A stretch of DNA of 64,000 bases from an uncultured virus (IMG/VR IMGVR_UViG_3300049846_000440) (Duplodnaviria; Heunggongvirae; Uroviricota; Caudoviricetes): the IMG/VR virus record IMGVR_UViG_3300049846_000440. One strand, given 5' to 3'. The notes beneath the pieces are model-generated. The model saw only the letters and a program-made list of their open reading frames with translations. It was not told where the DNA came from and searched no databases. Position numbers and translations under genes: made by a program. Numbering within the stretch: position 1 is the stretch's first letter; every line of letters begins with the position of its first letter. Positions 1-64,000 of the stretch are shown here, one piece after another.

Positions 1-82
1 AAAAAAGGTCAATTTGTCAGACTATAGGCAGACAAAACGGTGACTTCCTACGGGGCAAACGGTTTTCCAAACCGCTCCCCAC

Positions 83-113
83 AAAAAAAGGGGGACCCCC
101 GAAAGGGTCCCCC
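83..113 (-). terminator. Rho-independent terminator after the 129-587 gene
   Basis: GC stem GGGGGACCC/GGGTCCCCC (90-113) with an A7 run at 83-89, which is a U-tract on the minus strand, 16 nt downstream of the ORF stop. Confidence 0.8.
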
Positions 114-128
114 GTTTCTTAGATTCTC

Positions 129-587
129 TTATGCTTCCTTCGTCTCCGCTGCGGCAAATGCCGCTGCCGCCTTCTTCAAGAACTCTTCCAAAGTGACCCC
201 GTGCGCTTTGTGCGCCTTCGCTGAAGCCCGGAGTTGGGCCTCCGCCGTTGCTAAGGGGTTGGACTCTTTCTCTTTGATAACGAATCCGAGGCGGTTCCGC
301 AGAACCCTGCCAAGGGTTGCCTCGGAAACGGACGGCCTCATGGCTTTTATCAAGCCCTCCGCTTCTTTCCGAATCCTATTTTTATCAGAGGATGGGACGT
401 CCTCCCATTGCTTGGGGAATGGCACCATAAGGGAGAAGCCCCACATGGCGCGAATCTGTTTTACATTAACGGATTCTTGTGAAGAGATTGCGTCCACGAG
501 TTGGGCCAATTGGTGCTTGGCCTCAGTGAACGGCTTGAATGTAAATGCGGTTTCGGTTGCGGTTGCGTTTTTCTTGGATGCTTTCAT
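129..587 (-). CDS. hypothetical early protein (152 aa, Lys/Ala-rich)
   Basis: Clean ORF with an A-rich leader (AAACCAAATACATAAAATG) like the early genes at the right end; followed by a terminator. Confidence 0.75.
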   Translation of the reverse strand: MKASKKNATATETAFTFKPFTEAKHQLAQLVDAISSQESVNVKQIRAMWGFSLMVPFPKQWEDVPSSDKNRIRKEAEGLIKAMRPSVSEATLGRVLRNRLGFVIKEKESNPLATAEAQLRASAKAHKAHGVTLEEFLKKAAAAFAAAETKEA

Positions 588-659
588 TTTATGTATTTGG
601 TTTCAGGGAAGCGGTCATTCGCTCCCTTCGCAATAGATACGTAGCACCGTAAGAATCCG

Positions 660-686
660 GCGCTTAAATCATAATGAGATAAGCGC
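660..686. promoter_or_regulatory. imperfect palindrome GCTTAAATCATAATGAGATAAGC, putative operator (copy 1 of 3)
   Basis: 22-bp core CTTAAATCATAATGAGATAAGC is identical at 62667-62688 and has one mismatch at 63148-63169. Confidence 0.6.
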
Positions 687-689
687 ATC

Positions 690-1220
690 GAACCCCCACC
701 CCCCGTCGGACCCTAGGGTATAAGTGGCAGAGGTCGGACACGCTACGTAACCGCCAGAAAAATTTTTTCCCATTTTTGGAGTTGTGTAGTTACGTATTTA
801 TTTCGTTGCTGCTTTTACGGTGTAATTCAGCAGTAGGCGAATACTGTTCTATCTCTTTTCAGGGGTGCAGGCGAAGTGGGTTTCAGGCAGGGGACTAAGG
901 GGGGCCAAAAAATCGTGCCCCTATTCATCCGATCCGCTGTCAGAGCCAATCCCAAGGACAAGTGGAGTAAAGTGGACATAAAAAAAAAAGTATAGTAAAG
1001 TATATATATAAGGGGTACGGCACGGATCGCCAGCAGCGGGCGGCGGAGCGACAGCGGCGAATACGGCGCAGCGGAAAAGAGAGTTTTTGAATCCTGCCCA
1101 CTTCCCCCACTTTCCCTCCTTTCCGCTCTGGTGGCGGAAAAGACGAAGGGGGACCTATTTTTGGTCCCCCTTTTCTACCCCTCAAAGGGGTACATGAATC
1201 AGTTCTTGCGAGATTATTTC
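690..1220. other. non-coding region, candidate replication origin or packaging/terminus region
   Basis: No credible ORF; C-runs, AAAAATTTTTT, an AT-rich tract at 979-1011 and several AAGTGG/CCACTT hexamers; lies directly downstream of the primase-helicase gene. Confidence 0.4.
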
Positions 1221-1221
1221 A

Positions 1222-3333
1222 TTAACACATCTCAAATCGATACCTAGATATACCGTCTTTGATTCTTACAGTTTTTAATGGTGAATATACACCTAAAAGG
1301 GTGCGCAATTCTCTGCCCAAGCGAGACGGTGAATACTGTCTCATTAAATCAGCACCACCGGGAATGTTACTCCTGAGTTTACCTAGTAACTCTGTTGAAG
1401 TTATTTCAACAATTGGATCGCATTTCATCACCTGAGTCTCTCCTTCAATCCATAGCTGCAACACTTCTTTCAACGAAGTCGCTGAATCGCTCTCCCTTGA
1501 CGCATCCACCAATTCCTGATGGTGGAAACCCTGAATCCCAAAACGGCTGTTACCCGCTATGACATAAGCCGGGGCTTGCCATTGCTTGAGCCATGCCAAG
1601 AAGTATGGCAGTTCCTTCGCCACATTCGCCTCTTGCAGGTGATTCGACTGGAAAGTCGGCATGTACCCTCCAAACTTCAGCATCAAGATCTTGTCTGCGA
1701 TGGTGTTGTTGAGGGAAGGCAGGATTGCCAAGGACTGGGGATCAGTGTTGCAGGTTAACACGATGCGGCCTTTCCACGGAAATTCGACGGCATCCCTGAA
1801 TTTAGGATGGTAGGTAGCCACAGGATTGGCTACGTGGCGTTTGAGGGTCTCTCCGAAGCGTACAGCCTCGTTCCTATTCGATGCGTAGGCTGCGTCGTCG
1901 ATTCGCCAGATACACGTTTCGGCGGCTTGCTTGTTGAAATTGGTTTTGCCTTGCAGGATATCCGAGGCATCGACGCTTCCACCGAGGGCTGCGCCTATGA
2001 TGCAGCGGCTCATAAAGGTTTTGCCTTGTCCGGCGTCTCCAGCGAGTACCAACATTTGCCCTTGGGCTAGGTGGTGGTTCCTTGCCGACACCCAAAGTCT
2101 CTGGAACCAAGCCAGAAAATAATCCATTTGGGTATTTGACCCGTCAGGCTGCACAAAAATGTTGGTGATGAAGTCGTAGATCCACGGGAACATGGTGACA
2201 TCGACTACATCTGCCTCCTGCATCGCCTCTCTTCGACCGATGTTCAGCACCTTATCGCCGTTCAGGTTGACGATTTCGTCCTTTTCAAACAACAGGGGTG
2301 CAGCGAAGTCGATTTTCCGTGCGTCCTGTACGGCGCACAGAACCTTTTCAGCTCTGGAAATGACTTCCTTCCCACTCGTCTTGTTGGGGACGCCGAAGTT
2401 TCGTAGGTGCATTAAGGAATCGTCCTTGGTTCGGCCCACCCAATCCTCGTCTACATGCCACCAGTAGAGTTTGCCATCATACCACATGGAATCGACAAAG
2501 CCTTTTACCGCCTGTACCTCCCATTTCTGTACAAATGCTTTGCCTAAGACCTTATCCCAAGGCATGAAACTCGCCTCGGCCCTGCTGCTGTAGCAGATCA
2601 TCCCAAAGTCCCCTACTTGGCAGCCGATTCGGTCGATGCCGTCATCCACCCAGAAGAGCGGTCCACGGCAGCCTACCTCAAACTTCCCTTTCCATCGTCC
2701 GGGGTAGAGTTTCTCCACCTCATTTGCCACCTCTTCGATAGGGATAACCAGAGTTTCGTTACCAAATATCTTTTCTGTAGCCGAATCTAGGGTCCAGATA
2801 CCCACCAAGTCCGTAGGAATGGGATTTGAGGCCGCGTTGCGCTCCCAGTGGGTGCCTAATTCAAAGTACTGGGAGTCTTTTAGGGAGCTTTCATCGAATC
2901 CGGGAAGGAGTTCTTTGACTTTCAGCTCCTTCGCCATCGTCTTGAGGAAGCGTTCTGCCAGTTTGTGGTTGTCCAGTAGCAGCGGTTCTTCAAATTCCCA
3001 GATCAACCTAGCCCCACCGGAGAAAGTTTTTGTCGCCCATGTCGGCGCGAAGAGTTCGGAGGCGAACGCTTCCTTGATCATGTCGTCGTTGATGTCCGCA
3101 TCGTAGTCAGCAACGAACCCGTGGAGCATTTTGGCTGGGTTGCTGCGGCTGATGCGTAGATCTCGGTTGACTCCCTCCCATGCCGAGTAGAAGCAGTGGT
3201 TGGTTTTGTTGTTGCTGCACCACGCACGGAATTCCTCCTTGGAGTTCAGGGTCGGACGTTGGCTTGGTTCAGGGGGACAGGGTATCGGTTCGGCGGTTTG
3301 ACTCGCCAAGTTGTTGATTTTGTGTAGGATCAT
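1222..3333 (-). CDS. primase-helicase (N-terminal primase-polymerase-like domain, C-terminal DUF5906/SF3-like P-loop NTPase)
   Basis: Walker A GDAGQGKT, Walker B-like WRIDDA, IVLTCN motif; N-terminal FVADYDA...TFSGGARLIW. Start moved to ATG 3333, which overlaps the upstream stop (ATGA). Confidence 0.8.
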   Translation of the reverse strand: MILHKINNLASQTAEPIPCPPEPSQRPTLNSKEEFRAWCSNNKTNHCFYSAWEGVNRDLRISRSNPAKMLHGFVADYDADINDDMIKEAFASELFAPTWATKTFSGGARLIWEFEEPLLLDNHKLAERFLKTMAKELKVKELLPGFDESSLKDSQYFELGTHWERNAASNPIPTDLVGIWTLDSATEKIFGNETLVIPIEEVANEVEKLYPGRWKGKFEVGCRGPLFWVDDGIDRIGCQVGDFGMICYSSRAEASFMPWDKVLGKAFVQKWEVQAVKGFVDSMWYDGKLYWWHVDEDWVGRTKDDSLMHLRNFGVPNKTSGKEVISRAEKVLCAVQDARKIDFAAPLLFEKDEIVNLNGDKVLNIGRREAMQEADVVDVTMFPWIYDFITNIFVQPDGSNTQMDYFLAWFQRLWVSARNHHLAQGQMLVLAGDAGQGKTFMSRCIIGAALGGSVDASDILQGKTNFNKQAAETCIWRIDDAAYASNRNEAVRFGETLKRHVANPVATYHPKFRDAVEFPWKGRIVLTCNTDPQSLAILPSLNNTIADKILMLKFGGYMPTFQSNHLQEANVAKELPYFLAWLKQWQAPAYVIAGNSRFGIQGFHHQELVDASRESDSATSLKEVLQLWIEGETQVMKCDPIVEITSTELLGKLRSNIPGGADLMRQYSPSRLGRELRTLLGVYSPLKTVRIKDGISRYRFEMC

Positions 3334-3596
3334 GTTGACTTTTTGTTTAAAGCTCTGACGTGTCTGATCTTGCAGGGTACGGAACAGCAAAGTTTGAAAT
3401 GGTACAGCGGTCGGTCAAACTCTGTTCCGCAGGCTACGCAGTTGAGCGTTCTTAGGTGCCGCATCTTTCGCGCCTTGATCTCGTAGAGGTGTACTCCGTC
3501 CTTATAGGGTCCGCTGAAAGTGCAGGCCCCATCGACATAGACCAGTGCTGTACGGAAAGATCGGTTGTGGAACGCTATTCTAGTTCCTGCAACCAT
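3330..3596 (-). CDS. hypothetical protein with C-terminal Zn-finger
   Basis: CVACGTEF...CCSVPCK; ATGA overlap with the primase gene; start uncertain. Confidence 0.55.
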   Translation of the reverse strand: MVAGTRIAFHNRSFRTALVYVDGACTFSGPYKDGVHLYEIKARKMRHLRTLNCVACGTEFDRPLYHFKLCCSVPCKIRHVRALNKKST

Positions 3597-3754
3597 GAAT
3601 GCGGGACGTTCATTTGGTACATCGTAAATTGTCCCGGACCTGTGCATCCCTCTGACGGGGCTGCGTGATCGGTAAACTTGATCTCCGCAGAATGTTCGGT
3701 TTCGCTGATTACGTTCACGATGCGCTCAAACCCGTGGGGGAATTTGCACTTCAT
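3575..3754 (-). CDS. hypothetical protein
   Basis: Fills the gap in a tightly packed operon (MKCKFPHGF...). Confidence 0.45.
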   Translation of the reverse strand: MKCKFPHGFERIVNVISETEHSAEIKFTDHAAPSEGCTGPGQFTMYQMNVPHSWLQELE

Positions 3755-4352
3755 CTTCTTTGGTAATGGCTGTGTATTGGGCATTTTGCTTAGAGGTTTC
3801 TGCGTGGTAGGTATCAGGTGATACCACTCGGTAATCGAGCGGGTGTCCCGGCTTTACCCATGAGTCGTCCTTCCATAGAATCCGGTTGTTCGGCATCGCC
3901 GCTATTTGTCCGGACCCATCTTCAAGGAGCAAGAAGTGGTAGCATTTGTGTTCTGGCGGGTACAGGGAATATCCGTTGTTTGTGTGGTCTGCGGTGAACC
4001 AGTAAGAACCACGCACCAGTTCGCCGTTGCGTTGCCTGTAGTCGCAGACCATGTCCCGTAGGTACTCGTACTGAGTAACTGCGAAGTCCCAGCCATGGCA
4101 ATCCCACATCTGGAGTTCGTTGAGCGGGTGCGGCCCCTGTGTCGGCAATTCCCAGCGCAGCATATGCAGCGGAACTCTCGCCCACTGTGCGCCGGACTCG
4201 CAAAGGATGGAGAAAGTCCATGCCCTTGACGGTACGGATGTGATTCCGAAGATAACGCAGGGTTCAAACTGTCCTGCGAACAGCTCATCCATTCCACGGA
4301 GGAATCGGCTATCGACAAAGCCGTACAGGTGCTGGGGTACTGAAGCGTTCAT
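3726..4352 (-). CDS. conserved-looking phage hypothetical protein (208 aa)
   Basis: Long ORF in operon direction, globular composition. Confidence 0.75.
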   Translation of the reverse strand: MNASVPQHLYGFVDSRFLRGMDELFAGQFEPCVIFGITSVPSRAWTFSILCESGAQWARVPLHMLRWELPTQGPHPLNELQMWDCHGWDFAVTQYEYLRDMVCDYRQRNGELVRGSYWFTADHTNNGYSLYPPEHKCYHFLLLEDGSGQIAAMPNNRILWKDDSWVKPGHPLDYRVVSPDTYHAETSKQNAQYTAITKEDEVQIPPRV

Positions 4353-4378
4353 TTCTAGGTGTTTATACCCGTTTTTCG

Positions 4379-4606
4379 CTATACCCCGGTAGAAACAGGT
4401 ATAGTTCCCGGTATCTCATTGTACGCCCCGTTTTCCCAAACGTGGATTCTGTGTTTTGGCTGAGTTTGTTCTAGGCCGCGTAGCCTGTATTCCACACGCT
4501 GCTTTAGCTCCGACAAGGAATCGTAGGTATCGTCTTTTCCCCACCACCTTGCACAACCGATAGAACGGTCAATTTCTTCCAGTACGATTTGTTTAATCTG
4601 TTCCAT
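4379..4606 (-). CDS. hypothetical protein
   Basis: Operon packing; start taken at MEQIKQ. Confidence 0.55.
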   Translation of the reverse strand: MEQIKQIVLEEIDRSIGCARWWGKDDTYDSLSELKQRVEYRLRGLEQTQPKHRIHVWENGAYNEIPGTIPVSTGV

Positions 4607-4898
4607 GTAGCTTTTCGTATTGATGTTTTGCAATTTGTTCCATGTCAAACCCAATGTTTTGTTGGAACTGGGTTTCCGTTTCGATGTGGCGGAACAGCCG
4701 CTCCAACCGGAAGATGTAGGCAGAGGCTATCCGTATCATAAACGCGGCGTTCTCAAATCGCCGTAGGGTTTCGACTCCCCTTTGTTTCGCCTTGCGGTCG
4801 ATCAGGATCGCCTTCTCGACCATCTCTGCCATCTTGTTAAGGCTATCTGAAACGCTGATTTCTTTTTTGGTTTTCCCTTTTGGTTTTCGTTTCTGCAT
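4593..4898 (-). CDS. hypothetical protein
   Basis: Operon packing. Confidence 0.6.
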   Translation of the reverse strand: MQKRKPKGKTKKEISVSDSLNKMAEMVEKAILIDRKAKQRGVETLRRFENAAFMIRIASAYIFRLERLFRHIETETQFQQNIGFDMEQIAKHQYEKLHGTD

Positions 4899-5148
4899 AA
4901 AAAATTTCTAGTTTTTGGATTCCAAGCCACCCACGAACTTCTTCTGGCAATCGGTTCGTATACAGGGTTTTGCCGTTATTTTCAGCGGCCATGTACCAGA
5001 AACTCCCATCTATGTCGCCCACTAAGTAGACGATGACATTTTCTAGGGCTATGCCGCGTTGGTCTTTTTCTGCGGCGTAATCGGTGAGGGTTTCGTCGAT
5101 CCAGAACTTTACGCCTTTCTCGTTTTCAAAAGTCGGCTCATCGGTCAT
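4843..5148 (-). CDS. hypothetical protein
   Basis: ATGA overlap with the upstream gene. Confidence 0.65.
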   Translation of the reverse strand: MTDEPTFENEKGVKFWIDETLTDYAAEKDQRGIALENVIVYLVGDIDGSFWYMAAENNGKTLYTNRLPEEVRGWLGIQKLEIFYAETKTKRENQKRNQRFR

Positions 5149-5360
5149 TCACCCAAGTATCCATTGATCGTATCAGGATGAAATTCCTGAAATGCCAGAA
5201 TCTTTCTGAAAACGGCGATCCAGTCTTTCACATCCGCGTGTACGTTCACGACCAACGTAACGGAGTTTCCCTGATCATCTTCCATGGTGATCCTACAGAG
5301 TTTCTTGAACTCTGTTTTAGACTCGTTCTGTTTTACCATAACGTACATCTTGCTCCGCAA
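5145..5360 (-). CDS. hypothetical protein
   Basis: Operon packing; start uncertain. Confidence 0.55.
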   Translation of the reverse strand: MRSKMYVMVKQNESKTEFKKLCRITMEDDQGNSVTLVVNVHADVKDWIAVFRKILAFQEFHPDTINGYLGE

Positions 5361-5517
5361 CGTCTTCGACGGCGGGTTTTGTATCCGATTTCTTTTTTAT
5401 GGAGTCGACGAAAAGTTGGATTCCCTCGTTGTAGGGTCCCTCAAAGATCACCTTATCATCTTCGTAAACCAAAAACTTACTGGGTTTACTGGTGTGGTCC
5501 CATCTAGTGTGCAGCAT
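5317..5517 (-). CDS. hypothetical protein
   Basis: GGAGG upstream of ATG; operon packing. Confidence 0.55.
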   Translation of the reverse strand: MLHTRWDHTSKPSKFLVYEDDKVIFEGPYNEGIQLFVDSIKKKSDTKPAVEDVAEQDVRYGKTERV

Positions 5518-5680
5518 TTTCTTCCTCCGATTTTAATCTCGCTTCAAGACCTGCGTGGAATCCTTCCAGACGATCTCCTGTAAGCCCTAGTTCGTTAATC
5601 CACCATTCGTCTCGCAGTACGATGCAGTACCCGATCCGGTATCCGGTGTGCCAGTCTTTGGATTTGGTTTCTTCAGACAT
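5504..5680 (-). CDS. hypothetical protein (58 aa, not in ORF track)
   Basis: Hand translation MSEETKSKDWHTGYRIGY...EEENAAH; TGATG overlap with the upstream stop. Confidence 0.55.
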   Translation of the reverse strand: MSEETKSKDWHTGYRIGYCIVLRDEWWINELGLTGDRLEGFHAGLEARLKSEEENAAH

Positions 5681-5904
5681 CAGAATACATTTTTACGCTG
5701 TCCATCGCGCAATAAAAACGCGACCTCGTCTAGCAGACTTCGGGCGGCAACCAGCTCCTCCTTTACACTCTCCAATTCTTTGACTGCTTCATCCCTTTCG
5801 GATTCCAACGTCTCCACTTTGTCCTGCAAAAAGTGAATTTGGTTTTGAGCTTCGTACAACTCAATCCTCAGATCGTTTTCTTCTTCAGTCATAGTCAGAA
5901 CCAC
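5680..5904 (-). CDS. coiled-coil hypothetical protein
   Basis: Heptad-like Glu/Leu pattern. Confidence 0.6.
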   Translation of the reverse strand: MVLTMTEEENDLRIELYEAQNQIHFLQDKVETLESERDEAVKELESVKEELVAARSLLDEVAFLLRDGQRKNVF

Positions 5905-6158
5905 AGTTTATGGTACTCCTTTGTCAGAGTTTCCTTGAGCGTGAATAGCAGTTCTTTAAGCGCCGAAGCCTCTCCCTTGTATCGGTAAGCCTCTTTGATG
6001 GTTTCGTTTAGTTCTGCCTTCAGCGCATCCCGCTCCCGCTCTAGTTTGCGAGCGAAATCGCTGAGAACCCAATCGCCAGAATAATCTGGGCGCATTGATA
6101 GGTAGATCTTGTCTCCTAAATTGCATGAGTTTTCGTCCGTCTCCGGTGTGTCGCTCAT
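5895..6158 (-). CDS. hypothetical protein, MSDTPETD family paralog 2
   Basis: MSDTPETD...DFARKLERERDALK; ATGA overlap. Confidence 0.7.
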   Translation of the reverse strand: MSDTPETDENSCNLGDKIYLSMRPDYSGDWVLSDFARKLERERDALKAELNETIKEAYRYKGEASALKELLFTLKETLTKEYHKLWF

Positions 6159-6439
6159 TTCTTTTCCTCCTTGAGTAGGTATAGTTTTGCGCGGAGTTCA
6201 GACTCAATACTTGTGTCACTCCAACCAACTTCTTCAATCGCAATCGCAGCAAGGTTGTAGAGCTTGGCGTTCTTCAATTTCAGTGCATTCCGCTCTCGCT
6301 CCAGCCTGCGAGCAAAATCTGCATCCACCAAATTTTTACCAATTGTTACGTTCTTTTTTACTGCATAAATATCGCAGCATCCTTTGCTGCTGATAACAAT
6401 CGAATCTGCTTCTTTATCTGTTTCTGGTGTGTCGCTCAT
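6155..6439 (-). CDS. hypothetical protein, MSDTPETD family paralog 1
   Basis: MSDTPETD...DFARRLERERNALK; start at ATG 6439 with GGAGG SD. Confidence 0.7.
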   Translation of the reverse strand: MSDTPETDKEADSIVISSKGCCDIYAVKKNVTIGKNLVDADFARRLERERNALKLKNAKLYNLAAIAIEEVGWSDTSIESELRAKLYLLKEEKK

Positions 6440-6621
6440 TTCGCCTCCTCCCATTTTAATGTGACATGTTGTTTCTCTACTACCCACTTTGCAAAGCCGC
6501 GCTTAACAGCTTCCTCTTCTAAACGCCTTCTACTTTTTTCTGTTGAAATCAACAAAACTAACAAAATTGCACATAAACCGATAACGCCGCACTCATCTAT
6601 TCCCATGAAGCCTTTACTCAT
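6436..6621 (-). CDS. small membrane protein
   Basis: One hydrophobic helix (VIGLCAILLVLLI); GGAGG SD. Confidence 0.6.
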   Translation of the reverse strand: MSKGFMGIDECGVIGLCAILLVLLISTEKSRRRLEEEAVKRGFAKWVVEKQHVTLKWEEAK

Positions 6622-6821
6622 TTCGCCTCCTTTATTTTTTCCAGAATCTCAGCCGGATCTTCGACTACGCACAGAGAACCTAAATTACTTAATAGTATTA
6701 ACGTCCAGTTATTCGTTCGGTGAAACGCTAAAATAGATGCTACGTTTACCCAAACCCTTCCAGTAGGGTTGTTTTGAATCAATGCTCCGTATGGAGACTC
6801 TTCAAGAGATATGAATTTCAT
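6618..6821 (-). CDS. hypothetical protein
   Basis: Operon packing, SD upstream. Confidence 0.6.
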   Translation of the reverse strand: MKFISLEESPYGALIQNNPTGRVWVNVASILAFHRTNNWTLILLSNLGSLCVVEDPAEILEKIKEAK

Positions 6822-6823
6822 TT

Positions 6824-7069
6824 CTAATCCTCCTCAGGCAGTACTTGTTTAAACCCTGCATCAGTCCACCGAGTGTGCAGCCGGACTATCCTTCCGCCCC
6901 TCCATACAAACTCGATCTCGACGGTTATATCCTTCCCTGCTGGAGTATAAGATCCGTCCTCGTGATGCTTGCCATCGTATGGCTTTTCTTTGATGTCTAC
7001 AATTGTTACTCTTTGCGGGGTTCCGCCACCCATCCAAATGTAATCGCAGTTTATTTTAGGCTCGCTCAT
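6824..7069 (-). CDS. hypothetical protein
   Basis: AGGAG SD before ATG 7069. Confidence 0.6.
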   Translation of the reverse strand: MSEPKINCDYIWMGGGTPQRVTIVDIKEKPYDGKHHEDGSYTPAGKDITVEIEFVWRGGRIVRLHTRWTDAGFKQVLPEED

Positions 7070-7080
7070 AGCTCCTACTT

Positions 7081-7326
7081 TCAACTTGGATACACCGCTT
7101 CAATCAAAGCCATCGCCCGTTGCCGTGCAGTAAGTTGCCAGATGTATTTCGTTTTCATGGTCGCATCCCAAATTCTTTGGTTCATCCGAAATAATTGCTC
7201 TTCGGAAAGGTGCGTTTCAGCTTCTGCAATTGCGTTGAGATCGTTGCAGTAGTCTTTCGCGCATTTCCAATGCGGGTCACCACCTGTGATTTCGCAGATC
7301 CGATTGTTGATTTGATAGTCGTTCAT
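7081..7326 (-). CDS. small phage protein (DYCNDLNA...TARQRA type)
   Basis: Motif pattern common in small phage ORFs. Confidence 0.65.
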   Translation of the reverse strand: MNDYQINNRICEITGGDPHWKCAKDYCNDLNAIAEAETHLSEEQLFRMNQRIWDATMKTKYIWQLTARQRAMALIEAVYPS

Positions 7327-7331
7327 TTTGT

Positions 7332-7604
7332 TTACCAGCAGTAATCGTCTGACGGCCTGCCGTAGGCCCTATTATTCCAACGCTGCATCGCCTCGCTTGG
7401 GATTTCGCCTTTTCCGTATTTGTCTGCCTGCGATGTTGGGATATAAACCCAAGGCCCAATCGCTCCGCACGGTATGCACATTACATTTGCGGGGGTTCCC
7501 TCCATATCTGGGACGCCGAGCAGTCCGGTCAGTTCTTTGCTGCCACAAAACGGGCAGGGTTTTTTGAACTCAGCCCACGCTTCGTTTATTTGTTCGTCAG
7601 TCAT
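7332..7604 (-). CDS. lar: Lar-family restriction alleviation Zn-finger protein
   Basis: KPCPFCGS...VMCIPCGAIGP...AMQRWNNR. Confidence 0.75.
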   Translation of the reverse strand: MTDEQINEAWAEFKKPCPFCGSKELTGLLGVPDMEGTPANVMCIPCGAIGPWVYIPTSQADKYGKGEIPSEAMQRWNNRAYGRPSDDYCW

Positions 7605-7726
7605 TTTATAGCTTCATTAATTATTATAAATACTGCATGTAAATACGTTCCCCAAACAAGGAACATATGTGGATGGGCTTTGTGGAATTCCAATTCTGCT
7701 CTCAATTCATCCAAGAGTTCTTTCAT
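7601..7726 (-). CDS. small hypothetical protein (41 aa, not in ORF track)
   Basis: MKELLDELRAELEFHKAHPHMFLVWGTYLHAVFIIINEAIK; ATGA overlaps at both ends. Confidence 0.5.
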   Translation of the reverse strand: MKELLDELRAELEFHKAHPHMFLVWGTYLHAVFIIINEAIK

Positions 7727-7929
7727 TCCCCATCCTCGTTTACCAAAAACGCTACCTTTTTATAATGAGCTTGGAAGTACTCCAGCGGGCACGAGGCATC
7801 CTTATCTTCGGCATCTTCAATGTTCACCTTGTCCATGGAGACACGTCCGAAGAAAATGCTCCCGGTGGGGCAATACGCCAGCGTGTTGCTGCGAGCATCG
7901 TAGTAAAACGCTCCGGCTTCAGGTCTCAT
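7723..7929 (-). CDS. hypothetical protein
   Basis: Operon packing, SD. Confidence 0.55.
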   Translation of the reverse strand: MRPEAGAFYYDARSNTLAYCPTGSIFFGRVSMDKVNIEDAEDKDASCPLEYFQAHYKKVAFLVNEDGE

Positions 7930-8371
7930 TTCGACTCCTCTCCTTCATCTCGGCTAACTCAAGTTCCCTAACGGCATTGTAAGCGTCGTAGATACCAGAG
8001 TCGACGGGCCTTATGCTTTCCCGTTTTACCACTGCATTTTTAAGTTTCAACGCTGCCTCACGCCATTTGTCACGCTCCTCGGCCAACCGCATCGCAGCAG
8101 CGAGTAGCCCCTCCCATTTAAGTGGTTTGATCACAGCACACAGATTTTTGCTCCTCTCGTTGTAGTCCGCGACTTGTCTCTCCGCGTTTGCAAGTCTCTC
8201 CCGCAGGGCATCCACCACCCCTTCGCTGCTGGCTCGATCCAGCATCTTGTTAGCGTAATTCCACGCGTGTTTGACGGTATCGTCATCGTTTACACCGCAT
8301 TTAGCCGCGTCTGAGATCATAGCCTGCATCGCCAACCCGGCGTACCAGTGCTTTATCTGTTCTTCAGTCAT
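7919..8371 (-). CDS. hypothetical protein (YAGLAMQAMI motif plus coiled coil)
   Basis: Start at MTEEQIKHWY, ATGA overlap. Confidence 0.7.
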   Translation of the reverse strand: MTEEQIKHWYAGLAMQAMISDAAKCGVNDDDTVKHAWNYANKMLDRASSEGVVDALRERLANAERQVADYNERSKNLCAVIKPLKWEGLLAAAMRLAEERDKWREAALKLKNAVVKRESIRPVDSGIYDAYNAVRELELAEMKERSRNET

Positions 8372-8679
8372 TTGGATTCCTCCTTCACGAAGCACCCGTT
8401 CGGAAGCAGCGTCCCCTTACGATCCTTGATTTGCTCCCACGCTACGTGCAGGCAATCCTGCAAACACGTACCCTGTAGGGCGCAGAGGTTAATCAAGCAG
8501 ACGACGACATCCCCAATTGCATCTTGCATCTCTGCGTACTGCCGTTTGTTCAGGGCATCCGCCAGTTCTCCCATCTCAGAAACGGCCTTGAGGAACTGCG
8601 CCTCCGGCGTTGCGTTAGGGATGATTCTCCTGTCCGTGGCCCAGTTAATTACGTTTTGTTCTAGTTCGTTTAGTGTCAT
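8368..8679 (-). CDS. MazG-like nucleotide pyrophosphohydrolase
   Basis: WATDRRI...QFLKAVSEMGELADA...DAIGDVVVCLI...AWEQIKDRKG...GCFVKE. Confidence 0.85.
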   Translation of the reverse strand: MTLNELEQNVINWATDRRIIPNATPEAQFLKAVSEMGELADALNKRQYAEMQDAIGDVVVCLINLCALQGTCLQDCLHVAWEQIKDRKGTLLPNGCFVKEESK

Positions 8680-8683
8680 ATGT

Positions 8684-8962
8684 TTACTTCGTGTAGCGTT
8701 GTAGTGCCGCGCATTTGCGGGAGCAGAACCGATGGGATCTGCGGTTTTTGATGATCAGTTTGTTGCAGTGTTCGCAGCGAATGTGAGTGCCGACTTCCGG
8801 TACCCGCCAGTCTTTGCGGTTGTTGTATCGGGCGGTGTGTCGCTTGTGCGCCGCCTTCAGTTTCTCTTGGCTATACCGCTCGTGCTTAGGGCGGTACATC
8901 CAGTCATTGCATGAGCAAATCCACTCGCCTTCGGGGATGCTCAGGGTTAGGTGGTGTGTCAT
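8684..8962 (-). CDS. Zn-finger hypothetical protein
   Basis: WICSC...H...H and CEHC...FCSRKC. Confidence 0.65.
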   Translation of the reverse strand: MTHHLTLSIPEGEWICSCNDWMYRPKHERYSQEKLKAAHKRHTARYNNRKDWRVPEVGTHIRCEHCNKLIIKNRRSHRFCSRKCAALQRYTK

Positions 8963-8963
8963 T

Positions 8964-9005
8964 GAAGTGGACTGTAAACCACTTCTGTTCTATTGCGCAA
9001 TAGAA
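8964..9005 (-). promoter_or_regulatory. sigma70-like promoter overlapped by two inverted repeats
   Basis: Minus strand TTGCGC-N18-TACAGT, 8 nt before ATG 8962; perfect 18-bp palindrome TTCTATTGCGCAATAGAA (8988-9005) and GAAGTGG-N8-CCACTTC (8964-8985). Confidence 0.55.
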
Positions 9006-9008
9006 AAA

Positions 9009-9092
9009 TCACCAATCTGAATCATTATCGTGCGTAACCCAAAGCCACGAAAACAAAGCGGACATCGCGACGAACAAAATAAGTTTAATCAT
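9009..9092 (-). CDS. possible 27-aa membrane peptide
   Basis: MIKLILFVAMSALFSWLWVTHDNDSDW; ATGA overlap with the polymerase stop. Confidence 0.35.
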   Translation of the reverse strand: MIKLILFVAMSALFSWLWVTHDNDSDW

Positions 9093-11941
9093 TTTGTGTA
9101 CGCTTTGGTGATTTTTGCTTCGGCAGCTTGGGGAAGCTCAGGCATCCACTCGGGAGGGGTTGACATGATCTTCTCGATGGCGTGTTTGGCTTCCTCCGCC
9201 TTGTCTTCGTCTACCAGACACACCGCTTCGTCATGCGCGTGGAGGATCACCTCGTATCCAGCTTTTTCAAGCCGAAGTAAGCAATCCGCAAACACGTCTC
9301 TGGCAGTTGCCTGAACGCAGTTATGCGCGATAATAGCTGGTTTACCGGGGCCACCTCGTACGGTAAATCTGTTTCTAGGGCCGCAGTTTATCAGGTCGTA
9401 AACTGGTTGCGGGAGTCTATCGGTATTGTCAGTGCTTGTTCCAGTGTAAGCCCGTGATTCAGCCGATAGTACAGAGTTGTTCTTTTTATACCTAAAGATT
9501 CTGCTTGTTTCAGGAAATCCGTAGGTAACCCCATACGATTCGTTAAAGATTTTCTTCTGTTCAAGCAATTCGTTCTCCGAGTTGCCCATCTGCAATTTTC
9601 CTTGTAATACCCTTTGTTGTTGTCGATTCGGTCCAAATCCAACCCGTTGGAGTATGTTGGTCCCATATCCTCCCAGAATTTCTGAAAAGATTCCCACGCT
9701 TTCGCTACAGTTATCCCACGCTCGCCGTAGTTTTTGTAAGCGGGATGCGTCGTATTTTGACATCGAGCCTTCATGGACCGCCACACTGCAAATGCTGGAT
9801 GCTTCGACATCCCATGTTTGGTTCTTTTTTTCCTTAGTTCCGCTTTGTAAAACGGGCATTGCTTTGAGCAGGAATCTGATCTTGGTATTTCCGAAGAGGG
9901 TTTTACTACTGTTTTTCCACAGTCGCATTGAACTTGCCATAGCCGTTTTGATCCATTTGACCCCATTGGAGCGATTACTGTTAAGCACCCAAAACGGGTT
10001 CCTAAAAGGTTTTTTGCTTTTACCATAGCGGGGAGTTACTAGCGAATCCAAAGGGTAGTTACAACATTTTTCAGCGGGTTCCCATCCTTCTTTACCTAGG
10101 AATAAGTGGTCCGGAGTAGCATACACCCCATGTACGTTTATGGTGGGTTTTATACCTTTTAGTACAAGCCCTGAATGCTTAACCCATGAATCCCCGTCCC
10201 AAACCAAATCGGATAATTGCACTAGGTTTAATGGGACCCATCCTTTGTCTGTTAGAACTTCAGTATCTCCAACCAAACAGTTTTCCGTGAGCAGGCCCCC
10301 GTAAACTTTCGTACGCATGAGTTTGCCTAGCCGGGGCATCAGCGCACTCGATCCTCCGTAGGATTTCGGTTGCTTGTAACGAAGTAGCCTTCCACTTGGT
10401 AGTTCTACGGTGAATTCCGGCTTTCCGTCCGCGAGTTTGAACGCCGCATCTAAACCGCTCCAAAGATTGACGTTCGCCGGATTGCTCTTTCGATAATCGT
10501 CTACCTGCTTCCACGAGTTGACCCAGTACCGCTTCTTAGCTTCAGAAGTATTCTGAAACTCCACCAACTGCTCCTCGTTGTTCTTTGATCGGTTCAATGC
10601 AGCGACGAACCTCTCTATATCCCCCTTCTCCAGTTCGGCTCCGAACACCTTCTCATACACCTCTGGAGGTAGGATCTGACCTGCAAAGGTAACGAACTTA
10701 TGCCATCCGCACCCGTACCCCAGTCCGAGAACCCGAGTCTTTGCCACCTGCCGAAGGAAAGGGTCTCCTTCCTTCAATGGTCGCGGGTCTGCGTACCCTA
10801 GAGTAGCCCGTGCGTGGGCCTCGTAGATGTCCATTCCCGACCGAAGAGCGTTCAACATCTCGGTGTCGTTGGCTAGGATCGCCATGCAACGTGGTTCGAT
10901 GTTACTCAAATCGCAGACCACCAGTGTTTTCCCGTTCGGAGCGACGATTCGCTTGCGTAGGTTCACCTCAAAAAGATCCGCCCTAGGCATATTCTGTACG
11001 TTGAAACCTGTATCCCCGCTCCAACGTCCCGTGTGCGCTCCAAAGTACTTCAGCCCGAAGCCCATGTGCCCGTTCGGACGTGTGCGTAGGCGCATCGTCT
11101 TGAACTTCAGCAGGATGGCGTTGATCCTCCGGTAGTCGCTCATTGCCTGCGCAAATGGGTACTTCTCAGAGAACTCCTCCTTCCACAGATCGAAGTCCGG
11201 GGAGTCCTGCGCCATACTCTTTGGTGCGCGGATACCGTGTTTGCGACACTCTTCAGCCAGCGCCTTCGGGCTAAGTACCTTCGCGTCCTCGTTGTCGGCC
11301 CAAGGTATGAGCTTTCTTGCCTGCCAGAGCTTCAGTTCCAAGGCCCGTATGTCGGCCTCGCAGCCCTCCAAATCAATCGGCAGACCGTTGGTACACATCG
11401 TACGGGTATGCCGTGAAAGCTCTCGTTCGTGTTGTGGCCAAGCATCTGAGAGATCTGCCCACAATTTTACGCAAGCCCGTGAATCCTTGAGCGCGTACTC
11501 GGTGACTTCCTGTTTGAACTCCGGGGTCATGGATTCCCACGATTTCCCCGTCATGTTGTCACGGGTACTCTTGTTGACTTCGATCTTGTAGATCGCCGCC
11601 ATCGCTTCCTTGAGCGATCTTGGGTAGCCTAGGTAGGTCACTAGATCCGCCGTGTCGTGCCATTCTCTGGGGGCCACATGAGCCGGGACAATTCCAAGTT
11701 CCTTCAACCGTTCAAACACCGCAGCGTCGAAGTTCGCGTTGTGCGAAAGCCACACAGTGTCGTGGATGCACCCCCAGTCAAACTCCTTCGGGTCGCCTGC
11801 ATACTCGTTCCCGTCATCGCCCACGATGGACACCATGTAGGCGTTGAACTTCTCGTGGTGAGTATAGTGCCAGTAGCCTAGATCAACTACTGAGTATTCC
11901 TTATCGTAATAAGTTTCAAAATCGATTGCGTAGATGTTCAT
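9089..11941 (-). CDS. polA: family A DNA polymerase with 3'-5' exonuclease, interrupted by an intein (950-aa precursor, ~630 aa mature)
   Basis: Exo I AIDFETY, HNANFD; HTGRWSG, NVQNMPR, motif A DLSNIEPR, motif B RQVAKTRVLGLGYG, TEN|CVQATARD, motif C HAHDE. Start taken at ATG 11941. Confidence 0.92.
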   Translation of the reverse strand: MNIYAIDFETYYDKEYSVVDLGYWHYTHHEKFNAYMVSIVGDDGNEYAGDPKEFDWGCIHDTVWLSHNANFDAAVFERLKELGIVPAHVAPREWHDTADLVTYLGYPRSLKEAMAAIYKIEVNKSTRDNMTGKSWESMTPEFKQEVTEYALKDSRACVKLWADLSDAWPQHERELSRHTRTMCTNGLPIDLEGCEADIRALELKLWQARKLIPWADNEDAKVLSPKALAEECRKHGIRAPKSMAQDSPDFDLWKEEFSEKYPFAQAMSDYRRINAILLKFKTMRLRTRPNGHMGFGLKYFGAHTGRWSGDTGFNVQNMPRADLFEVNLRKRIVAPNGKTLVVCDLSNIEPRCMAILANDTEMLNALRSGMDIYEAHARATLGYADPRPLKEGDPFLRQVAKTRVLGLGYGCGWHKFVTFAGQILPPEVYEKVFGAELEKGDIERFVAALNRSKNNEEQLVEFQNTSEAKKRYWVNSWKQVDDYRKSNPANVNLWSGLDAAFKLADGKPEFTVELPSGRLLRYKQPKSYGGSSALMPRLGKLMRTKVYGGLLTENCLVGDTEVLTDKGWVPLNLVQLSDLVWDGDSWVKHSGLVLKGIKPTINVHGVYATPDHLFLGKEGWEPAEKCCNYPLDSLVTPRYGKSKKPFRNPFWVLNSNRSNGVKWIKTAMASSMRLWKNSSKTLFGNTKIRFLLKAMPVLQSGTKEKKNQTWDVEASSICSVAVHEGSMSKYDASRLQKLRRAWDNCSESVGIFSEILGGYGTNILQRVGFGPNRQQQRVLQGKLQMGNSENELLEQKKIFNESYGVTYGFPETSRIFRYKKNNSVLSAESRAYTGTSTDNTDRLPQPVYDLINCGPRNRFTVRGGPGKPAIIAHNCVQATARDVFADCLLRLEKAGYEVILHAHDEAVCLVDEDKAEEAKHAIEKIMSTPPEWMPELPQAAEAKITKAYTK
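9320..10279 (-). mobile_element. intein (320 aa) in DNA polymerase
   Basis: Block A CLVGDTEVLTDKGW, block B ATPDHLF, block F VYDLINCG, block G IIAHN followed by +1 Cys; removing it restores GLLTEN-CVQATARD. Confidence 0.93.
9391..10026 (-). CDS. HNH-type (His-Me finger) homing endonuclease nested in the intein in the +1 frame
   Basis: LLGTRFGCLTVI...WQVQCDCGK, HGMSKHPAFAVWRSMKARC, YKNYGERGITV, LDLDRIDNNKGYYKENCRWATRRTNCLNRR, C-terminal HTH-like GIKRTTLYYRLNHG. Confidence 0.9.
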   Translation of the reverse strand: MVKAKNLLGTRFGCLTVIAPMGSNGSKRLWQVQCDCGKTVVKPSSEIPRSDSCSKQCPFYKAELRKKRTKHGMSKHPAFAVWRSMKARCQNTTHPAYKNYGERGITVAKAWESFQKFWEDMGPTYSNGLDLDRIDNNKGYYKENCRWATRRTNCLNRRKSLTNRMGLPTDFLKQAESLGIKRTTLYYRLNHGLTLEQALTIPIDSRNQFTT

Positions 11942-11959
11942 GCTTTTTGTGTAAAAAAG

Positions 11960-12073
11960 AGGGAAGGTTGGCTTTGTTTCACACGGTGCAACAGCGATGT
12001 CAAAATCAGTGAAAACATCGCCAACATCATCCTGTGACCGAATCTCTCGGTCCACCATTCGCCAACCTTCCCT
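11960..12073 (-). ncRNA. candidate multibranch structured RNA in the polymerase leader
   Basis: Perfect 13-bp closing stem AGGGAAGGTTGGC/GCCAACCTTCCCT enclosing three hairpins. Confidence 0.55.
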
Positions 12074-12116
12074 AATTCGTATTTATACTCCCGCTAGTTT
12101 AGAAGCAAGAGTTGGG

Positions 12117-12362
12117 TTATGATACCCGCCAAATCCGAGCTTCAGAGTCTTCTGCCCGGATGGTGTACTTACGTCCCGTCTTTTTGGTGATACGATACGC
12201 AGTGCCCTGCAAGGAGGATCGCTTGTTCTTCGGTACCCCGAAACTTTCGCCAATCTCCAGTTGTTCGACCGGATACATCGAAGATGCTCCCGGAATCCTT
12301 CCACGTTTCGCCGGAGGAGGGCACGGAATCGAATTTGTAATTTGAGGAGTTACTGCTTCCAT
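12117..12362 (-). CDS. small putative DNA-binding protein
   Basis: YPVEQLEIGESFGVP...RKYTIR...ARIWRV, a pattern common in small phage DNA-binding proteins. Confidence 0.65.
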   Translation of the reverse strand: MEAVTPQITNSIPCPPPAKRGRIPGASSMYPVEQLEIGESFGVPKNKRSSLQGTAYRITKKTGRKYTIRAEDSEARIWRVS

Positions 12363-12366
12363 ACTT

Positions 12367-12678
12367 TCATTTCCATACTTTCAAATGGCACATAAGGCCA
12401 ATGAGTCCATAGTTTGTGATGTCTCTCCAAGTGTCAGCAATGGACTCACAGTTTGCTTCTGCTTGGGTTTTAAACAGGTTCTTCAACCTGTTGATTTTAT
12501 CATTCAAGCGTACTAACACGCCGAATTCACCAAAATCTGCAATATTACCTGAGCCATAGTCCAGTTGTTTTTTCTCAAACAGTTGAATTGCCTGCACGTA
12601 ATACGCCAGTGCAGTCTTTCCCATCTCAGTGGTAATATTGAGTTTCTGCGCGATTAACTCATCAATTTGGTCACTCAT
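12367..12678 (-). CDS. DUF1599 / nucleotide-modification-associated domain 1 protein
   Basis: KKQLDYG...GVLVRLNDKINRLKNL...ESIADTWRDITNYGLI. Confidence 0.8.
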   Translation of the reverse strand: MSDQIDELIAQKLNITTEMGKTALAYYVQAIQLFEKKQLDYGSGNIADFGEFGVLVRLNDKINRLKNLFKTQAEANCESIADTWRDITNYGLIGLMCHLKVWK

Positions 12679-12931
12679 TTTCTTCCTCCTTCGGTGTATA
12701 TTTCCTTTTTTGTTCGTACACTGTGGTCCCGTTTGAAGGGGACAAGTACGTTTTAAACGGTTTATGGATGTCGAAACCAAGGATTGACAGAGCAGATCGA
12801 ACGATACCCTCCAGACTTTCTGCGCTCATTTTGGGGTTATCCTTGATGAGCTTTACCAGATCCCTGTTCTTAATTTCCCCTCTGTGGTAGTACGGGTCAG
12901 CGGTTACCACGAACTGTTTGGTGAGGTCCAT
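12671..12931 (-). CDS. hypothetical protein
   Basis: Operon packing. Confidence 0.65.
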   Translation of the reverse strand: MDLTKQFVVTADPYYHRGEIKNRDLVKLIKDNPKMSAESLEGIVRSALSILGFDIHKPFKTYLSPSNGTTVYEQKRKYTPKEEENE

Positions 12932-12932
12932 A

Positions 12933-13697
12933 TTACCGAATTAGAAGGCTACGGAAGAACTGCTGCGCCTCAGGGGTGTGGACCCCTGTAAGTTTGAAAA
13001 CAGGAACGTACCATGCGTACTTATCTGACGTACGAAGTTCAACAGACACAGACCATTTCCCACCGAGCAACCCTGTGGACTTTAGCTGGTTGCCTGCCGT
13101 AGTGATGATCCTCTTTGCCGATGCCGTGTACGCGGTTTTCGCCAGTGTCCACAACGCCAAGGCGTAGTCGGCACCGTCAAAGGATTCGCAGAACAGGGAC
13201 TCGGATTCCTCCGAGCAATTTGTCGGGCGTTTTATCGCGACTTGGAGATGCGCGATTTCGCTGAACAAAACCCCCTCGCCTCTAAACAACGACCCTCCTA
13301 CTTCTCGCACTTCTGCCATAGTGTCGAACAGACGAGGATGCTCTTCAGAATCGTAGGAAAGCACCTCTTGATACTGCTTCTTCAGCCGAAGAACGGTGAC
13401 TTCTTCCAACGTGTCCTTCTTCGTGGAAAGCACTGCGTCCTTATTGAAGACGAGTGATCCGGCTTCAAACATGTCGCCCAGTTTTCCGAGCTTTTGAACG
13501 AGGTTGATGCGGGGCAGCTTAATGTCCGAACCAGTGATCTCGCCTTCAAGTCCCCCACAACCCTGTTCCGAAGGTGTCGCAAGCCGTGTTTCCTGAACCG
13601 CTGGGACCAGTTCGGCTTTTGCTTCTACTACAGCCGGAATTTCTTCTACTGCTTCAGTCTTGTTTTCTTTAGCTTTGTTAAACGATACGGTTGCCAT
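12933..13697 (-). CDS. putative ssDNA-binding/annealing protein
   Basis: GEITGSDIKLPRINLVQ N-terminal motif and aromatic C-terminal strand (YAWYVPVF); position between nuclease and polymerase. Confidence 0.5.
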   Translation of the reverse strand: MATVSFNKAKENKTEAVEEIPAVVEAKAELVPAVQETRLATPSEQGCGGLEGEITGSDIKLPRINLVQKLGKLGDMFEAGSLVFNKDAVLSTKKDTLEEVTVLRLKKQYQEVLSYDSEEHPRLFDTMAEVREVGGSLFRGEGVLFSEIAHLQVAIKRPTNCSEESESLFCESFDGADYALALWTLAKTAYTASAKRIITTAGNQLKSTGLLGGKWSVSVELRTSDKYAWYVPVFKLTGVHTPEAQQFFRSLLIR

Positions 13698-13698
13698 G

Positions 13699-16113
13699 TT
13701 ATTTGTTTTCTACTTGTTTCAGGTACTTGATGGTTGATTCCTCTTTCAGGAGACCTGCGTCCCTCAAGAGGTCATCGAGTTCTTGCTTACTCTGGGCTTT
13801 CTTTCCCTTTTCAGCACAGGACGCGAAGTTCTTCTCCAGATCGGTGATGCTCACCCGAGACACCGACTCCAGAAATTTTTCAACGGGCATTTTGTCTTTT
13901 AGGACTTCCCACGCTCCAAACGCGCTATTGATGCTGCGCGATGTTGCCCGTTCCAGTAATGCGAAGCCGGGAATCGTGAAGCCTTCGTAGATCGCCTTGC
14001 GTAGGACTTCTTCTTTGAATTTCGAGGCCCATCCCTCAAAGATTGGGATCAGTTGTAGGATCTCGGCTACTTGTTCAGGGTTATCCAGATCGATCTTGGA
14101 CGCGCCTGAGTTGATGGTTTCAGCCTTGGTAAGCATTGACTCCGCCAGTTTAGCGCAGCTTCCTTTTTTTCCACAGTACTGGCAGGCTTTGACGGATGGG
14201 TTGAAGGCGGCTGGATCGGCTTTCTTCGCCCTCGCAATGATCGTTTCGATCCGCAGCTTGATGTCGGCGTAGTGCTTACCCCGAGTGAAAGTGTGAACAC
14301 TGACCTCATCCCGGCGCGGAAGGAGAATGTGGATGGTAAGTTCGTCAACATGTACCCAGCGGTCCCACAGTCCGATTGCGTAGGCTTGGAGCTGTGCGTT
14401 GAACTCCGCGTCAGGTACTGACTTTCTTCCAAACTTGGTATCCACCAAATGCGCCGAACGCCCGTCGATAAGAATCCAGTCTGCGGTACCGAACTGGTCC
14501 AGAATCCGAAGGCGTTCTTCTTTGTACACCTTGGTGGTCGCGGTCTTTAAGTCTTCGATGTACCCCAAGCACATCTCAACCATCAACGCCTGTTCCTCGG
14601 TCAACCCATCGGTTGACTCTTTCTCCATCGCCTCATGGCAGCGCGTACCTTCGTCGGCTGCGGTGGTGTCCTTGTTCGGATCGTTGTCGTTCTCCCATCC
14701 GGAACACAGTTCCCGGTAGATGAGGCTTGATGGGGAGTAGCGAGCGTGGGCGCGGTCCTTGTGATTCGGATCTTCTTTAGGCGATGTTTCTTGCATATCT
14801 GTGGTTATTGAACTAACTGGTTTAACGGATTCTGTCAACGACCCATCATTAAAAACTTCAAGATTTTTCAATTTAGTATCAATTGATTTCTTAACCTTCT
14901 CTTCGATGGTTCCGGCGGCAAACAGCACACGTTGTTGGGAAGTACTCTTACCCCCAGCCCGATGAACTCGGCCCATCACTTGGATGAGTTCCTTCGCGTT
15001 GAAACTCGGACTGATCAATGCAGTCCTAGGAAACGTGCCGATCTCGTCGTGCAAAGACACTCCTGTACCTCCTGCTGCGATGTTGCAGATGATCAGTCGA
15101 CTTTGCCCTGACTGGAACTCGTTCATTGAGGCTGCCCGTGCGTCTGCTGATTGCCCTCCACGAATGAAGCACTTGGTGCCTAGCCGTTCTGCCAAGGCAT
15201 CGACGGTCGCATTGAAGTTCACGAAGATGGCAACGCTGCGCTTTTCTTTCAGTGCCTGTTCAGTCGCTTCCAGAATGTACGGCACCTTTAGAAGTTCGAC
15301 CGCCTGACGCGCACGGAGTTGTTTGACCAGACCCTCTGCCCCACTCTTGTCATCCTGCATCTGGGTTTTAAGTTCTGAGATCTCCTCATCCATCGTCGCA
15401 TACAGCTTCTGGATTTCTCCTTCGTCTCCGAAATCAATTGGTTCTGTGATTACTTGGGACTCTCCAAAGTGTTCCTTCATGTTCTCCACTTTGAGCCGGG
15501 AGCCTTTACTCTGACCGAAGATCTGGGCATGGATTTTCTCCAGTTCTTTAGGGCCGCCTTTGAATTCTAAGGCACCCCAAGGGTTTGGCTTGCACCCCGT
15601 CTTACGAAGCCAGTTCCAGTAATCCTTGAGATTGTGCAGTCCAAGAGCGTAGCCAAGGGCTTTCATTTCGGTAGGATCTTCGGCGGCAGTTGCAGAGAGT
15701 AGAAGGTTGTAAAATTTCTTAGAACCAATCAACATCTTGCTGTTTTGGGACGTCATGCTCATGCATTTCTGCACCTCATCCCAAATGATGAACGAGTTCT
15801 CGCTCTTAAAGGCGGCCCACTCCCACTGCTTCCTCGCGTTGAATTTCCCGTAGCCTGCGTTCTTTGACTTGAGCTTCTCGTAGTTGATTACCCGTGCGCG
15901 TACTCCACGGTCCTGCAACGCCGCAGTCCAAGCTGGAATGGTTGCCTTTGGACATACCACCAATGTCTCCATCCCCAGACGTGCCGCCAGTTCCACGGCG
16001 ACGATTGTTTTTCCGCACCCAGTCTCCGAAGCGTCCAATGCTGCTCTGTTTTTGCGGAGACTTTCTTCCAAGATCTTGGCATGGGATTCCTGAATTTTGT
16101 ATAATGTTTTCAT
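13699..16113 (-). CDS. SNF2-like SF2 helicase fused to a DUF2800/Cas4-like PD-(D/E)XK nuclease
   Basis: ETGCGKT, IIWDEVQ, LSATA, GGTGVSL, QVMGRVHRAG; then HARYSPSS...C...EGTRCHE...FGTAD...DTKFG...QLQAYA...CQYC...C. Confidence 0.85.
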   Translation of the reverse strand: MKTLYKIQESHAKILEESLRKNRAALDASETGCGKTIVAVELAARLGMETLVVCPKATIPAWTAALQDRGVRARVINYEKLKSKNAGYGKFNARKQWEWAAFKSENSFIIWDEVQKCMSMTSQNSKMLIGSKKFYNLLLSATAAEDPTEMKALGYALGLHNLKDYWNWLRKTGCKPNPWGALEFKGGPKELEKIHAQIFGQSKGSRLKVENMKEHFGESQVITEPIDFGDEGEIQKLYATMDEEISELKTQMQDDKSGAEGLVKQLRARQAVELLKVPYILEATEQALKEKRSVAIFVNFNATVDALAERLGTKCFIRGGQSADARAASMNEFQSGQSRLIICNIAAGGTGVSLHDEIGTFPRTALISPSFNAKELIQVMGRVHRAGGKSTSQQRVLFAAGTIEEKVKKSIDTKLKNLEVFNDGSLTESVKPVSSITTDMQETSPKEDPNHKDRAHARYSPSSLIYRELCSGWENDNDPNKDTTAADEGTRCHEAMEKESTDGLTEEQALMVEMCLGYIEDLKTATTKVYKEERLRILDQFGTADWILIDGRSAHLVDTKFGRKSVPDAEFNAQLQAYAIGLWDRWVHVDELTIHILLPRRDEVSVHTFTRGKHYADIKLRIETIIARAKKADPAAFNPSVKACQYCGKKGSCAKLAESMLTKAETINSGASKIDLDNPEQVAEILQLIPIFEGWASKFKEEVLRKAIYEGFTIPGFALLERATSRSINSAFGAWEVLKDKMPVEKFLESVSRVSITDLEKNFASCAEKGKKAQSKQELDDLLRDAGLLKEESTIKYLKQVENK

Positions 16114-16121
16114 GTAAAAAG

Positions 16122-16194
16122 TACCGAGGACAGGAGTCGAACCTGCAACCAAGCGATTATGAGTCGCCTGCTCTAACCTTTGAGCTACCCCGGT
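16122..16194 (-). tRNA. tRNA with CAT anticodon, most likely tRNA-Ile2 (lysidine, reads AUA); CCA not encoded
   Basis: Cloverleaf ACCGGGG/CCTCGGT, TAGCTC..AGAGC D arm, GGCGA-CTCATAA-TCGCT anticodon arm, GGTTCGACTCC T arm; anticodon arm matches what I recall of enterobacterial tRNA-Ile2. Confidence 0.9.
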
Positions 16195-16200
16195 GTAGGG

Positions 16201-16641
16201 TTATTTTTCGTAGGCGCGGAGTATCAGGAGGGCGTCCGCAGTCGCCAGAGTCACATCCTGATCGGGGAATACTCGTTGAGCTTCCCCTTTGAGTTTGTTC
16301 TTCCACTCAGTCTTTGAAAGCCCGCTTGCCGTACCTAAGCTGAGTTTCTTCTGCCATTCTTTCGGGTTAACGAGGATCACTGAAAACCCAAGGGACATCA
16401 GTACTCCCTTGCAAAACCCCCACGACGAAGCGTAGACCGACATCGCGGATGACGGCATATTGGTTCCAGCGAATTTGACAAGGTTTTCCAGATGCGCCAC
16501 CGAAGCTCCTTCATTTCGCTTCTTGCGTAACAATGCAAGAAGATCCCCCTCAGTCGCTGGCATCCGGCAACTCCATATACTGCCGTCTGCGTTTCTTCCT
16601 GCCAAACCCCCATTGGCTCCGGGGTCAATGGCGACGATCAC
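16201..16641 (-). CDS. RuvC-like Holliday junction resolvase
   Basis: IVAIDPGANGG...HLE...PKEWQK...ADALLI. Confidence 0.85.
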   Translation of the reverse strand: MIVAIDPGANGGLAGRNADGSIWSCRMPATEGDLLALLRKKRNEGASVAHLENLVKFAGTNMPSSAMSVYASSWGFCKGVLMSLGFSVILVNPKEWQKKLSLGTASGLSKTEWKNKLKGEAQRVFPDQDVTLATADALLILRAYEK

Positions 16642-16784
16642 TTCTTTTTCCTTTTTGCTGCCGCTGCTTTGCGTTTCACCGAATAGGCGATTGCCACTGC
16701 CTGTTTGACTGGGCGGCCCGATTTTACCTCTGCCCGAATGTTTTCTTTGAACGCTTTTGCTGAAGTTGATTTTTTGAGTGGCAT
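16638..16784 (-). CDS. small basic phage protein (48 aa, not in ORF track)
   Basis: MPLKKSTSAKAFKENIRAEVKSGRPVKQAVAIAYSVKRKAAAAKRKKK; GTGA overlap with the resolvase start. Confidence 0.75.
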   Translation of the reverse strand: MPLKKSTSAKAFKENIRAEVKSGRPVKQAVAIAYSVKRKAAAAKRKKK

Positions 16785-16786
16785 AA

Positions 16787-17932
16787 TCAGTTTTCTAAGA
16801 AGAACCATTGTTTTGCATCCTTTTCGGATACCAATGCTTTGTATGATCTTTGCACTTCAGTCTCTGAGTTTCCACACATTTCTGCAATCGCGGAAGCGTT
16901 TTTTAGAATAGCCATAGAGTAGGAGATGAAGGAGTGCCGGAGACCGTTGTGAACCCATCCCCCGCATTGGGACGTGAGCTTTTCCAGTTCTTTGTACGGC
17001 TTTCCTTGGATCACGCTTCCAGTGCTGTCCTTGAACTTTTCGAGGTAGTGCCGAATGGTTTTGGAAATTGGGATCAATCGCCTACGGTCCTTCTTCGTGA
17101 TCTGCGCGGACAGCTTGATGTACCCTTCCTGCCAGTCAAAATCTTCCCAGCGTACACGTGCGATTTCCGCTGAACGAATTCCTGCGTACCCTCCTAGTAC
17201 CAGAAAAGGCAGCAGTTGATCCGAGGAGTTATCCAGCAGATATCGGATCGTCTCCGGTCGGATAACTTCTGGGTTTCGGCTTTCGGCTTTTGGTATGGCG
17301 GTCAGTTGCGCTTGGGTCTTGCCCGTATCCGGTACGTGTTTACGGTCTTTCGCCCACGACCAGAGTGCGACCAATGTCCTTCTGTGGTTGATGCGGGTAC
17401 GCCCGCACGTTCCGATGTCCGCCAAGTATTGGTCGAGTTCCTCAAAGGTAATTGACTTCAACAACCGATCCCCAAAATTTTTTGTGAGCCTATTGAGATG
17501 ATGGCGTAACGTGGATAGGTTACGAGTGTGGGTGTCGCCAGATGCTCCACGACACCGAGCAACCTGATTTCCGATGAATTCTTCCACCGCTTTTGATACG
17601 GAGATCGGGTCTCTTTCGTATTTGTGATTGTCAAGATAGAATTTAACGGCATCAATGAGGGGGGTTTCTCCGAGCATGGACTCGCACATCCGGTAGTAGA
17701 TGAACTTATCCGTGTCTGTGTTCGCTCGCTCGACCCGCCCTTGACGAATGTCGTTCAAAATTTCCTCTGCCCGTGCCATTGCTGACTCTAACTTTGACAG
17801 ACTCACCCGTTGCCGTTTCCCGTTCTGCTTCCAACACACTGTGTGTACTGGGCGTTCCCGCAGGATTTGCCTGTAAATTCTAACAGCACCGAACTTTGAT
17901 TGTAGAACTATTGGGAATTTTGTTTGTTGCAT
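16787..17932 (-). CDS. int: tyrosine recombinase / integrase
   Basis: AGIRSAEIARVRWED, TKK, HNGLRHSFISY, CGNS, catalytic Tyr in RSY; N-terminal arm-binding-like strands. Confidence 0.9.
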   Translation of the reverse strand: MQQTKFPIVLQSKFGAVRIYRQILRERPVHTVCWKQNGKRQRVSLSKLESAMARAEEILNDIRQGRVERANTDTDKFIYYRMCESMLGETPLIDAVKFYLDNHKYERDPISVSKAVEEFIGNQVARCRGASGDTHTRNLSTLRHHLNRLTKNFGDRLLKSITFEELDQYLADIGTCGRTRINHRRTLVALWSWAKDRKHVPDTGKTQAQLTAIPKAESRNPEVIRPETIRYLLDNSSDQLLPFLVLGGYAGIRSAEIARVRWEDFDWQEGYIKLSAQITKKDRRRLIPISKTIRHYLEKFKDSTGSVIQGKPYKELEKLTSQCGGWVHNGLRHSFISYSMAILKNASAIAEMCGNSETEVQRSYKALVSEKDAKQWFFLEN

Positions 17933-17994
17933 TGTTCAGTCAAAGTATCATGCAAAACGAGTCGGTCAACTCATAATTTGTAACCTCCTACTGA

Positions 17995-19797
17995 ATGTCC
18001 GCAGCCCCTACACCTCCCGCAACTCCGCCGGATAACCGGATTCGGAAGTACGGTCGAATTTTCAGAGAGGGTTTTGACGATTTTAATATCGAGCTTTTGG
18101 CTTTCCGCGAAGGGTACACTCCCGAGACCGGGGGTTTAGGAAAAGCGCAGCACTTCAAAAATGTTGTAAACTTCCTTTGGGGAAAGCAAAACAAAGTAAA
18201 AAAGTTCATTTGGCATCCGTGGGCAGATGAACTGTTGGACGCACTGTGCAGCCATAAATACGTAGGAGCGGCTGGGTGCGCTTCGTCAGGAAAAACTGAA
18301 CTCGCAGCCGTTTGGGCTATCGTCAATTTCATATGCAGCCCGATGAACACGATGGTGATTCTGGTGTCCACGACCCTGAAATCAGCAAGGCAGCGTATCT
18401 GGGGGAGCGTAGTCCAGTTCTGGCAAGCCGTTCCGGGGTTGCCGGGGAAGCTGGTGGACAGTCAGGGGCTGATTCGTCTGGACGATGGGACTGGTGGGAA
18501 CAAGTTCTCGGACAAGTGCGGGATCGTCCTGATTCCTTGTGAGCGTAGTCAGGAGAAGGACGCGATTGGGAAGATGATCGGTTTGAAGAACGATCGGGTG
18601 GTAATGATCGCGGACGAGTTGTCCGAGCTTACCGAATCGATCTGCGAGGTCAGTTTCCCCGGTGGCAACTTGACGGCAAACCCCTACTTCCAGTTTGTCG
18701 GTCTGTCGAACCCTGCATCCTACTATGACCCATTCGGAAAGCTCATCGAGCCAAAAGCGGGGTGGGCTTCGATCAATGTGGATTCGGATCGGTGGGAGAC
18801 CAACTACGGCATCGCCGTGCATTTCGACGCTTTGAAGTCCCCAAACGTCTTGGCTGGAAAAACCATCTACCCGTTCTTGCCTACTCAGGAAAAGATCGAC
18901 GATGCGCTCAAAGCCAACGAGCCAACGAGTGCGCGGTTCTTCCGAATGATGCGGGGGTTCTTTTGTCCTGAGGCCGCCGAGGACCGCATATATTCGGAGT
19001 CCGACTTCATAAAGTTCGGAGCAAACGCCTCAATTATTTGGAGCGGTTCTCCGATATCACCACGTGGCGACTCCACAGTGCGGGTAGCCGCGCTTGATCC
19101 TGCGTTCACCAATGGCGGGGACCGAAGCGTACTCTTCTTTGGTACGTACGGCATAAACAAGGACGGGTTACCCGCTTTGAACTTTGACGGGTTCTCCATC
19201 CTCAACGAGGATGTTACCAACCAAACGGAACCTAGGTCGTATCAGATTGCCAAACAGTTCCGGCGATTGTGCGAAGAAAATGACGTGGCTCCAGAGAACG
19301 CAGCGTTCGATGCTACTGGAGCGGGAATTACCTTTGGTGACGTGGTTCGTGTAGTATGGAGCGACAAGGTACGTAGGATTTCGTTCGGTGGGGGTGCCAG
19401 TGATAAGCCCGCCAGTGTCAGCGATAACGCCCCAGCAAAAGAACGGTACGCGAATAGGGTAACGGAGATTTGGTTTAGCGCGAAGCAGTTGTTGAGGGGT
19501 AGGCAGCTAGGCGGCATTGACCCCGATCTGGCTAAGGAATTGTGCGCTCGCAAGTACTCTGAGCGGGGGACAAAGCTGGTGGTGGAGCCGAAGGAACAGA
19601 TGAAGTACCATTTCGGACGGTCGCCAGACTTGGCGGATGCCGCGTTGATGGTGGTGCTTCTTTGTCAAGATCGGTTTGGGTTCGGAGCCGCAGCTTCCGC
19701 TCATCGTCCTGCGTTGTTTGGGGAATCCCCAACTTGGAAACAAGCTACTCGTAGATTCAATAATGTGATGAAAGGTAGAAAAAACTTGCGTTTTTAA
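17995..19797 (+). CDS. terL: terminase large subunit
   Basis: Walker A GCASSGKT, Walker B VMIADE, GLSNP, nuclease AALDPA...GGD, FDATG, RSPDLADA. Confidence 0.9.
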   Translation: MSAAPTPPATPPDNRIRKYGRIFREGFDDFNIELLAFREGYTPETGGLGKAQHFKNVVNFLWGKQNKVKKFIWHPWADELLDALCSHKYVGAAGCASSGKTELAAVWAIVNFICSPMNTMVILVSTTLKSARQRIWGSVVQFWQAVPGLPGKLVDSQGLIRLDDGTGGNKFSDKCGIVLIPCERSQEKDAIGKMIGLKNDRVVMIADELSELTESICEVSFPGGNLTANPYFQFVGLSNPASYYDPFGKLIEPKAGWASINVDSDRWETNYGIAVHFDALKSPNVLAGKTIYPFLPTQEKIDDALKANEPTSARFFRMMRGFFCPEAAEDRIYSESDFIKFGANASIIWSGSPISPRGDSTVRVAALDPAFTNGGDRSVLFFGTYGINKDGLPALNFDGFSILNEDVTNQTEPRSYQIAKQFRRLCEENDVAPENAAFDATGAGITFGDVVRVVWSDKVRRISFGGGASDKPASVSDNAPAKERYANRVTEIWFSAKQLLRGRQLGGIDPDLAKELCARKYSERGTKLVVEPKEQMKYHFGRSPDLADAALMVVLLCQDRFGFGAAASAHRPALFGESPTWKQATRRFNNVMKGRKNLRF

Positions 19798-19826
19798 CCT
19801 TATCGTAAGACGTTCACTTTCCTCAA

Positions 19827-20615
19827 ATGTTAATAGTATTACCAATTTCCGAACATGATGCACACCTTCTACCGGATTTTGCTAGAGTCCTTGCAAAGTT
19901 TGGAGGAGCTAAAGAAGCAGAGGCATTGATCGTATCGCACGTATCCAACTCTGAATTGATTGAACGTTTTAAGTTTCTTGTAGACGAACAGTTTGCGCAG
20001 ATCAATACGCTCGCGTTTACAGAAAAAGGCCCGGAAGGGTGGCCCCGTTCTTGTAACCATTACTTCATTCAGACGGCGTTTCATGTGGAGGGGTTTTATG
20101 CCGCCAAGCATAAGTGCTTCTATTTCATGGAGTTGGATACGCTTCCTTTGAAGAAAGGATGGTATGAGGCGTTGCTGACCGAATACAATTTGTCTGGCAA
20201 ACCGTTCATGGGGGTGAAGGAGCCTACATACCTACGCCGTCTGGATGCTACTCCAGAGGATAACGCGCTGGTTCAGGATGGGTTTCACATGGTTGGCACA
20301 GGGATCTATCCGACCCAAATGTCGAGACATTCGATACTGTACAAGTACAACCCCGCCACTGCTTGGGATGTGGAAATGCAGTGGGAAGTAGTGCCCAACA
20401 TGCATCCAACGGATTTGATTCAGCATAACTGGGGGACCAAGAATTATCGGGAAGGGTACGGATCTATCATTTGCGATGACATCCCCGGTAAAGCTAAAGG
20501 GATTTCGCACAATAAAGCAGTGCGTTCAGATGCCTATTTGCTGCATGGCTGTAAGGATGGTAGTCTTGCCAAGTTGTTGGTAAGTGAAACTGTTAAACCA
20601 AAGGTTAAAAAATGA
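19827..20615 (+). CDS. hypothetical protein, possibly GT-A glycosyltransferase-like
   Basis: FYFMELDTLPL (ExD after a hydrophobic strand), GTGIYP, AWD, LLHG. Confidence 0.45.
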   Translation: MLIVLPISEHDAHLLPDFARVLAKFGGAKEAEALIVSHVSNSELIERFKFLVDEQFAQINTLAFTEKGPEGWPRSCNHYFIQTAFHVEGFYAAKHKCFYFMELDTLPLKKGWYEALLTEYNLSGKPFMGVKEPTYLRRLDATPEDNALVQDGFHMVGTGIYPTQMSRHSILYKYNPATAWDVEMQWEVVPNMHPTDLIQHNWGTKNYREGYGSIICDDIPGKAKGISHNKAVRSDAYLLHGCKDGSLAKLLVSETVKPKVKK

Positions 20616-22828
20616 ACGGCGATTTATTGCTTAAAAATCTCAGCCCCGAAGGGGAAGTCCCGCAGTCACGAATTCAAGATCCACAGGATGCAAAGCGGAT
20701 TTTCGACACGCTTTGGGATGCGGACAAAGATCGGCGCAGGAACAGGGCGGAGATCCAAGCAATGCTGGATGGGGTTCCCCCTTACGACGAAGGGGAACTT
20801 GAAGCAACGGGGCAGTCGGATAGGGCAAACGTAAACTTCGGGGAAGGTGAAGCCCTGCTGGAATCTGCCTTGGCTGGATATGTAGACCTCTTGAATTCCG
20901 TCGAAAAGCTGATGACCTTCCGTACGGATTTTGGAGACCGCAGCCAAAGGTACGAATGGGAGCAAATCATGTCCGAGGAAATGACTCGGATGCTACGAAA
21001 TTGGCCTAGGTACACCTCGCAGTTCCTGTTGCTCGCGCATCATTTTGTTGGTCATGGCGTTGGGGTTGTGTATTTCGATGACGAGTCCGATTGGCGTTGG
21101 AAGGTGTGTGGGTTAGGGGATTTCCTGATTCCGAACCGCACCTTTGCCTGCGAGGACGATATTGAGGTCGCCGTCTGCCGTCGGATGTACCAAGTCCATC
21201 AGCTTTACGCATTCATCGACGATGAGGATTTGGCTGAACAGGCGGGGTGGAATGTCGGAGAAGTCCGCAAAGCAATTTTGGGGGCGGTCAACTCGGGCGC
21301 ACACGCGCAGTCAATTACCGACTGGGAAGAGCTTCGGGCGCAGTTGAAGAACAACGATCTCACCGTTGGGTACGCTGGGTCTTCCGAAGTCAAAGTACTG
21401 CACATCTGGAACAAGGAATTCGACGGATCTGTAAGTCACATCGTTTCCCTTGAAGATGGCAGCAATGAGGAGTTTCTGTGCAAGCGGATCTCTCCTTTCA
21501 AAAACGTCTCCCAAGCGTTCACGATCTTTACCTACGGGATTGGTACCAATGGGTATTACCATTCGATTCGTGGTCTCGGGTACAAGATCTATCCGCAGGT
21601 TCAAGCATCCAATCGTCTTCGGTGTCAGTTCTATGATGGGGCGATGTTGTCGTCTTCGCTGATGATTCAGCCGGAGAGTGAAGATGCCCTCAATGATCTG
21701 AATCTTTTCTATTACGGTCCCTACTCGGTGATTCCTCCGAAGATGAGGGTCGTTGAGCGGACGGTTCCGAACTTGGCAAATAACGTGGTGCCGATGTTGG
21801 CGGACATCACCAATACGATCCAGAACAAGACGGGATCGTATCAGGCTAACAGCAATACCCCGCGCACCAAATTTGAAGTACAAGCCGCGATCTCTCAAGG
21901 AACTCGGCTATCGTCGGCTGCGTTGAACCTGTTCTACGAACCGTGGCAGCGGTTCATCCGTGAAGTAGTTCGACGCATTACTCGTCCAAATTATCTACTC
22001 AACGAACCCGGAGGCGAAGAAGTCGCTGGGTTCATTCAGCGGTGTATTCGCCGTGGGGTCCCTGTCGAAGCGGTTTATGCTATCGATATGGAATCTGTTT
22101 CGGCGGTCAAGGCTATTGGAGCTGGTTCTGAAACGAACCGCCTCATGGCATTTGACGAATTCATGCAATACATGTCAGCGTTCGACGATACGGGTAAACG
22201 GAATATCATGCGGGATCGGGTAGCCGCCCGAGTTGGATACGACCAAGTCAACCGCTACATCCAACCTATCGGTATGGAATCCCGTCCGTTGCCGGATGAG
22301 AAGGTTGCCGAACTGGAAAACAATTCGTTCCAACTCGGATTGAATGTGACCGTCAAGCCCAACGAAAACCACCTCATCCATGCTCGCGTACACAACGCAC
22401 TTCTGACGAACATGATCGAGCGTATCGACAGTGGGGAACTGGGACTGGAGCAATCGGTGCAGCAGTTGGTAAATCTGGTACAGCACCAAGAGCAACACTT
22501 GCAGCTTGTGCAGGTTGATCGCACCGTCGAGCAGGAGGTAGCGCAGTATCGTGCAGAACTCCAGCGGTCTGGTGAGTTCGTCTACAACGGTATGGAGAGA
22601 CTGAAGAAGGCGCAACAGGCCGCCGCACAGCAAGCTCCTCAGGGCGGACAAGCAGTTGATCCAAAACTCCAGCAGATGATGGCGGAACACCAGATGAAGT
22701 TGCAGATGCGGCAAGAAGAGTTTGCGCTGGCACAACAGATGAAAATGGAAGAGACTAAACAGAAGCTCGCCATTGAAGATGCAAAAGCCGCACAGGTTAT
22801 TGCCGCGAGATCAACACGTACTAAATGA
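20612..22828 (+). CDS. portal protein
   Basis: 738 aa, position after terminase, helical composition with Gln-rich C-terminal barrel-like tail. Confidence 0.75.
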   Translation: MNGDLLLKNLSPEGEVPQSRIQDPQDAKRIFDTLWDADKDRRRNRAEIQAMLDGVPPYDEGELEATGQSDRANVNFGEGEALLESALAGYVDLLNSVEKLMTFRTDFGDRSQRYEWEQIMSEEMTRMLRNWPRYTSQFLLLAHHFVGHGVGVVYFDDESDWRWKVCGLGDFLIPNRTFACEDDIEVAVCRRMYQVHQLYAFIDDEDLAEQAGWNVGEVRKAILGAVNSGAHAQSITDWEELRAQLKNNDLTVGYAGSSEVKVLHIWNKEFDGSVSHIVSLEDGSNEEFLCKRISPFKNVSQAFTIFTYGIGTNGYYHSIRGLGYKIYPQVQASNRLRCQFYDGAMLSSSLMIQPESEDALNDLNLFYYGPYSVIPPKMRVVERTVPNLANNVVPMLADITNTIQNKTGSYQANSNTPRTKFEVQAAISQGTRLSSAALNLFYEPWQRFIREVVRRITRPNYLLNEPGGEEVAGFIQRCIRRGVPVEAVYAIDMESVSAVKAIGAGSETNRLMAFDEFMQYMSAFDDTGKRNIMRDRVAARVGYDQVNRYIQPIGMESRPLPDEKVAELENNSFQLGLNVTVKPNENHLIHARVHNALLTNMIERIDSGELGLEQSVQQLVNLVQHQEQHLQLVQVDRTVEQEVAQYRAELQRSGEFVYNGMERLKKAQQAAAQQAPQGGQAVDPKLQQMMAEHQMKLQMRQEEFALAQQMKMEETKQKLAIEDAKAAQVIAARSTRTK

Positions 22829-23115
22829 CAACCGATACTTGGTTTAAAGACCCATCGAATTCCGTGGAGTTAAAGCAGATTCTTGATACTCCAATTTTGA
22901 AAAAAGCGTTGGACGTACTTGTGTACAGCAAGTTACCTTCTCCAGCACCTCTTCCTGAGACTGATACATTAGCACACGCGGCTATTGTCAATGCACGAAG
23001 AGAAGGCTACTACACGTTTTTACGTGATTTGATGGCACTCACGGTGGAACCAAAACAGCAACAAGACCTTTCAAAACCGTGGAAAGGTAAACATGTTAAC
23101 CCAGTTACAGTATGA
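22825..23115 (+). CDS. small head-associated protein
   Basis: Lies between portal and scaffold; ATGA overlaps. Confidence 0.65.
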   Translation: MTTDTWFKDPSNSVELKQILDTPILKKALDVLVYSKLPSPAPLPETDTLAHAAIVNARREGYYTFLRDLMALTVEPKQQQDLSKPWKGKHVNPVTV

Positions 23116-24230
23116 GCGAACCCGCAGCTACCGAAGCCCCAGTATCCGCAACCCCAGCGCAAACCGAAGCACCCGCTTCTTCTCAGTCAACTCAAACCGC
23201 AGCGGCTACTCCTGCCCAGCCCAACGATAGTTCCTTTGATTGGATTGGGTCTATTGACGAGGCAATTACTGCTGGAGTAAAGTCTGAGGCAGATCCGAAA
23301 GAAGAAGATCCTAAAGCGGCCAAAGAAGAACCTGTAAAAGAAGATGGGGATAAAGCCGCTGAAGAAGATGTGGAGGAGCTGCCTACGATGTCGAAGGCGG
23401 CTGGAGCCAAGTTCAAGCAACTCAAGGCCGAGGTCAAAACGTGGAAGCAAAAGGTAGCCGATTTGGAGAAACAGGTTGCCGAAAAGGAGACGGCGGAACA
23501 GCAATTCAAGGTACCCGAAGATTACGAAACTCTGAAGAATCAGGTTGCTGAATACGAAAAAGAAATCTCGGTGAGCCGAGTGGAAGCGTCTCCGCAGTTC
23601 AAACAGTCGGTCATCGAACCCCTGAATGGGGTGTTGTCGGCAGCCTACGCTATGGCTTCTCGGTACCAAGTACCCGAACAAACGATGGAAGCCGTCTTGC
23701 AGGAGCAGAATCCGGCGAAGCAGGATGAGCTTTTGCAGGAGATGGTCAGCGGATTTACGGAACGGGATCGTTTGAACCTTTACCGTTTGGTGGACGATAT
23801 CGGGGTCATTCTTCAAAGGAGGGAAGAAATCCTTACCAACGCTTCGCAAGCCAGAGAACTTCTGACAAAACAGGAGCAAGAGCGAGTTTCTTCCGAAACC
23901 AAACAGGCGATGCAGAACGTGTGGGAAGTCTTGTCGAAGAAAGTTCCGTTGTTCTCGGACACCAAGATCGCGGAAGAAGTTCGTTCAAAAGCTCTTTCTT
24001 CCAACTTGCTTGAAGCGAAGCCCGATGTCAGGGCGTACGCCGCGTACTCTGGCGCAGTGCTACCTCACTTGCTAAAGCAAAACCAATCTTTGACTACCAA
24101 GGTTGCAGAATTGGAAAAAACTCTGGCGGGTATCCGCAAGACAGTTCCGAAGGCGGGGCAGGGTAAAACAGTTGCCGCTGAAGTTGCTTCCGATATTGGG
24201 TTCTTGGACGCTTTGGAGGCTCAGTTGTGA
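23112..24230 (+). CDS. capsid scaffolding protein
   Basis: Acidic low-complexity N-terminus, long coiled coil, upstream of the capsid gene. Confidence 0.7.
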   Translation: MSEPAATEAPVSATPAQTEAPASSQSTQTAAATPAQPNDSSFDWIGSIDEAITAGVKSEADPKEEDPKAAKEEPVKEDGDKAAEEDVEELPTMSKAAGAKFKQLKAEVKTWKQKVADLEKQVAEKETAEQQFKVPEDYETLKNQVAEYEKEISVSRVEASPQFKQSVIEPLNGVLSAAYAMASRYQVPEQTMEAVLQEQNPAKQDELLQEMVSGFTERDRLNLYRLVDDIGVILQRREEILTNASQARELLTKQEQERVSSETKQAMQNVWEVLSKKVPLFSDTKIAEEVRSKALSSNLLEAKPDVRAYAAYSGAVLPHLLKQNQSLTTKVAELEKTLAGIRKTVPKAGQGKTVAAEVASDIGFLDALEAQL

Positions 24231-24439
24231 TCTGGCTTTTTGCGTTTTTCGCAGGCAGCACTGTTCTGATTATTCTTTCGTTCGTACCGATTGTGTTTCC
24301 GTACTTTCGATTGTACCGTCGGTTGTTAGGTGGGCGATGGGAGAAACGAGGACACTGGTGTCGGTACCCTCATTGCGAACCGCAAGCTGATTATCGTGTA
24401 TCAAAATACGGCGTAGCAGAAGATGTAGAAGATTGGTAA
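24227..24439 (+). CDS. small membrane protein
   Basis: N-terminal transmembrane helix; GTGA overlap. Confidence 0.5.
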   Translation: MIWLFAFFAGSTVLIILSFVPIVFPYFRLYRRLLGGRWEKRGHWCRYPHCEPQADYRVSKYGVAEDVEDW

Positions 24440-24443
24440 CCCT

Positions 24444-24719
24444 ATGATCTCCAGAAACGGCGAGAAATTTTCCGGGTACAACAAACCGAAGCGTACTCCT
24501 AGTCATCCGAAGAAGTCCCATGCGGTTCTTGCCAAGGAGGGCGGGGACGTAAAGTTAATCCGGTTTGGGCAGCAGGGGGTTTCTGGGTCGCCAAAGAAAG
24601 AAGGAGAAAGCGCGACTTACCGCAAACGCCGGGAATCTTTTCAAGCTCGGCACGCCAAGAACATTGCGAAAGGGAAGATGTCTGCGGCGTATTGGGCGAA
24701 TCGTGTTAAATGGCGATAG
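24444..24719 (+). CDS. small basic phage protein (DUF6321-like)
   Basis: KLIRFGQQG...RRESFQARH...SAAYWANRVKW. Confidence 0.75.
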   Translation: MISRNGEKFSGYNKPKRTPSHPKKSHAVLAKEGGDVKLIRFGQQGVSGSPKKEGESATYRKRRESFQARHAKNIAKGKMSAAYWANRVKWR

Positions 24720-24744
24720 GTTTCCGTTAACAAAAGTACCCTTT

Positions 24745-24783
24745 AAAAGGCTACTCCGTAATGGGGTAGCCTTTTTGTTTTTC
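24745..24783 (+). terminator. Rho-independent terminator
   Basis: AAAAGGCTACTCC-GTAAT-GGGGTAGCCTTTTTGTTTTT. Confidence 0.8.
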
Positions 24784-24821
24784 CGTTGACACAGACTTAA
24801 TTTTAAGGCAAAAGTGATTTC

Positions 24822-24957
24822 GCAGCCCAAAGACTGCATAAATCTTTGGAGGTCGGTTTGGAACCTAATCCACTCTTCGTTCAGTCATTCATTCGGTTTG
24901 TTCAAGCCGAACCAAAGTCTTCGTTACCCACCATGTAGGTGGGAATTTTAGCGAGGC
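24822..24957 (+). ncRNA. structured leader of the capsid gene (candidate H-type pseudoknot plus two hairpins)
   Basis: GCAG-C-CCAAAGA-CTGC-ATAAA-TCTTTGG; TTCGGTTT/AAGCCGAA; CTTCGTTA-CCCACC/GGTGGG-TAGCGAGG; TTGACA at 24786. Confidence 0.45.
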
Positions 24958-24991
24958 TCAATTTTCCCACGCAGTTTTCACGTATACTCTT

Positions 24992-26167
24992 ATGCCTTCT
25001 TTTGACATCGAGCATCTGCTCATCAACGAATCCGGTCGTATCGGCCCCGACATCTACCGTAAAACCCTCAATACCTCGCCTTGGCTCAAGCTGGTTAAGC
25101 AGGACACTTGGCCCGACGAAATGGGCGACACCATTTCGGTGTTGACCTATGAGCGGACCTTGGCCGCTCCCTTGACGTGGTCCAACGTCACGCTGAACCC
25201 AATTGAGGCACCTAGCGGTGCAGGTCCGGGAACCTGCGTTCCTGCTGCTAACGAAGTTCCGTTTGCACAGACCCTGCGTCAGTACAACCTCCAGCAGGCC
25301 GCTCTGGAATCTCCCGCTATCTGCGTGAACGACCTTCGGTTCTCACTCAAACGTAAGGAGCAGCTCTCCAATATGTTTGAGATCCTGAAGGAAAACACGA
25401 GCTGGTCGTGGCAGGAGCGGTATCGGAACGAGTACACCCGCGTTGCCGAACACAAGATCGTTGCCAATTCGACTTTGGCAGAAGGCACTTCGTCTTTCCC
25501 TGCCGTTACGGGTACGTCTCGTTTGACTCAGGGCATCCTTGACCGAATCTACTTGCAGTTGGTTCGTGACGGTGCTGGCAACAACCCGATGGGTCGCCAG
25601 AACGGACGCCCTGAGTTCACAGTCATCTGCTCGCCTGAAACCAGCGATCAGTTGATCCGTGATGACGACAGCATCCGGCAGGATTATCGTTGGAACGCTG
25701 GCAAGGTGAACGAACTCTTGGCTCCACTTGGAGTTGAGCGGTCTTATCGTGGGTTCTACCATTTGATCGACATGTTCCCGAACCGTTGGGACCTCGTTAA
25801 CGGTGCGTGGACCCAACGGCAACCGTATGTGGCGACTGCCGCTAGTAAGGGTCAGAAGTTCGTCGTCAATTCGGCGTACGAATCTGCCGCTTACGAAGAT
25901 ACCATCGTGTTCCATCAGGATGTGTACACCAGCTTGATCCCGGCTCCGATCACGAGTCCCGGTGGAAACACCAAGTTCGATCCGGTCTCCTACCGTGGCG
26001 ACTTCAAGTGGCTAAACATCCCGCATCGGACGGAAAACCCGGACGGCACCATCGGTTTCTTCCGTGGCGTTCTGTCCAGCGGCACCAAGCCGATCCGGCC
26101 TGAGTGGGGCTACGTGATCCGCCATCTGCGTTGCGCTCCGAAACTCGGTCTGGTAGCTTGCTCTTAA
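24992..26167 (+). CDS. major capsid protein
   Basis: 391 aa after the scaffold, own leader and downstream hairpin, strongly biased codons, capsid-like segments (LTQGILDRIY...VICSPET...GVERSYRGFYH). Confidence 0.8.
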   Translation: MPSFDIEHLLINESGRIGPDIYRKTLNTSPWLKLVKQDTWPDEMGDTISVLTYERTLAAPLTWSNVTLNPIEAPSGAGPGTCVPAANEVPFAQTLRQYNLQQAALESPAICVNDLRFSLKRKEQLSNMFEILKENTSWSWQERYRNEYTRVAEHKIVANSTLAEGTSSFPAVTGTSRLTQGILDRIYLQLVRDGAGNNPMGRQNGRPEFTVICSPETSDQLIRDDDSIRQDYRWNAGKVNELLAPLGVERSYRGFYHLIDMFPNRWDLVNGAWTQRQPYVATAASKGQKFVVNSAYESAAYEDTIVFHQDVYTSLIPAPITSPGGNTKFDPVSYRGDFKWLNIPHRTENPDGTIGFFRGVLSSGTKPIRPEWGYVIRHLRCAPKLGLVACS

Positions 26168-26181
26168 TAGAGCGATAGTTT

Positions 26182-26222
26182 AACTAGGGAGGGGGATCTT
26201 ACGGTCCCCCTCCCTTGGTTCT
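26182..26222 (+). terminator. strong hairpin/terminator after the capsid gene
   Basis: AACTAGGGAGGGGGATC-TTAC-GGTCCCCCTCCCTTGGTT. Confidence 0.7.
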
Positions 26223-26236
26223 AACCTACAAAATTT

Positions 26237-26515
26237 ATGATGTTCAAAGCTCCTGCTGATTTGGAAATCCCTGAAGGCACAAAGGAAGGGGACACATTTG
26301 AGGCGATGGCGACCTTTATGATGAAGCCAGATGGAATGCTTTCCGTCGAAGCCGTCGAGGGTTCCCCTATTGGGGGAGCGATGGAAGACGAGGAAGGTCC
26401 TGAGGACGAGATGGAAGACGAGGCGGAGGGGGAAGAGGCACCTATGAAAAAGGGCGGAATGGCTCCTAGCTTCCTGATTGCCATCGAAAAAGGCATGGGT
26501 CCGAAGAAGAAATAA
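26237..26515 (+). CDS. acidic hypothetical protein
   Basis: Glu/Asp-rich 92 aa. Confidence 0.7.
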   Translation: MMFKAPADLEIPEGTKEGDTFEAMATFMMKPDGMLSVEAVEGSPIGGAMEDEEGPEDEMEDEAEGEEAPMKKGGMAPSFLIAIEKGMGPKKK

Positions 26516-26520
26516 GGATC

Positions 26521-26730
26521 ATGTCGGACTACTCAAGTTCTTCAGTAGATCTACTTGAGACAAAGGGGGTCGCGGTAAAGGGTATCATTGGTACCGTGGC
26601 CCCCCTTTTGGCTGTGATCAATTCTTTTCAAGAACAGGTTGAATGGTATTTGCGGGTGACGGGTTTAGTCGCTGCGCTGGTGGTGTCCGTTTTGACTATT
26701 GTTTCGTTCTTCAAGAAGAAGAATAAATGA
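26521..26730 (+). CDS. small two-TM protein, holin-like
   Basis: Two hydrophobic segments and basic C-terminus FFKKKNK. Confidence 0.55.
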   Translation: MSDYSSSSVDLLETKGVAVKGIIGTVAPLLAVINSFQEQVEWYLRVTGLVAALVVSVLTIVSFFKKKNK

Positions 26731-26731
26731 C

Positions 26732-27106
26732 ATGGCTTTTACCGCACGTATAAATCTACCTAACCATGTGAAAGGGGATACCTTTCCTCGGTTGGATTTT
26801 TACGTAGGTAAGAAGGTTTTAGTAAACGGTGTAGAGACGGAGTACCCCATTGATTTGACGGGGGCGCAGATTTACTTGCAGGTTCGCCCGAAGGTCAATT
26901 CGGAGATCATCTATTTGGATCTTGAAGTTGGGGACGGTTTGACGTTGGTTGCTCCATATTCCGGCAGGTTCCAGATCGACGAGCAAATCATCGATATTCC
27001 CGTAGGTACCCACTACTACGACATTGAGATTACCTTAAATACTGGAGTAAAGTTCACTTGGTTCATCGGTACGTGGACTATTACTTCGGACATTACCCAT
27101 GAGTGA
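26732..27106 (+). CDS. virion structural beta-sandwich protein (fibre-attachment/BppU-N-like)
   Basis: KGDTF...PIDLTGAQI...VR...GTHYYDIEI...[10 protein letters not shown]. Confidence 0.65.
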
Positions 27107-30100
27107 GATTCCTCCACAGGTTCCAGTCCTTTCGTCTTCCGCCAATATGGTGGCGGCGGTCATTACTGTGTCGCAAGGAATTGCGGGGCCTGCTGGTCCT
27201 CCGGGACCTAGTGGAGCTACTGGCCCGGGGGCCGGACCTACAGGACCTTCCGGAGCTACTGGGCCTATTGGGGTGTCTGGGGCTACGGGTCCGTCTGGAC
27301 CATCTGGAGCAAAAGGCAATACGGGATCTTCTGGGGCTACCGGACCTTCTGGGGCTACAGGTCCGCAGGGCGATCAAGGACTTGTCGGTCCTTCTGGGGC
27401 ACAGGGGCCTACAGGTCCGCAAGGGATTCAGGGCATACAAGGAATTCAGGGTATACAAGGATTGGAAGGTCCATCAGGTCCTCAAGGAGTTCAGGGGATT
27501 GCTGGGCCTACTGGGGTTACGGGGCCTACTGGGGTTACGGGACCCACCGGGGTTACAGGAGCTACAGGTCCGCTTTCAGTTCCTTATTATACTTTAAGTT
27601 CTTCCCCTCATACATGTTCCATAAGCCAAAAAGAATTTTTGGTTTCAAAGACACTCGGGTACACTGCGCAGCAGCGGGTAGTAATTGTAGATTCTGGGAA
27701 TCCTACGAACACTGCGTACCTGATGAGGGGATATGTTCAATCGTATAATCCAAATTTCAATCCGTTGTACGGGCAATTGATTGTTCAGGTTGATTATGTA
27801 AATACTTACTCTGCGGTATCGCGTAACACTTGGTTGATCAATTTGGACGGGGCTGGGTTTACCGGGGCTACCGGACCCACGGCGTATTCTGGAACTTCTT
27901 CGTCCAGCCTTACTTTGGCTACGGAATCTAAGACGTTCGTTACGCAGAATTCTTTAGGATACCAAATTGGGCATCGGGTTTACATAACCCGCACTAACGC
28001 GCCTGCTTCAAACATGCGCGGGGTGGTTACTGCGTATAACCAATGGCCTTTTAATGCTGAATTGGTAGTTACTATCGACCAATCCACCGACCCTTCTGGA
28101 ACAAGTACGTTTACCGATTGGTCAATAAACTTGGATGGAGCGGTAGGACCAACGGGGGTTACGGGACCTGTGGGTCCAACAGGTCCGGGCGGTACGGTGG
28201 CGAATTGGGGTAGGTTTACAATAGACACTGATACTACTGGCGGGGATGTTTCTTCCGCTCGTTTGTATATTACAACTACCGAGGTACAACTCGGGGCACT
28301 CCAACCGGGGTCTCCTGTAAGCGGATTAGCGCGTCCGTTTGTGCAAAGTGCGTCATCAGGAAGTGGGTTTACTGTTACTAATGGTGGTAACTCAATAACA
28401 ATAACTTACGGTGGTACGTATAGGTTAGCGTTTTTAGTAAACGCTACCAATTCCAGCACCGCCGCCGACGCTAGTGTGGATTTGTGGTATACCGTAAGTA
28501 CTGCTACCACAAACGTGTTATCGCAGAGATATGATGTAATTAAAGATCAAGGCCCCAACCCCCTGCTATATCAAGATGTACGTACGTTTGCAGCAGGGGA
28601 TGTTCTAAGATTCTACGCTAAAAGCTCGTCTAATACAGCAGTTACATTGGCTTCCGCTACGAGTTCTGGCACTACGCCTGCCCGACCTGCGGTATATGTA
28701 GAACTGTATCAAGTAACCTACACCCAGATGGGTCCCTCCGGAGCAACTGGTCCAACTGGACCAACGGGGCCTACTGGGGTTACGGGACCCACCGGGGGTA
28801 CAGGAGCAGCTGGTCCAACTGGACCAACGGGGCCTACGTCCTATTCGGGTACTTCCATATCGTCTCACTCGTTACAATACGGGTCCAAAACTTTCACTAC
28901 CCAAGCAAACTTAGGGTATTTGCCGGGGCATCGAGTTTTGATTTCCGAGGGTACCGACCCCTCTCGTCAAATACGTGGGCGGGTAACGGCTTACACCGGA
29001 ACCTCTTTGACCGTCGACGTTGATACGTCTTCGGCATATTCCAGTGCTACCCCTTACACTTCTTGGAATATCCAATTGGACGGAATTCGTCCGTATGCAG
29101 GTATTTCCAGTACTTCTGTAGCCGTTACTACAGGGGCTAAGACGTTCGCAACCCAACCGAATTTGGGGTTCGTGTCTACTCATCGGGTAGTGATCCAATC
29201 TCGTGGAACTCCTAGCGCGGTATTACGGGGATCGGTTACTTCGTACGATTCTTCTGCTGGGACTTTAGTTGTGCAGGTGGATTTTGCCTCCGGCACCGGA
29301 ACTTTGACTGATTGGGATATCCAGTTGGAAGGTACCCCACTTACGGCTACGGTAGCCCAAGCATTTGCCGCTACAGCAAGCAATGTTTTAGTGACCCCAG
29401 ATGGATTGATTTTGTCTGGAACCGTACCAACGTCTTCGTTATTTGGATCGATTTCACGAGCCAAATACAATACTACGCTTGTTGCGGCCAATGCGAGAGG
29501 GGATGGAGCGGTAGACCTTCAATCCGATAGAAGTACAGCGACCCAAGTTGCTTCTGGGTTGAAGAGCGTACTCATAGGTGGGGCACGAAACACCGCTTCA
29601 GGGGATTATACTGCTGTTCTAGCGGGATATGGAAACTCCGCTACCGCTACCAATTTTGCTACTGTCATAAATGGGGGCAGTAACGCTGCTGCTGCTGGAT
29701 ACGCTACTATTGTAAATGGAGAAGGTAATGGGGTTGCTATTAGCAGCACGTATGGGTTCGTCGGTAATGGGAACAACAACAACGTGGCGGCGTCTTCCGC
29801 TAATGCTACAGTATTAAATGGGAGCAATAATACTGCATCTAATGCGTATAGTGCTGTTTTGGCTGGGTTGAGTAACACTGCATCTGGCAATAACGCGATG
29901 GTGTTGTGCGGCAACACCAATACGGCAGCAGCGGAGTACAGCACCGTATTGCACGGACTTAACGCCAATATCGCGTCAACCAGACCCCGGCACCTTGCAA
30001 TGGCCCACGCGGGCAGATTCTCAGTAGACGGGGATTGCCAGTACATGAGTTTGATCGTCCGAGGAGCGACTGCTGCTAACACTATTCCTGTAGTATTGAC

Positions 30101-30437
30101 CTCGGACGGTAATGCCGCTTCTTCCAGTAACCAAGTTTCAGTACCTACAGACAAAATTTTAACTGGTATTGTTTATCTTCACGGGTACGGTTCAAATGGG
30201 GTGATATCTAGCTACGTACGTAGGTTTTCTATTAGTCGTGCGACTAACACCACTGCTTTATTGGGTACCATCAGTGTGGTAGGTACGGACCCCGCTGCGA
30301 ACCCCGCAGGGTGGGTTGTGTCAATCACTGCAAACGACACGCTCGATGTGCTTCAAATTCAATGCAATACAGACGGGACTACGGCAGTGCGTTGGGCAGC
30401 ATATGTGGATTGGATTGAAACGACTAAGTCTCCTTAA
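27099..30437 (+). CDS. collagen-like tail/capsid fibre protein (1112 aa)
   Basis: G-X-Y runs (GPTGVTGPT), four ~85-aa repeats (SKTF.TQ..LG....RV.I...RG.VT.Y...W.I.LDG), Gly/Asn beta-helix repeats (GxxNTASG). Confidence 0.85.
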
Positions 30438-30481
30438 TTCCTCTCTTGAATCTCGAAACCTTTTAACCCTACTATAACGCT

Positions 30482-33184
30482 ATGTCTCAATGGGATAATG
30501 CAGGACCTGTAATCGCTGACAAATCGCAGAGCATTGTCCCTGCACTTAACTGTCCACCGCTACCCATCAGTGCGAGTTCCGCTATTCCAATTAGCGCGAG
30601 TTCCGCTATTCCAATTAGCGCGAGTTCTCCTTTGCCTGTACAACAAAACGGATCGGTGTCGATTGCCGCAGAAAACTCTGGAGGTTCTCCGGTTGATTTG
30701 TTGGCATCCCCGAATGGGGGTTTGATTACGGGAAACGCCCTTACCAAATTTCGGGATTCGTACGAATCATATACCCCCGGAGTATTGTACAATGAAGTAA
30801 AAGCTTCTGGGGACATCGTTCGGGCGGATGGAAACACCGGGTCCGCATCGTATTTGGTGATTAGTAAATCGCCTTGGAATGCTGGAACAGAAACTACGGT
30901 TACTTCGGTTTCAAATTTTGCAATGCCGCTTGACGTGAGTCTCGGATTGCATATGAGCCAACGCGCCCTCGGGCAAGAGTTTGCTGTGGAAGTAGTGGAT
31001 TCAGGGACCCCCATGACGGCTCCTTCGGAAATCGATATTTCCGCGTTGTCGCAGGCGACTACCACATTGACGGTTACTACGGCTACAAACCACGGACTTT
31101 CAGTTGGGCAGGCATTTGGTATCTACGGATGTGCAGATTCGCAGTTTAACTATTCCGCTCTCGTTGTTGCTACTATTACCAGTCCTACTTCTTTTACGGC
31201 AACGGCAGGTCCCGGCGGGACTATCCCAACCCTTACTGCGTCTCCTGCTGCTTTGGGTACTCCCAAGATCTTCTACAGGCGTAGGCTTGGTGGGGCTGTT
31301 GATGGTACGAGTATCATTTTTGAAAACGCTACGGCTACCAATGCGAGCATTTATACTCGTTCTGGAACGGGGGATGCGTATCCAACAGGCACCTTTGCTG
31401 GGAACCATTCCGTAACCACGCTGTCTACAGCTTCTGTTGCATTGGCGACTTCTTTTGGAGCGTATTCGTTCCTACCAACAGCAGAATTCCGTTTGAACTG
31501 CGCGTTGGATCGGGTTCAGTGGTTTAACCAAAGTGCGGATGTTGCGACTGGATACTCTCAGCTTGCTATTCGTACTAGCGTTTGTCCGAATTCTGGGAAA
31601 CGGTATTTGTTGCGGTATAGGGCTACCAACAACAAATCGTTGACGGTTCCAATCGGCAAGATCGTATCGGTTTCCAAAGCGGGATCGACTACGGCAACCA
31701 TAACTTTTGCCGCCGCGCACGGGCTTACCGTCAATGACCGTATTGTAATTTACGGAATTGCGGATCAAACCAACTTTGCGAACCAAACAACCGCCGTTCA
31801 AGTTGCTTCAGTTATCGGCGGTGCTGGAAGTACGCAAATCACAGTTGCCTTTGGCGCGTCCGCTACGACTACGTCTTACGGCGGTTACGTCAGTCGGGTG
31901 AACGGTCAACAGGTTCAACAGGGCGCAATCACCCAAGTCGCAATTAACGCGGCGGTCACAAGTGGTATTCTAACTCTTACTGGTAACGCAGCATGGACTG
32001 GTTTTGTTATTGGTGATTATCTGGAAGTTATCGGAGTACGGAACACCTCTACCGGGGCTGATCTTGGCGTTGATGGGGCTTACCAAGTCCGAAATGTTTC
32101 GACCACGACTTTGGTGTTGGAACCCCTTACTGGTACCGTTCCTCCGACGACTTTGGTGTCTACTGCTTGCGGTGGGGGCATTATCAAACGAACTGATCTA
32201 CGTATTTCGTGGGCACGGATTATCGATTTTGAACGTCAGCGTGTTGAGTTTTCCCCTCGTCCTTCTGGTGATGTAAGCATTGCACTTCCTGTTCAAATTC
32301 CAAGTACGGTTACTGTAACTGGTACAAACGTATCCACCAACGTTAACCAGATCGGTGCGGCTACACCTGCTGTAGGTGTTTCGAGTGGTTCTACGAACTC
32401 TACTCTATCTGTAAACGTAGCATCTGCTATTTCAAACGTAGACCAAAACGCCACTGCATTTAACGGTGCTGGTCGCGTGAATGGTACTGTTGTTGCATCT
32501 GCAAGAGGTGGTTCTGCTGTAATCAGCGCGGAAATCAACGTTTCTGCGCTTACTTTGGGAACAGCAACTAGCGTTGTATTTGTCCTACAGGAATCGTCTG
32601 GTGGAACCAACTTTACTGACATCTGGGTGTCTGATCCAGTTGCTACTACTGGCATTGTTCGTGTCCCTCCAATCTTGGTTGGTGGTCGTCGCCGTTGGGC
32701 CGCGCACTCTGTTGGTGGCACATCGACAACTGTAACTGCAACAATTACTGCCCTTGAGTTGCCATCCGGCTACCCTTCAATCCGTCAATACCGGGATGCG
32801 TATTCAGCTACCAACCCGTTCGCTACCGTCATCAATACAGCAACTCAAACGGCTACCAACTTTGGAGCGACTACCGCGTTGGCCGCAACCACTCAACAGA
32901 CTTCGCCATGCGTAATTGAGGGGTGTACCCGTATTACAGCGCACATGACGTTGGCGGGCACTCCTACGGTCACGACCCAACCAGTAGTTTCGCTGGAGGT
33001 CTCGCAGGATCTCACGAACTGGTTTACGACGACTACCACGATGACAGCAGCGGGAGCCGGAACGTATTCAGCAACGCTTCAAAATGTTGCCTATCGGTAT
33101 GCTCGTTTACGGGTTACCACTGCGGCAGCTTACAGTGCTGGGGCGTACACCATAAGTTCTGTTGGTATCACCGCAGTAGGATAA
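30482..33184 (+). CDS. Thr/Ser-rich virion fibre or structural protein (900 aa)
   Basis: Repeated T.TT...HGL.VG..I.IYG beta modules; lies in the structural block. Confidence 0.7.
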   Translation: MSQWDNAGPVIADKSQSIVPALNCPPLPISASSAIPISASSAIPISASSPLPVQQNGSVSIAAENSGGSPVDLLASPNGGLITGNALTKFRDSYESYTPGVLYNEVKASGDIVRADGNTGSASYLVISKSPWNAGTETTVTSVSNFAMPLDVSLGLHMSQRALGQEFAVEVVDSGTPMTAPSEIDISALSQATTTLTVTTATNHGLSVGQAFGIYGCADSQFNYSALVVATITSPTSFTATAGPGGTIPTLTASPAALGTPKIFYRRRLGGAVDGTSIIFENATATNASIYTRSGTGDAYPTGTFAGNHSVTTLSTASVALATSFGAYSFLPTAEFRLNCALDRVQWFNQSADVATGYSQLAIRTSVCPNSGKRYLLRYRATNNKSLTVPIGKIVSVSKAGSTTATITFAAAHGLTVNDRIVIYGIADQTNFANQTTAVQVASVIGGAGSTQITVAFGASATTTSYGGYVSRVNGQQVQQGAITQVAINAAVTSGILTLTGNAAWTGFVIGDYLEVIGVRNTSTGADLGVDGAYQVRNVSTTTLVLEPLTGTVPPTTLVSTACGGGIIKRTDLRISWARIIDFERQRVEFSPRPSGDVSIALPVQIPSTVTVTGTNVSTNVNQIGAATPAVGVSSGSTNSTLSVNVASAISNVDQNATAFNGAGRVNGTVVASARGGSAVISAEINVSALTLGTATSVVFVLQESSGGTNFTDIWVSDPVATTGIVRVPPILVGGRRRWAAHSVGGTSTTVTATITALELPSGYPSIRQYRDAYSATNPFATVINTATQTATNFGATTALAATTQQTSPCVIEGCTRITAHMTLAGTPTVTTQPVVSLEVSQDLTNWFTTTTTMTAAGAGTYSATLQNVAYRYARLRVTTAAAYSAGAYTISSVGITAVG
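30563..30634 (+). repeat. 3 x 24-bp in-frame tandem repeat (PISASSAI)
   Basis: CCAATTAGCGCGAGTTCCGCTATT-like unit, three copies. Confidence 0.9.
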
Positions 33185-33193
33185 ATTAAAACT

Positions 33194-33406
33194 ATGAGAA
33201 TTACCGAACTTACAATCAATATTGAGCGACAATTTGTTTTTGTACGTTGCTTATTTAATGTACAAGGAGTAGAACATCCCATCGTTTTTACGCTACGTGA
33301 ATCCGATCTATACTCGGCGGCAGCCGCTCGTGGTGCGGACTCGTGGGAAAATGAAGACGTGATTTCGGTTGCACAAGCGCAGTTGATGCTTACCTTATCC
33401 GTATGA
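33194..33406 (+). CDS. hypothetical protein (possible fibre chaperone)
   Basis: Small gene directly after the fibre gene. Confidence 0.6.
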   Translation: MRITELTINIERQFVFVRCLFNVQGVEHPIVFTLRESDLYSAAAARGADSWENEDVISVAQAQLMLTLSV

Positions 33407-33588
33407 GTAAGTTCATATCCTTCGTCATCGACAACCGTGAATCCCTGATTGCCATCGTCGGGGGGGTTACGTTCACGGCACGTCTGATCGTAAAGCTCAC
33501 CCCTACTCCGAAAGACGACTCCGCTCTGGAGAAAGTGATCGGAGTGCTGAAGCACGTGGGGCTGCACATCGACAGCAACAAGAAGTAA
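33403..33588 (+). CDS. holin-like small membrane protein
   Basis: LIAIVGGVTFTARLIVKLTPTPKDD motif, first gene of the lysis cluster. Confidence 0.6.
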   Translation: MSKFISFVIDNRESLIAIVGGVTFTARLIVKLTPTPKDDSALEKVIGVLKHVGLHIDSNKK

Positions 33589-33589
33589 T

Positions 33590-33757
33590 ATGGTGACCTC
33601 GCTCGTGAAACTGCTGCTGGCGTTTCCGGGGTTGTTCAAAATTTTCATCCAGATCCGTGAGGAGATCGAAAAACAGATGGCTACTGATCAGCATCAGCGC
33701 AATCGTGATCTCATCGCTCAGTGGATGCGTTACGATACGAAAAAGCCGGGTACCTGA
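33590..33757 (+). CDS. putative i-spanin (Rz-like; 55 aa, not in ORF track)
   Basis: MVTSLVKLLLAFPGLFKIFIQIREEIEKQMATDQHQRN...: N-terminal hydrophobic anchor plus short helix, overlapped by a lipoprotein gene. Confidence 0.55.
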   Translation: MVTSLVKLLLAFPGLFKIFIQIREEIEKQMATDQHQRNRDLIAQWMRYDTKKPGT

Positions 33758-33866
33758 GTTCATTACTCGGCTGGGGCATTCTTACTCTCCAGAGGAAAAA
33801 GCCGTAATCGTTGACATGTTGAACTACATCAACGACCTAGAGTATCAAACTCGTACCATGCCATGA
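33657..33866 (+). CDS. putative o-spanin lipoprotein (Rz1-like)
   Basis: Signal peptide with lipobox LSG-C; starts inside the preceding gene in another frame. Confidence 0.65.
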   Translation: MRRSKNRWLLISISAIVISSLSGCVTIRKSRVPEFITRLGHSYSPEEKAVIVDMLNYINDLEYQTRTMP

Positions 33867-34504
33867 GTACTTCTAGCATCAACCAGTACAAACGGCTTCA
33901 GGCAGTTCTTGGAACTGCCATTGACGGGATTCCGGGTCCGAAGGACGATGCTGCGTATCGTGCGCTACGTAGGAAAGTCGAAGAGGAACGAGCTAAACTT
34001 TTGGTACCGTCCGACGAATCTTCGTTGGGGGCAGCTATTGTCCGGGTAGCGAGGGAAGAGGTAGGGGTTTCTGAAGTCACAAAGAATCAGGCTCCAGAGA
34101 TCGCCAAATACTGGTCTGCCACTGACTACTCTACAGGGATGCAGAACCGGGAACCGTGGTGCGCGGCGTTTGTCTGCTGGTGCATACGCGAAGGGGTACG
34201 GGATTTTGGTTTGGCTGCGCCGTGGCCGCTGCCGAAGACTGCTCGGGCGTTTGGATTCGACGATGAATGGGCAGCTCGGAATACGATCCGAGTCACTAAG
34301 ACCCCCGCAGCCACTGCCCTAAAGCCCGGAGATGTAGTCGTTTTCCGGTTCAGCCATGTTGGGATCTACGTGGGTCCAGTCAATTCCACCTCCATCCTCA
34401 CGATTGAGGGCAACACCAACGGAGAAGGAAGTCGCGAAGGAGACGGGGTGTACCAGAAGATTCGCCCGATTTCGCTGGTTCGATCTGCGGTTCATATTTC
34501 CTGA
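33863..34504 (+). CDS. endolysin, CHAP-domain peptidoglycan hydrolase with N-terminal PG-binding-like motif
   Basis: LQAVLG..IDGIPGP; EPWCAAFVCW, PGDVVVF, SHVGI, TIEGNT. Confidence 0.88.
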   Translation: MSTSSINQYKRLQAVLGTAIDGIPGPKDDAAYRALRRKVEEERAKLLVPSDESSLGAAIVRVAREEVGVSEVTKNQAPEIAKYWSATDYSTGMQNREPWCAAFVCWCIREGVRDFGLAAPWPLPKTARAFGFDDEWAARNTIRVTKTPAATALKPGDVVVFRFSHVGIYVGPVNSTSILTIEGNTNGEGSREGDGVYQKIRPISLVRSAVHIS

Positions 34505-34506
34505 GT

Positions 34507-34914
34507 ATGTTCCAACCTAAAAAACCAGTTCAGGACGAGTACGGGCAGATTTACGAGAAGCTCAAGGACGACCCCAATAATCTGTGGGGTGGGCCAAAGC
34601 CGATTATCGCTCCAAAGGTAGCCCCCACCGTAGGACCTAAACCGATCACTACACAGAATGTAGCCCCCGCCGTAGGGCCGAAGCCGATCACTACTCCGAA
34701 GGTAGACCCCAACAACCTGTTCGGTGGGCCGAAACCGATCGCCACTCCCGGTACAGCTTCCATGAATTCTGGAAACCCTGCTGCCAAATTTCTAGTAGGT
34801 GTCGCCAGTACGAAACCCCGTCCGAGTTGGGAGGAAGCCGAACAGCTCAGGCTAAAGCGCATGCAGGACGCGCAAGCTCGTTTCGCCAACAAACAGGCAA
34901 CCCGTCCTTTCTGA
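34507..34914 (+). CDS. Pro-rich low-complexity protein with four GPKPI repeats
   Basis: DPNNL(W/F)GGPKPI x2 and VAP(T/A)VGPKPI x2. Confidence 0.65.
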   Translation: MFQPKKPVQDEYGQIYEKLKDDPNNLWGGPKPIIAPKVAPTVGPKPITTQNVAPAVGPKPITTPKVDPNNLFGGPKPIATPGTASMNSGNPAAKFLVGVASTKPRPSWEEAEQLRLKRMQDAQARFANKQATRPF

Positions 34915-34962
34915 CGGAATACGTTTGCCTAACGGTGCCTAGTGGTATGTCATACCGTTCAC

Positions 34963-36042
34963 ATGAAACCCACGCTGCACCTAATTGGGATTTTCCACAC
35001 AATACACAATCTTGAGTATTCGCATTGCGCCTTCACCGGAAAGGCTTTGCGGTTCTCAAAGATGATGCGTCCGTACGGCTACGACGTAATTGAGTACGCC
35101 AACGAAGGAAGCGAGTCCGAGGCCACTGAGAAGGTGGTAATGCTGACCAAAGAGGAGTTGGAGAGTTTGACGGGCGGTAGAAAGGCCACGGACTTCCACG
35201 GCAGTTTGGCGGTGTGCGGATCGCCACACCATCAGGAGTTTGAACGGCGACTGATCGCCGCTATGAAGGACCGGGTTCGTCCGGGCGATCTGATCTGTCA
35301 CCCGTTTGGCCACGCGCATGAAGGGGTGACAAGTGTGTTTCAGAACAACTTCCACATTGAGACGGGGATTGGCTACAAGACTTTGATCCCTACGTCATTC
35401 CGCATCTATGAAACCTATGCATGGCGGCATTATCATGCGGGGCGCGGTGGATGGGAGGGGAAACACTACGATTTTGTAGTACCGAATTATTTCGACGTAG
35501 ATGAGTGGCTCCCGTCATATTCCCCCGGAAATTACTACGCCTTCCTTGGTAGGATAGGACAATGTAAAGGACTAGACACGATCTTGGAGATCGCCAGACG
35601 CCTTCCGCCGGATGGTCCGAAGATCGTTTTACATGGGCAAGGAGATCCAAGCCAGTGGCAACATCCGATGATCGAGTATCGTGGTCCGATTCATGGAAGG
35701 GCGCGGAGTGAATTTCTTCGCAACGCGATTTGTTCGTTGATGCCCACAGAATTTTTGGAACCTTTTGGCGGTTCCGGTGTTGAAGGGCTTCTTTGTGGAA
35801 CCCCTCTACTTGGGGTTGACTACGGGGCGTTTTCCGAAACAGTGCAACACGGGGTCAATGGGTTCCGATGCCATACCCTGAAAGAGTGGCTCACGTCTAT
35901 GGAGATGGCGAAAGAGTTGGACCGCAAGCAGATTGCGCTTGACGCGAGAAGCAAGTATTCTCTTGAGACGTGCGGTGCAAAATACGACCATGCGTTTTCT
36001 TTGATCCACCAGCTTTACGACAAAGGTTGGTACACCTTGTAA
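34963..36042 (+). CDS. glycosyltransferase, GT-B fold (GT4-like)
   Basis: FLGRIGQCKG, EPFGGSGVEGLLCGTP...DYGAFSETVQHGVNGF. Confidence 0.88.
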   Translation: MKPTLHLIGIFHTIHNLEYSHCAFTGKALRFSKMMRPYGYDVIEYANEGSESEATEKVVMLTKEELESLTGGRKATDFHGSLAVCGSPHHQEFERRLIAAMKDRVRPGDLICHPFGHAHEGVTSVFQNNFHIETGIGYKTLIPTSFRIYETYAWRHYHAGRGGWEGKHYDFVVPNYFDVDEWLPSYSPGNYYAFLGRIGQCKGLDTILEIARRLPPDGPKIVLHGQGDPSQWQHPMIEYRGPIHGRARSEFLRNAICSLMPTEFLEPFGGSGVEGLLCGTPLLGVDYGAFSETVQHGVNGFRCHTLKEWLTSMEMAKELDRKQIALDARSKYSLETCGAKYDHAFSLIHQLYDKGWYTL

Positions 36043-36048
36043 ACTGAA

Positions 36049-38043
36049 ATGCCACTTAATCCTACTCCACAGCGGAAGCAGATCTTCCAGTTTCCTACGC
36101 CGAATCTGGATGATCGGGTATTTTACGAGCTGCACGATTCGACTCAAATGAATTACAAGGTGCCAGAGTATGGCACCCCGCATCCGAATCAGGCAAAATA
36201 CGAGGGGTTCGTGTTCGCCCTCGTCAAACCTGCGGACCAGAGTGGATGGGCGACTTGGTTCTACTTAAATGAGCGAGCGAATCAGGACGAGTACAATTTT
36301 GAGATCACCTACCCGTACGCCGACACAGATTATCCGGCCTACGTTCGGACGTACGTTCTAAAGCGTGACGGGTTGGTGGAGCCGGAAGCCGGGGACGCGG
36401 ATCCGGTACATGGGGTTGCGTACCAACTCACAGCGCACAAGCAAACTAGGTTGGCAGATCCGTTGTTGGATTCCCTGTTTGTCGGGGTTCAGCGGGCTTA
36501 CGAACGGCTTCCGGGGCCTACGATTACATCGTACTCGATAAACTCTCGTGGGGACGTCGAAACTCAGTTTGAGCAGGTAGTCCCTAGTGGGACCGAACTA
36601 CAGGCGGACGGACTCACGGTGATGAAGAGTGCGCTGGAGTACGAGTCCACTGTAAAAGGCAAGAAGGTATACTCGACGGTTGGCTCGCATTCCACACTGA
36701 ACGGTGCGCTTTTTGTCGATTCTTTGGAAGGGGTTACGGGGACCCTCAGATCTTCTATCGTAAATCCTAATACGACTTTGCCGCCGATGGGGTCCACGTA
36801 CAACGGGGCTATCGTGGTGTCGGCTACTAAATCTCCTATCTCTGCTACCAAGTCGGAGTTGAAATTGGTGACCGTGCCGTCGCTGCCGACTACCACTCGT
36901 AGGTATTACAACGAGCGGGGGGATCTGGAAACAGAGACGACTAAATATGTAGTTGCAAATACGACCGCAGCAACGCCGCCTGTGGATTCGATAAACACCA
37001 CCAAAGCGATCTACCAACAGGACTCTGTTGGATTTGGACGAGTGGTGGAAGCAAAGGTTTCGGATCATGCGGCCCTTACTTCGGTTTCGTATTCCTCCAA
37101 TTTCAAGGGGGCGAAGGTCACGGAAACCACTGATATCGTTCCACCAACTACGGTTCCGTCGAAACCTACCAAGTCTGGGGCCACGGTTATAGTCGCGGAC
37201 TCTGTAGAGCAGAAGACGCGCACCAAAGCGGTTAAACGTCAAGTGGTCTTAGACGCATGGCCCACGTTGTACGATTACTTTTTTGAAGACGAATTGTCCT
37301 CTTGGGTGTCCGTAAAATACGAGATCATTACCGCAGCCGCTGCGACTAGCGAAGTAGGAAACGCGGGGCCAAGTACGATACCGTTTGAAGAGGTCGAGTA
37401 CAAAGCCATCGATGCCAACTGGACGGCGAAAACTACAAAAAAAGTCCTCAGTAAATTCAACAAACCGGGAATCGGTAACTGCTGTTTTAGGCAGGACAGA
37501 CGAGAGGTTGAATACGACTTCCCCTCGATATTCTTGGGTGTGGCGGTGCGTACTTTGGTTAGTGCCAAGGGGAACGATTACGCCGCGATTACGCCAATCG
37601 TATTAAGCGGAATTCGTAAATATGTACAGGCTACGGTGGATGTGATTTATTGCCAATTGGACACCCCATTGACTAAAGACTTAGCCAATAAGGACTTCAA
37701 AGTAACGCAGATAATCCCGGTCAACGTGGGGTACAACGGGTTCCTCATCAAGTTCGATGCTGGAAGATGTTTGTGCGATGGGGGGCTTAAACAAGGAGGG
37801 TCTTACCCAAAAGTTTTTGCCTACTCGGGGACCAACAGTACAAAATGGCAGCCGCCTATTTACGAGGAATACGCTTACCCCAAGTCATACCCTCCGACTA
37901 TGCCTGAAACCGTGAAGCTCCCGGTGAGGGTAACCCCTTGGAAATACAACCTGTTCAAACACGAACTCTGGTCCTTGGACACTAAATTGCCAGTGGTTAG
38001 TGCGGACCCCGGTACAGGAGCCTTGTACGTTCAGGAACCGTAA
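36049..38043 (+). CDS. putative tail/virion structural protein (664 aa)
   Basis: Beta-rich, Thr/Ser-rich, internal repeats (RGDVET/RGDLET); structural block. Confidence 0.6.
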   Translation: MPLNPTPQRKQIFQFPTPNLDDRVFYELHDSTQMNYKVPEYGTPHPNQAKYEGFVFALVKPADQSGWATWFYLNERANQDEYNFEITYPYADTDYPAYVRTYVLKRDGLVEPEAGDADPVHGVAYQLTAHKQTRLADPLLDSLFVGVQRAYERLPGPTITSYSINSRGDVETQFEQVVPSGTELQADGLTVMKSALEYESTVKGKKVYSTVGSHSTLNGALFVDSLEGVTGTLRSSIVNPNTTLPPMGSTYNGAIVVSATKSPISATKSELKLVTVPSLPTTTRRYYNERGDLETETTKYVVANTTAATPPVDSINTTKAIYQQDSVGFGRVVEAKVSDHAALTSVSYSSNFKGAKVTETTDIVPPTTVPSKPTKSGATVIVADSVEQKTRTKAVKRQVVLDAWPTLYDYFFEDELSSWVSVKYEIITAAAATSEVGNAGPSTIPFEEVEYKAIDANWTAKTTKKVLSKFNKPGIGNCCFRQDRREVEYDFPSIFLGVAVRTLVSAKGNDYAAITPIVLSGIRKYVQATVDVIYCQLDTPLTKDLANKDFKVTQIIPVNVGYNGFLIKFDAGRCLCDGGLKQGGSYPKVFAYSGTNSTKWQPPIYEEYAYPKSYPPTMPETVKLPVRVTPWKYNLFKHELWSLDTKLPVVSADPGTGALYVQEP

Positions 38044-38049
38044 CACCTC

Positions 38050-38751
38050 ATGGAACCAGAAATCCCAGAAGTACAGGTTAAGGTAATTGAGCCGGAGAAG
38101 GAATTGCCTCCTCCTACGTTTGAGCCTACCCCAATGCAGGTTGGGGAAGCCCCCTCTGAAGAGGTCAGTACTCCCGCTATGGGGAAAGCGGAAATCCCAG
38201 AATCGACGGGGGTTTCTTTGCAGGCGGAGCAGGAGGTCGGGGACGTACTGGAGCAGTTTGAAAAGACGGTAGAAGGAATTCGTTCGACAAAGACGATAAA
38301 TCCGAACGTACCTCTGGAACCGTACCCGCTTGGGCAACAGATCTACGAGCAGCGGCAGCAGTTCTTTGAGGAAGTTGAACAGGACGACCCGTCTTTCCCT
38401 TTCAAATTATCGGGTGGTGGAGGTACCGTACGAATTGAATACGGGCTTGTGTACGGAAACTACAGGGACGGTTCTACTGCTCTCGCTCCGCAGTTAATGC
38501 AATACGGCACTCCTCCGTACACCATAAATGGCTACGAAGGGTACGTTTACATCGAACTCGAAGTGGATGAGTACTTCGCTATTTACCCTTACTCCGTTAG
38601 GATTGAAATAAGTTCTAGTCCCCCTGTGTCTAGCTACCCCTACTATCGCCATGTACTTGGGTATGTGGGTAACGGGTTTGTCAACAATGCTTGGCAAGGT
38701 AACGTCAGTTTCAGCGTCTGCGGCTATTTAGGGTTTTTCCAATTACCATGA
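38050..38751 (+). CDS. hypothetical virion protein
   Basis: Acidic Pro/Glu N-terminus, Tyr-rich C-terminus. Confidence 0.65.
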   Translation: MEPEIPEVQVKVIEPEKELPPPTFEPTPMQVGEAPSEEVSTPAMGKAEIPESTGVSLQAEQEVGDVLEQFEKTVEGIRSTKTINPNVPLEPYPLGQQIYEQRQQFFEEVEQDDPSFPFKLSGGGGTVRIEYGLVYGNYRDGSTALAPQLMQYGTPPYTINGYEGYVYIELEVDEYFAIYPYSVRIEISSSPPVSSYPYYRHVLGYVGNGFVNNAWQGNVSFSVCGYLGFFQLP

Positions 38752-39776
38752 GTAGCCCTATTTGTTACGGAAACAACCTACCGCTCGACGTAATAAAAAC
38801 GGAGCATCCGGTTTTTAGTATACGCGAAAATTATTCACATAACTTATCTGTTACTTATAATAGAAAACTAAGAAGAAAAACTCAGTTGTATCAATCATGG
38901 TGTATACCCCCTCCGGAGAACCGTACTCAACCAGAACCTACCGACAAGTTTGTAGATAAAACGTGCATCGGTTCCAACGAATGGAATCTATCCGCCAGTC
39001 GGGTTTCCTATCGTAGACCGCTCGTAGCCAATGATACGTTTGAACAACCTGCTGTTATATTAACTCCTTGTTGTTTTACTACTTGCAACAAAAGCGGTGG
39101 AGGCGCTTTTAATGGGGTTACATTTGAAGAGTTAGATGCCCCTACTACGTTTTCTGAATGTAATTTTAGCTCTAACCGTAACCCTTGCCAGAGCATAAAC
39201 GAAGCTACAAATAGCAGTTCAAAATGTGATCAGGATTACGTTAAATTTCCATTAGGGGATATACGTACTGATGCAGAAATGTGTGTGTTTTGCAATTTTT
39301 TTGATGGAGAAGCATCAATATACAATTCAGGGTCCAGCGGGTTTTGCGAGATGACTGATGTTAACGGCGTGTTTAGTAACTATCCAGAATTATATTTTGA
39401 AGGCAAGCCAAGTACTACGTACATTATATATCAGGTATCAAAACCAGAATTATATCAATACGACCCTTTTAATCCGTTATACCCTATTCCGCATCCAGCG
39501 CGGTACGCGCCCAATTACGACGACATACCCTACGACTATACTTTCTCTGCTCCGGGGGCTTTGTATACCACTATCGACGATTTTGGAACAGGGTGGGCGG
39601 TGTTTGCCCCAGCTACACCCCCAAGCATATTAGCGTATTCGGCTACTCGGTATCACGAAACAGAAAATCCAGATACTTTATTTACTAATGACGACGATTG
39701 CGCTGTAGGTATAAATGATTATATCTTAAACACAACTACGTACAGCGAAACTGCCCATGTTTCTATAACCTTTTAA
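38748..39776 (+). CDS. hypothetical Cys/Tyr-rich protein with atypical AT-rich codon usage
   Basis: 342-aa ORF, ATGA overlap, visibly lower GC than neighbours. Confidence 0.65.
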   Translation: MSSPICYGNNLPLDVIKTEHPVFSIRENYSHNLSVTYNRKLRRKTQLYQSWCIPPPENRTQPEPTDKFVDKTCIGSNEWNLSASRVSYRRPLVANDTFEQPAVILTPCCFTTCNKSGGGAFNGVTFEELDAPTTFSECNFSSNRNPCQSINEATNSSSKCDQDYVKFPLGDIRTDAEMCVFCNFFDGEASIYNSGSSGFCEMTDVNGVFSNYPELYFEGKPSTTYIIYQVSKPELYQYDPFNPLYPIPHPARYAPNYDDIPYDYTFSAPGALYTTIDDFGTGWAVFAPATPPSILAYSATRYHETENPDTLFTNDDDCAVGINDYILNTTTYSETAHVSITF

Positions 39777-39781
39777 CTCAT

Positions 39782-40705
39782 ATGATCCTAACCGTTTCCA
39801 CTGCTAAATCCGAACTGCTCGATGTCGTTACCACTGGAAACGAGATGGAGCAGAATTTCCTTCCACTACTCAACCAAGTACAGGAGCGATACTTCAGTCT
39901 CGGGCGATGGCCGGGAACGCAGGTCGCCATCGACTACTCAGCCAACAACGGGTACATCACCCTGCCTCGTATTGCCGGGGCTTTGCTGGGTGGGCGTATC
40001 GCAGGAACCCCGTCCCACGTGTTCGGACGTGTCCATGAGTTCTCGGTCAATGGTCCTGCGGAAGGGAACGCCACGTACACTATCAAGATGTTCATGGACA
40101 TGGGCGACAACTTCTGCACCATGATCGACCTGCCGAATCCGTCGAAGCTCAAGTTGTTGTCTTCGGAGGACGAACACAGCAACGCCGGGATCAAGGTCGG
40201 TTCCTCCGATTCTGAAGGGCCGATCTTCAGTCGCCCTACCACTCAGAAGATCCTCGTTGGGGAGACCACGACTACCGTGTTTTCCTCAGTAACACGTATT
40301 GTAAAACCGCTCACCAGAGGTTATCTTTCCCTGTATGCCGTTGACCCTGACACCAATGCTGAAACATTGCTGTCTGTCTACGAGCCGGGGGAGTTGAACC
40401 CCAGCTACCGGAGATACCGTGTACTGGGGGTGGAACCAGACAAATCCATTACCGTCCTGTGCAAACGTCAATATGTACCGTGCCTTGCCGATACCGATCT
40501 GGTGTACCCGCCAGTGATCGGAGCGTTGAAACACGGACTGATCGCACTGAACTACGAGAACAACGGGGATGTGGAAAGGGCGAATGCAAGCTGGGCGAGC
40601 GGATTGCAGATCCTGCAAGGAGCTTTGCGGGAAGAGCGGGGCGGGGCTTTGATCACAGCACAGAAGATGCGTCTGGGTGTAGGTCGTTTAAGGGGGACGA
40701 TGTAA
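39782..40705 (+). CDS. putative head-tail adaptor / tail tubular protein
   Basis: Helical N- and C-termini around a beta core; precedes the internal-protein genes. Confidence 0.5.
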   Translation: MILTVSTAKSELLDVVTTGNEMEQNFLPLLNQVQERYFSLGRWPGTQVAIDYSANNGYITLPRIAGALLGGRIAGTPSHVFGRVHEFSVNGPAEGNATYTIKMFMDMGDNFCTMIDLPNPSKLKLLSSEDEHSNAGIKVGSSDSEGPIFSRPTTQKILVGETTTTVFSSVTRIVKPLTRGYLSLYAVDPDTNAETLLSVYEPGELNPSYRRYRVLGVEPDKSITVLCKRQYVPCLADTDLVYPPVIGALKHGLIALNYENNGDVERANASWASGLQILQGALREERGGALITAQKMRLGVGRLRGTM

Positions 40706-40712
40706 CCTGATT

Positions 40713-41351
40713 ATGGCCGACGAAACATTAGACGATCTTGGGTATTCAGATCTTATTCCTAGCAAAAAGGATTTGCGGGATATGCTCTTTGAGCAAGTAG
40801 TCCCTTCGCTGGCAGATAGAGGGATTGGACAATTGTCACAGGCGGTAACGCAGACGGCATTGAAAATGGGTAAAAAAATGGACCCGCGTTTACGCGCTTT
40901 GGCAGACCTTTATCAAATTGGAGAATTCGGTAAACAGGTATACGATACCAATCAATCCGTAAATGAAGCGGATCAGAGTCTTATGGATCTGAATACTACG
41001 GAACAGAAAGTCGGAATTGATCGAGCTTCTAAGTTACGTAAGAAAGCGCAGGAACAAATGATCTCGCCAAGGGAATACGCAAAGCAAAATCCCCAAGCGG
41101 CATCGTATCCACTCAATACTCAAACGGCGTTTCAGCCTGCGTTGCGTGGGCCTTTGCCGCAACTTCGTAATCCGTTGGACCCAAAATTTCAAGAGCAAGA
41201 CCTCAATCGGCAGATCCTAGGATCGATGCAAGAGGCTAATAACGCACTTGCTCAAGACACGTACCTTCCTCCTGAACGTCAGGCTGAGTTTGATTCAGCC
41301 ATTCAGGGTTACAGGATACCAGATATTCAACTTCCTAATTTCAACCAGTAA
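40713..41351 (+). CDS. putative internal virion protein
   Basis: Gln-rich helical protein in the pre-giant-gene cluster. Confidence 0.55.
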   Translation: MADETLDDLGYSDLIPSKKDLRDMLFEQVVPSLADRGIGQLSQAVTQTALKMGKKMDPRLRALADLYQIGEFGKQVYDTNQSVNEADQSLMDLNTTEQKVGIDRASKLRKKAQEQMISPREYAKQNPQAASYPLNTQTAFQPALRGPLPQLRNPLDPKFQEQDLNRQILGSMQEANNALAQDTYLPPERQAEFDSAIQGYRIPDIQLPNFNQ

Positions 41352-41357
41352 CTTCCT

Positions 41358-42896
41358 ATGGCTAAAGGCGCACCTGAAAACCTTGAATCCAAACGTGTGG
41401 CTCTGCGGGAAACGCAGGCTGAACGTATCGAAAAACTGCTTTTAGCGCAGGACAAGAATCTTCGCAAACGGGAAGCCAAACGGATTGTGCAGAACCTGAG
41501 TGCGGGGAAAAAGGCGGAGCTTGAAGCGGAAGCTAAGGCCGCTCGTAAACTAGCCTCCAAAGAAATGGTTCAGCGGTTGAACGCGGGAGAAGCTGGGGCT
41601 ATCCGAAAGCAGACCGCTCAAGAAATAGTTCAGCGGTTGAAAGCTGGAGAACCCGCAGCACTTGAAGCGGAAGCTGCGGCGGCAGAAACTACGGCTCGTA
41701 AAACTGCTATGGAAGCAGGGAGGGGTACAAGTGAAGGAAAGTTGGTATCCCGCGCACAGGGAGTAAAAGCTGCCGAAGTTTATAATCGTGGCGAAACGGT
41801 TGCGCAGCAAGCATTCCGGCCTACTTCAGCTTCCGCAGTCGAAGGGGCAGGTCGAGAGGTGGGGGAAAAAGCTGCCGAAAAGTATCTGGCAAAAAAAGGT
41901 TTGACTGAAACTGTAAAGGCTGCGGCACAGCAAGCGGCAGGCGGTGCTACCCGAGGAGCCGCTTTGAAAGCTGGAGCGGCTACCGCCGCTAAATGGGCGG
42001 GTAAGCGTTTGCTAGGACCCGCCGCTGCACTTGCAGATTTGGCAGCGATTGGTTTGTCCGGTCGTGAGTTTCTTAGGATGCAAGAATCCGAGAAAGAAGC
42101 CGCGCAATCGCAAAGAGCGTTAGAGGACTATGAAGATAAATGGAAGTATCAGCTCGAAGCAGCAGATAAAGCCCGCTCGGCTAGGCTGAAAGAACAAGCA
42201 CGAAAACAAGCGCAAGACTCCACACCTGCATCTTATAGTGCCCAGATGGGTTCTGAATATGAAGCGGAAGTACAAGGACCGCCAGCAGCACAGGCCACGG
42301 GTATCCCATCGGAACCTACAGCAATGGAGGATACTTCATCTGTTGGGGAAGAAGCGGGCGTAGACTATATGGGAAATCCCTCTGCGGCAAATCCAGTTCC
42401 AGCTCCTGCTGCTACGACTCCGGTTCCAACGTATCCGAATACCGCTGCCAACAGGTACCTAGATCGGATCGAAAAACTGAGGGCTAACCGTGCGGCGGCT
42501 ATCAAGGCCAATCCCAAATTGGCTTCGATCCCGTCTGTCATTGACAACACATCAGTTGTTGCACCGGAGCGTCCTGTGCAAACCTCGCCTTGGTTTCAGG
42601 CGAAACTAGATTCGTTTAAGCCGATGACGGCTACTCTCGGTGATGGTACTTCTGCTGGGGATGCTGAGAGTAACCTAGCCGACGAAATGCGTCGGCAGAG
42701 CATCGCCAATAGACGTGCGTTTATAGCGCAGACTGGTTCTTCAAGAGGCGCACCGAAAATACTTACGGGAACGCAATCCAAAGCAATGGCGGCGGCGCAA
42801 TCTCGTAAATTCGATGCCGCAAAGATGAATGCGGAAGAGTTGGCGCAGAGTTTAGCAGAGCTACAGGCTGAGTATAATAAACGGAACCAATCCTAA
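41358..42896 (+). CDS. putative internal virion (ejection) protein, Ala-rich
   Basis: 512 aa, Ala/Lys/Glu helical, short repeat EMVQRLNAGE/EIVQRLKAGE. Confidence 0.6.
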   Translation: MAKGAPENLESKRVALRETQAERIEKLLLAQDKNLRKREAKRIVQNLSAGKKAELEAEAKAARKLASKEMVQRLNAGEAGAIRKQTAQEIVQRLKAGEPAALEAEAAAAETTARKTAMEAGRGTSEGKLVSRAQGVKAAEVYNRGETVAQQAFRPTSASAVEGAGREVGEKAAEKYLAKKGLTETVKAAAQQAAGGATRGAALKAGAATAAKWAGKRLLGPAAALADLAAIGLSGREFLRMQESEKEAAQSQRALEDYEDKWKYQLEAADKARSARLKEQARKQAQDSTPASYSAQMGSEYEAEVQGPPAAQATGIPSEPTAMEDTSSVGEEAGVDYMGNPSAANPVPAPAATTPVPTYPNTAANRYLDRIEKLRANRAAAIKANPKLASIPSVIDNTSVVAPERPVQTSPWFQAKLDSFKPMTATLGDGTSAGDAESNLADEMRRQSIANRRAFIAQTGSSRGAPKILTGTQSKAMAAAQSRKFDAAKMNAEELAQSLAELQAEYNKRNQS

Positions 42897-42897
42897 T

Positions 42898-44076
42898 ATG
42901 GCAGGACTAGAAGACATTCTTGGAGATTTGGCGGACGAGCCGAAGTCTGGGTTTCAATTCCCATCTTCGACTCGCGGGGTGTCCTCTTATGGGCAGCAGC
43001 AGATAAACCGTTGGACTGGTCTGCTCCGAAGCCAAAGCGGATTGGATGATGCGTTGAGCGAACTTCAAATGGCGCAAACGCAGTTTGAGTTTCAGTCTAA
43101 AAAGCGGCAACTGGAAGTCTCGCTTCGGGAGCAGCGGGACAAGAACCGCATCGCTGATGACAGTATCAAGGGTATGCAGTTACTGGATACCCTGAATCCC
43201 GAAAGCCCTGATTACTTCTCTAAGAAAGCGGAGGTACTCAAGACTATCCCGTACGCCAACTACGATCCCGCGTTCCGTAACGTGATGTCTATGTACGATG
43301 ACCGCAATCGGCGGTACTCGGAGGTGGAACGTGAGCGGGAGAAGGAGGATAGCCGACTCAAACAGGCCGAAGACAAGATTCGCCACAGGGAAACGTACAC
43401 GATGTACAAGGGTTTGTTGGATTCGATGACCGGACCTGAAGTGTACGAGTTCGGGGATGAGGTGATCAACCTGAAGCCTGATTCTCCGATGGAGGATCTG
43501 ATTGGTGCGGTAAACGCCATCAAGAAATCTCGGGCTACCACTGAACTGGATCGAGATTTGAAGAGCTTTGGGTTTACCCCGTCAGAATTCGGTGGTGATC
43601 TTTCTGCCAAGGCCCGCGCAGTATCTGCATTCCGTAAAGACCGGGATGACCTGAGTAAGCAATTGGAGCAAGCCACTAAAGTTTACACGGTACTGAGTAA
43701 AGACGCAGAGGCACTTACAAACCCAGAGGCTACCAACGCAAGAGATGAACAAGGTCGATACATCAAAGAGCTTAATGCTAAATTGCAGAGGTTGACCCAG
43801 CCGAAAGACAAGGATGGTAACCTTTTGCAGAAACAGGAAACTCGGGATCTTAGGGCGCAGGCGTTTGGTATAGCCCAACAAATTGCAGGGGCGAAAGCGG
43901 GAACCAAAATTAAAATTGGAGACCGTGAAGTAGAAGTCAACCCAGCGATGATACAGAAAGCCAAGAAAGACTTGGAAGCAGTCGAAAAACAAAAGAAGGA
44001 ATCGACAAGACCATTGGGTTCTAGCCAACCTGTATCACCTACTGGAACCCCGACTCTAATTGCTACGGGCTTCTAA
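42898..44076 (+). CDS. putative internal virion protein, coiled coil
   Basis: 392 aa helical; precedes the giant gene. Confidence 0.6.
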   Translation: MAGLEDILGDLADEPKSGFQFPSSTRGVSSYGQQQINRWTGLLRSQSGLDDALSELQMAQTQFEFQSKKRQLEVSLREQRDKNRIADDSIKGMQLLDTLNPESPDYFSKKAEVLKTIPYANYDPAFRNVMSMYDDRNRRYSEVEREREKEDSRLKQAEDKIRHRETYTMYKGLLDSMTGPEVYEFGDEVINLKPDSPMEDLIGAVNAIKKSRATTELDRDLKSFGFTPSEFGGDLSAKARAVSAFRKDRDDLSKQLEQATKVYTVLSKDAEALTNPEATNARDEQGRYIKELNAKLQRLTQPKDKDGNLLQKQETRDLRAQAFGIAQQIAGAKAGTKIKIGDREVEVNPAMIQKAKKDLEAVEKQKKESTRPLGSSQPVSPTGTPTLIATGF

Positions 44077-44088
44077 CTTTTACACACT

Positions 44089-47000
44089 GTGGAAAACGAA
44101 ATTGCTTCGATTAGTCTTACCTCCGACTTCAGTACTGAAGATACCTACAATCAGTACCTCGACCAGTTGATCAACGCGAAAGCGGTTGACATCAAGAAAG
44201 CGGACGAGAACGTCCAAGAGAACGTGGGGGTGGTTGGGAACGTAATGTCCGCTATCGCTCGTGGTGCGGTCAGAAATGTTTCGGATCTTCCAAAGTACGC
44301 AGGGCTTTTGACTGGATCGGAGACGCTTCAGAACATTGGGGTAGGGATCGACGAAGCGGTCAATGCCGTGGCTCCGTTGGATGCCAAGTACAAGGACTCG
44401 TTCTGGGCGACCACCATTCCTGAAGGTCTTGGTCAAGTGCTTGGCATGGCGGCGATAAGCCTTCCGGGTGCCTTGGCTCGCGGTGCGGGTAAGGCTGGGT
44501 TGGTGGGGGCGGCTACAATTGGCGCAAAAGTAGGGCAAAAAGCGGCGGCAGCCGCAGAAGCGGCGGAAGGGGCGGCTTCACTTGCGGATAAAACTCGGTT
44601 GTTAACTCAAGCCGCGTTGCAGTCTGACAAGGCTAAGAAGCTCAAAGACTTCTTCACCAGCGGTTCGACATATTTGATGGGCGGTTCGGAAGGGTACGAT
44701 GCCTACGTTCGTTCCATTGAACAGGGGGATTCTGCGCTTACGGCAGCGGCAAAATCGCTTGGGTATGCGACTATTGCTTCCGCAATTGAGGCGAAGATGA
44801 TGGATCGAGTTCTCGGTCGAGTGACTGGGATGTTCGGAAAAGAAGCCGCTGGCGAGATGGTGAGCGAAACGGGGAACGCCGTACTGAAAGCGGGATGGAA
44901 AGACTTCCTCAAAAAGGACATCGGCAGCGAAATCTGGGCGGGGTTCAAGGAAGAAGCGCAGCAGGCGTTGGCTCAAGACATCATCGTTTCTGGGAAGATC
45001 GATCCTACCTCGTTGCTACAAGAAGGTGCTGCGGGTGGTGTGATTCAGGGTATCGTTGGCGGGATCACAGGGATCAAGACTCCGTTCCGTAAAGTCGTTG
45101 ACAACCTAAATAACAACAACGCTCCTAACACGGCTGTCGAGGTGGCTAAGGATAATGCTAAAAATGTCGGTTTGGAAAGCGATGCTGCGCAAGATCGGGC
45201 AGATAAATTAGCCGCAAAAATAAATGCTGCTGCGGGGACCGCAGAAGAAAACGTAGAGGTATCTCAAACTCCACCTACAAAGACTCCCGAAGTAGGGGGA
45301 CAACCCGTAGCAGGCAGCACACCTACAGAGACCCTCAGTGGTACCCCAGCTCCCGCTCCTGAAGCTACGCCTACTCCTGAAGTAGAGGGAAGACCTGTAG
45401 CAGGTTTAGATCAACCTTTCTTCACCGATAATCGGATCATGGTGCTTTCTGAGGTAAATGGTGTGAAAATTCCATTTTACCTTAGTACTGGTACTGGACG
45501 TAAAACAAATGTACCCGCAGGTAAATGGTATCCTTTTTTTGGAGTAGGAGAAGACGGGTGGCTTAACAAAGGCAGTGAAGAAGACGTAAACAATTTTTAC
45601 GGTAGTGCGGAACTCAAAGCTAAAGCGGAAGAATTAAACGCTAAGATTGGCGACATTCGGGATAAAAAACCTCTGGAAGATGGGGGTGTCCCAGTTGGTT
45701 GGGATGGAAAATCTCCTATAGCCGATTGGCTAAAACCGCTGAGTGTAATAACCCCCAACATCAACGAGGGGTTCTCCCCAGTTTCTCGTCAGGCTAATTC
45801 GCCTGAAGCCAAACAGCAGTTTCAAGCGAACATAGCAAACACGGTTGCACGTATAAAACGCGCATCTGCTTCTGCATCAACGCCTACTCCGACCGTTACT
45901 ACAGCGGCTCCTGTTACGCCATCGACTGCTGCCGAGACTCAGGTATCTGAAGAAGCCGTTGCGCCTGCTGTTGTTTCTGAAGGCGCACCTACGCCTGCGG
46001 CGGCAACCAAGGCTCCGAGTACGCCGAAGAAACGTGCGGCTGCGGTGCCGCCTGCTCCGACTGTCGCAAAGGCAGAAGCACCTGCCGTTGTTGAAGGAGC
46101 TACGCCAACTGTGGAGTCTTTGCGTACCCAGCTTGATTCGGTACGGCAGCGGGCATCGGACGCCGAGATGATTGGCGACACAGAAGAAAGTGAAAAGCTC
46201 CGTGAGCAAGAACGGAATATCGCCAACCAGTTGGACGTAGCGGAGAAGCAAACGAATGGCAAAGGCATCACTCCAGAAGGGGAAGCCTTTCTGAATGACG
46301 TTCTAAAGACTTACAAAACCTACGATCTTACTGATGCGGAAGCCGCTCCTGAAGTCTGGGAAGAATCCGCAGAGTTCTGGGTTCCTGTTGCCAATGCGAA
46401 CGGGATCGAAGCGGACGTTACTACCCCCATCCGAGACGTAATCAAAGCTCTCCTCGCCAAACGCGAAGGAGCTGCGGCTCCCGCCCCTGCCACCAAAGCA
46501 CAGGAATCTGCGGTCAAGAAAGTCGAAGAAAAAGAATCGGCCAAACAAAAGAAGGACGCGGAGAAGGAAGCAGCGAAACAACAGAAGGCAGCCGAAAAGG
46601 AAGCCGCTAAACAGAAGAAGGAAGAAGAACGGCAGCAGAAGGCAGCCGAGCGGGAAGCAGCAAAGCAACAGAAGGCAGCCGCGAAGCAACAACGGGATCT
46701 TGAGAAAGCGGCCAAGGCAGCGGAGAGGGAAGCCGTACGCAGACAGAAGGCAGCCGACAAAGCGTCCAAGGCCGAAGACAACGGTATCGCCGTAACCGTC
46801 AACGATCCGGTTCCTCCTTCTGGCAAACCTGAGAACCTCGCCGCATATGAGGGGTTTATCCTTCGTCTTATCGAAGGCAGTAAAGACGAGGCTCAGTACG
46901 ACTCCAACAGCTTCAGTGCCTTGACCCCATCTGAGCAGGCTCTGAAGTTTGAAGGCGTTGTAAACAAGGCCAAGGTGAGCGGGATTATCCCAAGTATCAC

Positions 47001-50000
47001 GGAACTGGCCGCTACACTAAAAGCCAATAAGGTTGTAATCAAAAAGATATACGCAGACCTAAAGGCTGAGTACGAGCGGCAGTATCCGCCTGCTCCGATT
47101 CCTGAAGGACAGAAGGTTACACAAAAGCAGTTCCAGAACAATGGGTTTACCCGAATCAAAATGATCGGGGAAGAACCGTACTTCGACAACACGGTCACCT
47201 CTGCGGCGAAAGCGATTGACCTCGGGTTGGAACTGACGGTCCCGCTCGGGGTTACTCCTCATCCGAACATCATAATCGACAAGGACCGTAACGTAGTCCG
47301 GGTGTTTCATCCAACGTACGGATCGATTCGGCAACCGGGGGATTATGCGAAGGCGAGGGCAAATGATCCGGCGGTAATCCGCGAAACCCTCAGACGAGAA
47401 GACGCTCGTTTGGAAGCCACGCACGAAGCCTATTTCAAGGACACCGTCAAAAACGAAATCGTACCAAGGTTTGCCGAACTGTCCGACGAGGCGAAGATCG
47501 TTATTTACTCCAGCATAAAACAGGCGGACGGAAAAGTATTGGCTAACCGTAAAGCCAAACTGGAAAAACAAATTGCGAAGCTGACTACGCAATTGGAATC
47601 CCCGTTTTCTGCGTTGGAAGCGGACGCCCTCAACGAACAGTTGAACGCAGCAAAGGCTCAACTCAGCTCGCTGGAGGATCTTATTCAACGGGATATCTTC
47701 AACGCCCCAGAGTTGTTGAACTACGTCGATCCAGACACTCTGTACGATACCCTGACGAATCCCGCGTTGCAGAAGAAACAACTCCCAGCCGAGGACATCG
47801 CCAAGATTCGGGACATCGCAAAGGTTTTCGCGGAGCGCACAGAGTTGATCGAAGAAGGATTGTTCCCCACGATCAACTCCAACCTCAACTCCAAGGTGCA
47901 GCAGTTCTTGCAAGAGCAGTTCCGCAAGGAAGGCAAGAGCAACACCGTTGGTATCGTGGTCAGCATCGGGGATCTCACTGATCCAAACCATGTTCTTCTA
48001 AGTCGCACCATCGAATCCTTTTTCGGAAGTCCGGGAGCGTATAAAGTTCCGGCACCTGAAGGGGATATCCTTGTCAACGTGCGGGATTTGGAAACGGCAC
48101 GGAACAGGTGGCTCGACTATTTGACTTCTGTTTCCAACGAGCTTCTTCAAAAGCGGCCTGAGATCCAGACATGGAACTCGTTTCTCAAATCTGCCGAAGG
48201 TAAACGCAACGCATTGGTAAAGCAGTTGTTTGAAAAAGCGCAGGTTGCGAAACAAGACCTGCTGATCGGTGCGGCCTACATGAACACCGATTTCCTTCTG
48301 ACGGTGTACCCAAATGTAAACCGGGATACCACATTGGACATCGTATCGGACAAACTCCGCAAATCCCTGCGCGAGTACCAACCTGCGTCCGCTTCCAGTG
48401 TGATGCGGTACGGGTCGTTCAAGATGGCGATGAAAGCCGTCACGGATATTCAACGGTCCAAACTAGGACGGATGCAAGAATCCGCTTTGTCCTTGGAGTC
48501 GTTGGAAGAAACGGGGGATGCGCTGTTGGTCGAAGGGATTCGGAATGGAAGCATAAAAGCGACCTCTACGACGAAGTCTTTAAGGGGCGCAATGGATGCG
48601 TTCATAGACGACACGCTCAAGACGACCAAGGTGTCCGTGCGTAAAGGTAAAGTAATACTGGATGCGAATAGCCCCATCGATCTTTGGGATGTGGTTAATG
48701 CTACATCCGTAAACATTCGGGAAGATGTAACCGTTTCCAAAGAAGAATACGGCATACTCAAACGGTTCGCCTTGAACGCGAAACGCACCGTTGAAAAAGA
48801 CCTCGCAACCCGCGCAGCGGCGGCACCTATTTTGCGCGAACAGAATGAGGCTTCCTTGTTCTTTGTTTTAGAGGAAGGGTACAAAGACACGCCTTCAATT
48901 GATCTTCCGAAAACCGAGTCGGGGGACGTTAAACCGTTTGAAAGTTTGACGTTCGCGGAATTGGCGAAGCTCAGTCTGAAGTATAAGTACTCCAAGACCA
49001 AGGTCACCAACGTGATCCGCAGAGCAGTGGATCGTTCGATCTTGGAAGCCAAGGCAGCGGAACTCGGTGTTCGTGGGTTGCTCCAATACGGAACCCCGAT
49101 TGCAGGGATTCAGGCTTACTACGATCCGTCTTCGGACGCCATCGTACTGAACACCGAGAACATTGACGGGACACAGATGGCGATCCGCAAGCTCTACCAT
49201 GAGTTGACGGAGCGGAACTTGGTTTACCTCAACGCTACAAAAGCAGGTAAGGCAGAACTCCAGACGATCTTCAACGGGGCGAAGAACGAACTGATGGCGT
49301 CGATCCCTGTAGTCCTGAAAGAATCAGGGTATGCAAACGTGCAGGAACTGATGGACGACTATGGGTTCGCCACGGAGGAAGAACTCCTTGGTGAGCTTAC
49401 TGCTCGGTACGCGGAACGTATCGCTGACAAGCCGAAGCCTTCTTGGTGGCAGACGCTGATGGCGAAGCTGCGGCTGTGGATGTCCAAACACTTCGGCTCC
49501 CACATCTCTGGGGAAACCTTGGAACACTGGCTTGCCGGAAACATCAAACGGTTCGCCGCTTCCAGCCCTAGCGCGGAGGTTCGTGAAGGAACCCTCTCCG
49601 AAAAACTCCAGCGTATTGACGAACGGTTTAAGCAAGTGGTCGATGCAGGCAATCAGGATATGCAGCGGATCATGGTGGACGCAGCGGCCAATACCGCTGG
49701 TCTGGTTGGTCCCCTCTGGCATTCTGGTACCTACGATCCTGCTTCTGGTGAAGCTCTCACCAAACCTTTGCACCTCGGCACCAGACAGGCTGCGGCAGAA
49801 CGCAGCGTGGGCAAACCCGCCGACGACGAGATCGCTTTGGTGCAGGCGTACCAGACGGAAGACAACGAGTGGCACTGGGACGATGGCCGGGGGACTACGT
49901 CCGAAAGCCTCGACGAAGGCGGATATGCAACGGAAGAGGAAGCCCTAGCCAGCGGAAGGAACTTCGTCTACAACGATCTTAATTTTGACGAACTGTACAA

Positions 50001-53000
50001 CGACGACACGAACATCAGTCGGTTGTTCATCGACGCCAAAAAAGTAAAGCGGGTTGAAGATGTAGGCGGAGCGAACGGCGAATGGGATGCGGAGATCGAG
50101 AAGGCGAAGCAGGAAGGTTATGATGCCATCTCGTACATCAACCGCTACGAAGATCGCGGATCGGTTTCGTACCTCGTGTGGGATACCCCGCAGGTCAGGA
50201 ACGGGGAGCTTGTTACTTACGACGATGCCGGGAACCTGATCCCGTTGTCCGCACGGTTCAACCTCGACAATCCTTATCCTCGGTTCTCCAAGGAGAAGGC
50301 AGACGAGGAACGGAGCGAGTACGAGGAACGCTTGGATCAGCTCCAACTCAAGGTGGAGCAGGGCGAGATCAACTCTGCAATGGATCGTTTTGAGGTCGCA
50401 CCGGAAACTATGGTGTCCTCTGAGTTGAATAGCCCGAACCATTTCTGGACGGCAGCCCGGAGCGTGGCAATCACCTCGGACAACGCATTCAGCCGAGAGA
50501 TATATAACCTCATCAACAAGCTGAATATGCAGCAACTGCGTAAGGTCAACTTGCCTTCGCTGCAAATCCAACTGGAGAAAGGGTTGCCCACTGAAACCGT
50601 ATTCGACCCAGCGCAGAACCTGATCCGTATCTCGGCGGATGCCGGGATGTCTTACGACGAGATGTCTGACGCAATCATGCGTTCAGGGTTACAGGCTGCC
50701 TTGTACAACGCGGCAAGCAATGGGTTGCCTACCATCGCAGGCAAATCTGGTGGTTCCGATCAGCGTGTGACCGAGGCGGTGCAGAAGCTGACGAGGGCGT
50801 TGAAGGCTTCGGGCAGCGGGTTGTCGTTGCAGGATTTCGCGTTACAGGCGTTCGATCCGGCATTCATTGACCGGATGCACATGACCCACCCTCCCGGTAA
50901 TCCTAGCGAGAACGTGGGCCGGATGATCATGGACTCGCTGTACACTTTGCTGGGGGTTGACCCAGCCAAAGGAACCGCCGAGGAAGTGGCGCGTTTGATG
51001 GGGTCTTCGGCAGAAGCTCAGAGGTTTGCCGAGTACAAGGTCAACGAAGCTGCGCGGTTCGGTGGAACCAAGCCGACGACCGCAGCCAAGTCGATTCTAG
51101 GCAATACCCCAGAAGTGGACGCGGCGTTGAAAGGCTCGACGTACTTCAACGAGTACGAGAAGGAGAACGTCGATAACGCCAACGCATGGGTCGCCAACTT
51201 CAACGGGGATCTCGACGGAGCGTGGTTGGCATTGAAGTCCAACTCGACGGAGGCGAACAAGCTAACTACCCGTGAGCAAATCGTAGCCTACGCAATCGTT
51301 GCGCAGAAGTTCGCGGACCTGTCCGCCATCGCGAAGAAGAACAACGAGCCGTACGCCGCGCAGGATCTCATGCGCCAGTCTATTGCAGTACGGCGTGACT
51401 TGGAAACCATCGGTAGCGCGGCGGGGCAGGAACTTCAGATCTTCGCCACACTCAAGCGGATGTTCAACGGAAGCTACATCCGAGCTGCAATCATTGACCC
51501 CATCGTGCAAACGGTAGGCAAGGCGGTGGGAGGCGAAGTGGTCGTGAAAGGTATCGAGGCGGCCCGTGCAACTGTATCCGAAGCAGCGGCGACTTCTACC
51601 GCAGCCAAAACTCAGCAGCTCATCAAGGCAATCGCTGGCGGAAAGGTGGATCAGAACACAGATCAATTGGTGTTCGACTTCTTCAACGCCGTGTACGACC
51701 CAACCAAGCTGAACGACAAGCTGATCGGGGAGATCGCCAAACGGTTGGTGGACTCCACCATTACTCGTTTGACTGGTGGCGTTGCCAAACCCCAAGTCGA
51801 TTCCCTTCGGCAGAACCTGTACAAGTCGGTGGCGCAGCAGTTCAACGCTTTGATTTCGGTCGAACGTGCGAAGGTAGACCCGAACTTGGAATCGATCTTG
51901 GTCGATAATCTGGATCTGGCGGAACGCTCATTTGAGGCGGCAAAGGAACAGTTGCTGGCGAGCAAGACGTTGACTCCTGAACAGGCGGCCTCGGTGCAAG
52001 CAGCGAAGTTTAGTTCGTTCGATTACAACAAGACACAGAAGATCCTGAAGAAGCATCTTGATATTGCCAAGCTGGTGCGGTCTTCGCTGGCGAACCAGAA
52101 CGCTACGCTCGGCAGCCTGATCACGGAGTTGATCAATAAGGCGGGACTCAGTAAGGCAACCGCTGCGGAAGTGGCGAACGCTTTGACTGCTGTCTACAAC
52201 GTCGAGGCTAAGAAGGAAGCTCGGAAACAGATCGACCGCATCGTCAACGCTCAACCGAATACGGCGAAGGTTAAGATCACCGATTTCGAGAAGCTCGTTC
52301 AGTTCTTCAACATCGGCGCGTTCGATACCGAGGAGTATTGGAACGCAGTGGCGAAGCAGAATCCGAAGTTGAATCTTCCCACCTACGATCCCGCGTTCGT
52401 CAAGCAGTTGATGGAAGACGCGGACGCGGTGGCCGCGATGCCGGATAGCTTGGTCAAGCAGGAGCGCATCGTGAAGCTGATGACCCGCGTGGCGGAGATG
52501 CATTCCAAGAACCTGAAAGGGTTCAAACAGAAGATCGCTTACTGGGGTGGTAACGTACTTCCCTCCGTTTGGACTGCGGGTATTCTGTCTGGGGTGCCAA
52601 CCCAGATGGTCAACTTGGTGGCTACTAAGTTGAACGTACTCCTACAATCAGGGTTTCAGGCTCTGGGCTACGGCTACGCTACCTACAAACAAACGGGCGA
52701 TGTGTCGAAGGCGTTGGGGTATTTCAAGGACGTGATCGCTTCGTACCAGACTCTTGCGTCAGTGTTGGACAAAACCAATTCACTGAACGTGGTGAGTAGG
52801 CAAGCGTTGGAGGTAGGGAAGAACCGCTTCGCCATGATGACGGGGCAACCGCTGAGTGTGTTGGAATCTTTGAAGTCCCCCATCCTTCAAGGGCACAAGT
52901 GGGTCGGGCGTTTCATGTCTTCTGCGGATGCATTCAATACCCAGCTTGCCTACGAGATCAACCAGCGGTTGGCGTTCCGGTATGCCAGCATTCAAGATCC

Positions 53001-54459
53001 TAGCCTATTAAAGGAAGGGCTTGCTTCCTTTAATCCGAACGCCGCTACCCAAGGGGCTATCGAAGCCCAGTTGAATTCGGAAGGATTGAAGGGGCGCGAT
53101 AGGGATCTTCGTAGGGTAGAACTCACAGAGCAGTACCGCAAAGAGTTGGTGAACGACGAACAGTTCCTCACCAACACATTGTCCACGTCAATGGAGTGGA
53201 CCATGAACAGCCAACCGAAAGGGTTCATCGGTCTCATATTCGCTGGCACTGCGGAGTTCTTGAGGAAGCAAACGGGAGGAGCATCGCAGATGTTGCTCCC
53301 GTTTATGACCACTGTATCGAACCTCACAAACTCCTTATTGGATTTCACGCCAGTGGGTATTGCCAGAGCATTGGGGTTCCGCGCTTCCCGTATGCTTGAA
53401 GGGCGATACAAAGCGGAGACGCCAGCGGTAGGTACCCCAGAGTACCACGCCCTGTGGGCGAGGGCTATTGTGGGGAATGCTGCGCTGATGTTATTGGGAT
53501 CGTTGGCGGCGATGTTCTTCGACGATGAGAAGAAAGGGAAGACCCCGTACTTCGCGATCTACGGGGCTGGACCAACAAATCCAAACGATCGCAAGCAATG
53601 GGAAGCCGCAGGTTGGTTGCCCTTCAGCGTTCGCGTAGGCGACCTGTCGATACCTTATCGGGATATGCCGGGGTTCAGTCTAGTTCTTGGGGCCTTAGGG
53701 AGTATCTTCGACACGGCGCGGTTCACACGAAACCCGGATAAGAAGACAGCAGCAGAGATGTCCATGTTCATGGCACTTGGAGTAGTCTCTACTCTGTTTG
53801 AGAAGAACCTATTGTCCGGTGTGTCCAACCTGTTTGAGGTGATCAGCAACCCGGATGCGCGAGGACTCGCCGCATTCCAAAACATGGCTGGATCATGGGT
53901 CGGTGGGGTTACCAATCCGCGTCTGGTCGATTACTTCACAAGCCTGCTGTTCCGCCGGGACGAGAATAACGACCTGATGAAGATGGATCGTTCTACAGCA
54001 GGGTCGTGGTTTGCTTCGGTTGTCCCGGTAGTTGGTCCCCTGATCAACAACAAACCCGCACTGAATGTGTTGGGCGACCCTATTACGGAGGCAAAACTGG
54101 AGCCGATCACTCGTCGATTTGTGGACATCTTCGGAGATCCGCATCCGATAATTGCCCCTCTGGTCAGGGCTGGGATGACCATCCCCGCTCCGTCTAAGTC
54201 AACCCAGTTCGCAGTGAACGGGCAGAAGTACACGATGTCAGATTCAGAGAACGCTTACCGCAGGTTCGTCGAACTGCGTGGGGATCGGCTCAAGCAAGTG
54301 CTGACTCCTGCTGTTATTGAAAACCTTGTACGTATTGCCCAACAGTCTGGAGTGGACAAGGCTCAGAAGAAACTGGGAGATATAACAGAGAACTGTAGGG
54401 ATTCCGCAGTTCTCCGGCTACGGCAGGAGATTGCTTCCAACAAGCTATCACTGAAGTAG
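44089..54459 (+). CDS. giant polyvalent / internal virion protein (3456 aa)
   Basis: Uninterrupted 10.4-kb ORF; Gly/Ala membrane-like N-terminus, KAAEK coiled coil, degenerate zincin-like HELTE segment, ART-PolyVal-like segment (LWHSGT...LHLGT...GYDAISY.N..ED...VTYDDAGNLIPLSARF), LPD38-like C-terminus. Confidence 0.85.
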   Translation: MENEIASISLTSDFSTEDTYNQYLDQLINAKAVDIKKADENVQENVGVVGNVMSAIARGAVRNVSDLPKYAGLLTGSETLQNIGVGIDEAVNAVAPLDAKYKDSFWATTIPEGLGQVLGMAAISLPGALARGAGKAGLVGAATIGAKVGQKAAAAAEAAEGAASLADKTRLLTQAALQSDKAKKLKDFFTSGSTYLMGGSEGYDAYVRSIEQGDSALTAAAKSLGYATIASAIEAKMMDRVLGRVTGMFGKEAAGEMVSETGNAVLKAGWKDFLKKDIGSEIWAGFKEEAQQALAQDIIVSGKIDPTSLLQEGAAGGVIQGIVGGITGIKTPFRKVVDNLNNNNAPNTAVEVAKDNAKNVGLESDAAQDRADKLAAKINAAAGTAEENVEVSQTPPTKTPEVGGQPVAGSTPTETLSGTPAPAPEATPTPEVEGRPVAGLDQPFFTDNRIMVLSEVNGVKIPFYLSTGTGRKTNVPAGKWYPFFGVGEDGWLNKGSEEDVNNFYGSAELKAKAEELNAKIGDIRDKKPLEDGGVPVGWDGKSPIADWLKPLSVITPNINEGFSPVSRQANSPEAKQQFQANIANTVARIKRASASASTPTPTVTTAAPVTPSTAAETQVSEEAVAPAVVSEGAPTPAAATKAPSTPKKRAAAVPPAPTVAKAEAPAVVEGATPTVESLRTQLDSVRQRASDAEMIGDTEESEKLREQERNIANQLDVAEKQTNGKGITPEGEAFLNDVLKTYKTYDLTDAEAAPEVWEESAEFWVPVANANGIEADVTTPIRDVIKALLAKREGAAAPAPATKAQESAVKKVEEKESAKQKKDAEKEAAKQQKAAEKEAAKQKKEEERQQKAAEREAAKQQKAAAKQQRDLEKAAKAAEREAVRRQKAADKASKAEDNGIAVTVNDPVPPSGKPENLAAYEGFILRLIEGSKDEAQYDSNSFSALTPSEQALKFEGVVNKAKVSGIIPSITELAATLKANKVVIKKIYADLKAEYERQYPPAPIPEGQKVTQKQFQNNGFTRIKMIGEEPYFDNTVTSAAKAIDLGLELTVPLGVTPHPNIIIDKDRNVVRVFHPTYGSIRQPGDYAKARANDPAVIRETLRREDARLEATHEAYFKDTVKNEIVPRFAELSDEAKIVIYSSIKQADGKVLANRKAKLEKQIAKLTTQLESPFSALEADALNEQLNAAKAQLSSLEDLIQRDIFNAPELLNYVDPDTLYDTLTNPALQKKQLPAEDIAKIRDIAKVFAERTELIEEGLFPTINSNLNSKVQQFLQEQFRKEGKSNTVGIVVSIGDLTDPNHVLLSRTIESFFGSPGAYKVPAPEGDILVNVRDLETARNRWLDYLTSVSNELLQKRPEIQTWNSFLKSAEGKRNALVKQLFEKAQVAKQDLLIGAAYMNTDFLLTVYPNVNRDTTLDIVSDKLRKSLREYQPASASSVMRYGSFKMAMKAVTDIQRSKLGRMQESALSLESLEETGDALLVEGIRNGSIKATSTTKSLRGAMDAFIDDTLKTTKVSVRKGKVILDANSPIDLWDVVNATSVNIREDVTVSKEEYGILKRFALNAKRTVEKDLATRAAAAPILREQNEASLFFVLEEGYKDTPSIDLPKTESGDVKPFESLTFAELAKLSLKYKYSKTKVTNVIRRAVDRSILEAKAAELGVRGLLQYGTPIAGIQAYYDPSSDAIVLNTENIDGTQMAIRKLYHELTERNLVYLNATKAGKAELQTIFNGAKNELMASIPVVLKESGYANVQELMDDYGFATEEELLGELTARYAERIADKPKPSWWQTLMAKLRLWMSKHFGSHISGETLEHWLAGNIKRFAASSPSAEVREGTLSEKLQRIDERFKQVVDAGNQDMQRIMVDAAANTAGLVGPLWHSGTYDPASGEALTKPLHLGTRQAAAERSVGKPADDEIALVQAYQTEDNEWHWDDGRGTTSESLDEGGYATEEEALASGRNFVYNDLNFDELYNDDTNISRLFIDAKKVKRVEDVGGANGEWDAEIEKAKQEGYDAISYINRYEDRGSVSYLVWDTPQVRNGELVTYDDAGNLIPLSARFNLDNPYPRFSKEKADEERSEYEERLDQLQLKVEQGEINSAMDRFEVAPETMVSSELNSPNHFWTAARSVAITSDNAFSREIYNLINKLNMQQLRKVNLPSLQIQLEKGLPTETVFDPAQNLIRISADAGMSYDEMSDAIMRSGLQAALYNAASNGLPTIAGKSGGSDQRVTEAVQKLTRALKASGSGLSLQDFALQAFDPAFIDRMHMTHPPGNPSENVGRMIMDSLYTLLGVDPAKGTAEEVARLMGSSAEAQRFAEYKVNEAARFGGTKPTTAAKSILGNTPEVDAALKGSTYFNEYEKENVDNANAWVANFNGDLDGAWLALKSNSTEANKLTTREQIVAYAIVAQKFADLSAIAKKNNEPYAAQDLMRQSIAVRRDLETIGSAAGQELQIFATLKRMFNGSYIRAAIIDPIVQTVGKAVGGEVVVKGIEAARATVSEAAATSTAAKTQQLIKAIAGGKVDQNTDQLVFDFFNAVYDPTKLNDKLIGEIAKRLVDSTITRLTGGVAKPQVDSLRQNLYKSVAQQFNALISVERAKVDPNLESILVDNLDLAERSFEAAKEQLLASKTLTPEQAASVQAAKFSSFDYNKTQKILKKHLDIAKLVRSSLANQNATLGSLITELINKAGLSKATAAEVANALTAVYNVEAKKEARKQIDRIVNAQPNTAKVKITDFEKLVQFFNIGAFDTEEYWNAVAKQNPKLNLPTYDPAFVKQLMEDADAVAAMPDSLVKQERIVKLMTRVAEMHSKNLKGFKQKIAYWGGNVLPSVWTAGILSGVPTQMVNLVATKLNVLLQSGFQALGYGYATYKQTGDVSKALGYFKDVIASYQTLASVLDKTNSLNVVSRQALEVGKNRFAMMTGQPLSVLESLKSPILQGHKWVGRFMSSADAFNTQLAYEINQRLAFRYASIQDPSLLKEGLASFNPNAATQGAIEAQLNSEGLKGRDRDLRRVELTEQYRKELVNDEQFLTNTLSTSMEWTMNSQPKGFIGLIFAGTAEFLRKQTGGASQMLLPFMTTVSNLTNSLLDFTPVGIARALGFRASRMLEGRYKAETPAVGTPEYHALWARAIVGNAALMLLGSLAAMFFDDEKKGKTPYFAIYGAGPTNPNDRKQWEAAGWLPFSVRVGDLSIPYRDMPGFSLVLGALGSIFDTARFTRNPDKKTAAEMSMFMALGVVSTLFEKNLLSGVSNLFEVISNPDARGLAAFQNMAGSWVGGVTNPRLVDYFTSLLFRRDENNDLMKMDRSTAGSWFASVVPVVGPLINNKPALNVLGDPITEAKLEPITRRFVDIFGDPHPIIAPLVRAGMTIPAPSKSTQFAVNGQKYTMSDSENAYRRFVELRGDRLKQVLTPAVIENLVRIAQQSGVDKAQKKLGDITENCRDSAVLRLRQEIASNKLSLK

Positions 54460-54573
54460 CTTGAGTAAAGTTCCTACAATGATGGCTGGGATGCATACAA
54501 TTACGAGAGACGCCACGAACATTGCGGAGCACGCCGTAACGGCGAATGTTGCTAACTTGATTTTGTTTTCCAT

Positions 54574-55179
54574 ATGTTTGTAAATAAAACTGACGCTACC
54601 CCTAACGGGGGTTGGAGATATACCCATCCCGTCACCGGGATGAAGTTCGGATCTATCGTTTACGGGGTTCTTTTGACATTGGTTCAGAAGCATTGCAAGG
54701 CGAACAATCTTCCATTCGATCTAGCTACATTTGAAGACGAGCTTTGTAAACAAGCGCACAACGGGGGCAACTGCGCGGAGGGTACCAAGGAGTATCCGGT
54801 TCAGCCGAAGCGCACGACCATTGACGAAGCGGCGGGCTTCATCTCAGTCGTAAAGGAATGGATGAAGGACAGAGACTTCGTACCTCAGGAGGAAGCAGAA
54901 CGCCGCGCTGAGATCTGCGCTGCCTGCCCAGAGAACCAACAGATTGCGGGTTGCTCTGCTTGCCGTAACCTAGTTGGTAGGCTCACCCAATTGCTTGGGC
55001 AGCGTAGGACGAAGCGGGATTCAGAGTTACAGGGATGCAGGGTCTGTGGTTGCTCCAATGTGGCGCAGGTCCACGTTCCCTTGGACGCCTTGGCAAAGGG
55101 AATCAAACCGGACATGGTGTTCCCCGATCATTGCTGGAAGAAGGAAGCATATGCCCTACTCAAAACCGAAACTACGTGA
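54574..55179 (+). CDS. Cys-rich Zn-binding hypothetical protein
   Basis: RRAEICAACP...CSAC...CRVCGC...HCWK. Confidence 0.75.
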   Translation: MFVNKTDATPNGGWRYTHPVTGMKFGSIVYGVLLTLVQKHCKANNLPFDLATFEDELCKQAHNGGNCAEGTKEYPVQPKRTTIDEAAGFISVVKEWMKDRDFVPQEEAERRAEICAACPENQQIAGCSACRNLVGRLTQLLGQRRTKRDSELQGCRVCGCSNVAQVHVPLDALAKGIKPDMVFPDHCWKKEAYALLKTETT

Positions 55180-55546
55180 ATCAATTAAGGACCGCATTAT
55201 GTCCGGGTCCAAGGGAGGTCGTCCCGGCCAATGGTCTGCTCGAAAAGCCCAGCTTGTAGCGCAGGCTTACGAGAAGGCGGGGGGCGGATACACAGGGGCG
55301 AAGACTGCCAAGCAGAAGAGCCTGTCCAAGTGGACCAAGGAAGACTGGGGAACCAAATCAGGTAAGCCGTCAACCCAAGGTCCGAAGGCTACGGGCGAGC
55401 GGTACTTGCCGAAGAAGGCTAGGCAAGCATTGAGTTCCAGCGAATATGCTGCAACCACTCGGGCGAAGCGGGAGGGTACGCGGCAGGGAAAGCAGTTCGT
55501 CCGCCAACCCAAACCGATCGCCAAGAAGACGGCGCGGTTCCGTTAG
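55151..55546 (+). CDS. DUF5872-like basic protein
   Basis: SKGGRPGQWSARKAQL...YEKAGGGY...QKSLSKWTKEDW...ERYLPKKA; start at ATG 55151. Confidence 0.8.
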   Translation: MPYSKPKLRESIKDRIMSGSKGGRPGQWSARKAQLVAQAYEKAGGGYTGAKTAKQKSLSKWTKEDWGTKSGKPSTQGPKATGERYLPKKARQALSSSEYAATTRAKREGTRQGKQFVRQPKPIAKKTARFR

Positions 55547-55749
55547 GTTTGATGCTCGCCACACTTACGAAGCGAATCGAGGTGGGTTAGCACCAACCCT
55601 AACGCTTCGTAGTAACTTCCCCCGTGATTCATAATGGAGGCAGTGTTCCCATCCGAATCCTCGTAGGCCACGGCGATGGTGTGCGAAGCGAAGTGTTCTC
55701 CCAACAGGTCGGACACTTTCTCAAGAATGTTGGCTTGCTGCTCAGTCAT
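55543..55749 (-). CDS. hypothetical protein
   Basis: Last gene of the leftward early operon; converges on the late operon. Confidence 0.65.
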   Translation of the reverse strand: MTEQQANILEKVSDLLGEHFASHTIAVAYEDSDGNTASIMNHGGSYYEALGLVLTHLDSLRKCGEHQT

Positions 55750-56038
55750 TTTTGTTCAGGGCTTTGAGTAAATCTACTCGCGTCGTTGAGTACCAAGCAA
55801 TCTCGCATTCCTTAAAGTCGCTCATGGCTTGAACCAAATACAGGATTTCCTCAGACACAATAGGAATCAACTTCTGCGACCAGCGTGGATCTGTAGGGCA
55901 ATTCACGGTGGCGAATACCACGTCTTCGTCTGGTATTTCAAAGCGGTCAATGTCCGGTTCCGGGATCTCCACGCAGTCAAGATCCTTGAGATTCACCTTC
56001 GCGTTTAATCCGTGTACTTCAAATTCTATGTCAGTCAT
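55742..56038 (-). CDS. hypothetical protein
   Basis: Operon packing. Confidence 0.65.
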   Translation of the reverse strand: MTDIEFEVHGLNAKVNLKDLDCVEIPEPDIDRFEIPDEDVVFATVNCPTDPRWSQKLIPIVSEEILYLVQAMSDFKECEIAWYSTTRVDLLKALNKND

Positions 56039-56366
56039 TTCCCCAAATTTCTATTACCGAAGTTCGTTGTGTGTCTCCACCGCAAGCCCGCATCTTGGCG
56101 TAGGTTTCCGTATACCCTAGCATCACCAAAGCCTCGGCTAGTTTCAGGGGATCAGGCTCGGGAGTATGTCGGTCCCGGACCCATTCCATGAACATCGGTG
56201 CAGGGATATTTAGTACTGCGTATCTATCCCACCATAGTAATCGCCCAGCCCAAGTACGGACAGGTTGCGGAAAGGTGGCTACCATGTCCGCTACGGTTTG
56301 GGGGTCTTCTCCCAGTAGTCCCCATCGATAAAGGGGCGGGGGTGCTTTTGGCTTTTCGGAATCCAT
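56031..56366 (-). CDS. hypothetical protein
   Basis: Operon packing. Confidence 0.65.
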   Translation of the reverse strand: MDSEKPKAPPPLYRWGLLGEDPQTVADMVATFPQPVRTWAGRLLWWDRYAVLNIPAPMFMEWVRDRHTPEPDPLKLAEALVMLGYTETYAKMRACGGDTQRTSVIEIWGND

Positions 56367-56368
56367 AT

Positions 56369-56566
56369 TCACTCAGTACGGATCTCATCCGCGATGTCGT
56401 CAAGCCGTTGTTCTCGACGAACTTTCCTCGACTTTGCGGAGGTGCCCCCACGACAACTCGCGTTGATCGTGTCCCGCATCGTGTACATATGCCCCCGCTT
56501 GGCGAGCCACCTAGTGCAAGCTGCGTCCACAAGTTCCGAGTTCCGCATGACTCTTAGATTTTCCAT
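56369..56566 (-). CDS. hypothetical protein
   Basis: Start taken at MENLRV. Confidence 0.55.
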   Translation of the reverse strand: MENLRVMRNSELVDAACTRWLAKRGHMYTMRDTINASCRGGTSAKSRKVRREQRLDDIADEIRTE

Positions 56567-56605
56567 AGTTTGTATTCGTATTTTGAAGTCTCTGAACTGC
56601 AAGGA

Positions 56606-57064
56606 TTAAAACGAGAAGAATCCAAATAGGGTTTCTCCGTAGTAGTTCAACATCAGGGCCGCTTCGGGGGAGAAGACTACGGAGTATAGGTCTTCTAATA
56701 CGATTGAAGCGTGGCCCGTAGAACGCATTCGCTCAACAAAATTATAGTACGCTTTAATGCAAGGTGATCCGGATCTATATTTGTTTCCTCCAAAATGAAC
56801 CCATCCATCTAAAACGGTAACCCGTACAAACGGGGCGTCTTTAACGGAAATGCTGCAAGCAGGAGGTGCATACAGAAGGCCCAATATGTCTTCGATGTTG
56901 TCGTCAATTTTTGTTATTGGCACACCTTCAATTTCCCTAACCTCAACGAACTTTTCCCAATACTCGGTTAAGGTTGTGTCGATTCTTAACTTCGATTCGG
57001 GACTAGGGATGTACGCATAAACCTCCGGGTACCGACGTATCTTTAAGCCTGTTTTGTATGTCAT
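56606..57064 (-). CDS. hypothetical protein, paralog of 57069-57461
   Basis: IEDILGLLYAPP...SPEAALMLNYYGETLFGFFSF. Confidence 0.7.
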   Translation of the reverse strand: MTYKTGLKIRRYPEVYAYIPSPESKLRIDTTLTEYWEKFVEVREIEGVPITKIDDNIEDILGLLYAPPACSISVKDAPFVRVTVLDGWVHFGGNKYRSGSPCIKAYYNFVERMRSTGHASIVLEDLYSVVFSPEAALMLNYYGETLFGFFSF

Positions 57065-57068
57065 AACT

Positions 57069-57461
57069 TTAGAAGTTAAGGAATGCGGATAGGATTTTAC
57101 CGTGGTGCTTGATCACAATGGCGGCTTCGTAGGACACGAAGCGTCGGTCTCCTACCGTAGTCGAATGCCCGTTGGCTTCTAGGTACTCGTAGATCTTCAT
57201 CCGCTTTTTGTAGTCTTCGTCCATGTTATCCGCCGCCCACTTGGACCCGACCAAAACACGTTTTGACTTCTTCCCCTTGAGCGGTTGTACCGGAGGACAG
57301 GCCAAGTAATCCAACAGATCTTGAATGTCCGAGGACAGCTCTCGCACGGGAAGTTTCGGACGACTTAGGTTAGTGAGTACTTCGTGAGTAGATATGAGCT
57401 TTTCGTAGTGCCCTAAAGCGGGGATTACGTATGTGTGGTTATCTATTTTTAAGTTGTACAT
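57069..57461 (-). CDS. hypothetical protein, paralog of 56606-57064
   Basis: IQDLLDYLACPP...SYEAAIVIKHHGKILSAFLNF. Confidence 0.7.
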   Translation of the reverse strand: MYNLKIDNHTYVIPALGHYEKLISTHEVLTNLSRPKLPVRELSSDIQDLLDYLACPPVQPLKGKKSKRVLVGSKWAADNMDEDYKKRMKIYEYLEANGHSTTVGDRRFVSYEAAIVIKHHGKILSAFLNF

Positions 57462-57463
57462 AA

Positions 57464-58111
57464 TTAGATCTTTTCGAGTTTGATTTGTTTAGTTGCGTTG
57501 CGTTTGGCAAGTTCAATTGTGTCGCCAACCCCAACTATCTTCTCTTCTGGAATGGGGTAGAGGTACCCACGGCGAAGCTCCAGTTTCTCCCGGACGATGG
57601 AGACGAACTTGCATTCGTTCGTCTTCGGGTTGTGACTCAACAGAAAACTCCAGTGGCCATGCACCTCTTTCGGAAATGCCTCTATGAGATGCTGATTTCT
57701 CCACAGGTACTCGCAGTCCTCGGGCGAGATGATTACCGTGTGGGTCACATTGGTTTTTCTGTACGCCACTCGGCTGGAATACCGATCCCCCTTAGAGGTG
57801 GCACTTAAAACCCCCGTCTCTCCGAACAAATGGTTCAGATAGGTGCTACCAGACATCGATCTCGGGGCCTTGGCGATAGTGTCCATGTACTTCAATGCCC
57901 ATGCGCGTAGATCTTCAGCCTCCTTACGCTTTGCAGCAGGGAGTTTCCTCCACTCAGCCCAGAGTTCTTGTTCGCGTAGTGTTGCGGCGACCGCTTGATC
58001 CAAGAAGGAGTGTGCGTTCTGGCTTAGGATGTTTGCGAGTAGGATCGCCTTTGTCTCAGAGGCTTTGTTGATGGTGTAGTTTAGTTCGTTTAGTTTGTGT
58101 AGTGCTTTCAT
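57464..58111 (-). CDS. hypothetical early protein (215 aa)
   Basis: AAAATCAGT-ATG leader shared with neighbouring genes. Confidence 0.75.
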   Translation of the reverse strand: MKALHKLNELNYTINKASETKAILLANILSQNAHSFLDQAVAATLREQELWAEWRKLPAAKRKEAEDLRAWALKYMDTIAKAPRSMSGSTYLNHLFGETGVLSATSKGDRYSSRVAYRKTNVTHTVIISPEDCEYLWRNQHLIEAFPKEVHGHWSFLLSHNPKTNECKFVSIVREKLELRRGYLYPIPEEKIVGVGDTIELAKRNATKQIKLEKI

Positions 58112-58185
58112 ACTGATTTTGTTTGTTGCAGTGGTCCCTGCCCTATGCCCCCGGTGGGGTTACCCACCAGAGGCAACAGGCAAGG

Positions 58186-59520
58186 TTACCGTTTGACCTT
58201 GACCACGGTTCCGAACGTGGGCTTGAATTTGCAGTTCCCCCACTGAACCCAGACAGTTGGGATGCCGGGATCGGAAGGAGGAAACACCCCGTCCAAGTCG
58301 GTCAGGTACACGATCACCTTGGCATCTGGTACACGGCCACGCACGTGATCGAACACGGGACGGAAGTCCGTGCCACCACCTCCGACAGGGTGGGCTTCCA
58401 CGGTGTCGCCCTTCTCAAACACGTCCACTCGGTGGATGCGGTCGTCGCAGTAGATGACGTGCAGGCGTTGAGGTTGCAGGGTTTCCATGCACTCCGCAGC
58501 TTCGACCATGAACTCCTTGAGAAGCCTATCGTCAACGGAACCTGAGGTATCGATGGCGAAGACGATATCCCCAGCGGCATCCTCAGAATGCATGGACGGC
58601 AGATAGATCCCACTCCCGATGAACCTGCGGTCGGGCCGCTGCCAGTCGTAATCGTTGTTCGCAAGTTCGGTCAGGTACTGGCGAAGGAGTTCCTGCCAAG
58701 GGGTCTCGGCGGGTTTGACTGCCTCGGCTACAAACCGCTTGGCGAAGGCACTGCCCTTGCCGATCTGCTGCGCGGAGATTGCCGCCTGCACCACGGCATT
58801 GGCCCAGTCCTGCTCCTTGTTCCCGGACTGTTCCCCCGGCTTGGATTTGCGGGGAGGTTGGAAGTCTCCGGTCGGGCAGGAGTCGTTGGTCTTGGTGCGC
58901 TTAGGCTGCCCTTCCTTACCGTCTCCGTCCTTGTCGTCCTTACCGTCTCCGTCCTTGCCATCGTCCTTACCGTCTCCGCCTCCGTCCTTGTCGTCATTAC
59001 TGTCCCCGTCCTTGTCGTCCTTACCGTCTCCGTCATTGCCACCACCCCCGCCCCTGTCCCCACCGCTGTCTCCGCCTTCGGGGGAAGGATTAGGACTGTC
59101 CTGCTGCTGCGCTTTGCGGGACATGAGTACACCGTAGACTTCTTCCAAGGACTTGGAAGCCAGCGCAGGATCGCGCACTGCCCCATCGGGCAAGGGGAAC
59201 GGGTTGTCGTTCGCCGCGTTGTACTCGTCGATCATTCCGTTGACGATGATGTCAGCGGCTTCATTGGCAGTGGCATGGTCCATCTCGGATACACGCCAGT
59301 TGTGTCCGAGGGCTGGGTGCATCACCTCATGTACGAGAACCGCACGGAGTTGCTCGTCAGGCAGACTGTCTGCGTACTGAGAGTTGACCCAGAGGGTCTC
59401 GCCATCGGTGGACAGGGTCTTGATGTTGGAGTTCTCCACCACGTTCATGCGCATGAGAAGCGCACCGAAGAACGGATGGTCGAGGACCACCCGGATTTTT
59501 TGTTTCTCTAGTCTGTTCAT
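58186..59520 (-). CDS. DUF2201-type metallopeptidase + vWA domain protein
   Basis: HPFFGALL, STDG, HEVMH (HExxH), acidic Gly/Asp linker, WQRPDRR, MIDAS DTSGS, GGGGTDFRP, YLTD; start ATG 59520. Confidence 0.9.
   Translation of the reverse strand: MNRLEKQKIRVVLDHPFFGALLMRMNVVENSNIKTLSTDGETLWVNSQYADSLPDEQLRAVLVHEVMHPALGHNWRVSEMDHATANEAADIIVNGMIDEYNAANDNPFPLPDGAVRDPALASKSLEEVYGVLMSRKAQQQDSPNPSPEGGDSGGDRGGGGGNDGDGKDDKDGDSNDDKDGGGDGKDDGKDGDGKDDKDGDGKEGQPKRTKTNDSCPTGDFQPPRKSKPGEQSGNKEQDWANAVVQAAISAQQIGKGSAFAKRFVAEAVKPAETPWQELLRQYLTELANNDYDWQRPDRRFIGSGIYLPSMHSEDAAGDIVFAIDTSGSVDDRLLKEFMVEAAECMETLQPQRLHVIYCDDRIHRVDVFEKGDTVEAHPVGGGGTDFRPVFDHVRGRVPDAKVIVYLTDLDGVFPPSDPGIPTVWVQWGNCKFKPTFGTVVKVKR
58914..59035 (-). 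repeat. in-frame imperfect tandem repeats encoding the DGDGKDDK linker
   Basis: CCGTCCTTGTCGTCCTTACCGTCT-like units repeated several times. Confidence 0.75.
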
Positions 59521-59541
59521 ACTGATTTGGTTTTGTGTTGG

Positions 59542-59598
59542 GCATCCCTGAAGGCTGCGCCCCCGGTTAGGAGGACGCAGGGATTCAGGGATGCAGGG
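59542..59598 (-). repeat. early-region hairpin motif, copy D
   Basis: GCATCCCTGAA-TCC-CTGCGTCCTC-loop-GGGGGCGCAG-CC-TTCAGGGATGC. Confidence 0.8.
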
Positions 59599-59603
59599 TT
59601 TGG

Positions 59604-60605
59604 TTAGCCAATGATTACGCCCTGATTCTTCGCGAACCACTTGATGAAGTCGGTCGTCTGCTGGATCTCCTTGCACTTGGCAAGGCCCGCCTTGACGGCA
59701 AAGACTTCAAAGTCCTTGGGCATACGAGCGAGGTACCGGGAGATGATCCCGAAGGACTTCTCGTTCATCCGACTAATAAGTCCCGCCGCGACGGCGTACC
59801 GCTCGTCCGGCTTGGTCGGAACGTCTGCGCCATCAGGATCGAGCATGATAGCGTTGATCGAAGGTACGCGCCCGTGTACCTGAAGGAAGCCGTTAAACTC
59901 CAACGCCGCTGCCTGACCAACGATACCCGTCAGGATGGTAGCCGTATGCTCCGAGCCAGAGGAGGCGCGAATGTATTTGCTGACCATCTCCCAAGACCGG
60001 GGTGAAGGGAAGGCGGAGTACCCATCCCACTTGGCACCATCGAACTGGGAAAGGAGTTCGGGGCGGAACTGGATGAAGGCGACAACTCGGGGGTCAACCG
60101 CACCGGAGGCGAAAGCCCACTCGGTCCAGTCGTCAACGGACGGGGCGAGGGTGATCAGCACCAGACGGTTGATCACGGCACTGCTCATGCGTTCCACGTG
60201 CGCCTTGTCAACGGCACGGTTTCCGGTGACGGACAACAACGTACCTTCCGGCACCTTGTACTCTCCGATGCACCGTTCTAAGGTCAATTGCAACGCGGCA
60301 ATCTGGACCGCACGAGGAGCGCACGGAAGTTCTTCCAACGTCCAGACCGAGGACTCGGTCGGGTACTCCGCCGGGATGGCGTAGTTCATCTCGCCCTTCT
60401 GGAGGTAGGGCAAGCCGCGCACGTCAGTCGGTGCGCTATAAGCAAGCCGCGTGTCCACGTGGGGCAGACCAACGGACTCCGCGTACTGGCGGAAGATCGA
60501 GGACTTGCCAATGCCCGGAGCGGACATGACGTAGGGTACCAACCCAGCCTTGTGGAAAGCGGGGAGTTCGGAGAGGAGTTGCTTAGGAGTGAGTGTGAGG
60601 TTCAT
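59604..60605 (-). CDS. MoxR-like AAA+ ATPase
   Basis: APGIGKS, DVRGLP, LEELP, SVTGN, MSSAVINRL, FPSPRSWE; start ATG 60605. Confidence 0.9.
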   Translation of the reverse strand: MNLTLTPKQLLSELPAFHKAGLVPYVMSAPGIGKSSIFRQYAESVGLPHVDTRLAYSAPTDVRGLPYLQKGEMNYAIPAEYPTESSVWTLEELPCAPRAVQIAALQLTLERCIGEYKVPEGTLLSVTGNRAVDKAHVERMSSAVINRLVLITLAPSVDDWTEWAFASGAVDPRVVAFIQFRPELLSQFDGAKWDGYSAFPSPRSWEMVSKYIRASSGSEHTATILTGIVGQAAALEFNGFLQVHGRVPSINAIMLDPDGADVPTKPDERYAVAAGLISRMNEKSFGIISRYLARMPKDFEVFAVKAGLAKCKEIQQTTDFIKWFAKNQGVIIG

Positions 60606-60740
60606 ACTGATTTTTCTTTCTTGGTTACTGCATACCGAGGTTTGTGTTTGCCCCGGCATCTGGTCGGACTCCGTTGTGGAGTCCTACAAAACCAGACTAC
60701 TGCCCTCCCCCGTAGAAGAGGACAGTGTGTCTAGCCTTGG

Positions 60741-61610
60741 TTACGCCAAGCCCATCGAACGCAGGATGGCGTCCGCATCGGTGACGACCTCCTTCCGCAC
60801 GGCCTCATCGTCTTTGATGGTGTCGATCTCCCACCTCGCTACCCGTGCGAGCGTCTCGTTCTTGATCTGCTCGATCTCTGGGTCATCGTGAATATTCAAC
60901 GCAGGGATCAGGCGGCAGATGTCGCGCACCCCTTCGATCAGGGTGCCGTGCAGACGCTTCCCTTCCCCGCCCGAGGCGTCGAAGTCTTTGAGCTTCTTGC
61001 TCAGGTGCCCAACCTTGGCACCGAGACGAGCGTAGATATCCCGTTTGATGACCGTCTCATGGTTCTTCAACTCGGCTTCGTACTGAGCCTTCATCTCGTC
61101 AACGATATCGTTGTTGAGTTTTAGCCTGAAGTCTTCGGACTCTGGCAGTGGAGTGAAGACAACACTTACCCCGTACTTCTGACGCACCTGCTCGGCTGTC
61201 GGGTAGTCGTTGGGGTTGAACATTGCCCCGAGGCGGAGCTTTGCCTCGGCAATGTATCCATCGTAAGCGGTGTCATTGAACTGCTGCGTCACCAGCGCAG
61301 CGTACTCTCCCCTCAACTGCCGCATCTTGTCGGCGTACTCCTGCTGCAACTCAGCAGGGAGAATCCGCGCGCCCTCGTCTAGCCAAGGTGACGTGAGGTT
61401 GTAGTGGAAGCGGCGGATGTTCTGGCTCATTGCCTGCAACGGACGATACGCGGCTTCCGGCAACACGTTCTTCTTGAAAGCCCCGGCATCGCTGGCAGCG
61501 GCCTTGGCAAGGATGACCTCGCTTGTGACCTGCTTGTCGGTCTTGCTGGGAATCCAGCAGGAGATGCGGAGGGACACGAGAACGGCTTTGTTACTGATTT
61601 GGGTTTGCAT
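60741..61610 (-). CDS. DUF3150-like protein
   Basis: VLVSLRISCW...PWLDEGARILP...FNPNDYP; upstream of the MoxR/vWA pair. Confidence 0.6.
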   Translation of the reverse strand: MQTQISNKAVLVSLRISCWIPSKTDKQVTSEVILAKAAASDAGAFKKNVLPEAAYRPLQAMSQNIRRFHYNLTSPWLDEGARILPAELQQEYADKMRQLRGEYAALVTQQFNDTAYDGYIAEAKLRLGAMFNPNDYPTAEQVRQKYGVSVVFTPLPESEDFRLKLNNDIVDEMKAQYEAELKNHETVIKRDIYARLGAKVGHLSKKLKDFDASGGEGKRLHGTLIEGVRDICRLIPALNIHDDPEIEQIKNETLARVARWEIDTIKDDEAVRKEVVTDADAILRSMGLA

Positions 61611-61718
61611 GGTTTAGTTTTGATTGACTGAATTGATACTGCATTTTGTGTTTTATCTTACTGAACAGAACAAGTCAACCGCTATTCTATACAGTAAGAT
61701 TCAGGTGCGGATTGCACT

Positions 61719-61768
61719 CCTGAAGGCTGCACCCCTGAGTGTTTGATTCAGGGATGCAGGGATTCAGG
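61719..61768 (-). repeat. early-region hairpin motif, copy C
   Basis: CCTGAA-TCC-CTGCATCCCTGA-loop-TCAGGGGTGCAG-CC-TTCAGG. Confidence 0.8.
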
Positions 61769-62300
61769 CTTGCAGGGTACGCTTGACGGACTCCACGAGG
61801 TCCATCGGCCCGTCCTGCCGTTGTAACGAGCGCAGGTTCACCTCTACGGGATCGTTGTCGAGGAACGTATCGTCGAGGGGATCTTCCCCTGTCCTTACGA
61901 CGTGGATTGAGTAGAGATACCCGTGTAGGATTGAGTAGTAGCAATGGTGCATGGCATTCCAGAACTGGAATTCGTCCAAGTCGCGCTCAGACAACGGTTC
62001 CCCTTGCTTGCGCTCAATCCGGCAATTCGAATCCCAATTACAATCCGCATCTACTGCCATAAACTCGACCCACTCGACTCCATCCGCATCCCTTCCCATA
62101 TTAAGTGAGTGTGCCTTCTTATACCACTCGCCACTATCATCGTAGTACACCCAGTCCCCGGCCTCAGACGCATCCCATTTGAACTTCCCTTCTGGCGAAT
62201 GTTCAAACAGTTCCTCCCACGTTCCGGAGAACTTAGCAGGGTTCTGTTCGATCATTCGAATGGCGTTTCTAACTTCTGATTCTAGTTTGTTTAGGTTCAT
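61764..62300 (-). CDS. acidic hypothetical early protein (178 aa)
   Basis: AAACCAAC-ATG leader; Asp/Glu/Trp-rich. Confidence 0.75.
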   Translation of the reverse strand: MNLNKLESEVRNAIRMIEQNPAKFSGTWEELFEHSPEGKFKWDASEAGDWVYYDDSGEWYKKAHSLNMGRDADGVEWVEFMAVDADCNWDSNCRIERKQGEPLSERDLDEFQFWNAMHHCYYSILHGYLYSIHVVRTGEDPLDDTFLDNDPVEVNLRSLQRQDGPMDLVESVKRTLQA

Positions 62301-62314
62301 GTTGGTTTGTTGGT

Positions 62315-62638
62315 TTATGCTGCGTAGATTGCGGTGGCCCAGCTAGTCAGGCCCACTGAGTAGAAGCCATGCTTCTCCAAGTGGGTGTTCATCTTCCCGA
62401 AGAGGGGACTCTCGTAGTTCCGATTGAATACCGGAGCAAGGTCGCCCCCGTCATGCACGACAATAAGGACTGCGCCGCCTCCATGCGTCTCACCCATCGT
62501 CTTCCATTCCTCGGGGGTGTAGAATGCACGGCAACCTCCGGTGTTGGTGAGTTTGCGTTTACGGAGGAAGGACATGATCGCCTTGTGGGCTTTCTCCCCA
62601 GCCTCAAATTTGAACGGGTTTTCTAAGTCGATGTTCAT
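62315..62638 (-). CDS. hypothetical early protein
   Basis: AAACCAAC-ATG leader. Confidence 0.75.
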   Translation of the reverse strand: MNIDLENPFKFEAGEKAHKAIMSFLRKRKLTNTGGCRAFYTPEEWKTMGETHGGGAVLIVVHDGGDLAPVFNRNYESPLFGKMNTHLEKHGFYSVGLTSWATAIYAA

Positions 62639-62644
62639 GTTGGT

Positions 62645-62736
62645 TTGTTGGTTTGTGTTGCTCAGTCTTAAATCATAATGAGATAAGCACTGAAGACTGC
62701 ACCCCCGATGATCAAGTCAGGGGTGCAGGGTTTCAG
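62645..62736 (-). repeat. ~90-bp intergenic repeat: hairpin motif copy B + palindrome + leader
   Basis: Near-identical to 63128-63216 except for the apical loop. Confidence 0.9.
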
Positions 62737-63125
62737 TTCTCGGTGGACTTGGTTGGCAGCCCGCTCACGTCAGACGGTGAGGCGGAGTCCAGCCGAACGT
62801 CAACGCAGGGCAACCCAGCGGACTCTGCGTACTGGCGGACGATATAGGACTTGGATGGGGTTGGGGTAAACGTGGCGAGGAAGTAGTGTTGGTACTCGTC
62901 AGAGTTGAAGGCGGGGCCAATTAGTTCCTCGCAAAGAACCATGTTGGCGTACTGCCAAGCCGCGTACCAGTGAGCGGACTCCGCTTCGTATGAGTAGGGA
63001 TAGGTCTTGCTACCTTTCGGTCCGGTCACCTTGATCCTCGCGCCCTTGGTGTCGGTAGCGGGGAGATACTTGGTCTTGATAAGTTGGCTAAGTTGCATTG
63101 GCGTTCTGATTTCTTCGGTGTTCAT
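62733..63125 (-). CDS. early protein with a C-terminal fragment homologous to the MoxR ATPase
   Basis: IKTKYLPATDTKGARIK N-terminus; C-terminal KSYIVRQYAESAGLPCVDVRL...DVSGLP. Confidence 0.75.
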   Translation of the reverse strand: MNTEEIRTPMQLSQLIKTKYLPATDTKGARIKVTGPKGSKTYPYSYEAESAHWYAAWQYANMVLCEELIGPAFNSDEYQHYFLATFTPTPSKSYIVRQYAESAGLPCVDVRLDSASPSDVSGLPTKSTEN

Positions 63126-63127
63126 AT

Positions 63128-63216
63128 GTTGGTTTGTGTTACTCAGTCTTAACTCATAATGAGATAAGCACTGAAGACTGCACCTCTGAGAGATTCAGGG
63201 GTGCAGGGATTCAGGG
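63128..63216 (-). repeat. ~90-bp intergenic repeat: hairpin motif copy A + palindrome + leader
   Basis: Near-identical to 62645-62736. Confidence 0.9.
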
Positions 63217-63217
63217 C

Positions 63218-64000
63218 TTAGTGAATGCCGATGGCAATGGGGATGCCGTCAAACCGCCGGGAACCGCAGGCGTGGTTCCCATTCGCGCAGAACCCGCACA
63301 AGCCGGGGCAGACGAACACTTTAGGGTAGCCCTGCGCGGCGGCGGATTCCCGCACCGCTTTCTGATAGGCGGCCCATGCTTCAGGGCTTTCCACTTCCCC
63401 GGTTTTCGCGTCCCGCTTCGGGGCTTTGACTGCGGCCTTGAAGGCGAGGAACTCCCCGCGAACGCATGGCAACGCCTTCATGCGGTCCCGCATCTCCTTC
63501 CCGTAGCGGGAACCCCCGGAGAGGTTGAGCGTATAGTTCGGGGCGAACTCCCCCTTGTAGGCAAGGAAGAGTTCCCAGCTTTTGCTGTACCCATAAACCC
63601 GCAAGTCGGGGCGATTGGCGCAGAGACGCTGCCAGTACTCCAGAACGGGGGCGGATTCAATATCCCCGTCAACGTACAGGCGAACCGTTCCGGCGGGGAG
63701 AATATCCCACGCCTCCGCCACCTTCGCACGCCCCTTCTCCGAGCGGAGCATGAGCGTGTTTTGTAACTGGCGGAAGAAGGCGTCTGGATACCGGAACGCC
63801 CGGAGCGAATAGCACCAGACCTTGCAAGCCCCAGCTCCGGGGCAGGTCACCAAAGGCAGGGCAGAGAATGCCCAGAAGGGTAACTTACCATTACCCTTCA
63901 CAAAGACGGAGAAGCGGGGCTTCCCGTCCTGAAGGAAGGCAAGGAATTTCTGGGCGGCTTTCTTCCATCCCGGCTTTACTCCCCGCCGAAGGAAGAGGGC
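63218..64000 (-). CDS. GP88-like (radical-SAM-related Cys-cluster) protein, 5' end beyond the window
   Basis: GNGKL...LPLVTCPGAGACKVWCY, VRLYVDGDI, YGYSK, LNLS, CPGLCGFC..C; frame stays open to base 64000. Confidence 0.75.
   Translation of the reverse strand, partial: ALFLRRGVKPGWKKAAQKFLAFLQDGKPRFSVFVKGNGKLPFWAFSALPLVTCPGAGACKVWCYSLRAFRYPDAFFRQLQNTLMLRSEKGRAKVAEAWDILPAGTVRLYVDGDIESAPVLEYWQRLCANRPDLRVYGYSKSWELFLAYKGEFAPNYTLNLSGGSRYGKEMRDRMKALPCVRGEFLAFKAAVKAPKRDAKTGEVESPEAWAAYQKAVRESAAAQGYPKVFVCPGLCGFCANGNHACGSRRFDGIPIAIGIH

Follow-up and report, generated by a model that had tools for sequence, protein, structure and literature searches.

Non-canonical inteins of actinobacteriophages have been described in which the endonuclease lies out of frame or in antisense, and invasion by a free-standing gene was proposed for them in the sections available of that report (Gosselin, Arsenault, Gogarten, bioRxiv 10.1101/2025.01.02.630785). 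A bacterial-chromosome intein with a '+2 ORF' has also been reported, with an endonuclease frame under purifying selection and a proposed secondary invasion of a mini-intein; in the portion of text available, its authors regard broadly distributed examples as few. Among fractured genes, the endonucleases named in the accessible part of the paper are GIY-YIG and Vsr-like, and the contiguous outcome of its model is an in-frame insertion (Dassa et al. 2009, PMC2677866). For the ShiLan domain of a phage methylase, the route by which the HNH protein is translated is posed as an open question in the available sections (Arsenault et al. 2025, PMC11855218). We describe here a phage polymerase intein with an endonuclease-family gene nested in its +1 frame. 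The layout is genuine and occurs widely, but arrangements of this kind are known already, as APSE-1 is annotated and out-of-frame intein endonucleases have been described; the breadth of the nested-endonuclease intein family appears undescribed in the searchable literature.

The locus lies within a stretch of 64,000 nucleotides from an uncultured virus (IMG/VR record IMGVR_UViG_3300049846_000440), referred to as the window. An ORF of 989 aa at 9089..12058 encodes a family-A DNA polymerase precursor interrupted by an intein (Pfam DNA_pol_A, E 3.8e-23; PHROG 17 DNA polymerase, E 8e-77); a blastn search of phage records with the polymerase gene as query returned a single short match. The polymerase, intein and nested ORF all lie on the minus strand, a point on which the earlier note on this DNA was silent, and all feature coordinates below refer to that strand. 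The N-extein (10280..12058, 593 aa) ends in ...VYGGLLTEN and shares 572 of its 593 residues with the intein-less homologue P0065; the C-extein (9089..9319, 76 aa plus stop) reads CVQATARDVF... from its first residue, Cys+1 (9317-9319), and is identical to P0065 from the Gln onward.

The intein itself (9320..10279, 320 aa) is assigned to class 1 on its invariant residues, its Hint-like fold and its absence from the empty allele. It begins with CLVGDTEV, carries TPDH (T55-P-D-H58) as the TxxH of block B and ends in IIAHN, followed by Cys. The N-terminal nucleophile Cys1 (TGT at 10277-10279) and the C-terminal H319-N320 are both present, and C1, T55, H58, D295, G300, P301, H319 and N320 are invariant in an alignment of 26 intein sequences. 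AlphaFold2 modelled the N-terminal Hint lobe (residues 1-85, blocks A and B; 10025..10279) as beta strands at pLDDT 90-97, and this lobe is homologous to those of the APSE-1, SFCi1 and RLK inteins. The C-terminal lobe (residues 290-320, blocks F and G, VYDLINCGPRNRF ... IIAHN; 9320..9412; pLDDT 93-95) is the best-conserved stretch across the intein family. In Foldseek the top matches of the intein model were all inteins or Hint domains at a probability of 1.00, four of them at E <=1e-3, and the confidently modelled parts (1-85 and 290-320) matched the DnaB, DnaX and gp41-1 inteins at E 4.9e-4 to 1e-3. Pfam intein models gave no match to the window intein, and phrog_93 matched residues 22-70 only. 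As the catalytic residues are intact and the gene is the phage's polymerase, the precursor would be expected to undergo protein splicing. The polymerase ORF is continuous, so that a split or fractured layout is absent from the window.

An intein-less form of the gene is available for comparison. The homologue P0065 has 669 aa, that is 989 minus 320, with an N-extein 96% identical to ours, and a lake-metagenome contig (X4) joins position 9313 to 10280, skipping 9314-10279 and replacing it with six letters that encode Ile-Thr. The empty junction predicted by the earlier note, TEN|CVQ, is thus incorrect: both P0065 and X4 read TEN-IT-Q, with Ile-Thr where the window has Cys-Val. That intein-plus and intein-minus alleles share exteins 96% identical to one another points to a gain or loss in the recent past.

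Between blocks B and F, over intein residues 85-296, both the intein frame and the +1 frame are open. The +1 ORF (9391..10026, stop codon 9391-9393) encodes a 211-aa protein of an HNH-like homing-endonuclease family; its ATG lies inside CGC TAT GGT and its TGA inside GAC CTG ATA. The canonical 320-aa intein, the 211-aa ORF and the placing of its start and stop codons had all been claimed from the letters alone, and every coordinate holds against the ORF list and the sequence. Residues 2-208 match PHROG 374 'HNH endonuclease' at E 2.2e-58, with a further match to PHROG 3377 'HNH endonuclease' at E 1.2e-47. No Pfam or NCBIfam HNH model matched the ORF at E <=0.1, however, and none of 40 members of the nested-protein family matched a Pfam HNH family. 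A protein-atlas search returned a viral 'HNH endonuclease family' along with unnamed clusters, with no shared Pfam family. The term 'HNH-type' used for this gene therefore stands at the level of PHROG families but not as a Pfam HNH domain, and an Arg occupies the position of the catalytic His.

AlphaFold2 predicts the nested protein at a mean pLDDT of 90.4, in three parts. First, residues 1-56 (9859..10026) form a small beta-barrel with strands at residues 15-43 and a CxC...C cluster, whose C34, C36 and C53 are invariant, and give SH3/Tudor-like structural matches at Z 3.5-4.7. Second, residues 73-159 (9550..9810; LDRIDNN...NCRWAT...N) form an HNH-like core, recognized through alignments with I-HmuI and PacI, which are the closest of the solved HNH nucleases although both matches are marginal. 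PacI (3m7k) was the best structural match to the core among 48161 chains, at a moderate Z of 6.3 (rmsd 2.2 over 73 residues); no PDB entry matched the nested protein in Foldseek at E <=1e-3 (PacI reached E 0.29), and a family-profile search of PDB sequences gave marginal matches only, with I-HmuI (1u3e) at E 0.086. Third, residues 160-211 (9394..9549) are predicted to form a helix-turn-helix with helices at residues 161-200; Pfam HTH_8 matches at E 0.0038, below the model cutoff, and HTH_psq and HTH_8 occur in 6 and 5 of the 40 family members. In the marginal I-HmuI profile alignment (E 0.086), R133 of LDRID stands opposite the His of VDHKD, which we take to be the HNH general base, while the invariant N144 and N156 align with the Asn residues of NLRWVT...N. 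The invariant H71 might substitute for the absent His.

The Arg at this position could be taken as a sign that the nested gene has become a passenger, silent or in decay, and is now unexpressed or catalytically dead; the intein would then in effect persist as a mini-intein whose spacer is long. Relatives in decay point the same way: in L120 a stop codon interrupts the HNH frame and the host ORF is intact; in L162, a short intein, only a C-terminal remnant of the HNH protein is left; and L215 is broken. So does the lack of a ribosome-binding run before the window ATG. We nevertheless consider a passenger unlikely. Of 40 family members, whether nested or free-standing, at least 90% have Arg here; as it is common to the free-standing relatives (matches to the nested protein occur in 1134 phage records), this Arg represents a family trait rather than decay. 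The window ORF is itself intact and keeps all 17 family-invariant residues, the protein-level conservation of the family is confined to the +1 frame (see below), and the alleles with and without the intein suggest recent turnover of the element. We find it probable instead that the locus combines a splicing intein with an internally initiated +1 gene of the endonuclease family, across which frame 0 has been kept open.

The intein frame shows a different picture from the nested frame. Its middle (approximately residues 86-289; 9413..10024) is a stop-free spacer, a predicted disordered and unconserved read-through of the nested gene. Residues 87-282 have pLDDT <50 and zero secondary structure in the AlphaFold2 model, compared with >90 in the flanks (1-85 and 290-320), and neither Pfam, NCBIfam nor PHROG matches any of the middle, whose 210 residues are led by Ser and Lys (S 24, K 19, G 16, N 16, L 16, R 14). 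The description of this segment as featureless is borne out. A functional folded domain within it was considered and is ruled out by the missing family matches, the disorder and an amino-acid identity at the level of a non-coding frame.

The openness of the intein frame is more than chance. When synonymous codons of the window nested gene were permuted, the intein frame acquired a mean of 9.2 stops and was stop-free in none of 20000 permutations; the equivalent frame was stop-free in none of 80 free-standing relatives, where stops average 11.7 per 100 codons. By comparison 80 of 82 nested loci have a stop-free intein frame, and these results agree with the earlier proposal that the polymerase frame is held open through the nested gene. 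The third frame contains about 5.9 stops per 100 codons in nested and free-standing sets alike. A codon ending in T precedes a codon that starts AA, AG or GA in 8 of 3727 cases in nested genes as against 2487 of 12596 elsewhere, and in 1447 of 4381 in free-standing genes. Nested HNH regions are richer in GC than free-standing ones (0.56 vs 0.38) and so would have fewer chance stops, an effect that the third-frame and permutation controls address. At the protein level, pairs of loci with HNH-frame identities of 0.42 and 0.50 showed identities of 0.22 and 0.26 in the intein frame and of 0.24 and 0.27 in the third frame, and the intein-equivalent frame of free-standing relatives in the same identity classes gave 0.22 and 0.26. 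Selection on the intein-frame middle, where amino-acid identity is no different from a non-coding frame, is for the absence of stops only, and protein-level selection acts on the HNH (+1) frame. The suggestion that some 200 codons are double-coding under selection accordingly holds for the HNH frame at the protein level, whereas the intein frame is selected only to lack stops.

How the nested protein would be made is best approached through its relatives. Upstream of the window ATG no Shine-Dalgarno-like run is present, and a promoter scan of 8900-12400 found no promoter-like site on the minus strand, the interior of the gene included. The RNA around the nested start folds with a z of +1.41 and is equalled or surpassed in stability by 192 of 200 shuffles; this modelling fits an unstructured start site and proves nothing. 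An RNA-library contig of 165 nt (X15) lies over 9956-10120, and is not proof of transcription, strand or ends. With no Shine-Dalgarno-like run in the window, the endonuclease might alternatively arise by programmed +1 ribosomal frameshifting as a fusion to the intein N-lobe, and the upstream sequence ACT CCC CGC TAT G has a four-C run at which a slip into the HNH frame may be possible. Yet TAG TAA closes the +1 frame three codons upstream of the ATG, and L093 and L144, the closest relatives, lack the C run. A start codon is present at the homologous position in all 80 nested copies examined (56 ATG, 23 GTG and 1 TTG), most of them downstream of GAAGG- or GGAGG-like runs lying within the codons of intein motifs, and L132 and L137 carry the same gene standing alone behind a GGAGG run. 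On these grounds frameshifting is very unlikely, and internal initiation is the more probable route to the nested protein.

The +1 layout recurs widely. An IMG/VR search with the window intein alone yielded no confirmed relative, and the alignment A1 was needed as query; the sample comprises the best 80 of 490 confirmed matches ranked against a full-length query, so that short inteins are under-represented in it. Within this best 80 of 490, an HNH match lies at +1 in 78 of 79 loci and a nested open frame of at least 175 aa within an open host ORF is found in 73 of 79. The same layout occurs in 41 of 65 bacterial-genome loci and in three cultured-phage records, namely APSE-1 (P45/P46, annotated), Shewanella phage SFCi1 and Caulobacter phage RLK; relatives also include +2-frame forms. 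No locus among the 79 from IMG/VR (best 80 of 490) and the 65 from bacterial genomes has the HNH gene in frame with the intein. These counts bear on whether the overlap is an assembly or sequencing artefact, with paired indels having shifted an in-frame HNH domain, an outcome that the earlier note had named as fatal to its reading. We found no point in support of such an artefact. The HNH gene is never in frame, an intein frame without stops is highly improbable by chance, and 8800-10900 is covered by one contig with zero differences, and thus without indels, in each of two metagenome runs (from different samples, either of which may be the window's source). We therefore give an artefact practically no credence. 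The overlap has also escaped annotation as had been foreseen for standard gene callers: the SFCi1 and RLK records carry no annotation of the nested gene, and that of APSE-1 gives a truncated one.

Members of the family occupy three adjacent insertion sites in polA and two in SNF2-type helicases, while relatives of the nested gene stand free, with no enclosing ORF, at 80 IMG/VR loci. In a quick tree search with midpoint rooting, a single branch separates nested from free-standing HNH sequences (SH-aLRT 99). Two relatives, L132 and L137, are split inteins: stops interrupt the intein frame, and the ATG at which IntC begins overlaps the HNH TGA. The free-standing relatives, the short inteins and the one-branch tree are consistent with the earlier proposal that a free-standing gene invaded a mini-intein, but they do not establish the direction of the change.

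We consider it likely that the class-1 Hint intein, with its catalytic residues intact, would splice itself from the polymerase precursor, and that a homing-endonuclease gene of free-standing type has come to sit in the +1 frame between blocks B and F with its own ATG and TGA. A ribosome translating the polymerase would traverse the nested gene in frame 0, producing a disordered spacer of about 200 residues to be removed with the intein. The sole constraint on this reading would be the absence of stop codons, satisfied wholly at synonymous sites of the nested gene by keeping T-ending codons from preceding codons that start AA, AG or GA. The nested protein, most likely expressed by internal initiation, would cut or nick the intein-less allele ...TEN-IT-QATARD..., and repair could then copy intein and endonuclease together. 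One large family including APSE-1 P45/P46 would have kept the overlap while spreading among adjacent polA sites and SNF2-type helicase genes.

A broader reading, which we offer tentatively and which as a whole falls a little short of an even chance, is that these loci form a large and apparently old clade of composite mobile elements, in which a Hint domain and a His-less HNH-like gene of free-standing type are locked in overlapping frames. Its parts, held jointly at that strength, would be movement among five or more insertion sites, in genes of two replication-protein families and across many bacterial phyla; an intein frame that is purely a stop-free spacer, kept only through the synonymous sites of the nested gene; transitions within the clade to split inteins, mini-inteins and +2-frame overlaps; and overlaps as the majority state, with hundreds of members, where the searchable literature calls them rare or newly reported. 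If true, the clade would offer a natural series for the gain and loss of endonucleases by inteins. The window element, for its part, illustrates how a selfish endonuclease gene may travel within a protein spacer that removes itself, in a frame different from that of the spacer; some 200 junk residues would be tolerable to the host as splicing throws them away, and the nested gene would cost nothing beyond a limited choice of synonymous codons. The Caulobacter phages and APSE are culturable models for internal initiation inside an ORF and for endonuclease-driven intein homing, and they bear on the proposed route from mini-intein to invaded intein to split or canonical intein. The family also raises the question of what role an HNH-like core with Arg for His may play.

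Among known systems, the ShiLan domain resembles our locus in that an out-of-frame HNH gene lies in a host ORF that has remained open, but in the available sections of the paper it has no splicing domain, so that the read-through stays in the mature protein, and it differs further in its frame (3), its GTG start and its mycobacteriophage hosts (Arsenault et al. 2025, PMC11855218). The actinobacteriophage inteins share an endonuclease inside the intein and outside the splicing-domain frame; in the sections available the same-strand case is endonuclease VII-like and in frame 3, HNH endonucleases are listed as in-frame only, the hosts are actinophages, and those sections are silent on polA or SNF2 inteins with a +1 HNH-like gene (Gosselin, Arsenault, Gogarten, bioRxiv 10.1101/2025.01.02.630785). 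The bacterial-chromosome intein with the '+2 ORF' likewise places splicing and endonuclease functions in overlapping frames, though on a host chromosome and in a different frame, and the portion of its text available mentions HNH zero times. Fractured genes, as presented in the accessible part of that paper, have an endonuclease gene at the same intein position, and L132 and L137 reproduce that layout exactly, with a split intein around the endonuclease gene, whereas in the window the endonuclease gene is wholly overlapped by an unbroken intein (Dassa et al. 2009, PMC2677866). The P45 polymerase of Hamiltonella phage APSE-1 (NC_000935) has a homologous intein at the same polA motif; the HNH-like ORF inside it, also homologous, is 45% identical and in the +1 frame, and its TGA falls at the same place, inside GAC CTG AT. 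The APSE-1 element differs in an insertion point three codons upstream (YGGKS|CEN..Q compared with TEN|CVQ in the window) and in a GTG start with an SD-like run before it; its nested gene P46 is annotated in truncated form (locus 2720-3142), while the open frame runs 2474-3139.

The polymerase ORF occupies 9089..12058 on the minus strand, which is also the strand of the intein and the nested ORF, and encodes 989 aa with matches to Pfam DNA_pol_A (E 3.8e-23) and PHROG 17 DNA polymerase (E 8e-77). Residues 594-913 of this ORF constitute the intein (9320..10279, minus strand; 320 aa), which starts with CLVGDTEV, carries TPDH at residues 55-58 and ends in VYDLINCGPRNRF...IIAHN, followed by Cys. 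Inside it, in the +1 frame relative to the polymerase, lies the nested ORF of 211 aa (9391..10026, minus strand), with its ATG within CGC TAT GGT and its TGA within GAC CTG ATA; the +1 frame is shut by TAG TAA three codons upstream of this ATG. The ORF list and a reading of the sequence bear out all the coordinates that an earlier note had assigned to the polymerase intein and the nested +1 ORF. On the plus strand, a 148-aa ORF (window 9582-10028) runs antisense to the nested gene.

Profile searches and structure prediction agree on which frame encodes a folded protein. Residues 2-208 of the +1 product match PHROG 374 'HNH endonuclease' (E 2.2e-58), with four further PHROG matches named 'HNH' or 'restriction endonuclease', and AlphaFold2 models the protein from a 40-sequence alignment with a mean pLDDT of 90.4. 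The middle of the intein frame has no match in Pfam, NCBIfam or PHROGs, and the sole PHROG match of that frame is of intein type (intein residues 22-70). In its AlphaFold2 model (26 sequences), residues 1-85 and 290-320 reach a pLDDT of 90-97, and residues 87-282 fall below 50 and are without secondary structure. The confident parts match the solved inteins DnaB, DnaX mini-intein and gp41-1 (E 4.9e-4 to 1e-3, probability 1.00), nearly all of the structural matches listed for the model being inteins or other Hint domains. In the profile search of both frames that the earlier note had proposed, the +1 ORF matches PHROG 374 but no Pfam HNH model, and the intein-frame middle matches no family.

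The identity of the nested protein as an HNH enzyme calls for more caution. Its family profile LDRIDNN..GY..ENCRWAT...N aligns to I-HmuI VDHKDGN...NLRWVT...N with an E of 0.086, and among solved structures the nested protein matches PacI best (Z 6.3, rmsd 2.2 over 73 residues). Among 40 family members H71, N144 and N156 are invariant, and the His position is occupied by Arg (Arg133) in at least 90%, in nested and free-standing members alike. None of the 40 matches a Pfam HNH model, although PHROG 374 matches the window ORF. Because of the Arg at the His position, the lack of a Pfam HNH match and the marginal I-HmuI and PacI matches, we call the nested protein HNH-like and a putative endonuclease, on the basis of sequence and model.

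The openness of the polymerase frame across the nested gene is far beyond chance. When the window gene's own synonymous codons were permuted, the intein frame acquired a mean of 9.2 stops and was stop-free in 0 of 20000 permutations. As a control we took 80 free-standing IMG/VR loci at 31-52% identity to the nested gene; in these, the frame corresponding to that of the intein averages 11.7 stops per 100 codons, and none of the 80 is stop-free in it. The nested set has a GC of 0.56 vs 0.38 for the free-standing set, and despite this higher GC its third, non-coding frame carries 5.9 stops per 100 codons, equal to the free-standing set. A stop in the intein frame requires a T-ending codon followed by a codon starting with AA, AG or GA. 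T-ending codons in those contexts number 8 of 3727 in nested genes, all 8 from two split forms; elsewhere they number 2487 of 12596, and before AA, AG or GA starts in free-standing genes 1447 of 4381. The stop-codon avoidance predicted for the intein frame is thus present.

Selection on amino acids was assessed by translating the same alignment columns in all three frames. Nested pairs with HNH-frame identities of 0.42 and 0.50 are 0.22 and 0.26 identical in the intein frame, and 0.24 and 0.27 identical in the non-coding third frame. The corresponding frame of free-standing relatives gives identities of 0.22 and 0.26. Since identity in the intein-frame middle is close to that of the third frame and of the free-standing relatives, this region is without visible amino-acid-level constraint. 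What look like motifs there are shadows of the nested frame: the conserved YG(E/G)RGI of the nested protein overlies LRRAWD in the window and LWWSGN in APSE-1. The earlier proposal of an intein with a separate +1 endonuclease gene holds in its core, with intact intein blocks and the PHROG 374 match, and its 'double-coding under selection' stands as selection against stops; amino-acid double-coding does not, identity being at non-coding level.

The arrangement recurs widely. By tblastn against phage records, homologues of the nested protein were found overlapping the genes for DNA polymerase in Hamiltonella phages APSE-1 to APSE-7, Shewanella phage SFCi1 and Caulobacter phages GB2A, RW, RLK and KcrB; in the APSE-1, SFCi1 and RLK records the match lies at +1 of an open polymerase frame of 988-1109 codons. 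A shortened nested CDS is annotated in APSE-1 as P46 'HNH endonuclease', and the nested region in SFCi1 and RLK is without annotation. Searching proteins with this part of the polymerase, the intein, as query returned 64 metagenomic proteins, about 50 spanning all 320 residues, with polA and SNF2-type helicases as hosts. Two metagenomic polA proteins, P0001 (1532 aa) and P0031 (1144 aa), carry several inteins of this family per gene, one of those in P0001 being short (~150 aa) and without the middle region. Of 528 stretches picked up by an alignment-based IMG/VR scan, 490 were confirmed relatives; the best 80 of the 490 gave 79 distinct loci, a set biased to full-length forms by ranking against a full-length query. 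In this best-80 set, an HNH match is present in 78 of 79 loci, at +1 every time, and an open nested frame of at least 175 aa lies within an open host ORF in 73. The unfiltered bacterial-genome set (Bacillota, Proteobacteria, Verrucomicrobia, Spirochaetes, Acidobacteria, Actinomycetes, Saccharibacteria) has a +1 nested ORF of at least 170 aa in 41 of 65 loci, the others being +2 nested (6), +2 not nested (1), broken (1) or without a match (16).

By blastp against three reference exteins, the 79 IMG/VR loci comprise 55 polA, 20 SNF2-type and one unclassified, with no recognised C-boundary in three. The flanks in this set show the homologous polA inteins at three neighbouring positions within a single motif, EN|C.Q (window), K.|CEN (APSE-1) and GGK|C.EN. 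These positions span four residues, a separate +1 Cys goes with each, and the site of insertion has moved among them by one to three codons. One locus, L158, is inserted at another polA site. A quick IQ-TREE run on HNH sequences (69 nested, 27 free-standing), rooted at the midpoint only, parts the two classes by one branch (SH-aLRT 99; as low in 0 of 500 label shuffles). In this tree SNF2-associated (14) and polA-associated (55) nested copies separate, and the window copy clusters with L093 and L144.

Several relatives have derived forms. In L132 and L137 (3001-3960 each), several stop codons interrupt the intein frame and a GGAGG run accompanies an intact HNH gene, whose TGA overlaps, in ATGA, the ATG at which the C-terminal part of the intein begins (MKVYDILNAGPR...); polA-like exteins flank the element (YGG..EN|C ... 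SN|CVQA). This layout is that of the split-intein 'fractured gene' of Dassa et al. (PMC2677866). In L120 (3185-3850), from an APSE-like contig, the HNH frame has a stop and the 1278-codon polymerase frame is open: the endonuclease has decayed and the intein has been kept. L162 has a short intein with HNH only as a C-terminal remnant. The HNH-like ORF is at +2 instead of +1 in L170 (a Morganella morganii genome locus), L171, L178, L179, L188 and L190 by tblastn, and in L158 (3001-4000) as judged by eye.

An empty allele also exists. The intein-less protein P0065 is 669 aa, i.e. 989 minus 320, with an N-extein identical to the window at 572 of 593 residues and a C-extein identical from Gln on, reading TEN-IT-QATARD where the window has TEN|intein|CV-QATARD. 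At the DNA level, a contig from a lake-water metagenome of a different study (run X4) joins window 9313 to 10280, skipping 966 nt, with six other letters at the junction, which read Ile-Thr on the gene strand. Two runs from separate samples, X1 and X3, cover 8800-10900 without differences, each a possible source of the window. Rouil et al. 2020 (PMC7313666) report that the intein has been lost differentially among APSE polymerases.

How the nested gene might be expressed was examined across 80 nested copies, which start with ATG (56), GTG (23) or TTG (1), mostly at intein residue 63 or 68. Upstream of those starts lie GAAGG, GGAGG or GAGG runs that themselves code for conserved residues of the intein (T-E/K-G-W or DHEV). 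In the window, L093 and L144 the start falls at residues 82-85, with none of these runs before it. A scan of the gene strand found no promoter-like site, and RNA folding gave an unstructured start region. A +1 slip at a CCC_C run is possible judging by sequence, but the closest relatives do not share this run. Metatranscriptome run X15 holds a 165-nt contig identical to window 9956-10120, over the nested start, which could just as well stem from DNA carry-over.

The window represents all or part of a phage genome, and the metagenomes in which its sequence occurs are freshwater. Its gene content includes a primase, a ferredoxin-like auxiliary gene (3726-4352, minus strand; PHROG 3704), a MazG-like pyrophosphatase (8368-8679, minus strand), a helicase-exonuclease, a Holliday-junction resolvase, an integrase (16787-17932, minus strand), a large terminase, tail fibre proteins and an endolysin; the phage is temperate, with auxiliary metabolic genes. 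A single ORF of 3456 aa (44089-54459, plus strand) has weak matches only, one to internal virion protein PHROG 6651, and a second HNH endonuclease, unrelated to the nested one, lies at 58186-59676 on the minus strand (496 aa; PHROG 1314, E 2e-92).

Searches of openly available full text found no description of polA or SNF2 inteins with an HNH-like gene at +1. Related arrangements are described in several sources: out-of-frame or antisense endonucleases in actinophage inteins, the same-strand case there being a frame-3 gene similar to endonuclease VII (bioRxiv 10.1101/2025.01.02.630785); an out-of-frame endonuclease in a cyanobacterial DnaX intein (bioRxiv 10.64898/2026.09.14.751524, citing Gorbalenya 1998); out-of-frame HNH genes in phage methylases, with no intein (PMC11855218); and split inteins with endonuclease genes (PMC2677866). 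The window element is a homologue of APSE-1 P45/P46 and its type of architecture is already known; what appears under-described is how large the family is, how faithfully it keeps the frame and which derived forms it includes.
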